The position numbers and the translations under genes are program-made. A stretch of DNA of 64,000 nucleotides from a virus (lineage: Duplodnaviria > Caudoviricetes), in IMG/VR virus record IMGVR_UViG_3300035208_003115; one strand, 5' to 3'. A model generated the notes under the pieces. It searched no databases and was not told the DNA's origin. It worked only from the letters and a program-made list of their open reading frames with translations. Positions 1-64,000 of the stretch are shown here, in pieces (position 1 is the first letter of the stretch; each line of letters starts with the position of its first letter).

Positions 1-3000
1 GTCTATATACCTAGTCTCGTCCGCGCTCGTTACGGCTATCTGTTCCGCGTAAACTCCGGGCATAATAATTACTAGTCCGTGCTGAGTTGAGGACAAAGCA
101 AATGTGGTTGTTAAATAGGTCATTGCTGCGTTAATAGTTAGGAATGGACCCGTTGGGTTTCCGTCGTTTCCGTCCTTGCACACATACGCCGTAGCAGCGA
201 AAGATGAACCCGATCCCGCTGCTCCTGAATAACCACTGTAACCCGATGTTCCGGCGCCTGAGTAACCACTGTAACCGGAAGTTCCTGCCCCCGAGTAACC
301 CGAATAGCCACTTACACCCGTTAACGGAACTCCCCCTATTAAAAGAGAAGTAACACTTCCGTTTCCGATAGAAACCTGATTCGACGCTGTTGCCTCTGCC
401 CCGTAACCGATGCACGTAACGTTAGAATACTCATACTGTGGTGTTAGCGTGTGCCCTGTCCCCGACCCTGCATCGGATATCTGAACTCCGTGATAGTCAG
501 TGCCCGCTACATTTACATAGAAAGACACCGTATTAGCGTCTACTATATATACTTGATATACTTGACCGTCCGAAAGACTGGGTATAGACGCGGTTCCTTC
601 CGTATACTTAACTAGTTTCCAAGTATCGTTTGATCCAAAACCATGTCCAGTTATGGTTACATGACTCAGCGTTGTATTTATATCTGTATTATCAAAAGTG
701 ACGTCCCCGGAGGTATTGGGATTAAACGAATTGTTTATTTCGTGCCCTATAAAAGTATTGTATCCTCCCTGATTATAGCTTCCCGTGTTGTTTCCTATTA
801 GCACGTTGTTGCTGCCGCAATTTGTATATCCGGTAGAAACCCCAAGCATACTATTCGACGATCCCGTATTATTTCTTCCTACATAGGATCCAAAAAAGCT
901 AGCGGAGCCCCCCATGCTGCTTTCGCCTGCATACGACCCTATCATTGTGGAATATCCGCCGTTGTTGTGATACCCGGCGTGAATTCCCGCTAAAACTGAA
1001 AAGTAGCCTGTATTTTCATACCCAGTAGAAGGGCCTATGTGTACTGCGGCGCCCCCTGTATTATTGTGGCCCGCGAACACTCCGAACAATGTCGGCTCAC
1101 CACCAGTATTGTTGTATCCTGTTTGGAACCCAAACATTGCAGCGTAGTGCTCTGTATTTCCGTGACCCGCTCCGCTTCCAAAGAAGCAAGACTGGTACCC
1201 GGAGTTCCCGTATGCTGCGTTGTCTCCAAATGCCGTTACCTGCGCTCCTACATTATCGTAGGCGGCTTGGTACCCCACCGCTGTGAGAAAATTCCCTTCA
1301 CTATTCATCCCAGACTGATATCCAACGGCTATGGGATAGCTCCCTTTAACATTAGAGCCTGCTCCGTTGCCAAATGAAATACCATCTGTTGGTTGCCAGC
1401 TGCCATCCCAATAGTGGGTTATTCTTCTTGCTATGGAGGCGCTGTCTATAGAGTCTAGAATTAGGTCTTGGTATTTGTTATAGCCCGTTGATTCTTCGGG
1501 AGAACCTAGTTCTAGACTGTGGCTTCCTAAGTTAACATCATCTGTCGCTCCAGTATATGGAACATACAAACTTAAATCCCCGGCGTAGCCAGAGTACCCA
1601 GAAATCCCGGAACCGCTATATCCAGAATATCCACTTAAGCCGGAACCGGAATAACCACTCCTGCCAGAGTAGCCAGTATAGCCGCTCTTACCCGAAATAC
1701 CCGTATAGCCTGATGCTCCTGCAATCCCGCTTGTTCCCGTATATCCCGAAGCACCTTGTGCGCCACTGGCTCCAGTATATCCTGAACGACCCGATGCGCC
1801 AGTATAACCCGATGCTCCTGCAATCCCGCTTGTTCCCGTATATCCACTGGCTCCTACGACTCCACTTGCCCCACTCCATCCAGATTTGCCACTGGCTCCG
1901 GTGTAACCACTTTGTCCTGATGCTCCACTATAACCGGATGCGCCTATGGCCCCAGATGCTCCAGTATAGCCAGACCATCCGGATGAACCACTTGCACCTG
2001 TGTAACCCGATATTCCACTAGTTCCAGTGTACCCTGATTTCCCACTAGTGCCTGATACCCCGGTGTATCCACTAGTTCCACTAACTCCAGTATAACCAGA
2101 TTTGCCAGATACTCCTGTGTAGCCAGAGAGACCACTTGTTCCCGAAGCGCCGGTGTAACCACTTGTGCCACTAGCTCCCGTGTAACCAGAGAGACCACTA
2201 GTGCCAGACGTTCCCGAAGTTCCTTGAGAGCCAACGTTTCCAGTTCGTGCGAAATATAGACGGATATTATTTAGGTTTACCGGGGCTGTTCCAAAGGCAT
2301 GTCCACTATTTACTCGTAGTCGGATGTATGTAGTATAGGCTGTTACTGCTCCCACATTAAAATAAGAGAAGTTCTGGGTCGCGGAATCTATGTCTGTAAT
2401 ATATAAGTACCCTTTTACGCTGCTGGAGCTTGCTCCCCAATTATTGAAAGCATCACGATAATTTATGCCGTCTGCTCCTACGGAATTTATATAGACATAT
2501 GTTACTGAGGCGATGTCTGCGTCGTTAAAGCGAACTGAGCCATCGTTTGAAATACCGGCACTGGTGGTAGAATCAAAGTAGGCGGGAAATCCCGTGGTAT
2601 AGCCGCTTCTGCCAGAAATACCGGTATAACCTGAAACCCCTGATCCTGAAAATCCGGATGTTCCACTTATTCCCGTGTACCCTGATAGACCTGAAGCTCC
2701 GCTAGAACCGGTATATCCGCTTGTTCCTGATGCACCAGTATGGCCAGAAGTTCCTGAGGCTCCTGAAATACCCGTATAACCCGATTTACCAGAAACACCT
2801 GTGTAGCCAGACAAACCGCTCGTACCTGATGCTCCCGTATATCCTGAAGTCCCGGAAGCACCTGTATGTCCAGACCAGCCCGACCAACCGGATGTCCCAG
2901 TATAACCTGATCGTCCTGAAGTTCCACTTGCTCCAGTGTATCCAGACTTGCCGGATACGCCACTCGTTCCGGTATATCCACTCCATCCACTGGTTCCACT

Positions 3001-6000
3001 GGTTCCGGTATATCCTGAAATTCCTGAGCCTGAGTGCCCAGAAGTTCCCGATGTTCCTGTAAATCCACTGAGGCCAGAAACACCCGTGTATCCACTCTGG
3101 CCGGAGGTTCCAGACACTCCCGTATATCCGGACCAGCCGGAAGTACCTGATACACCTGTATATCCTGAAGTTCCGGTGTAACCTGATTTTCCAGATACTC
3201 CAGTGTAACCAGAAATACCTGAACCAGAGAAACCACTGACTCCAGAAGTTCCTGACCATCCCGAGGTTCCACTTGCTCCAGTATAACCACTAGTTCCACT
3301 AGCCCCTGTGTATCCGCTTTCTCCGCTTGCTCCTGAAGTACCAGTATATCCCGAACGTCCACTAACCCCTGTGTATCCGCTCGTGCCTGGCTCTCCGCTT
3401 GCTCCCGATGTTCCCGTGTGTCCAGATCGACCACTGGTTCCAGATGCACCGGTGTAGCCAGACTGCCCCGAAGTGCCAGTATATCCGGATAGTCCACTTA
3501 CTCCAGTATAGCCTGAAGCTCCTGAGGCTCCAGTGTATCCACTTGCCCCCACTGCTCCGGATGCTCCCGTCCATCCTGATTTACCAGATACTCCCGTATG
3601 GCCAGAAGTACCGCTAGTTCCTGACGCTCCTGTGTAACCAGAAGTTCCTGAGGCTCCGGTATAGCCAGATGCTCCAGCTGTTCCAGATGCGCCGGTATAA
3701 CCACTCGCGCCAGCTATCCCCGATACTCCAGTATATCCTGATTGACCAGAGGTTCCGCTAATTCCTGTATAGCCCGATTTACCTGATGTTCCTGTATATC
3801 CAGATATCCCGGAACCAGAAAAACCCGATGTTCCAGATACTCCAGTATAGCCGGAGATGCCCGAGCCCGAGAAGCCACTCTTTCCAGAAACTCCAGTCCA
3901 TCCAGACGTTCCCGAAGTACCCGAAGTTCCAGTATAGCCAGACGTTCCGCTAATGCCGGTGTATCCAGACTGGCCTGATGTACCGGTATAGCCGGATGTT
4001 CCAGAAGCACCTGTGTATCCACTTCTGCCTGAGGTTCCTGTATACCCAGAACGTCCACTAACTCCAGTGTATCCCGAGCGACCAGAGACACCGGTGTAAC
4101 CACTTACGCCAGATGCGCCACTATAGCCTGAAGTTCCTAATAGCGTAGACGCTGCTGCCCAATAGCCTACTGTCCCATTACTAGCCAATACCATTCCATT
4201 ATAGCCAACGGGGGTACTAGGGACGACACTAGCCTGGGCTTGTGTTAGGTGAAAATACTCCCCCGCAGTTCCGCCCTGTAGGCCCCCTAGGTTATTGTGA
4301 GAGGTGGCGGCAGAGGTTGAGAAGGTATTAGAAAAAGCAGAATCAATAGCGATAAATGTCGGGTCACCGTTCTTAAAGGTAGACCGACCTATTAGTTTAA
4401 AGTGAGCATATATATTAAGTGGTAATGTAGGGGGAACCGAACCGAGTGCAGCTTCTGCCGCAGAGGGATAGGAGTTGCGCCCATAAACCATAGCGAGATA
4501 GCCTGTATCACTTAGATACCACCACAAATTGGCATACTTATTAGGAAGTAAGTTTTGAAGTGTACCTGATCCGTTATCATATTGGGCATTAGGCCACTGT
4601 GTAACGTCTTCAACTTCGGTAAAGCCGGTTCCTCCATCTCTATACCAGACAGAGAATGTGTTAGCAATCGTAGGAGGGCCACCCACTGAAGTATCTATGG
4701 GAGAGATTATAAATTTAGTAGCTCGATCCCAGAGAGCTCCACCTGATAGAAGTATGTTTCGTGTTCCTGTTTCTCCTAGAATTAGGCCGCCGAGTCTTTC
4801 GTCTCGAGTTAGAGGGAAAGTATTATAGAATCTTTGCATAATCCCGCCGACTGCATCTTGAATACGCCGGGGATTATTAGAGATATAGAGTTCGTCGTCC
4901 ATTCTTGTAACATAACCAAGAGGGAAAATATCCTGATAGGTAATCTGGGTTGGAACCGAATAGTCGGTCGGGCCTGATCCCTCGAACAAAACAATTTCGG
5001 GATCGCCATCATTATAATCAACAGCAACCCATGTGACTCTCTGGTCTGTTAGTTCTGAAGAGGTGATTCCGTCCCAATTAGCGAATACAAGAGGGCTGGT
5101 ATCCTGGTCGTTAATGGCGATGGCCCCCGCACCAGAAGCGATAGCAATAGTCTGATTCCCTGCATCGGTTATTTCTCCACCACTTATCATTCCCGCACTA
5201 TAAGTATTAAACCAATCCATTAGGGTATTGCGTTCACTATTACTCGTATGGGCCAGGTTAACATTTGCAGAGCTAAGAGGAGTCGTGGGAATGCCGGCTA
5301 TATAGATAGAGCCATCAACCGCTGACTCGACTACATACGCTATGGTTTTTTGCAGATGGGGGGACAAAGGTAAGTCCCCCGTTAGTGCTCCCGGGGTTGC
5401 CCCAGATAAGTACATACGTGAGTTTGTCGGCCACGCACTAGTATCATAGCCATGTACAATTCCGAAAGTTGTGACAAAACCTTTTTCACCTACCGCAATA
5501 TCTTGAGTAGCAATACCCAAAATTCGGGCCTCAATAATCGAATCTGCGATAGCTTTTCTTACTAACTGAAAGTGGCCCGATACTCCAGAGGTATAGACAA
5601 CATCTCCATCCGAAATGGCCTCATCAGCTACAACCCGGATATAGTTTTCTTGTCCTATTTGTAGGGTTGGTCCGCCAGGCTCATCTAGAGCCAGGGTTTG
5701 GTGCTCAGAGTCCCAGTAGATTCTACCCGGGACACCACTTGTCCCCACTTGAGGAGATTGGTTAAAGATAATTCTATCAACAGTTAGAAGATTGTCTCCC
5801 AAATCAACATCTTGGGAAGCACCTGTATAGGGGATATAAATAGATGCTATCTCGCCAGACGAGAGGGCTCCTACTTGGTCCGCTGTTACCTCATGCGGGT
5901 TATCGGTATCTGTCGTGTGTTCGGTATAGGTGTCGGTTGTTATGACCGGATTATTAATCGTAGGAGGATAGGCCGCGTGAGATATGGCAAGCCATTCATC

Positions 6001-6378
6001 TAGGCTCAAATGGTAGAACTGGTCTATATCTGGCCAGGCTCCACCTTGTTTATTTTGCAGGTCATTATGATCGTGAGTATGCAGGTCTGTATTGCTTCCA
6101 TCTACGAGAGGAGTAAGACTTATGTCCCCGGTTGGGAGGGAAATAAAGAGGTCTTCAGCATATAGGCTATGGTCGCCCAGATTAACATCATTAAGAGCGC
6201 CAACATATGGAACATAGATGTCTTGAATTTCACCGGATGTGAGAGCCCCAATTTGTTCGGTCGTGACATTATGAGGGTTATCGAAGTCATTGATATGACC
6301 CGATAACTCAGCTTGCAATTCCGCGATGTCCTCAGGGGTTGTATCTGGGACGATAAGCGGGATCCACTCAGACGACAT
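1..6378 (-). CDS. Giant collagen-like tail fibre/appendage protein (>2126 aa, 3' end outside window)
   Basis: ATG at 6378 with GGAG upstream (MSSEWIPLIVPDTTPEDIAEL...). The frame is open to base 1, which is why the ORF track lacks it. It has repeated H-x-x-D-x-DNPH-x-VT and Y-x-PY-x-GA-x-x-DV-x-LG units and long Gly-X-Ser/Thr tracts. At the window edge is a YVCKDGNDGNPTGPFLTINAA...IIMPGVYAE start typical of parallel beta-helix domains. Confidence 0.85.
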   Translation of the reverse strand, partial: MSSEWIPLIVPDTTPEDIAELQAELSGHINDFDNPHNVTTEQIGALTSGEIQDIYVPYVGALNDVNLGDHSLYAEDLFISLPTGDISLTPLVDGSNTDLHTHDHNDLQNKQGGAWPDIDQFYHLSLDEWLAISHAAYPPTINNPVITTDTYTEHTTDTDNPHEVTADQVGALSSGEIASIYIPYTGASQDVDLGDNLLTVDRIIFNQSPQVGTSGVPGRIYWDSEHQTLALDEPGGPTLQIGQENYIRVVADEAISDGDVVYTSGVSGHFQLVRKAIADSIIEARILGIATQDIAVGEKGFVTTFGIVHGYDTSAWPTNSRMYLSGATPGALTGDLPLSPHLQKTIAYVVESAVDGSIYIAGIPTTPLSSANVNLAHTSNSERNTLMDWFNTYSAGMISGGEITDAGNQTIAIASGAGAIAINDQDTSPLVFANWDGITSSELTDQRVTWVAVDYNDGDPEIVLFEGSGPTDYSVPTQITYQDIFPLGYVTRMDDELYISNNPRRIQDAVGGIMQRFYNTFPLTRDERLGGLILGETGTRNILLSGGALWDRATKFIISPIDTSVGGPPTIANTFSVWYRDGGTGFTEVEDVTQWPNAQYDNGSGTLQNLLPNKYANLWWYLSDTGYLAMVYGRNSYPSAAEAALGSVPPTLPLNIYAHFKLIGRSTFKNGDPTFIAIDSAFSNTFSTSAATSHNNLGGLQGGTAGEYFHLTQAQASVVPSTPVGYNGMVLASNGTVGYWAAASTLLGTSGYSGASGVSGYTGVSGRSGYTGVSGRSGYTGTSGRSGYTGASGTSGYTGTSGQSGYTGISGTSGYTGTSGTSGTSGWTGVSGKSGFSGSGISGYTGVSGTSGFSGSGISGYTGTSGKSGYTGISGTSGQSGYTGVSGIAGASGYTGASGTAGASGYTGASGTSGYTGASGTSGTSGHTGVSGKSGWTGASGAVGASGYTGASGASGYTGVSGLSGYTGTSGQSGYTGASGTSGRSGHTGTSGASGEPGTSGYTGVSGRSGYTGTSGASGESGYTGASGTSGYTGASGTSGWSGTSGVSGFSGSGISGYTGVSGKSGYTGTSGYTGVSGTSGWSGYTGVSGTSGQSGYTGVSGLSGFTGTSGTSGHSGSGISGYTGTSGTSGWSGYTGTSGVSGKSGYTGASGTSGRSGYTGTSGWSGWSGHTGASGTSGYTGASGTSGLSGYTGVSGKSGYTGISGASGTSGHTGASGTSGYTGSSGASGLSGYTGISGTSGFSGSGVSGYTGISGRSGYTTGFPAYFDSTTSAGISNDGSVRFNDADIASVTYVYINSVGADGINYRDAFNNWGASSSSVKGYLYITDIDSATQNFSYFNVGAVTAYTTYIRLRVNSGHAFGTAPVNLNNIRLYFARTGNVGSQGTSGTSGTSGLSGYTGASGTSGYTGASGTSGLSGYTGVSGKSGYTGVSGTSGYTGVSGTSGKSGYTGTSGISGYTGASGSSGWSGYTGASGAIGASGYSGASGQSGYTGASGKSGWSGASGVVGASGYTGTSGIAGASGYTGASGRSGYTGASGAQGASGYTGTSGIAGASGYTGISGKSGYTGYSGRSGYSGSGLSGYSGYSGSGISGYSGYAGDLSLYVPYTGATDDVNLGSHSLELGSPEESTGYNKYQDLILDSIDSASIARRITHYWDGSWQPTDGISFGNGAGSNVKGSYPIAVGYQSGMNSEGNFLTAVGYQAAYDNVGAQVTAFGDNAAYGNSGYQSCFFGSGAGHGNTEHYAAMFGFQTGYNNTGGEPTLFGVFAGHNNTGGAAVHIGPSTGYENTGYFSVLAGIHAGYHNNGGYSTMIGSYAGESSMGGSASFFGSYVGRNNTGSSNSMLGVSTGYTNCGSNNVLIGNNTGSYNQGGYNTFIGHEINNSFNPNTSGDVTFDNTDINTTLSHVTITGHGFGSNDTWKLVKYTEGTASIPSLSDGQVYQVYIVDANTVSFYVNVAGTDYHGVQISDAGSGTGHTLTPQYEYSNVTCIGYGAEATASNQVSIGNGSVTSLLIGGVPLTGVSGYSGYSGAGTSGYSGYSGAGTSGYSGYSGAAGSGSSFAATAYVCKDGNDGNPTGPFLTINAAMTYLTTTFALSSTQHGLVIIMPGVYAEQIAVTSADETRYID
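1580..2235 (-). repeat. Second (Gly-X-Ser/Thr)n tract of the fibre
   Basis: Same SGYTG/SGYSG repeat; includes a near-exact duplication of gatgctcctgcaatcccgcttgttcccgtatatcc at ~1712 and ~1811. Confidence 0.85.
2600..4140 (-). repeat. Main (Gly-X-Ser/Thr)n tract, ~9-aa period GYTG-x-SG-x-S
   Basis: Direct translation, e.g. GTSGYSGASGVSGYTGVSGRSGYTG; degenerate 27-nt periodicity in the DNA. Confidence 0.9.
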
Positions 6379-6390
6379 TAGGGACTCCGT

Positions 6391-6813
6391 TTAGTATTTA
6401 TAGAATGCGACGATGGTTCCGCTTAGAGGGGGAATAAGAGCGGGATTTGTGATAGAGATTATTTCGCTATCGAGGGTATAGTCTGTGTCTTGGATAAGAA
6501 GAACACCGCCTACAAATAGCATGAGACTTGTTGAAGGGATTGGAGCGTGTGCTAGAGTAAAGGTAGCATTGACTCCATCAATATCCCCCGTCGGAACCTC
6601 GCTCTCTACATATTGAACTATATCCCCGTTATCAACTGCGGCCTGTAGTTGGACTACTTGGCTTGCAAGGTTAGAAAACTCTTGGTTAATGACCGTCATT
6701 GCTTGTCTCATCTCTCGATGAGTCGATAGAGTCGTAATGTATTTAATGAGATATTCAACGGCTTCTGCGAGTCGCTTTATCTCTAAATCTTGTCGTGTGT
6801 TTACTGTGTCCAT
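6391..6813 (-). CDS. Virion-associated protein: coiled coil plus small beta domain
   Basis: N-terminal heptad-like helix; C-terminal EVPTGDIDGVNATFTL...LFVGG...DY motif of the kind seen in fibre-associated modules. Confidence 0.6.
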   Translation of the reverse strand: MDTVNTRQDLEIKRLAEAVEYLIKYITTLSTHREMRQAMTVINQEFSNLASQVVQLQAAVDNGDIVQYVESEVPTGDIDGVNATFTLAHAPIPSTSLMLFVGGVLLIQDTDYTLDSEIISITNPALIPPLSGTIVAFYKY

Positions 6814-7079
6814 TAGCTTGCTCCAGTTGCCTTGAGAATAATCCGAACTATAATCTCGGCGATTATAGCAACGACACCACCGGCAATGGCTCCATAGGCA
6901 AAAATCTTAGCCTTGAGTACTTCAAACTCTGTTCGAAGTTTGGAAAGGGAGGTTTTGACTCCCGCTTCACCGTTGATTTCTTTGTCATGCCGTTCCAATT
7001 CGGCAAGCACCAACCGCTGGTACATGAGCCAGCCGTTGCTGTGGCCATTACTCTCGTTATCCGGTTTGTCGGGTGGCAT
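6813..7079 (-). CDS. Small membrane protein, holin-like
   Basis: Short coiled region followed by one C-terminal hydrophobic helix (IFAYGAIAGGVVAIIAEIIVRIIL); TAATG coupling to the next gene. Confidence 0.5.
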   Translation of the reverse strand: MPPDKPDNESNGHSNGWLMYQRLVLAELERHDKEINGEAGVKTSLSKLRTEFEVLKAKIFAYGAIAGGVVAIIAEIIVRIILKATGAS

Positions 7080-7129
7080 AGGTATGGGTCCATTGTTAGT
7101 CGGTATCCAGACTATAGAGTGTAAAGCTG

Positions 7130-7327
7130 TTATTTCTTACCAAGCGAAGAGGACTTCTTTTCGATAAAGTATGTCCGAATCAGCTCGTTACATTGAGCCT
7201 GTTCATCCTTTTTCTCTGCTCCCCTTGGCATATGCTCGCAGTTGTTGCTACAGATATGCTTTAGAAGATTTTTGAGTTTAGGGATACTCGACTCTTCTTG
7301 GCTAGAATAAGTTATAGTGGAGTCCAT
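7130..7327 (-). CDS. Small Cys/His-containing hypothetical protein
   Basis: GAGGG upstream; HICSNNCEH...C motif; fills the gap in the operon. Confidence 0.5.
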   Translation of the reverse strand: MDSTITYSSQEESSIPKLKNLLKHICSNNCEHMPRGAEKKDEQAQCNELIRTYFIEKKSSSLGKK

Positions 7328-7346
7328 TTAAAAACCCTCATTCGTA

Positions 7347-8837
7347 TTAAGAGATTTTAGTCGCTCTAATCGTTGTACGAACATATGTATATTCCGGGTT
7401 CGAACACGCGACATAAGGCGCAAGATAGACGGGAGTGCTGTCCGCCGCGATAGCGATTGTGAATGGTCCGGTAATGAGCCAATCATTTGTTACAGGTGTA
7501 GGAAACTGATGTAGAACTTGACTATTTCCTGGCCAGAACTGACCCAGAACTACGGTGCCCGATGCATTTGCTGGTACGCTCGGAAGATTTGAACCATTGC
7601 TCGCGGCCCATTTATAACTTGTTCCAGTATAATTGGGGTCGCCAGAACCGGGCGCCAGATTTGAGAACTCTATGGATCCTTCCATTTCCCATGTGCCCGT
7701 ATTTAGTGACACATAGTTATCTCCTGATATCTCAGCCCAGAATTGACAATCGGTAGTGAAGTTACTCTCTGCATAGGTCTTATCTAGAGAGAGAGGACCG
7801 ACAATATTGTCAGCATAGACGTAATCTGCATAGATGTTATTGGCGTGAACTTCGTTCCATGGATTGCCCGAGGCTCCCACTTGTACACTCGCACTATCGG
7901 GGAGAATACTGGCGTCAACTAATACCTCTCCAGATGTAATGGCGATAACCTCTACGCTATCAACGAGAACTCGAGTTCTTTCTTCAGAAGCAAGAACTAG
8001 TGTATTATTATCCCCGACAAGAGAAACGGCGGAGCCAGCAGACACGACTACGTTTCCAGAGCCATCAGATACTGCGGCCGCCTGATCTGTAAGAAGGGAC
8101 AAACTACTCAGAGATTGTATCCCATTCATACCCGTGTCAGTGATTGCTTTGATACCGGGAGCAACGTCTAGAACATCATCAACACCAGTAGCTCGAATGA
8201 GGTGATGCATTGTCTGGGTCCCCGTAACAGAAACCTGACCAGAAGGCAATGCGGGATATCCACTGATATCTGCTCGTAGTTCATTGATAGCAGCGGTTAC
8301 AGTTTGAGCGGTAGTATTTAGGGTCGTAGTTCCCATCTGCGTTTGTAGAACAGCAATGGCTGACTGGGCGTTTACAATATTAGCCTCAGCTGCATCGAGA
8401 TCCGTTCCAATGGTAGAGATGGTAGACTCGAGAGTAGCATGGGTCATCGTGCCTATATTTAGGAGATCGCCATGGTTTAGGCTTGATAGGTCTAGCTTTC
8501 CAATGGAGATGGATGCATCCGGGGCAAAATTGGCATCGGAAAGGCCACTAAGGGAATTAATGACAAGCTTATCACCGGTGATTGAATTATCTGTAATTTT
8601 AGAACCAGGAAGTGTCTCTTCCTGAATAATAAGACCAGAGATACTATTGTTGTCAAAGTCAAGACTCGTAAAAACTGACGCAGGAATAGCCTCGAGAACT
8701 GCGATCCGGTTGTTAAACCCGACCACATCCCGGGATAACTCGATAAACATGTTATCGATCTTGTTGACATCGGAGAATCTATCCCCGACCCCAGCACGAT
8801 AAATCCCTAGTAGTTTGCGATAGTTAAAGTTAGGCAT
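7347..8837 (-). CDS. Tail fibre-like protein
   Basis: GGAG RBS; coiled-coil segments, HGDLLNIGTMTH motif, L-x-TTAQTVTAAINEL fibre motif, beta-rich C-terminus. Confidence 0.6.
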   Translation of the reverse strand: MPNFNYRKLLGIYRAGVGDRFSDVNKIDNMFIELSRDVVGFNNRIAVLEAIPASVFTSLDFDNNSISGLIIQEETLPGSKITDNSITGDKLVINSLSGLSDANFAPDASISIGKLDLSSLNHGDLLNIGTMTHATLESTISTIGTDLDAAEANIVNAQSAIAVLQTQMGTTTLNTTAQTVTAAINELRADISGYPALPSGQVSVTGTQTMHHLIRATGVDDVLDVAPGIKAITDTGMNGIQSLSSLSLLTDQAAAVSDGSGNVVVSAGSAVSLVGDNNTLVLASEERTRVLVDSVEVIAITSGEVLVDASILPDSASVQVGASGNPWNEVHANNIYADYVYADNIVGPLSLDKTYAESNFTTDCQFWAEISGDNYVSLNTGTWEMEGSIEFSNLAPGSGDPNYTGTSYKWAASNGSNLPSVPANASGTVVLGQFWPGNSQVLHQFPTPVTNDWLITGPFTIAIAADSTPVYLAPYVACSNPEYTYVRTTIRATKIS

Positions 8838-8852
8838 GACATCTCCATATAT

Positions 8853-8864
8853 ATTCTAACGAGT
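8853..8864 (-). promoter_or_regulatory. Candidate promoter motif ACTCGTTAGAAT
   Basis: 11/12 identical to 25803..25814; both lie in intergenic gaps just upstream of an RBS. Confidence 0.35.
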
Positions 8865-11558
8865 TTACGAGATTTTAACTCTGTAACTTTGAAGTTTGGG
8901 CGTAATATCCTTGTTATTGGATTTAAGGACCGCCTTAAACCGGATTTGTTTGTGGGCTTCTGTATCTTGGGTGCTGTGGTAGGAGAACTTAATAATGCTT
9001 CTCTCGTCTTCTCGGGGGGTAGACCTGACATCAAGAAGGTTTACATAGGGATCCAAGCTGGAATTACCTACGATTTTGAAGTAAAGCTTGGGCATGACGC
9101 AGCCAGTCATGTCAATTTCTGTTCCATCATAGACCGGGAGAACCTGAGGGGTCTCATCGGAGAAGCTGCTATGGGCGGTATAGGCCTGGGACGGCGTAGC
9201 GTAGCATCCATCTTGAATGGTTGTCCATTCATGGCCAGCCGGCAGATATATCGGTTCCGTATATAGGGTATAATTAGTCTTAAAGATAGGCGGGAACAAT
9301 TTATATACCGCGTTACTTAGGTCTATTTTGGAACCCGTAATAAAGTAGACCTTGATATACCTCGCATAAACGGGGGTATCAAAGATAGTTGCACCGAAGA
9401 GCTCCATTCCCCCTGCTGGTAATTCAATATCTGGGCTGACTACAGTATAATCTATTCCGTCCATAGAGGCATAGACCCTGAAAGAAGTAGGAACCGATGT
9501 ATCAAGGGTAATCTGGAACTCGTTAACCCAACGCGGATTAACAACTTCGGGAGGACCCGGCTCTACGTCGGTGGCGAATTCCAAAAATGCACCAGCATTG
9601 ATTAGGCCGGATGGCGAGGTTACTGACATCGAGGCTCTAGAAAGGGGAATATCTGAACTTAGATATGATCCATCCCCGCGCTCTCCCGGCTCGAAAGTCT
9701 CGGCATAATCAGTTGTAAGATCCTGAAGCTTATAGGTCATAGGATTAATGATGACCTTGCCCATTTCTTGGTTATAGGTAAAGATTCCCAGGTTGTTATC
9801 TTCATAATCATTATAGAATTCAAACGGGGAAACATATCTCATATTCCAGGCAAAGTATTTATCGCAATTCTGGGAAATCTCTGCCTGATGTTGATATAGG
9901 TCATCTGTCGCTATCTGGTGAAGACCGTTACTGAGAGATACAATTCCATTAACCTTTTTACCATCAAGGATAAGAGGAGTTGCACCAAAGTCGATAGATG
10001 AACCTGCCTCATTATTTATTAGAACATTTGTAACGAAGTAGTCTTCTCCCAATCCGGATGGAGGGACTCTATACCCCGCGTTATTTTCGTATCCCGAATC
10101 GACCTCGATTCCCTCGTTCCTATATACTGATAGTGTCTGGGCAATCGTATCTCCATACTCAAGATTAATGGGGCTAATTCCCGAGATGTCAGAGGTGAGG
10201 TCTGATACTTCAATTGTTAGTCTCCCAGACTCTAAAGCCCACTGATGAAGGCCCGAAACGTCCGCAGTGCTGATCTCTGATTCGTTCGTCCCAAATGATC
10301 CCAAGTCTACAATCTTTGAGTATTTAATATTATCTACATTCGTTGGAGTAATGGGGATATCATTCTCGGCCCCAAGATTACCAGAGACAGTAAGGAAGTA
10401 TTCAATATCGGTGTCTACTGGTTTACTTTCGCATACTTCACACGCGACACGCCCGATTGGCCTATCTACATCTGGGAATGTAATGGGGATTGAATATAGT
10501 GTATCTCCGCCCACGGCATCGCTATACTGCGTGCGGATAAAGTTTATATTCTGGAATCCGATAACGAAGGTATGCCCATTATCTGGAACGTTTTTAGTAA
10601 TTAGGAAACGAAAGTGGGTAGCATATACGGTGTTGAAGCTAAGAGAAGCTGCTTGAGTCACGTATAGCGGGTTTGATGGGCTTGGTGCCTCTAGATACGA
10701 AGTCCCATCTTGGGAGTAGAATACCTGAACTTGTAGTTGGTTGTTATAGTTCGACATCTTCGTCTGGAATTCTACCCGGTTGATAGCAATCGGATCGAGC
10801 GGAGATACCCGAACGGTGAGTTGAGCAACCATGGGGTCGGAGTTTGTAGTCGTTATTTCCCGCTGCCAGGCTACTGCTTTGTTATTAAAGATGTCATTAA
10901 GCTCAGCTTGACTAAGAGAAACAACCGATAGGGTTGGATTTAGAACGGAGAAAGATATCTCTGTCGGTCTATTCTGGAGAAATTGTAGATTAATAACCTC
11001 ATCGGCCCAACCTATCCCCGGGATACCCGTTTCGGTATCTCTTGATAGCTCAACCTCTCCAGAGTCCACGTTAACCATAGCCGTTGTTTGATGCGTGGTG
11101 TCATAGGAAACTTTACTCTTATCATCAAAGGTATCGAAGAAAGAGTAGAGGAACCCATCTGTGTTATTTGCCAGTAATAGAAGGTTCTCAATACGGCCCA
11201 AAAGCTTGTTGACTCTAACTCTAATAAGATTAGCAGTCATCATGTATACGGCCAAACGGTCTGTTAGTGTCTTGGCATTGCTGATGAAGTCTCGGTATAA
11301 GATCTTAATATCTTCTGCGGCCGATGACTGGGTCAGATTCCACTTATTGAAATCTGACGGCTCCCGATAGGACAGATCTGTCTTTTCCCAGAGAGGTGTA
11401 TTTACAACGTATTCATCAGCTACTACATTGTAGTAGTCGGAAAGTTGACTAGATAGTTCACCCTCAACAACCAGGGTATCCGGTATCTCGCCATTTAGGA
11501 GATATCTCTTTATAATATTATCTGTTCTGATTGCCAGACGTTCCGATGAGACAGACAT
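8865..11558 (-). CDS. Baseplate/fibre-base structural protein, paralog 3, with discoidin-like beta-sandwiches
   Basis: N-terminal helix WN...EDIKILY; two Y-S-x-DG-x-x-Y...A-x-x-(F/I) sandwich motifs; C-terminal TPKLQSYRVK. Confidence 0.6.
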   Translation of the reverse strand: MSVSSERLAIRTDNIIKRYLLNGEIPDTLVVEGELSSQLSDYYNVVADEYVVNTPLWEKTDLSYREPSDFNKWNLTQSSAAEDIKILYRDFISNAKTLTDRLAVYMMTANLIRVRVNKLLGRIENLLLLANNTDGFLYSFFDTFDDKSKVSYDTTHQTTAMVNVDSGEVELSRDTETGIPGIGWADEVINLQFLQNRPTEISFSVLNPTLSVVSLSQAELNDIFNNKAVAWQREITTTNSDPMVAQLTVRVSPLDPIAINRVEFQTKMSNYNNQLQVQVFYSQDGTSYLEAPSPSNPLYVTQAASLSFNTVYATHFRFLITKNVPDNGHTFVIGFQNINFIRTQYSDAVGGDTLYSIPITFPDVDRPIGRVACEVCESKPVDTDIEYFLTVSGNLGAENDIPITPTNVDNIKYSKIVDLGSFGTNESEISTADVSGLHQWALESGRLTIEVSDLTSDISGISPINLEYGDTIAQTLSVYRNEGIEVDSGYENNAGYRVPPSGLGEDYFVTNVLINNEAGSSIDFGATPLILDGKKVNGIVSLSNGLHQIATDDLYQHQAEISQNCDKYFAWNMRYVSPFEFYNDYEDNNLGIFTYNQEMGKVIINPMTYKLQDLTTDYAETFEPGERGDGSYLSSDIPLSRASMSVTSPSGLINAGAFLEFATDVEPGPPEVVNPRWVNEFQITLDTSVPTSFRVYASMDGIDYTVVSPDIELPAGGMELFGATIFDTPVYARYIKVYFITGSKIDLSNAVYKLFPPIFKTNYTLYTEPIYLPAGHEWTTIQDGCYATPSQAYTAHSSFSDETPQVLPVYDGTEIDMTGCVMPKLYFKIVGNSSLDPYVNLLDVRSTPREDERSIIKFSYHSTQDTEAHKQIRFKAVLKSNNKDITPKLQSYRVKIS

Positions 11559-13063
11559 TATAGGTCCTCACGGGTTATTACTTGCAGGTCTAATCTTCTT
11601 AGAACCGGGGAGTAGAAGGGGATTAGATTAGGATCAAGGATAAGGTCTGGGTTCTTCTGCATGCTAACCCGATATCGGACCGCATTAGACTCTATCGTAG
11701 AGTTGAGATGATCGACCCCCTCTGTTAGCCCACTTCCGTCTACAGAGTTTACATACATAACTTCGGGATATAGCCCCGCTCCACCCATATAAGAAGGGGA
11801 CATTTCTTTCCAAGTCATTCCGCCATCGACAGAGATTTCGTGGTTTATCTCTGCCCCATTAGTATTCTCTCCATCTTCATACGCCAATCTTGGGAATTCG
11901 TTTGCGTCTATGAGGATCTGGGATATGCCCTGTGGAATAATATAGTCCTTGGAAACTAATTGAGACGAATCCGCATATTCTTTTCCTGCTATCTCGATGT
12001 TCTTAATCCCAATTGCCCACCGATATAAATCACGGATAGAGTCAAAGTATGGAGAAGTTTGCTCGATTAGAACATGGATATACTGCGCCTCCATTGGGAG
12101 GAAGCTATATCTGCCCTCTCCTGCATAATTACTCGTATAGGGAGCGAGAACAAACTGAGTATCGTTCGCCTCATCTGTTAGCAGCGCATCACGAATACTA
12201 AATAAGTCTATCCCGTCTGTCGATATATCGAGAGCGAGTATTTTGGGCCATGTTTTAGTTCCGTAATTATTGGGGACTATTCTTATATAGTTTATAATTT
12301 TGGGTGTCTTAAGTTTAATAGTAAAGTCCAGAACGAGTCTATACTCCTCGAACTCTGACGAGGTATGCTCGTACTGAAATAGATAAAAGTCTCCACTGGC
12401 TATCGTTTTCAGTAAAGAAGTATTGGCAAAGGCCGTTCCAGTACTGTTAACCGCCGAGATTGCAATGCTCTCAACATCTTCTTGTGTTGCTATTCCCTCT
12501 AGCACAGAACCCTTAGTAGCTAAGGTGATTATGCCTTGGACTGTATCAACGGCACATTCTGAATCCTGGACAAAGGTAGAGCCTATATCAAGTTGCGATA
12601 TATCATTGAAGTTTTCGACAAGTGTTCTCTTGTTCGGGTCTGTAGTAGAAGCATATAGCTCATAAGAGGCGAGACGAGCATTGGCAGATTTTAATTGTAA
12701 AAGAAGACCTTGAATATCTGCTGTAACATAGTTATGGTTATCACTAACCATCTTCCCGATTCGTTCTGCTTCTTTATATAGAGCCGTAAGATCTTGGCCA
12801 ACCGCGCTCCAAAAACTATTGTAATAGGAGGATGAGTTAATACTCCCATAGGGAATAGTCAGAACAGCTTCAGCCGTAGCAGAGTCCTGGAGACTATTAA
12901 GAAAATCCTGAATAGCCAACTGAACCGAGGACGTTAAATCTCCGCGAGATGAGTCATCTCTAACCGTGAATTTATTATCACGGATAAGCTGGTCAATCTC
13001 CTTTAGCTTATCCTCTAAAAGAGACTTAACTAGGGCGGATTCTTTGATTATGATTTCGGCCAT
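11558..13063 (-). CDS. Baseplate structural protein, paralog 2
   Basis: YN...QDLTALYKEA helix; ISTDGIDL and ISVDGGMTW motifs; C-terminal SPVLRRLDL. Confidence 0.6.
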   Translation of the reverse strand: MAEIIIKESALVKSLLEDKLKEIDQLIRDNKFTVRDDSSRGDLTSSVQLAIQDFLNSLQDSATAEAVLTIPYGSINSSSYYNSFWSAVGQDLTALYKEAERIGKMVSDNHNYVTADIQGLLLQLKSANARLASYELYASTTDPNKRTLVENFNDISQLDIGSTFVQDSECAVDTVQGIITLATKGSVLEGIATQEDVESIAISAVNSTGTAFANTSLLKTIASGDFYLFQYEHTSSEFEEYRLVLDFTIKLKTPKIINYIRIVPNNYGTKTWPKILALDISTDGIDLFSIRDALLTDEANDTQFVLAPYTSNYAGEGRYSFLPMEAQYIHVLIEQTSPYFDSIRDLYRWAIGIKNIEIAGKEYADSSQLVSKDYIIPQGISQILIDANEFPRLAYEDGENTNGAEINHEISVDGGMTWKEMSPSYMGGAGLYPEVMYVNSVDGSGLTEGVDHLNSTIESNAVRYRVSMQKNPDLILDPNLIPFYSPVLRRLDLQVITREDL

Positions 13064-13065
13064 TG

Positions 13066-14898
13066 TTAACTCGAGTATTTTTTGTATTTGAGTGAATAGG
13101 ATCGGACAGACGGCGTGAGGAGCTTATTCGGGTCGATACTGCGCATGAATATCCGCAGATTAATTATAGCATTATCGAATCTCTCTGTCTCGACGACATA
13201 TGACTCTATTACTGGCTCATAGCTAACTGTAAAGTTAGATGTTCTTACCGTAGGCCAGCCAAGATTATCGCCTATAATCTGAACCGTTACCTTCTTTGTT
13301 GTAGGGTCCTGGACCAGATTATAGTGAGTCGTTTCGGTTAGTAGGCTTGAGTTCATTTTTACAACTATACTCGTAAGGTCGTCAACGCCAAACCTTGTGG
13401 TTGCAACCCAGTAAGGAGTAGAGTACGAACAGTCTAGAATCTCTGAATCTACACTTTCTCCTGCTGGAAGAATTGGTTGAGGAATAAGGGTTTCAGATGT
13501 CCCATCTGTATCCGAAAGAGATATAAGAACATCATACTCAATAGGAGTTAGCTCGGTAGAAGTCTGATTAGTTTCCAGTCCAATTGCTCCTAGTTTTTCA
13601 ACCGCCAGAGGATCCGAAACATAGATGCCGTTACTCTTATATTGAAGCTGGGATAACTCTAGCGTTTTGATCCCGTAGAGATACTCATATGTATCGACTA
13701 TCTCCGATTCACTGAGAAGGCTCTTATTAATTCCAAGTGCTCTTTTCATGTTGGTAGACATGGCAAAGTAGACACTATCGGGAGTTCCTACGGAGCTATC
13801 AATGTCGAGTTCTTGGCCGGTAGACAAATCAAAGAGCCTAGTAATTGTGTCGTTGGATGAATTTGTCATATATCTTAAGAGAGAGAAGTTGTCCTGCTCT
13901 ATCCCGAACTTAAGTTGTTCTGCATATATCGTTGAGAACTCAATTAGGGTCTTAGAGGTTAGCAAAATAGGATAGGTAAGCGAATCAATCGAAGTAAAGT
14001 CAGAGGTCGATAGTTTATTTTTCTTATAAGAGATGTTTGTAATCTTATAGGGATGTCTGGCGAATGGATCAATTATGATTCTAGATAGTTGTTGAACTCC
14101 CAGAAGAGTAACAATTAAGTCCGTGGTTGCCGGAGTAACAGGAACGGCTCCGTTAACATCAACAGTCTCCGCCCAGTATGTGGTTTTGTCGTTGTCTATG
14201 AGCTTCCCGAGAGCGTATGGAGCTTCTTCTTCGAGATAAATCCCACTACTAAGAGTCGTGATTCCTGGAGGAACTTGGTTCTGAATTTCAGCTGAGTCGA
14301 GACGATAGGCGATAGCCTTGTCAACCGGAAGATGGAGGGCTTCGTTTTCAACGACGGCGTCATATTCTTCCGATAGATAACCCGGGCCATCCACAATGAA
14401 GGGCTCATTATTTAGGGTCTGGTATCTCTCGAGTCGATTTGTATTATCTTCCTCAAAAGAATTAAATGATGAGGAGACATACCCATCCGTATTTGCGGAT
14501 AGGATCTCAAGAACATCTATCTTGCGTTCCATCCGACCTATTGCGGCGATAATAGACGAGAGATTGGCTTCGGTAATCTGGTTATGGTCAGAAGCTAATT
14601 GCCCAAGGAGAGCTGCCTCGGTATACAACGACTTGAGATCTCCTATTGCTTTAGACTCCATATCATTAAAGTTAGCAGAGCTGGTAAGGCCATTTTGGAT
14701 GGCCTTCTTCAACTTAAATGATGGGGTTCCAATTGTTGTTTCTAAGGATTGGAGGCCGGTCGCAAGGCGAGCTTCGTATTCTCCTAGTGTTGAAAGTTCA
14801 CCTGTGTTTATATCCCCGAACAGAGTATTAAGTAATCTCTGTCTTTGGCTAGACGGGATAGAGCTGAGATAAGTATTGAGATAAGACCAGGAGGGCAT
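13066..14898 (-). CDS. Baseplate structural protein, paralog 1
   Basis: FN...GDLKSLYTEA helix; LIDNDKTTYW discoidin-like motif; C-terminal TPSVRSYSLK. Confidence 0.6.
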   Translation of the reverse strand: MPSWSYLNTYLSSIPSSQRQRLLNTLFGDINTGELSTLGEYEARLATGLQSLETTIGTPSFKLKKAIQNGLTSSANFNDMESKAIGDLKSLYTEAALLGQLASDHNQITEANLSSIIAAIGRMERKIDVLEILSANTDGYVSSSFNSFEEDNTNRLERYQTLNNEPFIVDGPGYLSEEYDAVVENEALHLPVDKAIAYRLDSAEIQNQVPPGITTLSSGIYLEEEAPYALGKLIDNDKTTYWAETVDVNGAVPVTPATTDLIVTLLGVQQLSRIIIDPFARHPYKITNISYKKNKLSTSDFTSIDSLTYPILLTSKTLIEFSTIYAEQLKFGIEQDNFSLLRYMTNSSNDTITRLFDLSTGQELDIDSSVGTPDSVYFAMSTNMKRALGINKSLLSESEIVDTYEYLYGIKTLELSQLQYKSNGIYVSDPLAVEKLGAIGLETNQTSTELTPIEYDVLISLSDTDGTSETLIPQPILPAGESVDSEILDCSYSTPYWVATTRFGVDDLTSIVVKMNSSLLTETTHYNLVQDPTTKKVTVQIIGDNLGWPTVRTSNFTVSYEPVIESYVVETERFDNAIINLRIFMRSIDPNKLLTPSVRSYSLKYKKYSS

Positions 14899-16922
14899 TA
14901 GAAGTAATTCCTATCTAGCGGAGGGTGAGCCGATACGACTTCGCCATTGTCATCTAGGATCGTGTCCACTATCTGTCCCGTTGTGTGGTCGTAGAACCTG
15001 ACAATAGGCATCACCCCTGCTGCTATATGCTTTTTACAAGTAGTAACTAAGTCTCTCATCGTAGACTGAATTGTCTCCGGAGTTTTTGTAGTCAAAGATG
15101 TCAGCTTCTCTATTGGTAACTGGATAATGACAACGGAGTTTCCGGGGAAAGTTGCCCCATCCCAGTTTCTGAACCTATACATTCCGTAGGTGTTTGCCTC
15201 GATTAGGTCCACACTATCTTGTGGTAGAGGGTTAATTAGTCCGCCCCCAAGGATTCTAGTATCAACTAAATTCTCGTCCGTTATATCTCTTATGGATGAA
15301 GAGGGAGAAAGGAATATCCTCGCGAGTTCCACAAACTTTGTCTGGTCATCACCCTCTTGAGGCAGATTGTTAGCCTTATATGCTTGATAGAACGCATCAA
15401 TTGTTGTTCCCGTTACGGATAAACCATTGGAGCTATCTACGATATTTTCGTCTGCATCAAATCGAATCCACTCAACTGTGCTAGGTAGAGTAAATGAAAG
15501 GTCTTCTAATGAGGAACCAACAATACCGGGGTACCCATAAGCCTTGGCTGGTTTGAGATATATCGAGATGCCACCACCCAAGATTGCTTTATTGGCTAGA
15601 GGGTTGAAGTTAATCTTGTTAAAGGTATATTCTTCTTCGATATAGTAGTAGCAGGCAACGATTTCATCAGTAGTATAAATCGCGTTATCCTTCTCGTTGA
15701 AGGCACTTCCATCGGGCATCGTTCCCTTTAATCCCGCGATTCTTACTAGCCCACTATTTCTATCGATGTCTTCGATATCTAGTTCTTGCCATCCAATTGA
15801 GGCCCAGTCTGGTGCCGTTTGAGAAAGAGCGGTAGTGGCCACTGCTGTGCTCGTATTAAGGCCCGCACTATTGATAATGGCGTTGACATCATTCGAAGTT
15901 GTGGACGGGTCGTGGATAGTTCTGTCTATACTCCGACGAATGTATATGCGTATATTTCTAAGCTCATCCGTGTCGTTAAACTTAGCGAGTGGTGTCTGCT
16001 TAAGTCTCAGCATATCGTTATCTATAAAAGTGGGCTTCTCAAGGGCCTGAAGTTTATATGGATATAGGGGCTTCCAGCTCTGGGAAGAATACTCGGGCAG
16101 AAAATATTCATAAACGTTGCCGTCTTGTATTCTTTTAAAGTATCCATTTGTAATCTGAACATACCAGGGATCAGTTTGTGAAGTTACCTGGACGGGATGT
16201 TTAACATAAATTTTGGTGGTTCCGATGTTCTTGATACTATATTCAATCCCGCTATCGGGTACGACAATAAGCCAGCGGTTATCGCCTCCTGGATTGGCGA
16301 CCAGGGTATACTCGTTGTCGTCTAGTATCTCTGTGTCTACTTTCGTATAGAGAGGTTCTACGGATAGGAGCCGTCTAACTTCATCTCGATTGCTCATATA
16401 GACTAACGTATAGGTCTCGTCTAGAGTATTAATAAGGTCGGTATATAGGGAGACAGGACTTACTGTTGAGTCAAACTTATAGTGATCATCCGGAACCAAG
16501 TCTCCGTTTTTATCATAGATTCTAATATTATAGGCCCCGCTAGGAGGCTTATCGGGAATGTAATCAGTTCCGAATCTATGGATATACCATAATGGTCTTA
16601 TGGGAATAGTCGGGTTAAGAGCTACTAGGGTATTCCCGTCGTTAGGAGTTGCATTACCATACTCGCTAGTAATTAGAAAATTATATGAGTCATTAATAAT
16701 GTTCCCCGTTCCCGCAGGATAGCTGATAATAGAGTTAGCGAAAAGAACACCGTTCTCAGGGAATCCACTGTAGGATCGATCAATAATCCGAAGATTACCA
16801 GCATCTCCCGATGGGTCCAACTCGGGCACATTGACATAGGCGAGGTTAGCCCCTTGAAGAGTTCCTAGCGGATACTCTTTTGGAACTGACCTCGAATATC
16901 TAAAATAGAAGTTACCGTTCAT
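14898..16922 (-). CDS. Baseplate/tail structural protein
   Basis: Long beta-rich ORF in the baseplate block; C-terminal DTRILGGG...WDG...KHIAAG resembling wedge-type modules. Confidence 0.55.
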   Translation of the reverse strand: MNGNFYFRYSRSVPKEYPLGTLQGANLAYVNVPELDPSGDAGNLRIIDRSYSGFPENGVLFANSIISYPAGTGNIINDSYNFLITSEYGNATPNDGNTLVALNPTIPIRPLWYIHRFGTDYIPDKPPSGAYNIRIYDKNGDLVPDDHYKFDSTVSPVSLYTDLINTLDETYTLVYMSNRDEVRRLLSVEPLYTKVDTEILDDNEYTLVANPGGDNRWLIVVPDSGIEYSIKNIGTTKIYVKHPVQVTSQTDPWYVQITNGYFKRIQDGNVYEYFLPEYSSQSWKPLYPYKLQALEKPTFIDNDMLRLKQTPLAKFNDTDELRNIRIYIRRSIDRTIHDPSTTSNDVNAIINSAGLNTSTAVATTALSQTAPDWASIGWQELDIEDIDRNSGLVRIAGLKGTMPDGSAFNEKDNAIYTTDEIVACYYYIEEEYTFNKINFNPLANKAILGGGISIYLKPAKAYGYPGIVGSSLEDLSFTLPSTVEWIRFDADENIVDSSNGLSVTGTTIDAFYQAYKANNLPQEGDDQTKFVELARIFLSPSSSIRDITDENLVDTRILGGGLINPLPQDSVDLIEANTYGMYRFRNWDGATFPGNSVVIIQLPIEKLTSLTTKTPETIQSTMRDLVTTCKKHIAAGVMPIVRFYDHTTGQIVDTILDDNGEVVSAHPPLDRNYF

Positions 16923-16925
16923 TGT

Positions 16926-18653
16926 TTACCAATCCCGTCTCCATGCTAGCCATCTTGTGTCTACTCCCCCGGGGTTTGGGAGATAGGAGTATCCAACCCA
17001 AGATATTTCAACACGACCGGGGTCTCCATTTCCTGGCCATGTTTGGACACTAGCAGAAGGAAAACCATACCATATTTTCCCATCCGCACCGCAACCACCC
17101 GTTCCATAACCGTTGTTGGAAACTGCAGCGCCACCCGAGTACCAGCCATCTCCTACTCTCGGCTTAGTGCTATGGCTCCTAATTACGAACGAACCACCAC
17201 TTCCGGGAGAGACATATATAGAGTTGCCCTCGGCATAATATACCCCAGTGTTAGATGCTGACGATACTACCGTAAGATTTGTTTGCCCCAATAGATTCGG
17301 AGTAAGGGATGTTGACCCAACTACTGGGGGCCGAGTGTATGACCCAGTTGAAGAGTATTCGGCAGATATACCCGGGGCCAGGCGCCCTGATCCACCGATC
17401 CCGCCCTGTCCTCCGTTGCATCTCGCCAGTTCATACTCGACGCTCGTTTTAGAATTATAGTATCTAATCCATGATGCTCCACCACTTATTGAAGAAACAG
17501 GGAGAACAGCTGATCCTTGATCTGCTCCAAGTGCCCAGTTATATACGCTACTATGATAGGGGTATCCATTGGCTCCAGTATAAATTATGAACCTATCACC
17601 AGCGTTAAATCCACTGATGGTAAAGGTGAGATACCCTCCCGGAGCTCCACCTGTTCCAGTAGACAAGCCAGTACCACTAAACGTGGCATTGTCTTTATTG
17701 CTATCCCAGATGGAAACAGCTCTGCCACCGCCGCCTCCACCACCCCAGAGTTTGAAGGTTAGGGAGTCAATGTTCGCGCCATTCGGAACCGTAAAGGTTC
17801 TAGTCTGAGCTGATGCAGAGAAAATTAATGGGGAGAATCTATTCGGATATGTTAGTTTTTGAACCAACACATTCTGTAAGAGATTCTCATATTCATTAAG
17901 TCTTTCTAGCCTTTCGTCTATTGTTAGTGGCCATATGCCACTTGTGTCCGGATAGACTGTTGTATCGGGAACAACGGGGATTCCGTGAGAGTCATAGCTA
18001 TAAACCAAGGGAGAGGGAATAACCCAACCCGATACCACGGCATAGGAGGAATAGTCATCAACCCCGATTACATTATTCATCGGGGGATAGCCACCCAGTT
18101 GACCCGAGACGATGGGGCTTATTGTGCTCCCCTGATTAATCGCCGTTATAGGATTGTAGGCAATAAGTCGAGGGCTACTAGGGCCCGACGCCGTATAAAT
18201 CCCCACTCTCTTATTCTCGATGAATACAGAAATCTCGTCTGTGATACTTTTTGTAAGAGAAACCCCGAAGGTTGTTGCTCCTTGGTTCCAGTAGCATGGA
18301 TCTGCCGGGAACGCCATATCTCCTATGGCATTTTCTAAGAGATTTATGCCATCAGAAATTCCAGAAGGAACGGAGTCTGGGTATCCGGATAGTGGGGCGA
18401 TATAGCTCGGGTTACAATAGGTTTCAATATCTCCGAGCCAACTAGCTAGGGTTTTTGTCCCACTAGTGATTGCTTCATTGTAGTTGAAACTTTCTAAGTC
18501 TCCCAATATCCGAGCGGTAATATCTATGCTTCTCCCAGCTTGGCTGAAGAGAACATCGAACGACTCGTGAGGGATAGGATAAGCCTTGCTGAATTCGGTT
18601 GTGATATAACCGATTCCTACGAGACTACTATTTTGGAAGACGTTATAACTCAT
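16926..18653 (-). CDS. Tail fibre/receptor-binding protein with glycine-rich C-terminal domain
   Basis: TFTVPNG...KLWGGGGGGG...GGAPGGY...GNGDPGRVEISW, the glycine-rich domain common at phage fibre tips. Confidence 0.65.
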   Translation of the reverse strand: MSYNVFQNSSLVGIGYITTEFSKAYPIPHESFDVLFSQAGRSIDITARILGDLESFNYNEAITSGTKTLASWLGDIETYCNPSYIAPLSGYPDSVPSGISDGINLLENAIGDMAFPADPCYWNQGATTFGVSLTKSITDEISVFIENKRVGIYTASGPSSPRLIAYNPITAINQGSTISPIVSGQLGGYPPMNNVIGVDDYSSYAVVSGWVIPSPLVYSYDSHGIPVVPDTTVYPDTSGIWPLTIDERLERLNEYENLLQNVLVQKLTYPNRFSPLIFSASAQTRTFTVPNGANIDSLTFKLWGGGGGGGRAVSIWDSNKDNATFSGTGLSTGTGGAPGGYLTFTISGFNAGDRFIIYTGANGYPYHSSVYNWALGADQGSAVLPVSSISGGASWIRYYNSKTSVEYELARCNGGQGGIGGSGRLAPGISAEYSSTGSYTRPPVVGSTSLTPNLLGQTNLTVVSSASNTGVYYAEGNSIYVSPGSGGSFVIRSHSTKPRVGDGWYSGGAAVSNNGYGTGGCGADGKIWYGFPSASVQTWPGNGDPGRVEISWVGYSYLPNPGGVDTRWLAWRRDW

Positions 18654-18654
18654 G

Positions 18655-20034
18655 TTATGTTAGCGTCACATTCTGGGTTGTTAGGTCATTAATCGCATCT
18701 GCTAGGAGATTCATATTCGCTTCAGCTTGCTGGAGACGAACATCAATAGCCAATGGAGCTGGTGTTCCATAGTAGCTTGAACCGATTACATTGGTCATCA
18801 TTGATGGCCATAGATTGATCATGCTGTTGACCATGAAGTCTTCTGCTCTCATGAGTCTCATCGGGATTGCAACCGGGATCATAATTGTGAAATAGTCACT
18901 AGCTGAAATAGATCCCTGGTCTTCACTCGCAATATAAACCGTTGGTAAACTTCCATGACCGCTAGCCTCAAAGCAAGCAAAGACCTGGACACCATCAGAC
19001 CTCATTAAAGGAATGCCGGCGTTGGTGTAGACCCTGGCTCTTAAGATATTAGGAGATGAGATTTCTTGGGCTATATCCGTAGCGTTTTTAGCGTAACAAG
19101 TTGTATCTGTTCCTTGAACCGGGGGGATTATTGCTCCCCGGGATAGGAACTCAATTATGTTCGTTGGTGAGGGCGAACAAGATGAGGCAATCCAAGTAGA
19201 TGTATTCCAGGCTTGGGACAAACCCACAGATACGTCAGTTCCTTTCCATGCCGGGTTAGGAACAACTCCATCTCCCTTGCGGATAACAACTTTCCAATTA
19301 GCATAGAAATATTTATTTTCTAGGAAAGTTATTTCCTCTGTTACCGACTTAGGGGCGGTATATGTTTCTAATGTTCCGCTTGTGTCAGCAATGAAACCCA
19401 GAGTTCTAGATGGATACGCGAGAGACCCAATATTAACCAGGGCCTGCATCAGCGACCCAATAACTGTTTGGTTAGGAGCAAGTATTACCATCTGGTAATC
19501 TGGGTTAGAGATATCACTACCGAATAATGCCTCGTTTGTGCCAGGCGTAAAATATAGACTTGTAATGTCTTGCCCCGCAGTGGTTCCAGCCGGAGGGGTG
19601 AAGCTTCCTTCATATGCCCGGACAATAACTTCTTGAGAAATGCTAAAGGCAGCCAGAGCTATATTTATTACCTTGTCCGTAAAAACAACGTTCTCTCCGC
19701 CCAGAAGATAAGTCGAGGAATTCATACTGAGAAGATATTTTCCTCCGTCATACGATCCGACAGTTACCTCGAGCTTATTAAGAAGCTTATTCCCGGTATC
19801 AAAGATTGCGGGTGTCGCAGGTATAATCGATCCAGGGTCAGATAGGAGACCGGCATTGCCAAGGACGGCGGCAATATTACAGATATTCCGTAGGAATGTA
19901 TTCCCGGTGGCCCTTAAGATTTGGTCAGAGGCCTGCTCAAACTTATTTGCGATAGTATTGAGCTTGCCTGCTGTTGGCATTTCACCTTCGATAAACACCG
20001 GCTTATCAAAGTTTATATCGATTTTGTCGTCCAT
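18655..20034 (-). CDS. Tail fibre-associated structural protein
   Basis: N-terminal FIEGEMPTAGKLN anchor-like motif; C-terminal coiled coil IDVRLQQAE, similar to IDERLERLN in the neighbouring gene. Confidence 0.5.
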   Translation of the reverse strand: MDDKIDINFDKPVFIEGEMPTAGKLNTIANKFEQASDQILRATGNTFLRNICNIAAVLGNAGLLSDPGSIIPATPAIFDTGNKLLNKLEVTVGSYDGGKYLLSMNSSTYLLGGENVVFTDKVINIALAAFSISQEVIVRAYEGSFTPPAGTTAGQDITSLYFTPGTNEALFGSDISNPDYQMVILAPNQTVIGSLMQALVNIGSLAYPSRTLGFIADTSGTLETYTAPKSVTEEITFLENKYFYANWKVVIRKGDGVVPNPAWKGTDVSVGLSQAWNTSTWIASSCSPSPTNIIEFLSRGAIIPPVQGTDTTCYAKNATDIAQEISSPNILRARVYTNAGIPLMRSDGVQVFACFEASGHGSLPTVYIASEDQGSISASDYFTIMIPVAIPMRLMRAEDFMVNSMINLWPSMMTNVIGSSYYGTPAPLAIDVRLQQAEANMNLLADAINDLTTQNVTLT

Positions 20035-20035
20035 G

Positions 20036-23000
20036 TTATAATCCTGTCCATCTTAGATAAGAGAAGTAATCAATGAATTTCTCGTCGAGTCGGAGGGCAC
20101 CCTGCTGAAGAGGGTCTAGGCCTATATTAATTGTAGCACGCTTTTCTGGAATAGGAACGTCTTCGTACCATCCAGATGCGATTACTTCTACGTCTCCCGG
20201 CGTGATTACCCGAAGATTATCCTGAGTATGATGATCTAAATCTGCATTGAAGTATAGATACGTTCCAGAGGGAGTAGGGAGTGACCCTACCGGATGAGTT
20301 GGGGCATAAGTATCAAATGTAGTTCTAAGTCCTGCGGCATAATTAAGCATAGTCAGGTTAGAAGCAACAACAACTAACTTACCGAAGTCAGTCGGACTGT
20401 CATACTCGTCTACTTCATATGCCAAAAAGTTAGCGTGTCCCGAGTGAGCGGCGATGGGCCATACTGATGTCCCGTCAACTTTGAGTGAAGTGATGTCGAT
20501 ATTATGCGCGCTATCGCTAATCCCATCACCCAGATCAGAGAAATATCCCTGGCCTCCTATCGCCGTTCTAAAGTATCCATCATCTGAGCTATAGACCCAT
20601 CCAGAAGCGAGAGGTAGGGCTACATTATAGGAATCAGATGGACTCATAAATAGAATCTTAACTTCGTAGTCTCCGTATCCCGAAATATCCGGGTTAACAG
20701 AGTATAACAGCATGTCATCGAAAGATGTTCCAAGAGTTTTATTAGGGAAGAATGCAGACATAGCCCCAGACAAGGTCATCGCCCAACCCGTTAAAGAGTG
20801 TGATTCCCATGCCGGGCCGGTTGAAACTACCCATCCTCCGCCGATTGGGCGAATTGCGTTGTTAAATACAATTGCTTCTTGGTATGCCGTCGGTCCCCAG
20901 GGGGCATTTGCGTGTTGAGCCCAGTCGGTTCCGTCAAATGACCAAACCTCAGATGAACCGATAAGACCAGAGGAATCAATCTTATTAACTCCGCCTATTA
21001 CCCATAGCCTGTCTCTGTATACGACAGTAGCGAATCCAACCGACATGTCAAATGGTAATGTTCCCCAGCTTGTCCAGCTAATGCCGTCGTCTGAGTACCA
21101 CATATCATGGAGAGGAGCGCTGACACTTGCCATAGGATCTGCGGTATATGGGGCAAACGGAATAGCACTTTGATTTCCTGCGATAACCCATATCTTGTTC
21201 TGGAATGCAGTTATCCCACCCTGGACACGTGGACCCCATGGGCAAACGGATGCCGTCCAGTTTGTCCCATCTGTTGTCCTCCAAACGGCCGACTGGTTAC
21301 AGCCTCCTAGATCAAACAGTGTTTCGTTGGGTTCTCCTGGATGAAGAACAACCATACTGTTATAGGCAAGACCTGCATCAAAATATCCCTGGGGGCCATA
21401 GCCGACTGAGTTATCTTCGTTAATCCCCGCCCAGGTTCTCGACCACCTGCTACCATCTAGAGTTCTCCAGAGACCCGCCCAGGTCCTGGCATAAGTATAC
21501 CCCTTGAAACTGGCCGTTTGCTGATTGCTTCCATAGCGTTTCATCATGACTAGAGGGTGGCCATCATTAATATTAAATGGGGTTGCAGAGGAAGCAGAAT
21601 CTATATAGACCGGAAGTTCTGATATCCAGTTAGTCCCGTCTAAGGTTGAAGCCCTTCGGATATAGAGACTTGTTCTATCTGCTGCATTGACGATTTGTTC
21701 AACGGCCCAAAGTTTAGGAGTAGTTCCTGCCTTTGTTACATAGTAACCGACTTCATCTCCCCAGTAGAAGTCTACGATGGGGGCCGGGCGAGGAATCGAA
21801 TATGAATCCCAGTCTGTGGCATGGAAATCAAAAGCCCAATTTATACCTATCCCAGACGGATTAGCATAGAAATCACTAGGCCCCGAGATATATCCTGAAG
21901 CACTTATAACGTCAAGATCAATGGGGCTAGAATATGTTGCAATGGCCGTTCCATCAAACTGAGTTAAAACGGGAGTTCCATTTGGAGAAACTGTTCCTTC
22001 GTTTCCTGCTGCTAAGCGGAAATATATCTCTGCTCCTATGACAGGAAGACCATCTTCGTCTAGTAGTGTTCCCAAAAGTAGGGACTGGGAACCCCCAATC
22101 GGGAGGGTATTCGGGATTGCTTCTAACGAGAAGCTGTCATCATTTAGGACTTGCTTTTTATCGCTGATCCAAATGAATCCGTCATAACCCATTCCATGTA
22201 GGGGGTTGAAGTCCCACGGAAGTCTATGCCACTCTGATGCTGGAGTGCCTTCATATCTGATCGTAAGGCCTGAGTGGTCATGATTAATGGTAACAAGACC
22301 GCTCGTGTCAACGGTAAACTCAAATTGAGGGCTTGTGTCTAGGTCTGCAACATGTAGCCACTCAACTCCGGACGGAGCGACTACTCCATCTTGATCATAG
22401 AGAAAGTATGGGCTACTGAATGTTGGGTTTAGAAGCTGATATGAAACTTCACCAGAAGGAATTGTTTCGACTATCTCAGTAGAAAATAGATAATCTCTAT
22501 CGTCGTGAATATAGAAATTACCAGTGTGGATATCAGGTGACCATATATCCCCTGAGACAGGAACGATTCTAACAAGCAAGTCTTGAGAGTTGGGGTCAGA
22601 GACTCCGGACTGATAATAGATCCTGTCCACTCCCGAAGTCACTGAAGAGTAGAAGTCAGGAACTACATTTGTATTATTCGCGCCACCGTCAAATGGAGCT
22701 AAGTCCCAAATGAATGCAGAGGGGTCAGTTTCCCCAGAACCCCACAGAATGGGGAACGTTTCTAGTATCTCTCGAGTATAATCTACAAATCTTTCTGAGG
22801 CGATATTAGAACTTGGATCTACAACCGAACTATAGAAGGTCGGATCAAACAAAGGATTAATTTTAGCTATACCCGAAACAGTAGATGGATACTCTCCAGA
22901 AACATATATAGGATATCCGTCGTAGAACTCTCCATCATCGAATAGATTAGTTGGATATCCACTCTGGGGAAGCCATCCATAATAGTCGAGGGATGTTTCT

Positions 23001-24136
23001 CTGCTGACTCCGTTAATTAAACCTTGGATAGTTGAATTAGAACGGAATTTAAACACCGTAAGAAGACGGTCTTTATAATCTTGGTTGGATTCCCCGATAA
23101 GGCGAGGAGTATCAAATCTTAGTCCATATTCATCAAAATAGTTCCATACAGCTAGTGGCTCTCCAGAATATGCAACACCATCGATTATGGTTGTAGTATA
23201 TCCCTCATTTGTATAGAAGTATTTTTTATCATAGTCGAAGATGCCATAGTCGAAGTCAAGCTTGAACTTAACGACATCAACTAGGGACTGAGTATAGAAG
23301 TATCGATGATCGATATCTGTCGCTAACCCCGATATAAGCGGGTCGGCATAGACGACTTCATCAAACAGAGGGAGGACTCTAACATATTCGGTGTTCCCAC
23401 TCCAGTCGGCTTCTGTGTTTTCTTTTATAGGAATTCGGACATCGTAGACTCTAAAGGTTTCGCCAATTAGAGTGACGAGATAGTCTCCGTTTAGGCAGTA
23501 ACCTTGAATTAGACCTGATACTAGGGAGCCAGCAGAATCTAAAAGACTGACCTTACTAATGGGTTCGAAGTTCTGCGGTTGCGCATATGGGAGCTCCATG
23601 TCTCCGATTACGAAGAACTTCTCCATCTTGACTTCATCCGCCTCTTGGTATAGACGAATATAGGATGTCTTTTCTTCCTTCCACATATCTACATGCGGGA
23701 GATCGTAGGGAATATTTTCATCTACAGCGTTAAATGAAACTCCACTTGGGAGCCCGGCAGCTTGAACCCCTATCGCTGTTATCCGTGTTGGGGGGACAAG
23801 ATAGGTCATCTGGTCTAAATCTTCTACGATAGAGATAGGATTGGCGTCTCCAGTCGCAGTATGAACAACGTCTTCACTTAGTTCAATCTTTCTTGGAAGG
23901 CGAACACGTTGAATTTCACTTACTACGTTAATGTCGCAAGTGCTTAAGGCCATAACTCCAGAGGCAGTAGCATAGCTTCGTTGAACAATATCAAACTCGC
24001 GACCAATAGGCGCAAGTAACTGTTGCCCGACTGAACTTCGCTCAATCCGGAGTTTAGTCCAGCTTGGGTAATAGTTCGCCAGAGATTGTGTATTGAATGA
24101 ATAGTACTTGTCAACTACGCCGGAGGCATGGTCCAT
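20036..24136 (-). CDS. Large baseplate wedge-like protein with Ig-like and Kelch/BNR beta-propeller modules
   Basis: FDEYGLRFDTPRLIGESNQDYKDRL wedge-type motif; Ig-like segment (LLDEDGLPVIG...TQFDGTAIATY); Asp-box repeats and WVIGG Kelch motifs; directly follows baseplate J. Confidence 0.65.
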   Translation of the reverse strand: MDHASGVVDKYYSFNTQSLANYYPSWTKLRIERSSVGQQLLAPIGREFDIVQRSYATASGVMALSTCDINVVSEIQRVRLPRKIELSEDVVHTATGDANPISIVEDLDQMTYLVPPTRITAIGVQAAGLPSGVSFNAVDENIPYDLPHVDMWKEEKTSYIRLYQEADEVKMEKFFVIGDMELPYAQPQNFEPISKVSLLDSAGSLVSGLIQGYCLNGDYLVTLIGETFRVYDVRIPIKENTEADWSGNTEYVRVLPLFDEVVYADPLISGLATDIDHRYFYTQSLVDVVKFKLDFDYGIFDYDKKYFYTNEGYTTTIIDGVAYSGEPLAVWNYFDEYGLRFDTPRLIGESNQDYKDRLLTVFKFRSNSTIQGLINGVSRETSLDYYGWLPQSGYPTNLFDDGEFYDGYPIYVSGEYPSTVSGIAKINPLFDPTFYSSVVDPSSNIASERFVDYTREILETFPILWGSGETDPSAFIWDLAPFDGGANNTNVVPDFYSSVTSGVDRIYYQSGVSDPNSQDLLVRIVPVSGDIWSPDIHTGNFYIHDDRDYLFSTEIVETIPSGEVSYQLLNPTFSSPYFLYDQDGVVAPSGVEWLHVADLDTSPQFEFTVDTSGLVTINHDHSGLTIRYEGTPASEWHRLPWDFNPLHGMGYDGFIWISDKKQVLNDDSFSLEAIPNTLPIGGSQSLLLGTLLDEDGLPVIGAEIYFRLAAGNEGTVSPNGTPVLTQFDGTAIATYSSPIDLDVISASGYISGPSDFYANPSGIGINWAFDFHATDWDSYSIPRPAPIVDFYWGDEVGYYVTKAGTTPKLWAVEQIVNAADRTSLYIRRASTLDGTNWISELPVYIDSASSATPFNINDGHPLVMMKRYGSNQQTASFKGYTYARTWAGLWRTLDGSRWSRTWAGINEDNSVGYGPQGYFDAGLAYNSMVVLHPGEPNETLFDLGGCNQSAVWRTTDGTNWTASVCPWGPRVQGGITAFQNKIWVIAGNQSAIPFAPYTADPMASVSAPLHDMWYSDDGISWTSWGTLPFDMSVGFATVVYRDRLWVIGGVNKIDSSGLIGSSEVWSFDGTDWAQHANAPWGPTAYQEAIVFNNAIRPIGGGWVVSTGPAWESHSLTGWAMTLSGAMSAFFPNKTLGTSFDDMLLYSVNPDISGYGDYEVKILFMSPSDSYNVALPLASGWVYSSDDGYFRTAIGGQGYFSDLGDGISDSAHNIDITSLKVDGTSVWPIAAHSGHANFLAYEVDEYDSPTDFGKLVVVASNLTMLNYAAGLRTTFDTYAPTHPVGSLPTPSGTYLYFNADLDHHTQDNLRVITPGDVEVIASGWYEDVPIPEKRATINIGLDPLQQGALRLDEKFIDYFSYLRWTGL

Positions 24137-24138
24137 TG

Positions 24139-25368
24139 TTAGTTATACTCGATAACGATTGGGGTAAAGTCTATGTCGTGTTCATATCCCTGCATATTCT
24201 GCTCTACAAGATGCTTGTCATCAAAGAAGGCAGTATAGTTATAAGAGAGAGGCTCGCGGACCCTGTTTGTTATAAGAACCCCATCAACGATATCTGCAGT
24301 TGTTGGAGACCATATATAAACGGCCAGCTTATCTGCTGAGGTGTCTTCGTCTTCGACATCAAGAATTTCATTAGACACATCCATGATTCTTTGAATTAGT
24401 TCATTTCGTACAAAGCCTTCTCCCATTGGGATATTATTAACATAGTCGTATATTGCATCCTCAACTTGCTCAACTATAGCAGGCTTATCTAGCTCTGTGG
24501 TTGTTGGTCGGAATAGAATCTTTGCGTATGCCTCTATCCCGATATATCTTGGAGATCTTACTGTGCAGAACTCTCCTGCCGCGGTAACAGAGGAGACAGA
24601 GTTGAAGACGTTCTGGAGTATTGCTTCAGAAATGATGGGAGTAGAGCCGACTACGATAAGTCCATATGTCCCGATCCCGTGCATATAAGGTATCGGTAGA
24701 ACATCAGAGACCCCAGCAACAGATAGGGCTGCAAGACGGATAGAGGTTATGTTAGCAGCTTCTGCCGCTGTTACTGCCTTAGATAGAATGTATCTATATT
24801 CTTCGTCTGTCTGAACATCGCTTCCGTTATCGATTGCCTCTATGTTGGTTGTTAATAGGCCGGGGACATCGAGTCCATGGGCCACCAAGATATTGGGTCC
24901 CACATTAGAATCAGAGCCCGGGACAATCGCTTCGACTGATCCGATAGCGCTTACATCTCCATTGTTAAATGCTATATCAGAAGCTACGCGATATTGAATG
25001 ATTCCATCTTCTGATTGGACTAGCGTTCCGGTTGGGATTGGGTTAGTAATGCCGGGTAGAAGATCGAGAGATCTGGATGAACAATAGAATTTCTGAACAT
25101 TAGCCCGAGTTCCTAAAACAGATCCACCGCGGGGGACGTTAAGAAGAACCCCCATAAGATCCAGGCCATCGCCTGTTGCTGAACTTAGATATGACTGAGC
25201 GAGAGTAGAGTTTAATAGTTCGTTATTTTGAGAGAGCTTGGCATTAACAGCCCGGAGAATAGATTGGGTCAAGGTTCCGGCCGAGACCCTAGTTAGAGCG
25301 GAGTTAGCTCTAAGCATTGCCAGTGTTTCTAGGTTCATCAAGTCTACTGGCTTATTGACGATGGACAT
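24139..25368 (-). CDS. Baseplate J-like wedge protein
   Basis: SATGDGLDLMG, IPTGTLVQS, EAIVPGSDSN, GSDVQTDEEYR and SVAGVSDV motifs typical of the baseplate J/gp47/XkdT family. Confidence 0.85.
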   Translation of the reverse strand: MSIVNKPVDLMNLETLAMLRANSALTRVSAGTLTQSILRAVNAKLSQNNELLNSTLAQSYLSSATGDGLDLMGVLLNVPRGGSVLGTRANVQKFYCSSRSLDLLPGITNPIPTGTLVQSEDGIIQYRVASDIAFNNGDVSAIGSVEAIVPGSDSNVGPNILVAHGLDVPGLLTTNIEAIDNGSDVQTDEEYRYILSKAVTAAEAANITSIRLAALSVAGVSDVLPIPYMHGIGTYGLIVVGSTPIISEAILQNVFNSVSSVTAAGEFCTVRSPRYIGIEAYAKILFRPTTTELDKPAIVEQVEDAIYDYVNNIPMGEGFVRNELIQRIMDVSNEILDVEDEDTSADKLAVYIWSPTTADIVDGVLITNRVREPLSYNYTAFFDDKHLVEQNMQGYEHDIDFTPIVIEYN

Positions 25369-25369
25369 A

Positions 25370-25786
25370 TTAAGACTCCTCTACCTGCAGGCCTTTTGTA
25401 TAGTTGAAATCGAATACCATTTGTGTGGCTTCTATCCCTACATCATTCTGAAGGGTAAGATAAGCGACGATGGTATCGATAGCGATTGGGATGACTCGAA
25501 GATCTATATCTTCCTTGGAAAAATACCCGTTCTGGGTCAAGGCTCTCAGTATCTCTGCTCTAACTAAACTTGCATTTTGCCGCGTGTTTGGTTCACCGAT
25601 AAAGGTATACAACCGGGATCCTATGGAGGGAAACGCTTCAAAATCGCCAAGGATTGTATATGTATTTAGAATTATATCCTGGCGTGTAGTTTGGTCAATA
25701 GAGGCTAGGGCCAAATCTCCACCGGAAGAAACCACTAGATCCCCATCATCCGACATCTGGATGTCTTGTCGGGTGTACGAAGCCAT
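25370..25786 (-). CDS. gp25/XkdS-like baseplate wedge (sheath initiator)
   Basis: DGDLVVSSGGDLAL...GDFEAFPSIGSRL...IGEPN; size and position immediately before baseplate J. Confidence 0.75.
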   Translation of the reverse strand: MASYTRQDIQMSDDGDLVVSSGGDLALASIDQTTRQDIILNTYTILGDFEAFPSIGSRLYTFIGEPNTRQNASLVRAEILRALTQNGYFSKEDIDLRVIPIAIDTIVAYLTLQNDVGIEATQMVFDFNYTKGLQVEES

Positions 25787-25802
25787 GATATTCTCCTCTT
25801 AG

Positions 25803-25814
25803 ATTATAACGAGT
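25803..25814 (-). promoter_or_regulatory. Candidate promoter motif ACTCGTTATAAT
   Basis: Contains TATAAT, is intergenic, and matches 8853..8864. Confidence 0.4.
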
Positions 25815-25815
25815 A

Positions 25816-26625
25816 TTAGACTGATTTTATCTGATTCATGTACTTAGTTATATTCCCTAGAAGTTTGGTTCCCGGGGGAGACCAGATTAGGGTGGGAATT
25901 GGCGTTACCGCCGTAGAAGGTATCTGGAACATAAGCATTGGGTTCAAGTGCCAGGCTCCCATTACCCTGACATCCTGTATTTGTGAGGTTATATTAACTT
26001 TACCAGCTATAGAAACGCCATTTTGAGCACTAACTTCAACGCCATTGTTATGGTCGGCTACTAGTCTTACCTCATCTTCGCCAATATAAACGTGCGCAAC
26101 CGGATCATCAATTAGGAGAGTCGGGTCATCTGTTGTGACCTTATTATCTCCAATGAACTCTCTTGGGACAGGCCGGGGTGGCTTAACTGTTATAGACTGA
26201 CCCTGAGGATGTTTCCGAAGGTTAATTCCTGCAGTTAGAGACTTAGCCTCTTTTACAATTTTACCATCAACAGGAGTGGATTTCTTTGTTCCTGATGATC
26301 CAAAAATAGCCGAAGAGATTCCATATTCTATATTCGGGACCGGGGTTGCCTTGGGTATCAGCTCTACACAAATTGGACTCTTGGGATCACCATGAAGTAA
26401 CCCAATATATGAGCCAGCGTTAATGGGATAATGGAGTCCAGGAGTTGGCTTAAGCCGAGCCTCAAACGTTTCATTGCCCTTTGTCGCTCCGGCCTGCATG
26501 CGACAAATAGCTCTCGTCTGATCGGGACTTATACTGTCAATATATACGGTCGTCCCTCTAAAGGAACGTTCCATCTCCGTGCGAGCGATATCTTGAGTTG
26601 CTTTAAGCGTAGTCTTATTTATCAT
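25816..26625 (-). CDS. Putative baseplate spike (gpV/gp5-like)
   Basis: Position between hub and gp25-like gene; OB-fold-like N-terminus, short beta repeats at the C-terminus. Confidence 0.5.
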   Translation of the reverse strand: MINKTTLKATQDIARTEMERSFRGTTVYIDSISPDQTRAICRMQAGATKGNETFEARLKPTPGLHYPINAGSYIGLLHGDPKSPICVELIPKATPVPNIEYGISSAIFGSSGTKKSTPVDGKIVKEAKSLTAGINLRKHPQGQSITVKPPRPVPREFIGDNKVTTDDPTLLIDDPVAHVYIGEDEVRLVADHNNGVEVSAQNGVSIAGKVNITSQIQDVRVMGAWHLNPMLMFQIPSTAVTPIPTLIWSPPGTKLLGNITKYMNQIKSV

Positions 26626-29600
26626 AAATTCATTCCTGTAATGCTAGAATAGAACTCTTCTAGAGCTCCAGCTACTGTGTTAACGGACCCAGAGAGTCTT
26701 CTCCACTCACCGGCCATATTCTCCCATATCCCCCCGCGATGCGTAATGCCATCCAGACCAGCGTGGAAGGGCTTACCCATTAGAGAAAGTGGAGTAATCC
26801 GAAGTGGGCAGGCATAGTTGGGATCATCAATTCCTGCGAACATTTGGTAATAGGCAATAGGGCCTCCTACTGCCAAGGTTTTCATCATATTTAGGAATGA
26901 TACCTTTGTAAGAGCGGCCCAGGATTCTTTATTAATTAGAACCTTGGCAGCTCCCTTCGAACCATTGGCGACCATTCCGCCTGTTACTCCAGCTGTTGCT
27001 GCAAAGTTTCCCTTGGCTATCATCCAGTCTATTTCTGCTTCAAGACTTGATCCGGGTTTGGCTCTCATAATATTTTTGAGGGCGGCATTAACTTCCATCC
27101 CATTAGCCTCTGTTAGCTTAGATATCTGAGGGATAGATGCGTCCTTGAGGGAACGCGCTTTGTTGATTTCGGTAATGATTTTATATTTTGCATTATCTAT
27201 CTTTTTATCTGCCATAAACTTGAGAGTTCTACTACTAACCGCTTCTTTGGTGGCAACATCAAAAGTCTTGGCGATTGATTTATACTTACTGCCTACGAAT
27301 TTATACAGTTGGTTGCCAAGCGTCTTTCCCTTTTTAAACGCTTGGGCCGCAGCTTTATTAACAGCTTGTTTTGATAGAATAGAGGCCCCTGCTTGACCTC
27401 CTTTTGCGAGAGCCCCTGCTTGACCTATTCCTGGGACAACTAGAAGTGCCAACATAGCGACATCAAAGACCTCTTTAATAAGAGAGGCTGGACCCATTCC
27501 TTGACTGAGGATATCCAAATAAGCGTGTGGTTCGATGATGCTGACAAATCCGTTTTCGGCTGACATGACATGCGTTACAGATTTAACCTCTATGGGGCCG
27601 TACATCTTAGTATAATCATCGTGGATATAGATGACATCATATGGCTTAATCTCTGGATTCCCTAGGAGAACTAGGCGTCCTCCGTACATGTTTCTGACGC
27701 CTTCAGCGAGTATAGAGGTGGCATAATTTCTCGCCTGCTTGACCGTCTTAGCATTTTCAACCGGGATAGTGAGTTCGCGAGTAACCCTATCGTCTAGGGT
27801 TTCCCCTGCCTGTATTTGGAACTCATTATTCAGTTTATCTCCGAAGATAAGTTGAGGAAGGAATGGAGTATAGTAGTCCATAAAGTCATGGCGCTTATAC
27901 TTAACCTTGACCTGATTCCACATTCCTGTAAAGTTAGAACAAATCTTGTTATCAACGATATGCTCGTATCCGGAGGCAATATGGTAGTTTCTAAATCTCT
28001 TTTCAATGGGGCTATGACCGAATTCAGCTAGAACCTTCTGAAATTCCCCGCTGATATCAACGAGATTCTGTAATAAAATATTCCTAAAGACGGTGTGTGT
28101 CTTGAGGTCTGTCCTAAAGATGGGTCCAGAGAAAGAGATGCTACCATTATCTAGTTTCTTAATGGTGATTTCTCCTACCCGGTGATTAACATAAAAGTTA
28201 AACGGAATATGACCCTCGAAGCTAATCGAGTTTTTATTCTTTGTCTCGTCAGTAATCTGATTTAAATCCATCGGATTTCGACTAGATGTCGAGGTTGTTT
28301 TCTTGTCTCCTCCCGGAAGAAAGGTTCCCAATAGGAGTTGCCATATACTCGATAATTTGAACCAGCAGATAACAGCTAGAGGAGATTCAATTCCATACTT
28401 TTTGTATATCTTCTTCATTGGGCCGAGAAGACTTTTATCAAAGTCGGCCTGGTCCCCGATGAAAGGGATGTCCGTGGCTAGATTCTTTAGTTCTTCTTTA
28501 ACTTTTTTCTCATCTAGAATTAGGTCATACCTAGATAGAACGCCTTGAAGATTATCAAATAGGGCGACGTCCTTTTGGTCTATCCCCGTTGTCTGAATTT
28601 TCGCCCGAGATAGAGTGGCGTATACAGTTTGAACGTCAGTATCTCTATAGAAATCAAGGAGAGGGATAGTTCTTCCGCTAAGAGATTTAAGAATTGAGCT
28701 ACGAACAACTGGGTCGAGGTGATCTAGCATCTCTGATTTTAGTGGATCCGATGGCTGACTCTTAATAAGCTCTTTAGCTAAGCGTGCAATTTCTGCTTCG
28801 TATGGGTCGGTTTCTTTCTTGGCATAGATGGGGCCAGGACTTTCTTCTTTAGAATTAAGGCCGAAGTCGCGAGTGTCTGATTTTCTCTCGCTCTTTTGAG
28901 GTTCTTCTGTTCCTAGCTGGAACTGGATATTGCCAGTTGAACCATCTGAACCGATTGTGTTTAGGACATCAACAACTTTACAGTAGTCCATTAGCAGGCT
29001 CATGGTTCTGCCTTTGGCTCCCTCGGCGTGGTTCGCACGCCATTTAGCGAAGGCTTGATCAATCCGATCTTTGACCTTCATCCACTGGAGATAATTAAAC
29101 TCGGGTTTTTTGGCCTCTGGAGTTGCATCGTTGGCCATTTCCTCTTGAAACTTTTCTCTAACACTTTTGTTTGAATTCGGAGCTTTCTTATTGAGGCTTC
29201 TCCAACCTCCTCCTAAATCTGGAATTAGGTCGAGAGACAACTTCATATATTGTCTTGTGACTCCCAGATCCTGGGTATATTTATACCAGTCATCTGGACG
29301 GCCAAAGAAGACCGTTTCTCTGTCATCATACGGGACAACCTGGCAGATATAGCCGGGGTGAGCAGCCGCGATATCTTGAAGAGCATCCCACTTGGTCATG
29401 TTGTCAGCGTTATATGACTGTAGTAATCTCCATGTCCCGGGCTCTAATTCCTGATCGATATAAATGTTATCGTCAAAGGCTGGACCATCTATAAAGTCGG
29501 TGACCGTAGATGGAAGAATAGAGGCCTGGACAAGTCTGCCCAGATGTTTGACCTTAGAGTCTAGAAGCATCCACCAAATGAATGCTTTAGGAGGGCAAAT

Positions 29601-32600
29601 CCAGCCCAAGAAAGAACCAACGTTGGCCTCAGTAAATAATTCTGCGCCGTACGACTGGCAGATTATCTCGAATTTCTCGCCTCCGCCTACATCAGTAACA
29701 AAACCATTGAAGATAGTGGGCATGTCAGCGGGGTTCGCTTCATACCCCATCTTGATTTGAATCTGAGTTCCGGGCTGTAAGAAGAGAGATTTAATAGCCT
29801 TGTTAGTAAACGGGCTAGTTATTCTATCTTCACTGTTTCTTCTATCTGCAGCATGACTTTCTTTTGCAAACCTGGCCTGTAGATCCGTCAATGCTCCATC
29901 GTGGTTATTCAGGGATAGATGGACGACTGCTGACGGAGAAGCTTTTTCTTTATAGAACCGAATCGACTCGCATGACCTATAGTCGTAGAAGTTATCAAAT
30001 AGAAACCATTCCGGTGAATTCTCTTCCCGGAAGTATATCTTGTAAGTCGGATATGCCCGCGTCATGGAGAAATATTTAGGATTATTTAAGATCCCATTAC
30101 GAGCCTCAGATACGATATCCGGGATGGTTTTCTCGATGTCAACATTAAAGTCTTTGAATGAGGAGCGGAACATTCTATGTTCGTACTCTGCCTCTGCGAT
30201 AACAAGGGGAGACGTTTCAGAGCCAAACGCACCCATTGACTTGACGAGGCTATTAGATAAGAAGAGATCATTGAGACTTCTGAAGGTGCCAAAGTTTACG
30301 GGAGAGCTAGACTTAAGGAGTCCTTGCTTTCTTAAGGCTCTCGCCTGTTTATTGGCGGCCTCTTTCAGCTTATCAATAGACTTTTCGGCATCTGTTTTAT
30401 TAATAGTTTGCTTGTTTTGATCAGAGGAGTTAGTAGCAGTCTCTTCTTCTTTTCCGATAACATGAAATTCATTGGAAACATAATTGACTGTTCTTTCAAT
30501 GGCCATACATATCGAACTGGCTCCGGTCAAGCGACTTAGCGAAGAGGCGTCTGCGCTAACATTCTCCTCAATCGTTTTTGTGTCTTTGTGCGTTGAGCTA
30601 CCTATAAACGGGCTATATGATCTCATATAGAATGTGGGGTCTGTCATCAGAACCGGAGACTTTAGCGAACCGTTTGGGTTGCGTAGTAAGTTGCCGTCAT
30701 TATCTTCAAGCTGATATGCGAATGGAATACCCAAATCTGTGTAACAGGAAATATATACAGATCCGTCTATGATATCCTGGGGAAGATAGTCCCCAGTAAA
30801 TGAAGATCCCTTGTTTGTGATTCCGTATTGAAGAAGTGTTTCTCCACTATAATAATAGTCTCTATATTCCTCGCGGAGTTTGGCCGCCATATTCTTATCA
30901 TATCTTTTAATCATGACGTGATTTACTTCTTTAGCTGCCAGAACTGGGTCAACAAAATCTCCACCCCATTTAAAGTATTTACGGGCTATAGCTCCAATTT
31001 GAGACCATACGGCTGACGAAATTGATGACTTCGATATTGCTACTCCATTTTGGATTACACTAAAGTCAACCCCAACTCCGAATGTATGAGATGAGTTTTC
31101 AAAGTCTACTGCGGGGGTTCCATCAGCCCGTAGTTCTTCAGTCTTATCCCGGGGCCTCCAGGCAGATATCATTTCGAGATCAATCCCCAACGAGGAATTT
31201 ACTTCTTCCTTAAAACTATTGAATAGACTTAAGATGTCTGCTCGCAGAACGAAGTCGAGACCGAAACGAGAACGATATTCCGTAAAGACTTTTCCTCTCG
31301 CCGGGAGGACTTGTTCCCTAGAGGTTTTAATTCCCAGTAAGCCGAGCTCCCATCTTAGGAGATGAGGGCTACGAATCATCATTTCAAACCGGCGACAATC
31401 TCCATAGAGAATTGTTTGGACAGCGCCTGCCAGAAGAAAGGCTCTTCGGTTCTTATCTTTAGAGTCTTCAGTCCCTCTGTTTTGGGCATTCAGAGACTCA
31501 TAATCAAAGTCTGGATTTTTCTTTGCTTGAAGCATCATGAATACAAGAAACTTGGCCCATAGAGGGTGCGAGGTGAGGGCAGACTGTCCTGTCATCATCT
31601 TCCATATTTGGTTGTAGGCCTTACGACGACTAAAGTTAACGGTATCGACTCTCTTCCCATAGCCAGAAGCAATATCCCCTGCGCTCATATTCCCCTGATT
31701 GGGACGGTTAGGGTCAACGACCATGGGGGCATTTGGATTATCTTTCCCAATATATTCTCCGAAAAGAGTATCAATGCGGAGATCTGGCATCCCGGCAGCC
31801 GTATCATAGAGTGTTTTAGCTGCGGCTATTGCGATGGTCCCATGCAACAGGGCAAGCTTCTCTAGTGTACTTGCTGCACTTATAGCTTTCTGAATCTCCC
31901 ATTTCTCCCCTTCTTTTAGCCATCTAATAAAAGCATTTCTTACTAGACGAACCATGCTTGGAATTAGAATTGTTTCAGTGTACGATGGATTAATCTCGTC
32001 GAATGTAAACCGAACATCCTCATCTGTTTTCTGAGAACGATTATAGTCCCAGCGAGGGCCATAGAACTCAAGGATTCTAGTTAGTAGTTTCTTTTTGAAG
32101 GCCCTCTTATCTGTGAACCTAGAGTCGAGAGACTTGACAACCTCTGTTTGTTCGTGAAAGGTCCAGCTAACAATGAAAGTTCCTGGGTTTTCTGGGACAC
32201 TCTGTATATCCATCGTTCCGTTAACGACAGTAAATATACCGTTTAGGTTGACGACATCGTTGCTTACATAGGTAAGGTTCGACCCAGCATGTCTCATTTT
32301 GCTACGGGCGTCGGTCTCGATTGACTTATCGACTGCCGCTAGCTGTTTTACAATGGCTTCGTTTGAAGTAACGATAGACAACATAATGTCGGATGATCCA
32401 CCCCCGAGATATTGAGCGGTAGGAACCGGGGCAGATATTATTGGGAGGATAGAGGCGGGGTATTGTCTTCTGATAGTGATCCCATCGATGGTTGTAGTAT
32501 TGTTGTCCGCGATACTGTACAGTTTTATATATCTGTTCCCGACGTTCATTACAGGAAGATCATATAGGTCATCAATATTCTTAAGGATGATATTATTTAA

Positions 32601-33548
32601 ATCACTCGCCGAGATGGTGTTGGCTATCTCTATCCCGAGATGAGCACTTAAATCTTCTTTTAAATCCTTCTGGGAACCAACCCACCTGCCACTGCGTCGG
32701 CTCTTGTATGCTCCAATAGAAAGATCAAATGCTTCCATAATTGTAGTTACATGATATCCAATATGGAATGATTCTGTTGCATTGGCGGATCCCCAATCAT
32801 TCCCGACCGGTTTAACGGCGTCGCCATTTCTTAAAACGCTCGAAGCTGGATCGTTTCGGCTTATGAAATCATCATTTTTAGTAGCGGGCTCAGAGGCCCT
32901 AGCTGCGTCAGTTCGAGTTCCATCATCCTCTAGCTCGCCCGCAAACATAAAGCCGGCATCGACTGACTTAATTAATCCATCCGTATACTGTCTCCACAGG
33001 TTACTGTGTTCGATAGAACTAACGGGGATATCATAGACGGGTTCGCCCTTGCCGTTTAGGCCTTGCCGATAGAACTGCCACTCTTCTACGAGTGGCTTAG
33101 AGTTATACACGGTAAAGGCAATGCGAAGAGTGACCGTATCAGGGAGAGAAGGTTCAGTATTAAGAGTGTAGCCGTTGACGAGAATCGGGATATCTTTGTG
33201 TTGGACGTCTACGATTCCTGTGTTGTGCTCTACAATCCCATAAACAGTTTCGTTCCACATCGTAATAAATGGGGTTCTACGTAACATTGCTAGGATTTTT
33301 GCTAGCTTGCCATTTATTTGGCCAACACCAGAGAAGACGAGGTCCATATCAAATTGCCACATTCCTCGGCCCGTTTTGAGATAGTTGGCCCCGCGTTGGC
33401 GCATCGTCATCATATGGTCACTAAACTTAGGATTGTTGTAGTGAATATTAATTGGCGGGACATGTAGCCATACATGACCAATCCTAGTTGCGCCCGGAAG
33501 GTCTTTAGCATCAAATGTAAAGTTGGTTTGTTCTTTGGACGAAGCCAT
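26622..33548 (-). CDS. Giant baseplate hub protein with internal M15-family peptidoglycan peptidase
   Basis: gp27/gpD-like hub motifs (PGTQIQIKMGY, IFNGFVTDV, LLGNPEIKPYDVIYI...VKSVTH); internal SAWR...SSHTFGVGVD...WGGDF...EVNH zinc peptidase signature at ~30900..31250. Confidence 0.75.
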   Translation of the reverse strand: MASSKEQTNFTFDAKDLPGATRIGHVWLHVPPINIHYNNPKFSDHMMTMRQRGANYLKTGRGMWQFDMDLVFSGVGQINGKLAKILAMLRRTPFITMWNETVYGIVEHNTGIVDVQHKDIPILVNGYTLNTEPSLPDTVTLRIAFTVYNSKPLVEEWQFYRQGLNGKGEPVYDIPVSSIEHSNLWRQYTDGLIKSVDAGFMFAGELEDDGTRTDAARASEPATKNDDFISRNDPASSVLRNGDAVKPVGNDWGSANATESFHIGYHVTTIMEAFDLSIGAYKSRRSGRWVGSQKDLKEDLSAHLGIEIANTISASDLNNIILKNIDDLYDLPVMNVGNRYIKLYSIADNNTTTIDGITIRRQYPASILPIISAPVPTAQYLGGGSSDIMLSIVTSNEAIVKQLAAVDKSIETDARSKMRHAGSNLTYVSNDVVNLNGIFTVVNGTMDIQSVPENPGTFIVSWTFHEQTEVVKSLDSRFTDKRAFKKKLLTRILEFYGPRWDYNRSQKTDEDVRFTFDEINPSYTETILIPSMVRLVRNAFIRWLKEGEKWEIQKAISAASTLEKLALLHGTIAIAAAKTLYDTAAGMPDLRIDTLFGEYIGKDNPNAPMVVDPNRPNQGNMSAGDIASGYGKRVDTVNFSRRKAYNQIWKMMTGQSALTSHPLWAKFLVFMMLQAKKNPDFDYESLNAQNRGTEDSKDKNRRAFLLAGAVQTILYGDCRRFEMMIRSPHLLRWELGLLGIKTSREQVLPARGKVFTEYRSRFGLDFVLRADILSLFNSFKEEVNSSLGIDLEMISAWRPRDKTEELRADGTPAVDFENSSHTFGVGVDFSVIQNGVAISKSSISSAVWSQIGAIARKYFKWGGDFVDPVLAAKEVNHVMIKRYDKNMAAKLREEYRDYYYSGETLLQYGITNKGSSFTGDYLPQDIIDGSVYISCYTDLGIPFAYQLEDNDGNLLRNPNGSLKSPVLMTDPTFYMRSYSPFIGSSTHKDTKTIEENVSADASSLSRLTGASSICMAIERTVNYVSNEFHVIGKEEETATNSSDQNKQTINKTDAEKSIDKLKEAANKQARALRKQGLLKSSSPVNFGTFRSLNDLFLSNSLVKSMGAFGSETSPLVIAEAEYEHRMFRSSFKDFNVDIEKTIPDIVSEARNGILNNPKYFSMTRAYPTYKIYFREENSPEWFLFDNFYDYRSCESIRFYKEKASPSAVVHLSLNNHDGALTDLQARFAKESHAADRRNSEDRITSPFTNKAIKSLFLQPGTQIQIKMGYEANPADMPTIFNGFVTDVGGGEKFEIICQSYGAELFTEANVGSFLGWICPPKAFIWWMLLDSKVKHLGRLVQASILPSTVTDFIDGPAFDDNIYIDQELEPGTWRLLQSYNADNMTKWDALQDIAAAHPGYICQVVPYDDRETVFFGRPDDWYKYTQDLGVTRQYMKLSLDLIPDLGGGWRSLNKKAPNSNKSVREKFQEEMANDATPEAKKPEFNYLQWMKVKDRIDQAFAKWRANHAEGAKGRTMSLLMDYCKVVDVLNTIGSDGSTGNIQFQLGTEEPQKSERKSDTRDFGLNSKEESPGPIYAKKETDPYEAEIARLAKELIKSQPSDPLKSEMLDHLDPVVRSSILKSLSGRTIPLLDFYRDTDVQTVYATLSRAKIQTTGIDQKDVALFDNLQGVLSRYDLILDEKKVKEELKNLATDIPFIGDQADFDKSLLGPMKKIYKKYGIESPLAVICWFKLSSIWQLLLGTFLPGGDKKTTSTSSRNPMDLNQITDETKNKNSISFEGHIPFNFYVNHRVGEITIKKLDNGSISFSGPIFRTDLKTHTVFRNILLQNLVDISGEFQKVLAEFGHSPIEKRFRNYHIASGYEHIVDNKICSNFTGMWNQVKVKYKRHDFMDYYTPFLPQLIFGDKLNNEFQIQAGETLDDRVTRELTIPVENAKTVKQARNYATSILAEGVRNMYGGRLVLLGNPEIKPYDVIYIHDDYTKMYGPIEVKSVTHVMSAENGFVSIIEPHAYLDILSQGMGPASLIKEVFDVAMLALLVVPGIGQAGALAKGGQAGASILSKQAVNKAAAQAFKKGKTLGNQLYKFVGSKYKSIAKTFDVATKEAVSSRTLKFMADKKIDNAKYKIITEINKARSLKDASIPQISKLTEANGMEVNAALKNIMRAKPGSSLEAEIDWMIAKGNFAATAGVTGGMVANGSKGAAKVLINKESWAALTKVSFLNMMKTLAVGGPIAYYQMFAGIDDPNYACPLRITPLSLMGKPFHAGLDGITHRGGIWENMAGEWRRLSGSVNTVAGALEEFYSSITGMNL

Positions 33549-36500
33549 TATGTACCTAGTCTGAGTTGACGGTGATATTCATCTCGGAATATCTTAGCAT
33601 AATTTTGTTCACTTGAGTCATCACGGATGTTAATGCTGGCTTTGGCGGGACGCTTGTATTTGCTGGACAGGGCGTCAGCTAGATCTACGAACTTGCTATT
33701 ATGTTCACGCTGTGCCTCTTTTATTTTAACACGAACATCGTATGATTTTTCGGGCATTAATCTGACAGATCGTTGGCTTCTAGCTGCTACAACTGGATCG
33801 GGCTCATTTGTCTTAACATACCTGCCACTATCGTCCTTTTGTTCCCCTGAACGCTGCGCATTGCTGACAACCGTTATATTGCCTGGTTTGCGCATAGACA
33901 TTCCTACCCCAGCTAGAACTGCTCCTCCAATAGCCAAAGAGGTCCATCCTCTTCCCTGTCTAAGACCAGATACGTAACTTCCTACTGCCTCTCGAACAGC
34001 TCCTCCAATCTCTTGACCCGTAGATTTAGCAGCGTCTGCATAGGTTCGATTCTGTGCAGACTGTCTGGCTGCTGATTCAAATACTCCAGCCTTATGGAAT
34101 GCTCCTTCTACACTGCCTTGGGGGAACGATGTTTCCCCGGGGAGAAATGCTTCGAAGAGTTGAGCAATAGAGGCAGGGCCTCCTACCGATGTTGTCTTCT
34201 GCATTGCCGCGGTTATGCTATTTTGACCAGCCGTAAGGGATTCTAGAATATCTCTGGCAATAACGCTCTTTCTAGCGTTGGGGCCAAACATTTTCATATG
34301 GTCCGGGGTTAGAAGATCCATAAGCTTCATGGCCTTCTTTGTTGGATCGGACCCATATAGTATCTCGGACATATTTACAAACTGAGCGGAACCTTGAAGA
34401 TTTCTTTTGGCATTAATCTGTTCTTCGGCTAAGCCAAAAAGAACATTGCTTAGATTGGTGGAATATTCCTGAGTAAACTTGCCCCTCAATATATTCGAGG
34501 GATCAGTTCCCTTCATCATAGCGCCGGCAAATACCTTGAAAGCGGCGTTATGGGTTACACCAGTATTCCGGCCCTTGAGAATATTCGTCATTGCTACTTC
34601 AAAAGGAGTTTTGCTCTCAACTGCAGCTAAGTTAATTGGAGTGTCAGTTCGTATTAGCTTTTGAATAGCGGCATCTTCTGCTTCCTTAAATGCCGACTGC
34701 TTACGGTACCATGTTTCTTTTAACTCCTGCTGTACGTCCGCTCTCCCCATAAATTCAGACACAGTATTTCTTGGGTCAGCATCGAGATCTCCATGGATTA
34801 TAGATCCAGATCCCTGAGATAGAAGTTCATCGATCTTCTTCCCATAGTGACCCGCTGCAGTTATTTCGGGATTCATCAGCCACATACGAGACGAAGTCCA
34901 TCCTGCTGGGGCTCCTGGTGGACGCATCTGAGTGCTATAAAAGCCGCCAGATTGCTCTAGTGTCTTTTTTACAAAGCCAAGGTTTCTTTTACCAGTTGCC
35001 TGATGCATTATCTGCTTGGCTTTTTTAAGTGAAACGACATGGAAGCCGCCCAAATCACCTTTGAAAGTCGGATCTACGGCTGAGATTTGTCTGCGGATAA
35101 TAGCTTCCTGTTCGGCATTCAAGAAGCCCATCGTAGTACGAGTTCCCTTAAGACGGGTCTTAAGGACCATGTTTTCCATAAGCTTGTTTTTGCCAGATAA
35201 ACCCGCAAACTCATTAAGATATCTCTGGCCCGCTAACTGGATTGCAGTTCTATCTCCAGATGCGGTAGCTTTAATAACACCAAGTTTGGCCTTATTTACT
35301 TCACTGGCCCATGTTTTCCCTCCCGGTGTGGCATACATCGCGGATAGGTCTTGGCTAAGAAGCGGAAGCTGGGAATAGCTTCTGGTGACTCCTTCTCCAA
35401 GTGTAAAGTCAAAAGTAGATCCAAGAGGAAGCATCCATGTTTTATTACGGCCACCTTGAACTCCACTTGAAAGTCCCATTTTAGTAAGAGCGGTAGATAG
35501 TTGTTTGTCAAGCTCCGGATCGAAGAGGATATTGCCTGAGTGACCCTGAAAGGCCCCACCACTTATGGTTATATTTTTAGCAATGGCTGCCTGGAGATCC
35601 GAAGTTAAAGTTTCTGCTCCAGGAACCGGAGTTTTGCTTTGAAGATATTTGAGGATATTTCTAAACTCTTGACCCTCGGATGTAGACGCAATTTTCTCGG
35701 CTATGAGGCGTTCTTGAACTGTCATGCCGGCTTGCTTGAGTCCCATTAAATCTTGAACTCCAGCCTTAATGAATGGACCTTCTTTATTTAGATTTGTTTG
35801 ATCGAGGGCCTGGACATATACCGGGTGAGCTACCCCCTTAAGATTAACTCCCTCTAGAAGAGCAGTAACAGTCGCCCCATACTGGGACGGAAGAAGACCG
35901 GCGGCCCTGCGAACATGGCCAGCTTTGATTCCGAAGTTATCTGGGAATAGAAGTGTTCCATTAAGAGCTCTGACCATGGAGTCGGAACCCATTGCTCTAT
36001 TCTCTCGGTTAAGAGCATTGGCAAGTCTTTGGGCATTTACTAGACGTTTCTTGGGAGAGACAAATTGCGGATCTGTTAAATAGATTTCCGCGGCCTGATA
36101 GAGCGGAACCATCGTTCGAGCTTCAGAGCCTTTAGCCAGAGGAGCTAGAACAATATCGGTAGTAGCCGCTGTTCCCTTAAATGCCGAAGGAGAGTGAGCC
36201 GCCAATCCTTTTCTTAATTCAATAGATAGTTTCGCACCAACACCTAGTGCTTCTCTTTCCCCATAGTTGAGTCGAAGGTTTTTCCCCTCCTTGACTAAGG
36301 ACAGGGCAATATTATCTGTTCCTGGCGCAGTCTTTCCAAGATGCCGGAGAGCTTCGCGAGGAGTATATCCCTCGGCAATAAGAGCTTTAAAGTCTGCATC
36401 TTTTTCTAGACTTGCAGAACGGATAGCATTGATAACATCGTTGTCTATGGATGCGCCATGGATAAGTTTGTCGAGAAATCCCTTAGAAACATCAGAAGGA

Positions 36501-37393
36501 TTAAAGGCAATTGTTTTAGGTCTATATGAGTAATAACCAGATAAGGCATTGGGCCTAATCGCGAATGCGTCTCCGGCTAGGGCGGCAACTTGAGTTAAAT
36601 CTCCGCCGGCTCCAGGAGTTGCGTACTCCGCCATTCTCACTAGACTAGTATTATATGCTCCTGCTCTAAAGTTGGAACCCGGGATACTAGATGTATACCC
36701 GGGACGGGCCCCCGTGAGCATCTCATCAACGATTCCTTCGGCGACTTCTATTCCTCTCGGAGTCCACGATGCACTAGAAGTAGTCCCGATTCCAGGGCCA
36801 CTTTCCTGACCGATTGGCAGGAAGTCTAGGATGGTGGCATATTTTCGGACTTCTTCCTGGGTTCCTAGTCCCGGGTAGATTCCCATAAGATTTTTGCCAC
36901 TATAAATATACTGGCCAGCTTTACTTCCTACTCCACTAGTTCCGCCACCACGAGAAATAATCTCATTGGCCCATTCCTCGTGTTGCTCCATAGATGGGAA
37001 TGGAACATTGGCCATCTTCTGGGCCCAGCTTATGTCCTCGACGCTAGACGAGAAAGCATATCTTCCTGCCCTACCTGTCAGCGAGCTAATAGATGGCATC
37101 TTGAGGGTGAGGTCTTTTGCCTCTCTTAGGAAGCCTTTTAGGCTAGAACCCCTCTTAGAAGGGTCGGTTATGCCCGCTATCTGCCCCAAACGCCTATTAA
37201 TATACTGAGGAAGGCTATATAGGCCTCCCTCATAGTAAAACTGCCTAGAAGTCCTTCTAAGGCCATTGTATATAACCGTATTATTGGGCCCCTCTATGGG
37301 GAGTCCACTATACGGATTAACCGCAAGGCCCGGATGTTCCTTGTTTAGATAGTCAATGACCGAGCGGTCGTATGGAGAATATTTAGGAGACAT
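33548..37393 (-). CDS. Putative single-subunit two-barrel (double-psi beta-barrel) RNA polymerase, probably virion-associated
   Basis: Collinear matches to cellular RNAP motifs: GVGAKLSIELRKG...DIVLAPL (beta), GKNKLMENMVLKTR, MRPP, HGDLDAD, LKGRNTG (beta'). Confidence 0.7.
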   Translation of the reverse strand: MSPKYSPYDRSVIDYLNKEHPGLAVNPYSGLPIEGPNNTVIYNGLRRTSRQFYYEGGLYSLPQYINRRLGQIAGITDPSKRGSSLKGFLREAKDLTLKMPSISSLTGRAGRYAFSSSVEDISWAQKMANVPFPSMEQHEEWANEIISRGGGTSGVGSKAGQYIYSGKNLMGIYPGLGTQEEVRKYATILDFLPIGQESGPGIGTTSSASWTPRGIEVAEGIVDEMLTGARPGYTSSIPGSNFRAGAYNTSLVRMAEYATPGAGGDLTQVAALAGDAFAIRPNALSGYYSYRPKTIAFNPSDVSKGFLDKLIHGASIDNDVINAIRSASLEKDADFKALIAEGYTPREALRHLGKTAPGTDNIALSLVKEGKNLRLNYGEREALGVGAKLSIELRKGLAAHSPSAFKGTAATTDIVLAPLAKGSEARTMVPLYQAAEIYLTDPQFVSPKKRLVNAQRLANALNRENRAMGSDSMVRALNGTLLFPDNFGIKAGHVRRAAGLLPSQYGATVTALLEGVNLKGVAHPVYVQALDQTNLNKEGPFIKAGVQDLMGLKQAGMTVQERLIAEKIASTSEGQEFRNILKYLQSKTPVPGAETLTSDLQAAIAKNITISGGAFQGHSGNILFDPELDKQLSTALTKMGLSSGVQGGRNKTWMLPLGSTFDFTLGEGVTRSYSQLPLLSQDLSAMYATPGGKTWASEVNKAKLGVIKATASGDRTAIQLAGQRYLNEFAGLSGKNKLMENMVLKTRLKGTRTTMGFLNAEQEAIIRRQISAVDPTFKGDLGGFHVVSLKKAKQIMHQATGKRNLGFVKKTLEQSGGFYSTQMRPPGAPAGWTSSRMWLMNPEITAAGHYGKKIDELLSQGSGSIIHGDLDADPRNTVSEFMGRADVQQELKETWYRKQSAFKEAEDAAIQKLIRTDTPINLAAVESKTPFEVAMTNILKGRNTGVTHNAAFKVFAGAMMKGTDPSNILRGKFTQEYSTNLSNVLFGLAEEQINAKRNLQGSAQFVNMSEILYGSDPTKKAMKLMDLLTPDHMKMFGPNARKSVIARDILESLTAGQNSITAAMQKTTSVGGPASIAQLFEAFLPGETSFPQGSVEGAFHKAGVFESAARQSAQNRTYADAAKSTGQEIGGAVREAVGSYVSGLRQGRGWTSLAIGGAVLAGVGMSMRKPGNITVVSNAQRSGEQKDDSGRYVKTNEPDPVVAARSQRSVRLMPEKSYDVRVKIKEAQREHNSKFVDLADALSSKYKRPAKASINIRDDSSEQNYAKIFRDEYHRQLRLGT

Positions 37394-40300
37394 AAGCGTT
37401 GGCTAACATGCCCTTTAAGTTGGCCCGGATATAATTGCGGGCTTCAGTATCTGTCGAGTATTTAATGTCGAAATCAAGTTCTATTCCTGGGGTTCCAGCG
37501 GCTTCGTCAATATATAGCTCATAGTTATTGTATCCTTGCGCACCAATAATATCACTTATTTCCTGCTTGATAAGCTGAGGATTGCCCTTGGTGCTAAATG
37601 GGTCAATTAGGGGCACATATGGTTTCCGCTTTAAGGCTTCTCCCTGTGTCTGCCACATATTGAAATCGTGCTGATCAAATCCTTCTTGGGTAACGGTTTT
37701 ATACTGAACATCTGAAAGGTTGACCGCAGGGTGCCAGCCTATCCACGATTCTCCCGGAAGATAATGATCCTGAAAATACTTCTCTAAGTTAGGGTTGGGG
37801 TCTACATCTTCTCCCCATTTGGCTTGTAGGAATCGTCTCATCCCCAGTGGGACCTTGGAAGCTATCTCATTTCGCTCTTCTGCTGGTGCCGTCATGAATG
37901 CATTAAAGAACTCACGCTGCTTTGTTGGAAGGGCTCTCATGATAGAGGCGAAGTCACCGTGAACATCGGCTCCGTACATCGTAGACTTATACTTTTCTCT
38001 AAAGCGAAGGGCGGCTCTAGCGAAACGAGTCGAGCTCTCGATGGCAGATTCAGCGGCATCCTCGGTCCACTTTTGCCGACTTAGAACTTGAAGAGCAGCA
38101 GAGAGTCCCCTCTTTTCTTCTCTAATCTTTTTACGGTTTTCAGGATCTTCTTCCTGAAGTTGAGCCAGGCTCTGTTCACCATACTTTTGAGTTATGGCTT
38201 CTTTAACTTCTTTGCGAGCGCGACGAGATGCCTCAAGAGTTTGAATAACCTTGGCCGGGTCAATCCCTTCTTTTTCAATAGCAAGATCCCTGGAATAAGT
38301 GTAGAGCCTGCGATATTTTAGATACTCGAGCATGTCATAGTACTGGTCGATATCCCATTGCCGTTTGCGATATTCGGGTATGGCCGCTCCCCAGTTACCT
38401 GCACCAGCCATGGCTCCACCAACTAAGCCCGCCGCTCCGAGAACTGTCTTGGCTACCTTTGAAGAGCCGAAGAGAGTAGCAACGAATCCTCCAACAAGAC
38501 CAGCTCCGACCGGGCCCATTCCTGCTATTTTGTGACCAATTGGCATAATAAAGTCACGGTATGGATGAGACCAGTCGGCTGAATCACGGCCATATAGTTG
38601 TGTTCTTTCCCACGACTCTAATGCACTCCGGTTTTGTAAAAACTTAGTATGTAGAGGAGTGTCAGCGTGGGAGAAGGTTTCCCATAAAGAACCAACAGCT
38701 CTTTCGAGCGGGTCATATTTAACCTTGTGATTTAGCGGAGAGTATACTTCTCCTGGCCCGGTTCTTTTGAACTCTCCCATCTTTTTCTTAATTAGGCTCT
38801 GATTAAGATCTCCGATAACGACAGGAACAGTGGGCAAGACAGTTGATGTCTTGGTGCGATATCTTGGGTCATCAAGAACCTGGATGCTGAGGCTCTTACC
38901 CCTTTCTAGATAGCTTTCTAGATATGACTCTCCCTTCCCTGTTATTCCTTTAACTCCAGCGAGGTCATATATCGTCCCCTTATCGCCCTCAACGGTAAAG
39001 CGACCCGCACCGAGATACTTTTCTACTGTAATTCTTTCTGAAGCTGTGTCCCCCGTAGTGAATGTTCGAGGCTTGAAGGAGTAACGCTTCTTCATTTGCG
39101 TTACTTCTTTCTTTAGATATTTCCTCTCTGCATCTGCTTCCGGAGTAAGCATTCCGGCCTTGGACATAGCCATGATATACTGTTGGCTAAATCTATATTG
39201 GCGACTATATGGGGCTACTCCACCGAGAATACGATATGTATCCATCATTGAGTAGTCTTCGTATTTACCTGCAGTAGCTCCAAGGTTTGCCATTCCTAGT
39301 TGTCTGGCAGCCTCAGTGATTCCCTCTCCTGGCTTATAGAATTTTTCATAACCTGAACCAGGAAGACGGATTTCTCCTAGTTCAACCTTGGAATACGGGT
39401 CTCCTTGGTGGAAATTGGTAAAGTAATCGCTCCCAGGCATCCACGCAGGCATTGTATTGGGGATGGGATTAACCAGTTCTATTTGACGTCTACGGTGAGG
39501 AATGAAACGCCGGAATAGTTCTGTCGTTCCAAATGGATCTCCAATATTAAGATCCCAGTAAGCTCTTTCTGCTCCCGCGATACGGTTTGCTGATTCTAGT
39601 TGGGGCTGTGTGAAAAAGTCTTGGTTGCCAGAAAGGCGAGAGTTCGCAGAGTTGACCATGAATCCATAGATACCGAGATATTCGGTTCCCCTATAGATTT
39701 GTTCACCGACCCTTCCTTTAATCGAGTCAGGAGCAATGGCGGCATCAGGAGGTAGCCCGCCAAGCCCAGCCGCGACACCATACGGTAACTGCTGCTCTGT
39801 TTCACCGGGGATATACTCTCCATTATATTTCTGAGGAAAGACAAAATCGTTATAGCCTCCGCCGGATCCAACTCCGGTTCCGCCTGGACCAGGTCCAATT
39901 CCTCCACCTGGAGTGATACCTCCAGGTCCGGGACCACCAACTCCATAGTATCCTGGTCGGCCGCCAGATCCATAAAGATATTCCGAGTGCATCATCATTG
40001 GTGGAGCTAGAAGTCCCCCAATCATTGGCCCCAAGAAGGGGAGGTCCTGTGCTCCAGATGTAACTATGGGGTAGGGTCTATCTTCATAGTGCTTGATTGC
40101 ATAGTGGTAAGGGTCAGCATAATTAGACCAGTATTCAAACTCTGATCCATATTGGACATCGGTAAACTCTGCGTGAGCCTTGTGTTTTTTATACCAATTA
40201 GGAGCGAAGTATTTGGGCTTCGTTCCTTCAAAGGGTGTTCCTCCAAACATCCACCAACGACCTGACCGAACCGGGACTCTCTTGTGTCCAAAGTATTCAT

Positions 40301-42368
40301 CATAGTAGTCGCTTCCCTCCATTGTGAGGGCTCGAGTTGATGCTCCTCCTAGGAAAGCAGAAGCGGCTAATCCCGAGAAGAACCCAGTCTTTCCTCCATA
40401 CGCTCCCGCAACAAGAGGAATCCCCATTCCGCGAATTAGAGACATACCAGAAGACGACGTAATTCCCGGCATTAGTTCTTCCAGGTATTTGGCCATATCC
40501 GTAATGCCGAGGGTATCTCTTAAATAAGCACTCCCCATATTAAATCCGGTGGCAGTATCAGCTAGGAGGTCACTGGGACCATATCCAAAAACTCCTCTAG
40601 TTAAATCATTCCCCGCAGAGACCAACTGATAGGAGGCATATAGGGGGAGGAATCTTTTGAAGAACATCTTCCAGACAACATCTGCAGCAGAATGTGTGGT
40701 TGCTGGATTAAAGTTGCCAAGACCAATGTCTTCCATAAGACGGGTCGGACGATTGAATAACCAAAAGGCAGTAGAGCCTGGCATGTCATGCTGCGGGACA
40801 AAAGCAAATGCTGTTTTAGACTGGAACTGTTCACCGCTTTTCTTTTTAAAGTTCTTAGATACAGCAGTAAAGACATCTTTGCCAGATGTAGAAGGCTTAA
40901 GTTCTTCGAACTCAGCCGTTCCGAGAGTTGCCTTATACATTGATTTAATGGCAGATAGAAGACCTCCCTTACCCTTGCGGTTGATGATCGGATGGGCGGC
41001 TTTTTCCCACCGAGAGGGATTTTCTGCAAAACCTGTTTTATGGAGAAACGGAATATCCATTTCGAGGGCGTTTAGTGTCTTCTGCCACCATTTATCATTC
41101 GGGGCATTGAACTTATATCCTCCCGTGTATTGGCGTTTGCGCGCTGTCTCTCCAAATACAGTTTCGTGATATATCGGATTAGTTCCCTTTATTCTCTTGC
41201 CCCTTATGTCTTTGGGGAATTCATAGCTCCCGGCCTCGATAAGGGAACCCTTGCCAATCTGTTTCCCGCTTGCAATATCAAATAACTTGCCTCCAACAAA
41301 TGCCGCTCCTTCTTTCCCAGCAGTTACTCCTGGGCCGATAGGTGCTCCGGCATTGAACTTGTGGAACTGAGTTCCTTGTTCTAGGGCTCCAATCCATTCG
41401 TCGGGCCTGAATAGTTTTATTGGGTTGTAATTAAAAATGGGGAGGTGAAAGTTATTCGTGAAACCGAGTATAGTATTAGATACCAGTTTCTTGGGTGTAT
41501 AGGCATTAAGATTTAGAATTCTGTTGGATACAGTGTCGAACATTACTCCCTTACCGAGACCCACGGAGGAGAAGTCTACACCTGCATTCCTAACTGCGGT
41601 TAGGCTGTCGATTGGACGACCGAGTCTAATCGCATCGGCGATAGTAGCTGAGCGGAGCCCATTCACCACTTCGAGATTAGTAATCCCATGTTTCTTGAAT
41701 AGAGTATTAACGGCCTGTTCGGTTGCCGTTCCCTTTAGGTCTACGTTACTAATCTCTTTTTGGATCCGGGAGATCATCCCTAAGTGACTTTGAACGGGAT
41801 ACTTGGCGGGCGCATTACTAAAAACATTTTGGGCTTGGTTGAGAGTCTTCTCAAACCTTGAGGCAAATCCTCCTATATTATTTAGTTGGGTTTCTTCTAC
41901 CGTCTTGGTGAAAGAAGAATACCATGGCCTAAATTGTGAGTCCATTCTAGCGACAGAGCGAGCCAGATATGGAGCGAGAGCTTTCCCCCCATAGTAGAGG
42001 GAACCCAAACCCGCCGCTGATTCTAGGAGACGAGAACTGAGAGATTTCTCTTCCCCAGATACAGCTTGTCTTTTTGTTTCGAGAGAACTATATATCCTGG
42101 CCGTTCCATAGGCGGCTCCACCCGCAAGTGCAGCCCCCATAACACTAAGGGTGGGGTTCTTGGAACGAGCGGCAGCATACCACGTGAGCCCAAGAATACC
42201 AGCTGTGGTTGTTGCCCCAATCCCGAGCTGTTTTAGCTGACGGGACTCTGCTTCTTCTGTACTAAGTTGTTCGCCTTCGCTGAATCGATTATTACGTAAG
42301 AATCCAGTAAGAGCACCTAGAGAAGTAGCAGCTAAACCTTGTGTAAGGAAGCTCTGTGGAATAGGCAT
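37383..42368 (-). CDS. Tape measure-like/ejected virion protein
   Basis: Directly follows the tail chaperones; 1661 aa, Gly/Ala-rich with several hydrophobic segments and a central Gly/Pro linker. Confidence 0.65.
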   Translation of the reverse strand: MPIPQSFLTQGLAATSLGALTGFLRNNRFSEGEQLSTEEAESRQLKQLGIGATTTAGILGLTWYAAARSKNPTLSVMGAALAGGAAYGTARIYSSLETKRQAVSGEEKSLSSRLLESAAGLGSLYYGGKALAPYLARSVARMDSQFRPWYSSFTKTVEETQLNNIGGFASRFEKTLNQAQNVFSNAPAKYPVQSHLGMISRIQKEISNVDLKGTATEQAVNTLFKKHGITNLEVVNGLRSATIADAIRLGRPIDSLTAVRNAGVDFSSVGLGKGVMFDTVSNRILNLNAYTPKKLVSNTILGFTNNFHLPIFNYNPIKLFRPDEWIGALEQGTQFHKFNAGAPIGPGVTAGKEGAAFVGGKLFDIASGKQIGKGSLIEAGSYEFPKDIRGKRIKGTNPIYHETVFGETARKRQYTGGYKFNAPNDKWWQKTLNALEMDIPFLHKTGFAENPSRWEKAAHPIINRKGKGGLLSAIKSMYKATLGTAEFEELKPSTSGKDVFTAVSKNFKKKSGEQFQSKTAFAFVPQHDMPGSTAFWLFNRPTRLMEDIGLGNFNPATTHSAADVVWKMFFKRFLPLYASYQLVSAGNDLTRGVFGYGPSDLLADTATGFNMGSAYLRDTLGITDMAKYLEELMPGITSSSGMSLIRGMGIPLVAGAYGGKTGFFSGLAASAFLGGASTRALTMEGSDYYDEYFGHKRVPVRSGRWWMFGGTPFEGTKPKYFAPNWYKKHKAHAEFTDVQYGSEFEYWSNYADPYHYAIKHYEDRPYPIVTSGAQDLPFLGPMIGGLLAPPMMMHSEYLYGSGGRPGYYGVGGPGPGGITPGGGIGPGPGGTGVGSGGGYNDFVFPQKYNGEYIPGETEQQLPYGVAAGLGGLPPDAAIAPDSIKGRVGEQIYRGTEYLGIYGFMVNSANSRLSGNQDFFTQPQLESANRIAGAERAYWDLNIGDPFGTTELFRRFIPHRRRQIELVNPIPNTMPAWMPGSDYFTNFHQGDPYSKVELGEIRLPGSGYEKFYKPGEGITEAARQLGMANLGATAGKYEDYSMMDTYRILGGVAPYSRQYRFSQQYIMAMSKAGMLTPEADAERKYLKKEVTQMKKRYSFKPRTFTTGDTASERITVEKYLGAGRFTVEGDKGTIYDLAGVKGITGKGESYLESYLERGKSLSIQVLDDPRYRTKTSTVLPTVPVVIGDLNQSLIKKKMGEFKRTGPGEVYSPLNHKVKYDPLERAVGSLWETFSHADTPLHTKFLQNRSALESWERTQLYGRDSADWSHPYRDFIMPIGHKIAGMGPVGAGLVGGFVATLFGSSKVAKTVLGAAGLVGGAMAGAGNWGAAIPEYRKRQWDIDQYYDMLEYLKYRRLYTYSRDLAIEKEGIDPAKVIQTLEASRRARKEVKEAITQKYGEQSLAQLQEEDPENRKKIREEKRGLSAALQVLSRQKWTEDAAESAIESSTRFARAALRFREKYKSTMYGADVHGDFASIMRALPTKQREFFNAFMTAPAEERNEIASKVPLGMRRFLQAKWGEDVDPNPNLEKYFQDHYLPGESWIGWHPAVNLSDVQYKTVTQEGFDQHDFNMWQTQGEALKRKPYVPLIDPFSTKGNPQLIKQEISDIIGAQGYNNYELYIDEAAGTPGIELDFDIKYSTDTEARNYIRANLKGMLANAYVS

Positions 42369-42371
42369 CTA

Positions 42372-43001
42372 TTATCGGCCTGGTGTCCTCTGTTTATACT
42401 TTTGCATTAGACTAGTGGCTCTTTCTTTGGCTTCATCAGCTAGTCGGCTCTCATCTTCGGGAGTTATTTCGTGGCGTCTTGACACAACGTTTCCATGAGC
42501 TTCAGGAATTGGTTGCTTTTCTTCGCCCGTAACATCGAGTCTTTGTCCCATTATTATTTCCGCTACAGCTAATAGACGGGCCAGTTCTTTATAGTTCTTA
42601 GCCTCTAGCTGTTCAATTGTATATGTCGGAAAAGCTTTTGAGATAAAAGCGATAATTTGTTCACTTAAAGTCTCTGCCAGAGCCCTTCTTATAGTTAATT
42701 CTTCGGCGAAATTCTTGATGTCGTAGAACCCAGATTTAAGAGCTATCTCAGAAACAATGGCGGTTACTTCTCCCGCATATAGATTATCAAGAGCTTCTTT
42801 GTCAGGATGGACGACGATGAAGTCTAAAATATAGTCTTCTGCAGCCGGAGTTACATATTCCCCCTCGCAAAGAGATGTAAAGGAATCGTATTCTGCTTTT
42901 GTCATTAACTTAAAATAAATATCTACATCAGACTCATTGACATGAATCTTATAGATTGAGCCGTGGCGTTTCTTTAATTCTATTTCTAGGGGAGTGGTCA
43001 T
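42372..43001 (-). CDS. Tail assembly chaperone, long form (GT-like)
   Basis: N-terminal half parallels 43071..43445 (LKKRHGSIY...VVHP...GEV...SGF), with an added C-terminal domain; precedes the tape measure gene. Confidence 0.7.
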   Translation of the reverse strand: MTTPLEIELKKRHGSIYKIHVNESDVDIYFKLMTKAEYDSFTSLCEGEYVTPAAEDYILDFIVVHPDKEALDNLYAGEVTAIVSEIALKSGFYDIKNFAEELTIRRALAETLSEQIIAFISKAFPTYTIEQLEAKNYKELARLLAVAEIIMGQRLDVTGEEKQPIPEAHGNVVSRRHEITPEDESRLADEAKERATSLMQKYKQRTPGR

Positions 43002-43013
43002 AGGATATCCAAT

Positions 43014-43050
43014 AAAAAGAAGGGGCCAAGCCCAGATGAGCTCAGCCCCT
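43014..43050 (-). terminator. Rho-independent terminator between the two chaperone genes
   Basis: AGGGGCTGAGCTC-ATCT-GGGCTTGGCCCCT stem (with G.U pairs) followed by TCTTTTT on the minus strand. Confidence 0.8.
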
Positions 43051-43070
43051 GATTTGCTTACGAAAGTCTA

Positions 43071-43445
43071 TTAGACTTCAGTAACTTCAACGGCCTTGCT
43101 GAAACCCGAGATTTCGAGAATCTGAGCGGCCAGCATTGGGACATAGCCGGTTGGCGATGTAGACGGGAAGTCGGTTGGCAGTTTAGGCCAAACAACCGCA
43201 GTCTCTACAATCTTTTCTTCAGCCATGTCATTGCGGAAACGTGGTTCAGTATTCTCGACTAGCTCTGCAATTCTACGATGTTCCTGGCGTCTAAGCCGAC
43301 GAACGTAAAAAACATCTGATGCTGGATCGTTCGGATCGAAGTTAACACGGTAAACTTTCCCGTATGTCGCCTTAAGCTGAGCGATATCTGGATCTGATGT
43401 TGCTGCTTGTGTTGCTGCTTGCACTGGCTTTTGTTCTTCTTGCAT
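43071..43445 (-). CDS. Tail assembly chaperone, short form (G-like)
   Basis: GGAGG-type RBS (AGGAG); LKATYGKVY...VRRLRRQE...VVWP...GYV...ISGF; located after the tube genes. Confidence 0.7.
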   Translation of the reverse strand: MQEEQKPVQAATQAATSDPDIAQLKATYGKVYRVNFDPNDPASDVFYVRRLRRQEHRRIAELVENTEPRFRNDMAEEKIVETAVVWPKLPTDFPSTSPTGYVPMLAAQILEISGFSKAVEVTEV

Positions 43446-43464
43446 TTCTATTTCCTCCTATTAT

Positions 43465-44367
43465 TTACAGCGGTGGTAACGGCGGTAAATCATTGCTATT
43501 ATCAGGTTTTAGTATAAACCGTGAAGGCACTCTTGTCAATGGAGAATCTAAGCCACGAGCGATAAAGCTATATACTTCCTGAATTGGTTCCCCAGTTGTA
43601 GCAGTCTGGAGAGCGTGCCCTGTTATGTGGACACTATTCAATATTTTGGCCGTATGGCTACTTATCCCTTCATCTTCTACGGGTCTTTCCTTGGCATAGT
43701 TTCCGAATGTTATTAAGACGTCAAATGGAGGTAGGTTATCTGGGGGAATAGTCGAATACTGCTCTTCCGGAGCATCACCTGCTCCCCAGAAGTATTGTTC
43801 GAGAAGATTTGCCTTGACACTGAAGTCTAACTCGTTTAACGAGTTATCGGTATCACCTGGGATATTAGTAAGCGGGCCATTAGGCCCTAGTGTTTTAAGA
43901 GAATTTCTCTTGTTATAGATATCGTCTAGAAAGCGCGCAAACTCATCGTGATCAATAGATCCAGGGACTCCGGGCCCCCCATCTTTAGACATAACTTGAC
44001 TATGTCTCAGGTATTCCGCGATAGCCATATTAAGATAGTTTGTATGAGTATAATTCATGGAAAAGGCACCGTTTATGAGCTGAGCACCTTTAGCAACCAT
44101 GTCAAACTTCTGAGACTTATATCCATAGAATGGGCGCTTAGTCTGCGTCATCTCGTATTGAATCATGGAGATATCAGATAACCATATATCACCCAGGAAG
44201 ATCGCGACCTGGCTTCCACAGAAATAGTCAGTAGAGTATCGTTCTATAAGGTTGTTATTAAGAGATCGATCTTCGAGAGCAGAGTTTCTATGAGGAGCCT
44301 CGGGACCGTTACGAAGAAACAAAGTGTTTCTTTTAAAGAGATCATCTAGATAGTTGTCGATTCCCAT
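43465..44367 (-). CDS. Tail tube-family protein 3 (tube initiator-like)
   Basis: YFCGSQV...I-x-Y...PFYGY...LPPFDVLITFG...EVYSFIAR, homologous to the tube gene. Confidence 0.65.
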   Translation of the reverse strand: MGIDNYLDDLFKRNTLFLRNGPEAPHRNSALEDRSLNNNLIERYSTDYFCGSQVAIFLGDIWLSDISMIQYEMTQTKRPFYGYKSQKFDMVAKGAQLINGAFSMNYTHTNYLNMAIAEYLRHSQVMSKDGGPGVPGSIDHDEFARFLDDIYNKRNSLKTLGPNGPLTNIPGDTDNSLNELDFSVKANLLEQYFWGAGDAPEEQYSTIPPDNLPPFDVLITFGNYAKERPVEDEGISSHTAKILNSVHITGHALQTATTGEPIQEVYSFIARGLDSPLTRVPSRFILKPDNSNDLPPLPPL

Positions 44368-45023
44368 TAGATATGCCCCGCAACTATCCGACCTGATCCA
44401 GAATCAAATTTGAATGCAGTATCGAGAACCAAAAGACCCGAATCTCGGATTGGCCCGCCCCCAAGACTCGGATACATCACATCTATATCCTCCGCCACAA
44501 AGCTATGAACCGATTCTGTAAAGATATCGTTAATAGACATGGTTTGACTTTCGTCAACCAGCCTAATTCCATAGACGTTTAGCTGAGCCTGATGTCCGTA
44601 TTCATTAATAAATACACAACTAACATCAAATGGAGTCATCTGGTCGCCCAGAAGAGAGTAACCCCGCTCTCCTAAGCTCATATCTAGCTTGGCCTTATGC
44701 TGAGCAACCTGCCACAAAGCATATCTATCAAATATCGTGAAGATCATCGTGCCGGCAATAGTTCTAGGCCCCGCGGTGAATCCTCTGGGATAAGTGAATC
44801 CCAAGGCTCTTACGGGGAATCTTTCTCTGTGGATTGAATAGGTAAGGGTAGATAGATTTCCAAAAGTAGTAGGAGCCTGTCCATCAGTATGAATAACAGC
44901 TCGCATATCACATCCCGAGAACGAGTTATTACGACGAGCATACTTCCACGAGGAGGGTTGTGGAAATAGATCGCTCTGAGCATTTCTAATGCTGTTTGCT
45001 AAATCATCAAACCATTTGGCCAT
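44367..45023 (-). CDS. Tail tube-family protein 2
   Basis: SFSGCDM...YSIHRE...RTIAGTMIFTIFDR...PFDV...MSINDI, clearly paralogous to 45121..45768. Confidence 0.7.
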   Translation of the reverse strand: MAKWFDDLANSIRNAQSDLFPQPSSWKYARRNNSFSGCDMRAVIHTDGQAPTTFGNLSTLTYSIHRERFPVRALGFTYPRGFTAGPRTIAGTMIFTIFDRYALWQVAQHKAKLDMSLGERGYSLLGDQMTPFDVSCVFINEYGHQAQLNVYGIRLVDESQTMSINDIFTESVHSFVAEDIDVMYPSLGGGPIRDSGLLVLDTAFKFDSGSGRIVAGHI

Positions 45024-45045
45024 GAGTTATTCCAGGAAGAAGGAT

Positions 45046-45086
45046 GGGTTGGCGGGGCGATCCCTTTTGAGACCACCCCGTTACCC
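45046..45086 (-). terminator. Stem-loop after the major tube gene
   Basis: CGGGGTGGTCTC-AAAA-GGGATCGCCCCG stem; pyrimidine-rich tail but no clean U-run. Confidence 0.55.
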
Positions 45087-45120
45087 GATACAGCAGAGCA
45101 ATACGGTGGGACTATATAGC

Positions 45121-45768
45121 TTAGTAACCTGTCTCGACTAGAGTCGGAATGTCTGCGAGGTTCACAGATCCATTCAGGTCTAGAATATCGATACCGGTTC
45201 TTCCGCCTTCATACGGTCTCCAGCCAGTATATTCACGCGCAACGTAGGTAAAGGCCATTTCGTTGACAATATCATCAACTGAAATACCGGAACCTTCGTT
45301 GAGTATTTCTACTCCGAGAATGGACATTGTAGTGACCTGTCCAACCTCGTTCGCGCCAGTGATTGTTACATCAAACGGAGGAATCTGGTCCGCATATGTC
45401 GGGGTTGCCAGGAACGCAATCGAGTTTGAGTCAATTTGGTCGATAGGCACTGGTGCCTGACCAAATACGCGCCGACGGACAAGATTTTCATCCGTGCGTG
45501 CAACGTACACTGACTTGTTCATGATGCGGTGTAAAGCATGTCTGTCGAAGAGAATAAATACCATCGACCCTGCAATACCCCGCTTGCCGCGAGAGAAGGA
45601 GGCTGGGTTAGCACTGCCCAGCACATAAATCGGAGCCTTCTCCCTCGTGATAGAATACGAGACGCCCTGGATTTCTCCAATACGCTCATTATCAATGTGA
45701 ACAACCATGTCCACACCGGAGAACGAGGTATACGTCTTCGTATACTGGGAGGTCTGTAGATCCGCCAT
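45121..45768 (-). CDS. Major tail tube protein
   Basis: Directly after the sheath; strong RBS (AAGGAG); followed by a hairpin; typical size; IGEIQGVSYSITRE...PIYVLGS motif. Confidence 0.8.
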   Translation of the reverse strand: MADLQTSQYTKTYTSFSGVDMVVHIDNERIGEIQGVSYSITREKAPIYVLGSANPASFSRGKRGIAGSMVFILFDRHALHRIMNKSVYVARTDENLVRRRVFGQAPVPIDQIDSNSIAFLATPTYADQIPPFDVTITGANEVGQVTTMSILGVEILNEGSGISVDDIVNEMAFTYVAREYTGWRPYEGGRTGIDILDLNGSVNLADIPTLVETGY

Positions 45769-45785
45769 GTGTCTTTACTCCTTCT

Positions 45786-47357
45786 TTATAGTGAAGACTT
45801 TAGGTTAACGGTGAATTTAATCTTACGCGTCTCGAATGCCGGGACAAGCGTGAGATTAATTCTCATCGTGCCTAAGGTCTTATCTAGATCGCTGGCTGTG
45901 ATTTCGAACTTGAAGCTCGTAAGAGCCGTGCCAACCATCTTGCGGTATGCTTTTTCGAGGGCTGTGTTCAACGCTGCCCGCATTGCATCGCTATTGGGCT
46001 CACCGATGAAGGGAGTTGCGATATCGCGAGTTACTTTCGCAACAGCCTTGACAATACGATGGGTCGAAAGACGAGCATAGCTGGACGACGGAAGAGCCGC
46101 CGTTGGTGCATCCGTTACTGTGACTGCATTGTTGACGATTTTGAAGGTGACGTACTTGACATTGGAACCCTCAGATGCGTCCCCTAGTGGTGTCCCGCCA
46201 TCGAGAAGGTCTAGCTGGCGGAGGGACTTCTTATAGCGAAGACCAAGAACACCAGAGATTCCCTTGTTTGTCGGGGCACTATGCGGAGGAAGCGAAGAGG
46301 TAAGAGCCGCATAAGCTGCCGCGCCACCTGTGTTAAGGGCAACCGCGAGGGCAGCATTCAGAGTCCCACCACTGAGTTCGTCGCCGGAAGTGTATCTACC
46401 AATTCCGATGTTAGCATAAGCTCCATTGGAATAGATGGGCTCTTCAGAAGCGATGCTGAGATATTTACCGATGTCAACTGCGTATCCATCACGATCTTCT
46501 AGAATTTCAGATTCAGCAATTGGAGGGAGCCCATACTCTTCTGAGCCAACGGCGAAGTTCGACTCGAAGAAGCCTGGAAGGACGCTATATCCGACAGTTC
46601 CGGAAGTGGCACCGACCATGTATGGTTCGCCAAGAAGACCCGTTCCATCCGTAACAACATAGTACGTATTCGTGATGGGATCGAGAGCTTTGACGGGCTC
46701 AGTTCCAACATATGCTGAAACACCCTGTAGGGTTCCAGACGCAGCCGGGGCGACGTTAATGACGCCATCGACTTCGTTATTTTGCGTAGACATCTCATAA
46801 CAGGCATGACCTAACTGATAGGCGAAGTTAGTGGGACGTCCGGAGACATCCGTTCCGTCTTCTCCGACTTCAGTAAAGGCTAGTGCGTCTGATGGATAGA
46901 GAATGTCTACATTGGTGTAGTCTTTGAGAAGTGAATAGGCATAGTTAAGAGCTCGGTAGTAGTTGTCGGTATTAATAGTATATGTACCGCTAACGCCTGC
47001 GGTGAAAAGATCATAGCTGACCAATGAATCGGGATCAGTGAATGAAGCTTCTCCCCACTTGCCGAGGTTAAACCCTGCCACACGGTTAGCGCCACCGCCA
47101 ATTAATTCATGCATTGCCTTGGAGATGGAGGAACCGTTAGAAGCGTAACCATATAGGTAATCGGCCTCACTTGGTTTCGTGAGACGAACGACCTGAAATG
47201 GATACTGCTGTAATCCGTTTGTTTCTGCTCTCGATGTGCCAGCAGCCGCGAAACCGATAGCGACGATAAGGTCGCCAGCTCCTTGGTTTTGCGAAACCGC
47301 CAGGCCGCCATCTACTAGCTCCGTCTCGAAGACGGGTAGATTCACAGACCGGGCCAT
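45786..47357 (-). CDS. Contractile tail sheath protein
   Basis: GGGAGG RBS; C-terminal LSTHRIV...FIGEPN...INLTLVPAFETRKI sheath domain. Confidence 0.9.
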   Translation of the reverse strand: MARSVNLPVFETELVDGGLAVSQNQGAGDLIVAIGFAAAGTSRAETNGLQQYPFQVVRLTKPSEADYLYGYASNGSSISKAMHELIGGGANRVAGFNLGKWGEASFTDPDSLVSYDLFTAGVSGTYTINTDNYYRALNYAYSLLKDYTNVDILYPSDALAFTEVGEDGTDVSGRPTNFAYQLGHACYEMSTQNNEVDGVINVAPAASGTLQGVSAYVGTEPVKALDPITNTYYVVTDGTGLLGEPYMVGATSGTVGYSVLPGFFESNFAVGSEEYGLPPIAESEILEDRDGYAVDIGKYLSIASEEPIYSNGAYANIGIGRYTSGDELSGGTLNAALAVALNTGGAAAYAALTSSLPPHSAPTNKGISGVLGLRYKKSLRQLDLLDGGTPLGDASEGSNVKYVTFKIVNNAVTVTDAPTAALPSSSYARLSTHRIVKAVAKVTRDIATPFIGEPNSDAMRAALNTALEKAYRKMVGTALTSFKFEITASDLDKTLGTMRINLTLVPAFETRKIKFTVNLKSSL

Positions 47358-47387
47358 TAAAATCCTCCCTGTGGTAACTAGTAGTTC

Positions 47388-48269
47388 TTAATGCTCTATT
47401 AGAGTGGTAGTACTTACTTCGTTTAGACCCGAGATTAGAGGGCCAGTATCGACATCTGCTGTTAGTAATCCGCTAGGAGGGATGCCCTCCACTACGGCGT
47501 CGAAGAAGACCTTTTGCTCTTCAGTCAGGTTGCGATCAACCTTCATCTCTAGATCAATTTCAGATATCAATCTCTGGGGAAGCAGATAGTGTTCTTCACT
47601 TTTGACAAGATACTGAAGGGAGCGAACCGATATATCATCTCTCCACTTTATTACATCTTTGTCTATTCCCCTCTCCCAGAATTGAATCTTCTGAAAGCCC
47701 TGCATCATAATGGAGCCCTTAAAGAACTCCATGTATTTCTTGAACCAATCGACTAGCCCATCAGCGCCGCGGCCGGTTGAGGACCAGCAGTCAAACTGAA
47801 CTAGATTGTCCATTTCATGGGTCTCTACCCCATAGATAGTCCCCGGATGTTCGTTGACCCTTAGGTCTTCTTTATGCATCGGGGCTCTCATCTTCTCAGA
47901 GCCAAAAGGCCTACGATATCCGGCTGGTGCCTGAAATCGCATAGTAAATGTTATTACGTTACAAAAAGGATACAGGTAGTAATAGTCATCTAGAGTTTGA
48001 ATATTCTCAAACTGAATCTTAGATGAATCCTTCATCTTAGTCATTGGGTATCCCATAACTAGGGGAACCCACGTTGCCCGGGCCTTCTTTAGAAACTTCT
48101 CCTGATAAATCTTCATTCCTCTTAGAACGAGGGTGGAGAAGTCGTCTATTGTGCCGTGTCTCCGCATCTTAGTGAGCGGAAGGTCAGGGTATGTGAGGGA
48201 AACTGGATCTGGGGTATAGGCCCCATTGTTAAGATCCGTAGTTCCAAAGTAGGAGGAACCCATTACCAC
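47388..48269 (-). CDS. Tail completion/terminator-like neck protein
   Basis: Position before the sheath; DNLVQFDCWS...RSLQYLVKSEE motif. Confidence 0.55.
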   Translation of the reverse strand: MVMGSSYFGTTDLNNGAYTPDPVSLTYPDLPLTKMRRHGTIDDFSTLVLRGMKIYQEKFLKKARATWVPLVMGYPMTKMKDSSKIQFENIQTLDDYYYLYPFCNVITFTMRFQAPAGYRRPFGSEKMRAPMHKEDLRVNEHPGTIYGVETHEMDNLVQFDCWSSTGRGADGLVDWFKKYMEFFKGSIMMQGFQKIQFWERGIDKDVIKWRDDISVRSLQYLVKSEEHYLLPQRLISEIDLEMKVDRNLTEEQKVFFDAVVEGIPPSGLLTADVDTGPLISGLNEVSTTTLIEH

Positions 48270-48829
48270 TCCTCCCTTTCACAGATTGCCCTGACAAATT
48301 CGATACGGCCATTATCAGCCCTATGTATTATACGCTGGATAATCTTAAATTTCTCTAAATGGTTCGATTCTCCTAAGTTTGTTGGAACCGACCCATCGGT
48401 TTCTAGAGCTATTTCAATGATCTTATCTCTCTCATTTATCCAGTTCTGATTGTAATCAAAGAAGAAATTAACCCCATTTATAATGGCTGTACCAGGGTCT
48501 CCTTCTTGAAGACTTCCAACAATCGTTCCACTGTTGGACCCGACCAATGAACGCCACGCTGTGTAGGGGGCCTCAGTATACGTATACCCTTCCCCATGGC
48601 AGACCGAGCAGTTGGGGTCGGGTTTTCTATACTTTTGGCCTTGCTCTTCCAACACACAGGGGCACACTGTATCCATGTGCCTTACTAAGACTATATGACC
48701 TTGTGGTTTTTGTTTTCCATCACCATACAAGATCTTCATCATCTCTGCGCGGAGATCTATTCCATAGCCCCTGGCTGTACTTGTTTGCCAGGTCGTATCA
48801 GTTGTCCTCCCGCCCCACTCGATACCCAT
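48263..48829 (-). CDS. Head closure/neck protein with Zn-binding Cys cluster
   Basis: CPC...CSVCHGEGY; C-terminal RADNGRIEF; position. Confidence 0.6.
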   Translation of the reverse strand: MGIEWGGRTTDTTWQTSTARGYGIDLRAEMMKILYGDGKQKPQGHIVLVRHMDTVCPCVLEEQGQKYRKPDPNCSVCHGEGYTYTEAPYTAWRSLVGSNSGTIVGSLQEGDPGTAIINGVNFFFDYNQNWINERDKIIEIALETDGSVPTNLGESNHLEKFKIIQRIIHRADNGRIEFVRAICEREEW

Positions 48830-48839
48830 TTAGGTTTCC

Positions 48840-50279
48840 TTAGGCGTTAGGATTTGAGCCAGTATTACCGGTCTCAGTTGTTGTTCCAGCAATAAATCCT
48901 GCTCTTTTGGGTGGCTTAGTTTGGTCATTTAGACCCCACTGGACTTTGAGTCCCGGGATCCACTTAGCTCTACCAGTGATATAGTCTAGCCATTCTTGAA
49001 CTTCACCCTTGATTCCTTTTTGCGGGTTACCCTCGAGCCTTTCCAGGATGGGGCCGACAGTTGATTTATAGATATCGCCCGATCCGGTTGAAATCTTAAG
49101 GTCATCAAGGGATTTAGAAGCGCCTGGACCTCCGCCCAGCATAATGCTATCAGTGTATCCAAGATATTTGGCACGGAGCAAATCATACCAAGTCTTCGCG
49201 AGGACGAATCTCTTGACATACTCGGGCGGGCCAGTTACTGGATCTACAGTAAAGGCAACACGTGATAACGTGATTTCCTGTCCTGTATATCTAGTCGATG
49301 TCCACGGCTGGATGACTGAGGGTCTTTCTGCAGAATACCATAATGCTAGAATTGAATTCGAGTGAATGATTCTGGCAATGGTATCATCTGGTACATCTGT
49401 AATCAGCGGGCCAACGGGAGTCAGCCTCACATGATTAACTCCAACATAATATGGATCCATCTCAGTTAAGAAGGAAAATTCGTATTCCGCTCCCATATAC
49501 GTTCCATCAGTTGCTCTGACAGTCGTTGGAATGGTTACTGTAATTTCCCTATTAACATCAAATACACTAGGCGAATTAAACGTAAACATTGCCTGCCACA
49601 AAACTGAGGTCCATGTTCCGGAGGTGGTCAGATCTGTAACTGGCGCAAAGGGATCTTCTAATACATCTTTAGATAATATACTAGCCGGTTCACTGTCACA
49701 GGAGCTTATCGCTGATAGTGTGGCCAAGTCTACCGGTTTGTTGAAACATATAATTATGGTCGGTATTCCGCTAACATCAACATTAATTCCAGACGGATCT
49801 ACATTGTAAGTATTATCCGCTGGGTTCGTCGATCTCACAGCGTAGGTCGTCCAATAGTCAACTCCGGCTGGATAGATAATTCCGGATGGAACTCCAGATG
49901 GTTCTGCTTCTTCAGGCGGAGTATAGAAACGACCGTCGTTAGTTATGAATGTAAATTGATAATTACTTGCCAAAAGATCAGGGTCGCCCCAGGCATCGGG
50001 AATCGAGCGGACACCTGCTGTGCCACCTAGGATTGTGCAGATATATTCGTGACGAGTTAAAAGAGGGTTAGTAGGGGTAAATGTTGCGGTATTAGTTGCC
50101 GCATCGAAGGAATATGTCCCGGATATAATATTATAGTCCTGGTCATACAGGACGAATGTGGAGGCATTAATAGTGGCGGGATCAATAGCGCGAGCAGCGC
50201 TAATCGTAAAGCTTATAGTGTTACCGATATAGACTTCGGTTTCGCTATTGGACGGGCTAGATGAGGTAATACTTGCCAT
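48840..50279 (-). CDS. Head-tail adaptor with N-terminal Ig-like (Big_5-type) domains
   Basis: SSSPSN...IDPATIN...FTPTNPL...YQFTFIT and a second STNPAD...FNKPVD unit; helical C-terminus with SKSLDDLKIS; follows the MCP. Confidence 0.6.
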   Translation of the reverse strand: MASITSSSPSNSETEVYIGNTISFTISAARAIDPATINASTFVLYDQDYNIISGTYSFDAATNTATFTPTNPLLTRHEYICTILGGTAGVRSIPDAWGDPDLLASNYQFTFITNDGRFYTPPEEAEPSGVPSGIIYPAGVDYWTTYAVRSTNPADNTYNVDPSGINVDVSGIPTIIICFNKPVDLATLSAISSCDSEPASILSKDVLEDPFAPVTDLTTSGTWTSVLWQAMFTFNSPSVFDVNREITVTIPTTVRATDGTYMGAEYEFSFLTEMDPYYVGVNHVRLTPVGPLITDVPDDTIARIIHSNSILALWYSAERPSVIQPWTSTRYTGQEITLSRVAFTVDPVTGPPEYVKRFVLAKTWYDLLRAKYLGYTDSIMLGGGPGASKSLDDLKISTGSGDIYKSTVGPILERLEGNPQKGIKGEVQEWLDYITGRAKWIPGLKVQWGLNDQTKPPKRAGFIAGTTTETGNTGSNPNA

Positions 50280-50319
50280 TAACTATCCTCCGTCCCTGAT
50301 GGTAGGCCATCCTTAATTA

Positions 50320-50360
50320 GCAGAGCCGGCAGATGGGTTTCCCCACCCACCGGCTTCTGC
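50320..50360 (-). terminator. Long GAAA-capped stem-loop after the major capsid gene
   Basis: GCAGAAGCCGGTGGGTGGG-GAAA-CCCATCTGCCGGCTCTGC; weak U-tract. Confidence 0.65.
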
Positions 50361-50390
50361 ATTATTCTCTACATTCTGTTCGGTTACTGA

Positions 50391-51653
50391 TTAGATGTTG
50401 CGATCAGGAGACTGAACAGTATCGACCTGGTGGACGTCGCTGAAGTTATACGTCTGAGCCAGAGCGATATTACGGGCAACTGCGATTGATTTGCCCTGAG
50501 ACAGTGTTCCAAGACCGTAAATCTCACGAATCTTGAGAGAACGAATGTCCCTTAGAGGATCATTGAAATCCTCGGTTGAGATATCCTGTTTCTGAACTAG
50601 GACGCCCGTTTCTGCGTCGTCGAGAACGTAGATATCAGTGAGAGGTGTCTTGGCCTTGCTTGATGCGTCTGTAACCAGGGTTGCGCCCGGAGCAAGTCCA
50701 TCAGACATCTTGGTAACAGTGGCACCCTTCGGGATGAAGCGGACATACGGAGAGACCATGACCCGTAGTGCAACCGGGAACAGTCCCTGCGGAAGTGCCG
50801 TCTGAGTTGTGGTGAGGTTCGGAGCAATGGTTCTCTGCTTGAGATTAGGATTACCATCCCAGCCAGTCTGACCAACGCTACCGGACATCTGACCACCCCA
50901 GAAGTGACCAGCCATCTTGGCGATTTCGCGAAGGAACGGATCCTTAGCGAACATTGCCCATGCGAGCGGGTGCATGATGATTGTGTTCGGGGTCCAGCTG
51001 CCGTTAAGCAGGTAGGCGATCATGTCGAACAAGTCATCAAGGTGAATGCCACCATTAAGAGTTCCGGTGCGATCCACGCCACGAGTTGCACCGATAACGG
51101 CCAAGGCGGGCTCGACGTTGTCGAACACCTTCTGGCCCATCGTTGCGAACAACGTTGCGCACTTGACTTCCTTGTGACGAGCAAGAGCGCGACCAGCAGC
51201 ACGAAGATGCATGCCAATGACATCCCACTGGGAGTCATTGATCATTTCCTCTGTGATGCGAACCAAGAGACCAGACTTCGTGACATTGATAGCCACGATG
51301 TTCCCGCCTCCGAGGTCTAGCTGCTTCTCGGGATATGCCTGGCCCTCGCCGATATCCTCTGCAGTGATAGCGCCGACTGCCGGGAATTCGATAGAGCGAC
51401 CAGTATTGATCCTGATCGTTTGAAATAGCTCGGAGATTACGAGCCGGGGCTCGATAGCCTCTTTAACGACCTGCGAGATCACCTTTGGGATGAACATCGT
51501 CATGTCAGTAGAGACAAGCAAGTCCTTGACCTTGAAGGTCAATGCGTCAGATACAACACCGTTATTCAAGAACATCATCTCAACGTTCTTGAAAAGCTTA
51601 TCCTTGATGGCCTTAGCTTCGGCGGTTGCTGCATCGTTAATCGGTGTACTCAT
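50391..51653 (-). CDS. Major capsid protein (HK97 fold)
   Basis: GGAGG RBS; IPKVISQVVKEAIEP, IGEGQAYPE, KSGLLVRITEEMINDSQWD, PNTIIMHP; follows the protease and decoration genes. Confidence 0.9.
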   Translation of the reverse strand: MSTPINDAATAEAKAIKDKLFKNVEMMFLNNGVVSDALTFKVKDLLVSTDMTMFIPKVISQVVKEAIEPRLVISELFQTIRINTGRSIEFPAVGAITAEDIGEGQAYPEKQLDLGGGNIVAINVTKSGLLVRITEEMINDSQWDVIGMHLRAAGRALARHKEVKCATLFATMGQKVFDNVEPALAVIGATRGVDRTGTLNGGIHLDDLFDMIAYLLNGSWTPNTIIMHPLAWAMFAKDPFLREIAKMAGHFWGGQMSGSVGQTGWDGNPNLKQRTIAPNLTTTQTALPQGLFPVALRVMVSPYVRFIPKGATVTKMSDGLAPGATLVTDASSKAKTPLTDIYVLDDAETGVLVQKQDISTEDFNDPLRDIRSLKIREIYGLGTLSQGKSIAVARNIALAQTYNFSDVHQVDTVQSPDRNI

Positions 51654-51681
51654 GTAGGCGTTTCCTCCTGTTAAGTTAGCC

Positions 51682-52503
51682 TTAGAACTTCAGCCGGATA
51701 CGGGCGGCCTTAGTTGCGCCGACTGCAGCCAGATGCCCCGGCATACCACCAGTTTCAGAACCTGGGGTCTCCGAGTATGGATACGTCTGGACATACTGTA
51801 GCATGTCCTTCGGAAAGTCTGAGTCAATTAGGAGGACTTGTCCAACGGCCTGATTGATGTTGTCCACGCCCTGCGTCCACTTGATAAACTTTCCATTAGC
51901 GTCTGACATTACCCAGTCGCCGTTTACTAGGTCACCTGCACCTGCTTGTGCATAGGCCACTGCATTCATCTTGGCCTTTGCAGCTGCGATTGCTAGAGCA
52001 GCCGTAGCAGGAGAACCTAGGTCAGCATAGGTAAAGTAGGGGACCTCAACAACGCGCTCGCAGAGAATGCCAATAGCATCACTCTGGATCTTGTAGTTGA
52101 GATACCGACCCTTTGTATCCTGGTAAACGTCAAGAGGTAGCACGCCAACAGGAATGTTAGAGGTTACAGATGCGGTATCACCAGCAACGGCTAGAGTGCC
52201 ATCGGCTTTACGAACGCCGGCATTCTGGTCATCGATAGTGTATACATACGCACCATTGGTGGTGTCTCCACCGTTTGCAGGAACTAGGTTACCAGTAGTA
52301 TCGATGGCAACAATAGTACCCTTTGATAGAACTATCCAGTCCTTGAGCTCCATGTCCATGAACACGACAGGAAGGTCCGTAGCCGGCTTGTAAGCAACTG
52401 CCGGGCGATCAGGGTCACTGATCTCGAACGCTGGCCGTGTCCTCGAACTGAAGGCCCAATTACGAACTGGCAACTTCGAGGAATTACCGACTGTTTCAGC
52501 CAT
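51682..52503 (-). CDS. Capsid decoration/cement protein
   Basis: Between protease/scaffold and MCP; KGTIVAID...LVPANG and GDWVMSDANGKF...VGQVL beta-tulip-like motifs. Confidence 0.65.
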   Translation of the reverse strand: MAETVGNSSKLPVRNWAFSSRTRPAFEISDPDRPAVAYKPATDLPVVFMDMELKDWIVLSKGTIVAIDTTGNLVPANGGDTTNGAYVYTIDDQNAGVRKADGTLAVAGDTASVTSNIPVGVLPLDVYQDTKGRYLNYKIQSDAIGILCERVVEVPYFTYADLGSPATAALAIAAAKAKMNAVAYAQAGAGDLVNGDWVMSDANGKFIKWTQGVDNINQAVGQVLLIDSDFPKDMLQYVQTYPYSETPGSETGGMPGHLAAVGATKAARIRLKF

Positions 52504-52530
52504 TATATAAAACCTCCGTGGTTTTCCTTA

Positions 52531-54183
52531 CTATTCACTGCGCGGATAGTAGCGTCCGCCAAATAACATGGCACCGATTTCAACTGGGGTCATGCTATCT
52601 ATTGTCCGACGAATCTGATCCAACTGGCTCTGAACTGGGGACTGCCCATGTTCATCCTTTATTGCAACTGGGGCTGGCTTGACCTGCTTTGAGATCTTGG
52701 TCTTCCGGAGATCCGTGATGGCATCTACGATAGACTCTAGTGACCTCTTTTGCATTTCATCGGCAACCACTTTACGCTCGTCATCTGATGCGTAAGTTTC
52801 CAGTCCAAGGGTCTGTTTCAGATCTAGGAGTTCTGCGATTTTCTCATCGCGAATCCCAGACTGTAGATCAGAAATCTTCTGGACTAAACTTCTATTCTCG
52901 TCAGTAAGCTCCTGATTCTTCTCAGCTAGCTCCTTGATACGAGGATCTTCACCTTTTGGCTCTTCAGCCTTAGGTTTATTAGAATCAGTAGCCATCGGAG
53001 CTTCGGGCTCTTTAGGAGCCTCTTCTTTCCCCGGAGCAGCTGGTTCTTCTACGGGCACTTCTTCTGCTGGTGCTTCAGCTGGTGCTTCAGCAGCCGCATC
53101 TGCCGGTGCTGGAACCTCAGGTGTTTCTGCAGGAACTTCCTTGGCGGGAGTTTCAACAGGCGCTTCAGTAGCAGGAGCTTCTACGGCTTCTGCTGGGGCA
53201 GCCGGCTGTTCCTCTGGCCTTGGAGCTTCTACTGGTGTATTATCTGCCACTAGGTTAGCCCCTTTCGCAGGGATTTTGGCCTTAGCATCATCTAGGTGTT
53301 CTATTACTTGAACTAGACGCTGTCCATAGACCTTATAGAGACTATCGACTGTTGTCGAATCATCTAGATTCACCATTTTCTTCAGGGCGTCGTTCAAAGC
53401 GTATAACTTGAACATACGCCTAGAAGTGTCAGCGACCTGCTTGTCAATGGTTGTATTCTCTTTGTAGTTATAGACTTCGAGAATACTGTCTTTCGCATCT
53501 CCCTCAATCTCTCGATTAAGGACTACAGCAAACGGGTCGGCTGGCTCATTGACAAATGAGAGTTCATCCCAGACGAACTTGCCACCAGTCCAGTAAGCCA
53601 TCTGAGTGATTCCCGTATCTTCGTCAGTGTATTCGTGACCGAAGCGGTGCTCGCATCGTCCATCTGATAACCAGTTCTGATTACAGATGGAGCAAGTCAT
53701 CGCATCGGTTTCACCGCTAACAGAAACGGTAAGATATCTTCCGTCGAGAACCTTTTGGACCGCTTCTGGGTCCGAGACGTTTACAAGGTTCTGCATATGA
53801 CCAAGACCACGGAATGAAAAGTCTTGGCTTCGAATGGAGTTCTTAAAGTTAGGCGTTGTGATCGGAACTGTTGAACGCCATATGGATCCTAAATTTCTAC
53901 CGAGAGGTTCGGTCTGAGTGTCATGATTCTTCAGAACGGGTTTTGGATAAGGTTCCGTCCACGACTTTGTAGACTGAGCCAATTCCTCTGGCTTGTAATA
54001 GCCAAAGTTTCCATTAACAATCCCACCATGGGTAACTGCGATTTCCGAGAGAAGACCAACTTTGCTCCCGGACTTTGCCGAGTCGAGAACCATATTAGCA
54101 ACATGGTCTCTAACTTTAGGAGCGATACAGGCTAAGGAATCTTTGATGTCGAATGCTTCGAAGATTTTAGCTGACTTGGCCAT
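52531..54183 (-). CDS. Prohead protease fused to scaffold
   Basis: THGG...N-x-N, PVLKNHD...GR, TVSVSG, CSIC...CEH, ELSFVNEPAD; then a Pro/Ala/Glu linker and coiled coil. Confidence 0.8.
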   Translation of the reverse strand: MAKSAKIFEAFDIKDSLACIAPKVRDHVANMVLDSAKSGSKVGLLSEIAVTHGGIVNGNFGYYKPEELAQSTKSWTEPYPKPVLKNHDTQTEPLGRNLGSIWRSTVPITTPNFKNSIRSQDFSFRGLGHMQNLVNVSDPEAVQKVLDGRYLTVSVSGETDAMTCSICNQNWLSDGRCEHRFGHEYTDEDTGITQMAYWTGGKFVWDELSFVNEPADPFAVVLNREIEGDAKDSILEVYNYKENTTIDKQVADTSRRMFKLYALNDALKKMVNLDDSTTVDSLYKVYGQRLVQVIEHLDDAKAKIPAKGANLVADNTPVEAPRPEEQPAAPAEAVEAPATEAPVETPAKEVPAETPEVPAPADAAAEAPAEAPAEEVPVEEPAAPGKEEAPKEPEAPMATDSNKPKAEEPKGEDPRIKELAEKNQELTDENRSLVQKISDLQSGIRDEKIAELLDLKQTLGLETYASDDERKVVADEMQKRSLESIVDAITDLRKTKISKQVKPAPVAIKDEHGQSPVQSQLDQIRRTIDSMTPVEIGAMLFGGRYYPRSE

Positions 54184-56359
54184 TTTCTTCCTCTACTAGT
54201 GGTTCAAGAGTGCATTCACAATTTATATGGTGTGGAGGGACATCCTCCGGTTCAGCATGTTCGACATCGATACGAGTTCCGTCGAGTGCCTTACATGCAT
54301 CGCATGCGCCTGAGTTCACTCTTATAATCGCAGTAGGGGATCCAGTTTGTTTTAGTGCATAAGCATGACCGTAGTTAAAGGCCTTGCTTACTCCCGTTAC
54401 AACTGCAGAATCTAAGTAATATTTTCTTACATCAAATAGTGACGAAAGGGACTTGACTTTTTCAGTCATACTACTGGTAGATAGTCCCAATATATTCATA
54501 ACATCATTTTGTAGGTTTGTCATGGTCTTACGGACGAATTTACCATATTGGGTCAAAACGTCTTTGGAGCGCGCATCCTCTATCGCCCTTCGAGCGGCAG
54601 AGATCTGTCCCGGGAACCCTTGACTAAATCCATCTACGAATGCTTGGTCTATATGCGGAGAGGAGGTGCTCATAACGAAGTCTTGCATGATTCCAATCGT
54701 TAGTTTCGCGTTATTTACGTGGCTTTCTTGCACCCCTAGACCTTCCTGCTCTGCTCTAGCCAATACATTCATAACGTCCCGGCGGGCATTGTCATACTGG
54801 GTATTGACGTTTGTGAGAAGTCTTTTTACTGATTCTGACCTTTTAAGGCGGGCAATATCGGTCTTGGCATCCGTGAGGATATCTCTTTTTCTACCCGGAG
54901 CGGATTTAGTTCCATGTTGGTTAGAAGGTCTCGAGGCGTTACTTGTAGCGCCGGATCCCTCTGCTGGTTTGACTTTTGCTGAAGCGCTGAGTTCGGCGAG
55001 CTCGAGATCATATTCGACAAGCTTGGCTGGTCCGAAGAGATTGAAGAATAGTTTCTGGGCATCGTCACTCTCAGTATCTAGAACCTCGTATCCCAGACCT
55101 AGACGATATTCGTCATAGGTAATTGCATTGTTAAGAAATAATTGAATAAGCTGATTCTCTTTCTTTATTTTACTATCAATATCAATTTCGGCGAAGATGA
55201 GATGGGCTTCGATTGCGTTAGCCTGATCATATGTTTCGTAGCCACCTTCTTGAAGCAATTCTTTAATAATCATTTCATCCCAGAATACAGATAGAACTTT
55301 CTGGTAGAATTTAGCTTTCTCGGTAAGGGAGTTATACATCGTCTCAGAGGATGCTCTGGATGCTCCTCCGGAGAGACCGTATGAGACTTCTCCGATACCT
55401 AGCCCCATAAGGACGCGATTCTGGAAGTGTTCAATATATTTTTCTGCCCCTATTGCTTCCCCTTGCGCTCCGAGAACTTCAATCTTGTGGTGCCAGGGAG
55501 TAACGAACCCGCCCTCTGTAGGCATGTTCTCAATATCTGAAGCTATTTTTTCAATCTCTTCTGGTTCTATCTCGTGATCTTTATTCCCAATGATGTATTG
55601 ATAGAGTGGGAATAAGTGCTGGTGGATGAGAAGCTCAACATTCTCTTCTATTTTACGGAGAACCCTTATGTCATCTAGAACGGGCCAAATATAGGGTTCG
55701 CCAACATTGTTACGCTCATATTTAAAGCAATAGATGTGAACCATGTCCTCAACTCGGACATTCTTTGGCTTGGTATTCCCACCTCCACCTGTTCCACCTT
55801 GAACTGTGGGAGCCACAACATATCTCTTGACATTTCCCTTATCATCTCTTTCAGGCGCGACAGTGGTTGGGTCAAGTCGCTGGTATGTTGAGATGGGAGG
55901 GAGAGAGGCTTCGTTCTTGATGGGGTTACCACTTGAATTCTCTTCGTCACGGACCTTATATAGGAAGCAATTAGAATACTTGATTAAATCATCAAGAACT
56001 TCACGCACCAGGATATCATTAGGCTTACCTGCAACAATCGCAATTTCAGTGAACCGCTGTTTTAGATAGATGACAATTTCAGGATCTTTGCAAGCAATAG
56101 TCCAACCACTGTTGGTGCCCTTTTCGGCTATCTTGGCGAATGTCTGGAAGGCGATAGATTCATTATCTACGAATCGGTCGATGGTAGCGAGATCATAAGT
56201 CTGGGAAACCTGATTGCCACCGGTTCTTGCAGTTACCGTTTGAGGATTAATCGGAAATGTTTTACGAAGAACAACGACATTCTTCGGGTCAAATTTATCC
56301 TCAACGGACTTGGGAGGTAGATCGGGTGTTCCGAAGAGTCTCGAAAATATATTCGCCAT
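54167..56359 (-). CDS. Portal protein with C-terminal MuF/gp7-like domain
   Basis: DLIKYSNCFL, RLDPTTV, DMVHI...G-x-P portal motifs; C-terminal CDACKALDG...PPHHINCEC. Confidence 0.8.
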   Translation of the reverse strand: MANIFSRLFGTPDLPPKSVEDKFDPKNVVVLRKTFPINPQTVTARTGGNQVSQTYDLATIDRFVDNESIAFQTFAKIAEKGTNSGWTIACKDPEIVIYLKQRFTEIAIVAGKPNDILVREVLDDLIKYSNCFLYKVRDEENSSGNPIKNEASLPPISTYQRLDPTTVAPERDDKGNVKRYVVAPTVQGGTGGGGNTKPKNVRVEDMVHIYCFKYERNNVGEPYIWPVLDDIRVLRKIEENVELLIHQHLFPLYQYIIGNKDHEIEPEEIEKIASDIENMPTEGGFVTPWHHKIEVLGAQGEAIGAEKYIEHFQNRVLMGLGIGEVSYGLSGGASRASSETMYNSLTEKAKFYQKVLSVFWDEMIIKELLQEGGYETYDQANAIEAHLIFAEIDIDSKIKKENQLIQLFLNNAITYDEYRLGLGYEVLDTESDDAQKLFFNLFGPAKLVEYDLELAELSASAKVKPAEGSGATSNASRPSNQHGTKSAPGRKRDILTDAKTDIARLKRSESVKRLLTNVNTQYDNARRDVMNVLARAEQEGLGVQESHVNNAKLTIGIMQDFVMSTSSPHIDQAFVDGFSQGFPGQISAARRAIEDARSKDVLTQYGKFVRKTMTNLQNDVMNILGLSTSSMTEKVKSLSSLFDVRKYYLDSAVVTGVSKAFNYGHAYALKQTGSPTAIIRVNSGACDACKALDGTRIDVEHAEPEDVPPHHINCECTLEPLVEEENGQVS

Positions 56360-58260
56360 TAGGACTGCCCCTTCGTTAGCTGGTTAATCCAAGCTGTAAC
56401 TTTCTCAACATCTTCTTGAGGGATTTTCTTAAGACATTCATTAAAGTTGTCGCGGCCCGACAGATTTGTCATTCGCACTGATCCTGAAGCACCAGAGGAG
56501 ACCGAAGTGCTCGAGTCCCCTGTTTCGGGTTCTGAGCCGGTTGCAACCCCTATTCTCCTGTAGAGAGCATCAAGTTCTGCATCTGTAGGAATTGCCGAGT
56601 TCTTACAAAGCTCGCCATTTTGGCGGGCTCGGACAATAAGATCAATGAGCTTTAGGAGTCTCTTGATTTCTTTGTTCTGCTCGAGTCCCTGGATGTAAAT
56701 AACCTGATACTCTTGTTGTAGAGTCAGGCTATTATTGAGATCAATCGCAAGATCGAGAATCGAGTTCTCGATATCCCGTATATATTTTAACATATTATCG
56801 ACAAAAGCATTCCAGGAGACACAGGAAGCCAGGTCTCTCAGGTCGCTACTCTGCGCAATCGATAGCTTCTTCCTGACCTCTTTGTTAATAACATCGAAAA
56901 GATTGGATAATATAGCCAATATCTGAGATAAGATTATCTTCTGGATGGTCTGCCATAGATTTCCGAGAGCTGAGTCTAGACTCTCAAACACCAGGGCCTG
57001 ACGGTTCATCGATATTCTAAGGATGGCCTGGCAGATACGGAGAAACTTATCGTCGTTTGCGCTTAAGAATCTAAAGAGACAGCATAGGAGATTATCGGTA
57101 AATCCTCCACCCAAGAGTCTATTCATCCTATCAAGGGAGGATTTGTAATAATCTTTCTGAAGGGTTAAAATTTGAAGCATATCGCTTGGAATTTGGGTCG
57201 CTAGGTCGCCCGTGGTTTCTGCTGCGAGAACTGCCTCGTCAGCCTGATGCAAACCCTGTTTCTTATAATAATCGAAAATCCCAACCGATGCGTCATATTG
57301 TTTGTTCAATCCGTGATAGTGGGGGAATAGCTGGGCGGCTTCAGGCCAATAATCTTCTTCCGACTGGTATGCCGTTTCTTTTACGAATCCCGTCAAGACG
57401 AGAGAGTCGAATCTTTCTACATCCCGGCTTAACTTAGGGCCTTTCAGTATCTTTTTCCCGACCCAGTCTGTTGCGATATTAATAGCGGCACTAAAAGCAA
57501 GACTTTGAATTATGTTTTTAATTACCTTGCCAATGGCAAGAAATCCGCCCGAACCGTTGGACGGTGGGGCGATTGTCGCGAATCCAGTGCTAGTAGCAGC
57601 TGCTGATTCCTGGTCACTCTTTTGCAAAAGCTTGAGGGGATACTTTAGAACTCCGAAGACGGCAGAGACAATGAGTTTTAGAATCGCGAGGAACAACATC
57701 ATTAGAAGTGTTGCTTTCCCCGGATTCTCATTAAATCCATCTTGGCGAGTCGGATAGGAGGGACTTGTTGAAGGAAGTCCATCGGAACCAAATGTTCCTA
57801 GGATTCCAAACTCGTCGTTCCCAAATGGATCACTAACAATGTCATTCCCTGCGGCGGCTATGCGCTCAGCATTCGTAGGGGCGTTTGTAACATCTATGGC
57901 AGGAGATTCCATGGCCAGAGCGACCATTCTTTTATAGAATCCCCAACATGATTCATCAGACTTCTTCTGACGGACATAGCGTTCTTGTATTACGGGAGGA
58001 AGATTTTGGCAAAGACGCATAGTCTCACCGTTAGTATCTAGGAGAGCTCCTACTGTATCGAATTGAGTTTTTAGGTCTTTGAATTCTTGCTCAAGAGTTT
58101 CAGTATCGGTGGTAATAGTTGGAGTCGGAATTGGCTTAAAGGGTTTCCCGGCCAGACCTCTGACCTTGCCTCCAACGACACGGCGAGGCTTAAAGGCAGG
58201 GATGGGTCCGCCTCCCAGTATCTTCTTTTCGTGTTCGTTATCTATTCCGCGCCGGGCCAT
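56359..58260 (-). CDS. Hypothetical helical protein between terminase and portal
   Basis: 633-aa ORF coupled by TAATG on both sides; hydrophobic segment TLLMMLFLAILKLIVSAVFGVL. Confidence 0.7.
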   Translation of the reverse strand: MARRGIDNEHEKKILGGGPIPAFKPRRVVGGKVRGLAGKPFKPIPTPTITTDTETLEQEFKDLKTQFDTVGALLDTNGETMRLCQNLPPVIQERYVRQKKSDESCWGFYKRMVALAMESPAIDVTNAPTNAERIAAAGNDIVSDPFGNDEFGILGTFGSDGLPSTSPSYPTRQDGFNENPGKATLLMMLFLAILKLIVSAVFGVLKYPLKLLQKSDQESAAATSTGFATIAPPSNGSGGFLAIGKVIKNIIQSLAFSAAINIATDWVGKKILKGPKLSRDVERFDSLVLTGFVKETAYQSEEDYWPEAAQLFPHYHGLNKQYDASVGIFDYYKKQGLHQADEAVLAAETTGDLATQIPSDMLQILTLQKDYYKSSLDRMNRLLGGGFTDNLLCCLFRFLSANDDKFLRICQAILRISMNRQALVFESLDSALGNLWQTIQKIILSQILAILSNLFDVINKEVRKKLSIAQSSDLRDLASCVSWNAFVDNMLKYIRDIENSILDLAIDLNNSLTLQQEYQVIYIQGLEQNKEIKRLLKLIDLIVRARQNGELCKNSAIPTDAELDALYRRIGVATGSEPETGDSSTSVSSGASGSVRMTNLSGRDNFNECLKKIPQEDVEKVTAWINQLTKGQS

Positions 58261-60080
58261 TATATACTCCGCTTAGTTGGTCGGTTATGCTTTTGCGATT
58301 TATACTTGCCAGCTTTCCAAAGTCTATGCTGGCCAAACCACGAACGGGTATCTACTGGGATATCTCTTGGTGACACGATAGAGGGATTTTTCGCTGTCTT
58401 GTCTATCACCTTAACGGATCCATCTGGGTTCTCTTCTGGAAACTCAGACGGAGTCAGCTTTGGTTTCTCACCGAACTTCCCTGTTATCCTCATGTTCGTA
58501 GCGTATATTGGACGGCCTAAATCTGTAAACTCTAGCGTATAGGCAAGTATCGCTAGATTAAATGCATCTAGAACGTGATCATTTCCCTTGGCGTATACCG
58601 GACGGCCTTCAGTCGTCGTATGGTCTATGACATAGTCTCTAAATTGTTTCTCCAGTTCTTTATCACTCTTATTGAGAACAATTAGATTCTTCTCAAAGAA
58701 CATTCTAGAGTTATTAACCATGAACGGTTTCATGTGCTTTTTGATCATCTGTTTTGTGTGAGGATCTCTTACTTCGCACATAGAGGCCATATCAACGGCT
58801 CGTAGCTTTTGAACCATCCGAGACTCTGAATGCTTGTGCCCATACCGCCTAAGGTCTTCGACCTGCTGATGTCCATATCCCGCATCCACATAAATGTGGC
58901 GGGGATTCCACATATAGTTCAGCTCAATAATTCTATTAACAGCTTTTGTCTGAGCGTATTCGATATCTCCTACGCTCTCTCTGGATACTACACGAAAACG
59001 ACCTCGAATACCAGCATGAAAATCTTCCTCATTAACCATCCCAGTATCATATTCTACAACTACAATTTGAACTCCATTCTTTGCCGAATTCCAGTCAACA
59101 CCTATTACATATATGCACCCAGCCTTGGGTATTTGAGCCTTATAGTCCCACTTACCTTGTTCTCCAAAGAATAATCTTGCGTTCTCTTTGGCTCTGTCTA
59201 CCCAAACGTGAGGATATACACCCTGTAACTGTTCTCCAAAGTCTGCCTCAACTTCGTGGAGCCATTCTGCACTTTCCTTAGACCCATACAAGTCTAAGAA
59301 CTGAGATTCCATGTCTGGGCCCCAAGTCGGACTTTCTTGTGACCTAAAGTGAAATTCTTTGAATCTTTCGCTACCGCACCATTTATAAAAGTGCTTATGG
59401 GCACCAGTTGGAGTCGAAGAGGCCCAGAGCATCTTATTATAATCTTCACTCTCATCGGTCTTGGTTAAGACCATCATGATGGTATTAATATCTTCAGTAG
59501 AGAGATAATCTGCTTCGTCTAGAACAACGACGTCAGCTGATTGACCCCGAATATTTGATGCGGCCATTCCCGACTTAGTTCCGGCAGTCATCCCCAGGAC
59601 TTGAGAACCGTTACGGAGCTTAAGCGTATAGGGGTCCTTAACATAGTTTGCGACAGAGCTATCAAATTCTTTAGATACACCTCTCCATTTTTCAAATCTC
59701 TCAAAGATAAGTTTGATTTGGGATTCCTGCGGAGCGATAATCAGAACTTTCTTATCTTTGTGGGTAAAAGCATAGTGAAGAGAAAAGATTGCTAGGGTCT
59801 CCGACTTCCCGGCCTGGCGACCTATACGTGTTACTTTACGGAGAGAAGTGCACTTGGCCATCAGCTCTTGATAACTTCTAAGAGTAATGCCGAGTTGCTT
59901 CCTAGACCATCTAGCAATATCCAGAAGATCTCTAAGAGATTCTTTCTCCTCCTCAGTATATGCGGAAACAGGCATTCCCTCTAAAACGTCCTCTTTAATT
60001 CCAGAGCACTGTAGAAGAGATGCCTGCTCTCCGAAACGTCTTTTTCTAGATGCTATACAAGATTCACATGCTGGGTGCAT
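58260..60080 (-). CDS. terL: Terminase large subunit
   Basis: LRSYQ Q-motif, GRQAGKS Walker A, VVLDEAD Walker B, SSTP motif III, RNase H-like IGVDWN...DAGYG...DHVLDA. Confidence 0.95.
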   Translation of the reverse strand: MHPACESCIASRKRRFGEQASLLQCSGIKEDVLEGMPVSAYTEEEKESLRDLLDIARWSRKQLGITLRSYQELMAKCTSLRKVTRIGRQAGKSETLAIFSLHYAFTHKDKKVLIIAPQESQIKLIFERFEKWRGVSKEFDSSVANYVKDPYTLKLRNGSQVLGMTAGTKSGMAASNIRGQSADVVVLDEADYLSTEDINTIMMVLTKTDESEDYNKMLWASSTPTGAHKHFYKWCGSERFKEFHFRSQESPTWGPDMESQFLDLYGSKESAEWLHEVEADFGEQLQGVYPHVWVDRAKENARLFFGEQGKWDYKAQIPKAGCIYVIGVDWNSAKNGVQIVVVEYDTGMVNEEDFHAGIRGRFRVVSRESVGDIEYAQTKAVNRIIELNYMWNPRHIYVDAGYGHQQVEDLRRYGHKHSESRMVQKLRAVDMASMCEVRDPHTKQMIKKHMKPFMVNNSRMFFEKNLIVLNKSDKELEKQFRDYVIDHTTTEGRPVYAKGNDHVLDAFNLAILAYTLEFTDLGRPIYATNMRITGKFGEKPKLTPSEFPEENPDGSVKVIDKTAKNPSIVSPRDIPVDTRSWFGQHRLWKAGKYKSQKHNRPTKRSI

Positions 60081-60092
60081 TACAGATTCCGA

Positions 60093-60428
60093 TTAGATTT
60101 TTCCCTGCATCTTCTTTTTCAAGAAGTCCATGATGGCTTCCGGAGACGGATTCGTGTCGATAGGCTTGCTGTCACTAATCTCGTCGTCGGCTCCTCTCTT
60201 CTCAATCGTGAAGTTGGTGGACTTTTCTGTCCCATCGTCCATTGTCTCTTTAACATTATAGGAGAGGGCGATAACTGGAATCGGATCAGAGCATATATTA
60301 TCGTGCCACTCAACGGTGCTATACATCCGGAAATGGATATCGGTGATTTCACCCTTGGGCTTTTTACCATCAACAGAAACGACCGTACCCTTGACGCTCA
60401 TATCGCTAGTGACGCTAATTTCTGACAT
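60093..60428 (-). CDS. Hypothetical protein
   Basis: AAGGAG RBS; in-operon ORF. Confidence 0.6.
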   Translation of the reverse strand: MSEISVTSDMSVKGTVVSVDGKKPKGEITDIHFRMYSTVEWHDNICSDPIPVIALSYNVKETMDDGTEKSTNFTIEKRGADDEISDSKPIDTNPSPEAIMDFLKKKMQGKI

Positions 60429-60439
60429 TGAATTACTCC

Positions 60440-61003
60440 TTAACGGTGATATAGGAACGCTTCGGTTCCCATTGACTGACGACCATTAAATTCCGAATCG
60501 TGCATAGCCCTAATAGCCCGCTGCCTATCTGTCGCGGCGATTCCATTAAGAGCGACACTACCCGCATTCATATCGGGTCTCTCTAGCTCATATCCCAGTC
60601 GCTGTATCCCCTTAAATCCATGGTACGAAGCGCCATATAGCATCGGAGCCAAGAAGAGAAAGTTAGCTACTCCTAGAGCTCTTGAGGTAATTACCGAAGC
60701 CGACTTCTTCATCATCGAAGTTCGAGCTTGGCTCTTCCAGAGAGAACGAGGCATCTTTCTCCTCATATTTCTCTTTGGATATTGCTTATTATAGTATTGG
60801 TCGAAAACCTTATTTCTAGCTGGGCCTGAAGTCTTTCGTGCTCGGTTATAGAGCCCGGGATTATTTTGGAGAAATTTATCTTTCTTTAACCATGAGTCTA
60901 GGAATCCTGTTCCAACCCAGGCTCCCATCATGGCAAGAGGTCCAGCCATTCCTGGAGTTTCCTCCGCCTCACCCTGGTTATCGTTATAATAGGTAGCTTG
61001 CAT
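60440..61003 (-). CDS. Basic Gly/Ala/Met-rich protein with hydrophobic helices (possible internal virion protein)
   Basis: Two hydrophobic stretches; C-terminal ATDRQRAIRAMH...MGTEA. Confidence 0.6.
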   Translation of the reverse strand: MQATYYNDNQGEAEETPGMAGPLAMMGAWVGTGFLDSWLKKDKFLQNNPGLYNRARKTSGPARNKVFDQYYNKQYPKRNMRRKMPRSLWKSQARTSMMKKSASVITSRALGVANFLFLAPMLYGASYHGFKGIQRLGYELERPDMNAGSVALNGIAATDRQRAIRAMHDSEFNGRQSMGTEAFLYHR

Positions 61004-61005
61004 GG

Positions 61006-61536
61006 TTATCTTTTCTTATGCATTCCAAGGACTACGTCGCCAGTCGCATTCATGGAATCCATGAGAGCGCTAACTCCTGCAGTTCCAGCGGATCCACCCA
61101 TGACATCTGTTACGTTCGGAGAACCAATAGTTCCCATTCCCGGGGCTCTTTCGTTGTCAAAAGCCGCCATTCCTAAGCCCAGAGGGGCTGCGGCTGCTAA
61201 GGCCATTCCGGGGTTTCTATAAATCCATCCTCCAGCCTTTATCGCTCCATGGGCTGCTCCACCCGCAGCTGTTCGTAGGGCTCCAAGTCCGCCCCGAAAC
61301 GCCGCTCCACCATATGCTCCGGCAAACCCTCGTCCTGCCCAACCGACTTTGGCTGCTCCCATTCCCATACCAGCAACTGCTTTGGTCGCTCCCCAGGCCC
61401 CCTTAAGCCCCATCTTAAGACCGCCGAATAACATGCGACCTCCAATTGGAGACATTAGAGCTAGTCCCGCTACACCTCCTAGCGATTTGACTAGTTCTTC
61501 AGAAGAGGATGAGCCTTCAGAGATTTGGTATGGCAT
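61006..61536 (-). CDS. Gly/Ala-rich low-complexity protein
   Basis: Amphipathic G/A/M repeats; C-terminal MNATGDVVLGMH. Confidence 0.6.
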   Translation of the reverse strand: MPYQISEGSSSSEELVKSLGGVAGLALMSPIGGRMLFGGLKMGLKGAWGATKAVAGMGMGAAKVGWAGRGFAGAYGGAAFRGGLGALRTAAGGAAHGAIKAGGWIYRNPGMALAAAAPLGLGMAAFDNERAPGMGTIGSPNVTDVMGGSAGTAGVSALMDSMNATGDVVLGMHKKR

Positions 61537-61539
61537 AAA

Positions 61540-61941
61540 TTACATCTGCCACTGGCCGGGACCAGAGGGTCCCACAGTCGGAGGGAGGGCGCGTTGGCCA
61601 ACATTTCTCATTGGGCGACCGCCGCCCCGGAACTTACTCCATTGGCCTCGAGCTCCAGCCATGGCTCCTTTGCCAAATGCTACGGCATTCATTGCATACC
61701 CCTGCGCTCTTGCTCCAAATGCACCACGGTATGCAGAACCAAATGCCGTTCCACCAGCAGCTGCAAGACCAAGGCCGCCTAGCATGGGACGGTCATTCGC
61801 ATACCCATAAGCTGCAACGGCTGATCCGGCCGCGATGGTTGAATATCTGGCGAGAGAGTTGGAAAGGACGTAGTCTCCTCCCATTTTTGCACGACCGATA
61901 ACTGACCGTGCCAAATTGCCCATTCCTGTAAACCTTGGCAT
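61540..61941 (-). CDS. Gly/Ala/Arg-rich protein
   Basis: GAGGAG RBS; glycine-zipper-like hydrophobic segments. Confidence 0.6.
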   Translation of the reverse strand: MPRFTGMGNLARSVIGRAKMGGDYVLSNSLARYSTIAAGSAVAAYGYANDRPMLGGLGLAAAGGTAFGSAYRGAFGARAQGYAMNAVAFGKGAMAGARGQWSKFRGGGRPMRNVGQRALPPTVGPSGPGQWQM

Positions 61942-61953
61942 ATTATTCTCCTC

Positions 61954-62181
61954 TTACTTAAAGCGGAATCGGCCTACGGAGACTCCCTTGCCCTTGCGAG
62001 TCATCTTTGAGGCCTCTTGGACAATACGAGCTTCTGGTGTATTGATATTCTCAAACGTAGAACGGAATTGTTTCCTGGGAGCTTTACCCGCGGCGAATAG
62101 TTCATTAAGTCCGCTTCTACTCATTGGTCCGTGCTTGGCTCCGGAATTTGCACCAGGACTTTTATCGTGCTTCTTAGCCAT
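61954..62181 (-). CDS. Small basic protein
   Basis: AAGGGG RBS; 75 aa, Lys/Arg-rich. Confidence 0.55.
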   Translation of the reverse strand: MAKKHDKSPGANSGAKHGPMSRSGLNELFAAGKAPRKQFRSTFENINTPEARIVQEASKMTRKGKGVSVGRFRFK

Positions 62182-62217
62182 GTTATTTCCCCTTCTTCTT
62201 CTTTTTCTTGCAGGCCA

Positions 62218-62673
62218 TTATATTTTTCTCCTTCTTCTTGCTCTCTTCTTGGTAACCGAGGATTCCCAGTTCTTAATTAGGGGCTTGTACTGCTTCCCGA
62301 GTTCACGATATTCTTTCTTAGCAATGATGTGAATCGTTTCTTCGGGGTTCAACTGAATAAAGAGTCGGATGCGCTTCTTATCATCCTTGTTCCATAGACC
62401 CTTGGTCTCTATCCACTTGGCATTCCATGGATTAGGATCTAGAAGTTCAAAGTCCGGGAGGTAACTTAGAGACCCAGTTAGCCAGAAGCGGTGAGGCTCA
62501 TATCTCCAGCGAATTCCGAGATGGTTAAGAACTCTTGCATAGTTCGCTTCCCAAGAAGATCTAAATTCCATAGAGCCGATATCAGCTCTAGCTCCGTGAT
62601 GTGAATTACGGTTTAGAACTTTCCGTACAGATACTTCCCGTTCTCCAGCCAAAAAAGCTTTAATATTATCCAT
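62218..62673 (-). CDS. PD-(D/E)xK endonuclease
   Basis: FRSSWE...YEP...YLPDF...IETKG signature. Confidence 0.8.
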   Translation of the reverse strand: MDNIKAFLAGEREVSVRKVLNRNSHHGARADIGSMEFRSSWEANYARVLNHLGIRWRYEPHRFWLTGSLSYLPDFELLDPNPWNAKWIETKGLWNKDDKKRIRLFIQLNPEETIHIIAKKEYRELGKQYKPLIKNWESSVTKKRARRRRKI

Positions 62674-62689
62674 GCGTCCTTTAATGCTT

Positions 62690-63166
62690 TCATTCTGTTT
62701 TTCCTGGGTAACCGACGGAGTGCCAAGCCTCTATTTCGTCCGCTTCAAATTCGAGGGCCATCTCATTGATAATATCATCTACAGAGATACTGGAGCCTTC
62801 GCTTGTGATTTTGCAGCCTGAAATAGACATGGTTGAGATATTTCCGTATTCATTTACTCCCGTAAGAACAACCTTGAACTTCGGAATTTCATCCACATAA
62901 TTGACCTTGTCCATAAACTGAGAAAGAGCGTGGCGGTCGAATAATACAAATGTCATACTCCCAGTAATCTTGCGGGGTAAGGGAATTAGATTAAATAATC
63001 TCTTTCTAGAGATGTGCCAAGAAATACCTTGAACTTCTCCAACACGGCATCCGTTTATCTCACAGATGATGTCGCACCCGCTATATGAGGTATAAACTTT
63101 TACCGGAGACCTACTTCCAAGCACACATGCGGTCTTCTTAGTTTTACTAGACTCTGGTTCTGGCAT
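62690..63166 (-). CDS. Orphan, internally shortened tail tube paralog
   Basis: Probable start ATG 63166 after GGGAG. YTSYSGCD...GEVQGISW...GSMTFVLFDRHAL...YVDEIP...EGSSISVDDIINEMA aligns directly with 45121..45768. Confidence 0.8.
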   Translation of the reverse strand: MPEPESSKTKKTACVLGSRSPVKVYTSYSGCDIICEINGCRVGEVQGISWHISRKRLFNLIPLPRKITGSMTFVLFDRHALSQFMDKVNYVDEIPKFKVVLTGVNEYGNISTMSISGCKITSEGSSISVDDIINEMALEFEADEIEAWHSVGYPGKTE

Positions 63167-63207
63167 TGGTATTCTCCCTTTAAATCTTAACAATAAATTG
63201 GTCTTTT

Positions 63208-63999
63208 TTAACGAATTGCGATGCGGGACATGAACTTAGAGGCTCCTTTTGCCGCTTTGGCTAAAACACCAACTAATCCCACTGTTGGTCGGCTTTTAAG
63301 AGCGTCCGATGTGCTTTGCTGTAACCGTGTTATGGCGTGCCGGGCAATAGTTTGAGGGGAGTTCATCTTAATATTTATCATTGTGTTACGCTTAGAAACA
63401 TAAGAGTCGGAGGCTCCGAATGAAGTTCGTCTCTGTGTGAGCCAACTGAACTTAGCACTTTTTCGGGTGTGCTCAATCCGGGGTCCTAAAGCTGTAATGT
63501 CTCTTTGAACCTGAGCTTTTACGGGTGAACTCAGTCCCTCAAGTTCTCGGCTTAACTGCTTGGCATTTAATCCTTTAAACCCAGACATATAGGCTAGATA
63601 CTCTTCACCATAATGTGCTACCTGGCGAACATTTCTTTCTTTTAAGAAGACTCTACGAGCACCTGCTATCGTAGATTTTTGCATGGCGTTAGCGGCTTTG
63701 CCCTCCGTAACGTTACTATATATGTGCTGACGCTCGTGTCTTATAATATTTCTAATATTGGGCCCATCTTTAAGACCCGTCTTTACAAAGGCAACTTCAG
63801 GGGTGTGATATCCGGCGGCCAATGCATCATCTATATCCGATATAAATCTTGAGGCGGAGGCTTGAGCCGAGGGATCGTTCTTCGCTCCCTCTCTAACCAT
63901 GTTCTGGAGGCTAGAGAGTGGGCCAGATCCCATGTCTACAGTAGCTCGACCCGGGGTAATAACAAAGCCAGCGGAATCGGTATAGTTCGCTGTTAGCAT
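63208..63999 (-). CDS. Protein with zincin-like HExxH motif (may be 5'-truncated by the window edge)
   Basis: IIRHERQHIY followed downstream by EEYLAY. Confidence 0.5.
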   Translation of the reverse strand: MLTANYTDSAGFVITPGRATVDMGSGPLSSLQNMVREGAKNDPSAQASASRFISDIDDALAAGYHTPEVAFVKTGLKDGPNIRNIIRHERQHIYSNVTEGKAANAMQKSTIAGARRVFLKERNVRQVAHYGEEYLAYMSGFKGLNAKQLSRELEGLSSPVKAQVQRDITALGPRIEHTRKSAKFSWLTQRRTSFGASDSYVSKRNTMINIKMNSPQTIARHAITRLQQSTSDALKSRPTVGLVGVLAKAAKGASKFMSRIAIR

Positions 64000-64000
64000 C

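Follow-up and report, generated by a model that had tools for sequence, protein, structure and literature searches.

A probable single-chain two-barrel RNA polymerase among the tail genes of a giant uncultured phage

An uncultured giant phage with a contractile tail carries in its tail operon a 1281-aa open reading frame (P0001) that probably encodes a single-chain two-barrel (double-psi beta-barrel, DPBB) DNA-dependent RNA polymerase (RNAP) of a previously undescribed sequence family. The gene lies in a 64,000-nucleotide stretch of viral DNA (IMG/VR record IMGVR_UViG_3300035208_003115; hereafter the window). We consider it very likely that the protein has the two-barrel polymerase fold with its active site intact, and likely that it is an active DNA-dependent RNAP; its carriage in the virion and injection, judged from gene context, is favored with less assurance. 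This points to phages that bring an RNAP of their own into the host to start transcription. An earlier note, made from the letters of the DNA, had proposed such an enzyme on the basis of five motifs; the ORF is real, its frame being open on the minus strand over the whole length, and all five motifs and the accompanying AEEQINAKR were found in place (Table 1).

Relatives of the 1281-aa protein number about 15 in public data (13 representatives among 1.84 billion and 2 further from IMG/VR), all of them metagenomic and with 22-51% identity. Judged by sequence, the family is a small orphan. The protein had no Pfam, PHROG, PDB-sequence or GenBank-phage match. Pfam gave no family for any of 13 members even at E ≤ 10, a search in which the HMMER filters may lose very weak matches, and the YonO/RdRP family profile (PF05183) matched none of the 13. 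A profile search of the PDB with the family returned nothing, and hhalign of the family against E. coli beta, beta' and gp96 of Thermus phage P23-45 gave only E-values of 0.14-0.66; no sequence method tied the family to any known RNAP.

Invariance was counted in a 15-row alignment, for each column only among the members covering that column. The invariant columns were K388, K395, R426, D548, R824, P826, G831, D869, D871, D873, G945 and K996, and the invariance of the DxDxD triad, the Lys pair, R426, RxP, G945 and K996 holds down to 22% identity. The Asp triad, whose conservation in homologs the earlier note had proposed to check, is thus retained by 14/14 members, and its statement that both lysines are kept extends to 13/13 covering members. 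A DxDxD motif is expected 0.085 times by chance at the same length and composition; since it was observed exactly once per member, in the homologous column, its occurrence goes beyond chance. Other details of that reading fared less well. In its fourth motif (HGDLDAD) the three Asp stand and H867 and G868 are less conserved than implied; the "unusual Gly-to-Ala" carries no weight because the fourth triad position varies (A/Q/D/K/N/S/I). In its first motif the Lys pair is invariant and the DIVLAPL stretch is less conserved (D in 8/11), and conservation of R747 is likewise lower than had been implied.

The evidence for the fold comes from two separately predicted, template-free AF2 models, one of residues 1-1150 (pLDDT 73.1, pTM 0.65) and one of residues 230-600. 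The best 50 Foldseek matches of the longer model were all beta' chains (whole-model E ~1e-3), the ESM Atlas neighbors all belonged to Rpb1/beta' families, and an exhaustive structure search performed without Foldseek had the same outcome. Foldseek and VIA matches paired model residues 581-1103 with beta' residues 22-1356, and the beta' structural alignments continue past the bridge helix to model residue ~1103. The model of residues 230-600 matched solely beta/Rpb2 chains, plus stand-alone DPBBs. For the crAss-like virion RNAP gp66 (PDB 6VR4) there was no PHROG match, and it was absent among the best 50 structural matches listed.

Both double-psi barrels were predicted and recognized. Stand-alone DPBBs superpose on model residues 747-882 (86/86 residues aligned, rmsd 2.4-2.7 A), the barrel that carries the metal-binding triad at 869-873, and on residues 249-530, the second barrel, whose two conserved basic residues K388 and K395 fall within modeled strands 388-391 and 394-399. 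R426 may be the equivalent of the arginine in the "PSRMN" motif of beta. The flap (SBHM) domain is absent from the beta-like barrel, the insert at ~300-360 being predicted as four short helices. At the level of the predicted fold, DPBB-A is followed by a bridge helix and a trigger loop, in which residues 996-1003 have pLDDT below 50. QDE-1 superposes on both halves of the model, spanning the two barrels, in one fit (441-473 residues, rmsd 5.7-7.9 A). With both barrels predicted and the triad invariant in all homologs, the single-chain two-barrel RNAP reading is supported. The ORF stops 176 residues past the polymerase core. Its hydrophobic segment GWTSLAIGGAVLAGVGMSM has a Kyte-Doolittle value of 1.29 over 19 residues, below the strict transmembrane cut-off of 1.6, and the C-terminal domain matched the C-terminal module of KLEB27-3 gp034 with an HMM score of 10.8 (maximum of 4.6 in 150 shuffles).

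Table 1. Positions in the window of the 1281-aa gene, its predicted elements and its neighbors
Feature	Positions	Strand	Remarks
Whole ORF, 1281 aa (P0001)	33548..37393	-	predicted single-chain two-barrel RNA polymerase with C-terminal anchor module; ~15-sequence family, AF2 model
DPBB-B, residues ~249-530	35804..36649	-	predicted beta-like double-psi barrel; short helical insert (~300-360) replaces flap/SBHM domain
GxKxxxxxxK(G/A/T) hairpin, K388 and K395	36206..36238	-	equivalent to the active-site lysine pair of beta; 13/13 invariant
GAKLSIELRKG...DIVLAPL	36137..36238	-	motif
R426, just after D-I-V-x-x-P-L	36116..36118	-	invariant 13/13
Connector between barrels, residues ~571-745	35159..35683	-	predicted clamp-like element
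GKNKLMENMVLKTR	35153..35194	-	motif; precedes beta'-like barrel
DPBB-A, residues ~747-882	34748..35155	-	predicted beta'-like double-psi barrel; GKNKLMENMVLKTR before it, R824-x-P826 inside
MRPP, R824 codon	34922..34924	-	motif; R824-x-P826
HGDLDAD	34775..34795	-	motif
D869-L-D871-A-D873	34775..34789	-	predicted metal-binding triad; loop before last barrel strand; unique per protein, 14/14 invariant
Predicted bridge helix, residues 930-961, K940-x-x-x-T944-G945	34511..34606	-	32-residue model helix; G945 15/15
LKGRNTG	34559..34579	-	motif
Trigger-loop-like element, residues ~975-1013	34355..34471	-	helix, disordered loop (996-1003), helix; K996 invariant 15/15
AEEQINAKR	34403..34429	-	motif
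Gly/Ala-rich hydrophobic segment GWTSLAIGGAVLAGVGMSM, residues 1149-1167	33893..33949	-	highest hydropathy window of the protein; strongly conserved
C-terminal domain, residues 1168-1281	33551..33892	-	most strongly conserved region in the family; may anchor the protein to tail/hub
Upstream gene, 1661 aa	37383..42368	-	11-nt overlap with the start of the target; homologous to 0305phi8-36 ORF145 and to ME3_35
Downstream gene, 2308 aa	26622..33548	-	start overlaps target stop (TAATG); baseplate hub homolog
Sheath	45786..47357		contractile tail

The window contains structural genes only. The earlier description of a separate gene in a contractile-tailed phage is confirmed, the contractile tail by a sheath gene. 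The upstream 1661-aa protein matches ORF145 of the related Bacillus phage 0305phi8-36 (blastp 1.3e-76), which its GenBank record lists as identified in virions by mass spectrometry. The downstream 2308-aa gene matches 0305phi8-36 ORF147 (tblastn 1e-13, blastp 8e-19), is also homologous to ME3_37, and its product has PHROG endolysin and tail matches. The order of genes in all relatives examined is sheath, three tube genes, two small genes, ~1650 aa, the polymerase gene, ~2200 aa, 269 aa and baseplate. The placement "between tape measure and hub" holds for the hub and not for the tape measure, since the 1661-aa gene is a homolog of ORF145 and not of the assigned tape measure ORF146. The polymerase gene itself takes the place of ORF146, by annotation a hypothetical tape measure, which lacks DxDxD. 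We rejected a tape measure, a long and mostly helical ruler, as the identity of the 1281-aa protein because its model is a globular alpha/beta polymerase fold; its tape-measure-like features are its position and the C-terminal hydrophobic segment only.

Among other readings, the best placed is an active two-barrel polymerase with another job, namely RNA-dependent RNA synthesis (as by QDE-1 and RDR2), synthesis of replication primers, DNA synthesis (as by PolD), or the work of a non-virion RNAP merely encoded in the tail operon; we regard this as unlikely. QDE-1, RDR2 and their phage YonO-like relatives belong to PF05183; the 1281-aa protein differs from them in having no Pfam RdRP match and no DxDGD glycine, and in lying in a tail operon, whereas the YonO-like orf99 of 0305phi8-36 is an early gene.

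It is less probable still that a two-barrel ancestor was exapted as a structural tail, tape-measure-slot or ejection protein and lost RNA synthesis. Such a history would agree with a gene located where 0305phi8-36 encodes its presumed tape measure, with neighbors that are both virion or hub proteins, and with conservation that is best in the C-terminal hydrophobic segment and domain, not in the core. However, the active-site classes (three Asp, two Lys, Arg, the bridge-helix Gly and the trigger-loop Lys) are invariant at 22-51% identity, a signature of selection on catalysis, and a structural role alone would not fix DxDxD while nearby positions vary freely. Chance motifs combined with a polymerase bias of AlphaFold, in what is really an unrelated large tail protein, might be suspected from the shallow alignments (13 rows), the whole-model Foldseek E-values of ~1e-3 and the missing sequence-profile link to any RNAP family, but are very improbable given that two separately predicted segments match only the two different large subunits, each in its right place along the chain, that the search made without Foldseek agrees, that stand-alone DPBBs superpose at 2.4-3 A exactly on the Lys-pair and Asp-triad segments, and that all homologs keep the motifs, invariant and in collinear order.

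As an injected two-barrel RNAP, the protein would draw K388, K395 and R426 from the beta-like barrel and the Mg-binding D869/D871/D873 from the beta'-like barrel, followed by the putative bridge helix (930-961) and trigger-loop-like element (975-1013), and the hydrophobic segment and C-terminal domain (1149-1281) would form a separate module. As the product of a late tail operon in a jumbo-type myovirus, the enzyme would be made late, built into the tail or ejection apparatus via the C-terminal module, and ejected into the host together with the DNA or before it. It would then transcribe the first phage genes independently of host RNAP, and later genes may fall to host RNAP redirected by a phage sigma factor; one relative's contig encodes a sigma-70 factor. 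The model contains a clamp-like element, and therefore the folded 1281-residue protein should not fit through the tail tube; storage and ejection would need unfolding or another location.

The two-barrel RNAPs encoded by phages are a small, extremely diverged set, and the view of how transcription enzymes evolved has been enriched by every family added. In the literature covered, gp96 is the sole tail-linked example, and its link was called a "previously unsuspected association" in 2024 (PMC10770324). If our reading is true, a second, unrelated-looking family, in the form of a compact stand-alone gene with a clamp at the tape-measure position of contractile-tailed jumbo phages, would make tail delivery of RNAP a more general strategy and would assign a function to a recurrent giant "hypothetical/structural" gene beside the hub. 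The literature holds that, with two exceptions, jumbo phages not belonging to the phiKZ group have no RNAP of their own (PMC7824862), a view that would need revision as well. Cultured relatives (ME3, KLEB27-3 and WH1) make the reading practical to test.

Cultured jumbo phages have distant look-alikes in the slot of the 1281-aa protein (Acinetobacter baumannii ME3 gp36; Bacillus KLEB27-3 gp034, WH1 gp095 and Edson). Like the 1281-aa protein, they are encoded directly before the hub gene and carry RxP and DxDxD (ADYDGD, ADHDGD, GGDHDQD) and a C-terminal hydrophobic segment with a tail module; they are longer (1603-2515 aa), with N-terminal extensions of ~600-1300 aa. BLAST found no similarity between them and the family, and their profile matches to it are weak but collinear. 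The KLEB27-3 and WH1 proteins, which carry NRYPTIN...ADYDGD / ADHDGD, gave HMM E-values of 1.4e-3 and 3e-4, and hhalign against the family gave E 0.008 over 188 columns with RxP, triad, bridge helix and trigger loop aligned; the ME3 protein is a BFVD structural match (E 9e-9). All are annotated as hypothetical or structural (those of KLEB27-3 and WH1 as (virion) structural proteins), none as a polymerase. Tentatively, and at slightly less than even chances, the 1281-aa protein may be one branch of a wider, so far unrecognized class of two-barrel RNAPs in the tape-measure slot of 0305phi8-36-like jumbo myoviruses, including ME3, KLEB27-3, WH1 and Edson, which would begin infection with their own tail-delivered RNAP. 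In ME3 its partner would be a YonO-like enzyme whose gene lies elsewhere, much as P23-45 combines a vRNAP with an nvRNAP, and the association of RNAP with the tape measure would be ancient or recurrent, extending beyond one Thermus siphovirus.

Compared with cellular RNAP, the 1281-aa protein has its motifs collinear with beta (Lys pair, D-I-V-x-x-P-L, Arg) and beta' (GK...K/R, RxP, DxDxD, K...(T/S)G bridge helix), at ~10-13% sequence identity in structural alignments. It condenses into one chain of ~1100 residues what cellular beta and beta' provide in two subunits (~2750 in total), with no flap, no alpha/omega partners and no lineage insertions. The non-virion RNAP of the Thermus phages (P23-45 gp64 / P74-26 gp62, PDB 8f5m) shows no detected sequence similarity to it; gp62, the product of a pre-early gene (PMC10770324), is about half its size, is not found in virions and lacks a C-terminal hydrophobic/anchor module. 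The tape-measure-fused virion two-barrel RNAP, P23-45 gp96 (PDB 8h2m/8h2n; PMC10770324), has no detectable sequence similarity to the 1281-aa protein (hhalign E 0.39), and its triad is DFDGD in place of DLDAD. The fusion to a long tape-measure region seen in gp96 is absent here, and longer relatives carrying such a fusion did not turn up, a result of little weight. Whereas gp96 belongs to a siphovirus and is flat and clamp-less, the 1281-aa protein has a gene of its own, which lacks a long ruler part and belongs to a contractile-tailed, jumbo-type phage, and the model of the protein has a clamp-like element. Common to both is the tape-measure position in the tail module.

Computational analysis supports a two-barrel RNA polymerase (RNAP) fold with an intact, conserved catalytic signature for the target ORF (1281 open codons), and all five motifs that the earlier note had likened to RNAP beta and beta' were found in place. 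Two template-free AlphaFold2 models were computed, each from 13-row alignments, for residues 1-1150 (pLDDT 73.1, pTM 0.65) and, predicted alone, for residues 230-600 (pLDDT 78.3). With Foldseek against the PDB, the best 50 matches of model 1-1150 were all RNAP beta' chains at weak E-values (1.5e-3 and up); model 230-600 gave 209 Foldseek matches at E 1e-3 or better, the best 50 all RNAP beta/Rpb2 chains (best 9e-7). VIA-align, which is independent of Foldseek, was run with model 1-1150 over 48,161 PDB representatives; its best 16 matches were all two-barrel polymerases, and its two-barrel matches include those of AR9, phiKZ, vaccinia and ASFV as well as maize RDR2. Lower in the same list, stand-alone double-psi beta-barrels superpose on residues 747-882 (86/86 residues, rmsd 2.4-2.7 A), with the Asp triad (D869/D871/D873) in the loop preceding the last strand of this barrel. 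ESM Atlas neighbours of the model were Rpb1/beta' families without exception.

Because model 230-600 matches beta/Rpb2 and model 1-1150 matches beta', the N-terminal half is modelled as beta-like and the C-terminal half as beta'-like, the order of known single-chain two-barrel enzymes. Both double-psi barrels anticipated in the earlier note are predicted, and single superpositions on the polymerase QDE-1 that span both argue for a canonical barrel arrangement. In the models, K388 and K395 lie on a beta hairpin of the 230-600 barrel, and where a bridge helix is expected there is a helix of 32 residues (930-961), with a helix-loop-helix (975-1013) in the trigger-loop position. The insert that separates the two halves of this barrel is a short helical segment, whereas cellular beta has a flap/SBHM domain there.

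Exhaustive scanning with phmmer recovered 13 family sequences from 1.84 billion cluster representatives, and IMG/VR yielded two more; all members are metagenomic, the complete ones are 1118-1305 aa long, and identity to the target is 22-51%. The target had no match in Pfam, PHROGs, PDB sequences (phmmer) or 50,697 GenBank phages (tblastn), and Pfam gave nothing relevant for any member at E up to 10. The family profile matched PDB sequences at chance level only (E 0.1 or worse), a feature-based search of the ESM Atlas yielded no match that could be used, and an alignment-seeded word search added no members; longer fused forms of the target did not turn up in the search, which is weak evidence. 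Alignment by hhalign to single sequences of E. coli beta, beta' and gp96(1-1200), the tape-measure-fused virion RNAP of Thermus phage P23-45, was not significant (E 0.14-0.66); the beta' match (residues 673-700 with beta' 239-266), non-significant and no proof alone, is collinear with the structural alignment.

Each member contains exactly one DxDxD, in a homologous column (chance expectation 0.085 per protein), and the triad is invariant wherever covered. Equally invariant in all members covering the column are K388 and K395 (motif GxKxxxxxxK), R426, D548, R824, P826, G831, G945 and K996, with K940 and T944, ahead of G945, nearly so. Next to the triad, H867, G868 and the position separating D871 from D873 vary freely, so the "unusual Gly-to-Ala" once remarked upon in the triad carries no meaning.

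The target is part of a block of structural genes, 64 kb long and all on the minus strand (see table). Transcription order begins with terminase and major capsid protein and continues through the sheath and three tube-like paralogs to two small genes in the chaperone position, the 1661-aa gene, the target and the 2308-aa gene; a 269-aa gene, gp25-like and Baseplate_J-like genes and many large virion proteins follow. The last ORF has collagen repeats and is cut by the end of the window; it presumably encodes a giant tail fibre. The three paralogs directly after the sheath have phrog_9206, labelled "major head protein", as their best PHROG; the label looks wrong, given gene position and the analogy to ORF140/141 (tail tube and its paralog) of Bacillus phage 0305phi8-36. 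By CheckV, relatives' contigs (e.g. 106 kb, 49% complete) point to genomes of ~220 kb, of jumbo size.

Locations of the genes discussed. Positions are in the window unless a record or a handle is named; L and G handles denote DNA stretches of other phages or relatives with local coordinates.
Feature	Location	Strand	Description
Terminase	58260..60080	-	
Major capsid protein	50391..51653	-	
Tail sheath	45786..47357	-	
Tube-position paralogs	45121..45768, 44367..45023, 43465..44367	-	
1661-aa gene	37383..42368	-	upstream neighbour
Target	33548..37393	-	start overlaps 3' end of 1661-aa gene by 11 nt; stop codon overlaps 2308-aa gene start (TAATG)
2308-aa gene	26622..33548	-	contains lysin-related regions
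Collagen-repeat ORF	1..6378	-	>2126 aa; ~12 triple-helix repeat stretches (Pfam Collagen, E 1e-88)
ME3_36	L030:25173-29984 (record 33172-37983)		1603 aa, "hypothetical protein"
KLEB27-3 gp034	L050:4082-11386		2434 aa, "structural protein", directly upstream of hub
WH1 gp095	L051:4906-12453		2515 aa, "virion structural protein", directly upstream of hub
Edson same-slot gene	PV796108, 93203-96637		before hub
ME3_309	L042:4454-6850	-	798 aa
ME3_308	L042:3575-4306	-	243 aa, Cys-rich
ME3_307	L042:2115-3116	-	
MaMV-DC ORF82L	L041:21653-32335 (record 66652-77334)	-	3560 aa, hypothetical protein
Sigma-70-family factor	L014, G001:C1:102610-102813	-	299 aa (Sigma70_r2, E 1.3e-15)
ORF adjoining sigma factor	G001:C1:102821-105862		1013 aa

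The 2308-aa neighbour is a homolog of the 0305phi8-36 baseplate hub ORF147 and of hubs of related jumbo phages, and BLAST gave no match between it and gp96. The upstream 1661-aa gene, formerly read as the tape measure, is instead a homolog of 0305phi8-36 ORF145 (blastp 1e-76), whose record lists it as a virion protein identified by mass spectrometry, and of ME3_35 of Acinetobacter phage vB_AbaM_ME3, not of the presumed tape measure ORF146. In 0305phi8-36, ORF146 lies between ORF145 and the hub; therefore the target itself occupies the tape-measure slot. ORF146 has no DxDxD.

The target ends in a conserved hydrophobic segment and domain. Both giant neighbours share with the target Gly/Ala-rich hydrophobic segments, a common trait of proteins that are ejected into the host membrane or across it (near both ends of the 1661-aa protein; at residues 2020-2048 of the 2308-aa protein). 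No domain common to the target C-terminal region (from residue 1091) and either neighbour was found by BLAST, so a likeness of this module to the end of the 1661-aa gene is unsupported. On visual inspection this module is similar to the ORF146 C terminus (RKP, YxVxVK, NIxDD), a likeness that did not beat its controls (score 0.4; 14/150 shuffles at least as good), nor did that of ME3_36. Only the C-terminal module of gp034 from Bacillus phage vB_BauM_KLEB27-3 did so, scoring 10.8 with the family HMM, where the best of 150 shuffles reached 4.6.

A Foldseek search of BFVD, a set of predicted viral structures, gave four strong matches: an uncultured siphovirus protein labelled "minor tail protein" (E 1e-14), one that has no name (E 8e-14), an Acinetobacter phage ME3 protein (E 9e-9) and a Microcystis phage MaMV-DC protein (E 1e-6). 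The ME3 match is probably ME3_36, given the matched segment length of 802 residues. ME3_36 is flanked by ME3_35 and the hub ME3_37, carries SREPAQG...GGDHDQD (residue 1217) and has a hydrophobic segment towards its C terminus. It is probably a distantly related, RNAP-like occupant of the same slot, from an A. baumannii jumbo phage that is in culture; the family HMM had no match in the whole ME3 and MaMV-DC genomes.

In KLEB27-3 and in Bacillus phages vB_BceM_WH1 and Edson, the pre-hub proteins carry NRYPTIN...ADYDGD or ADHDGD, which we take to resemble closely beta' NRAPTLH...NADFDGD, and a C-terminal module like the target's; the polymerase-like motifs of gp034 and gp095 fall in the C-terminal ~1100 residues. 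The family HMM matches gp034 both at this module and from RxP to the triad (E 1.4e-3), and hhalign of the family with KLEB27-3 and WH1 (E 0.008 over 188 columns) aligns RxP, triad, bridge helix and trigger-loop lysine. These links are individually weak and collinear; the three resemble proteins of the tape-measure slot in which a two-barrel RNAP module forms the C-terminal part. The family may also extend to cultured jumbo phages, where it would be testable. Their annotations do not call these proteins polymerases, and no such description was found in the literature searched: in a 2021 comparative study, phiKZ-like phages and two YonO-like cases are the only ones listed with RNAPs (PMC7824862), and a 2026 jumbo-phage review does not mention the same-slot proteins.

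Other polymerase-like genes lie elsewhere. ME3_309, probably the second ME3 match in BFVD (798 residues), has a beta-like GLKAVTKGKP stretch and ends ...HVRNPS, ME3_307 begins with ...SDVDGD, and ME3_308 lies between them; together they look like a YonO-like RNAP gene into which a mobile gene has been inserted. ME3 would then, like P23-45, have one two-barrel RNAP in the tail slot and another outside it. MaMV-DC ORF82L lies outside the tail module and contains GDFDGD (residue 2537); in published work on the related Ma-LMM01, host sigma70 is assumed to be needed for all transcription (PMC5780444). Relatives' IMG/VR contigs (15-49% complete, hence uninformative) gave no second RNAP by Rpb1_2, ME3_309, family paralogs or a DxDxD ORF scan, and no T7-like RNA_pol, a search in which the control was also missed.

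The main proposal of the earlier note, a diverged two-barrel RNAP, stands, its functional side as a prediction. The target would be a DNA-dependent RNAP, assembled into the tail or ejection apparatus via its C-terminal module, that passes into the cell on infection and carries out transcription of the first genes, with host RNAP taking over later; one relative, whose target homolog is 36% identical, encodes a sigma-70-family factor, and the ORF adjoining it, with a PDIDVD motif, looks like DnaE. We propose tail delivery from the gene's fixed position in the late tail operon: a polymerase synthesised solely alongside late tail proteins would pay off mainly by being taken into the next host cell, as happens in N4, phiKZ, crAss-like phages and P23-45 (PMC10770324, PMC7824862). 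Given the predicted clamp, the folded enzyme would be too bulky for the tail tube and would need either to unfold for the passage or to be kept at another site. Some other polymerase activity, or a role outside the virion, would be a less probable alternative. An inactive, exapted polymerase fold is unlikely, since every catalytic residue class is invariant, and an artefact very unlikely, as separately built models and separate search methods, two of each, lead to the same result. As modelled, the target is a known kind of enzyme whose sequence family and genomic arrangement are both new; the RNAP-tape measure fusion of P23-45 was called previously unsuspected in 2024 (PMC10770324).
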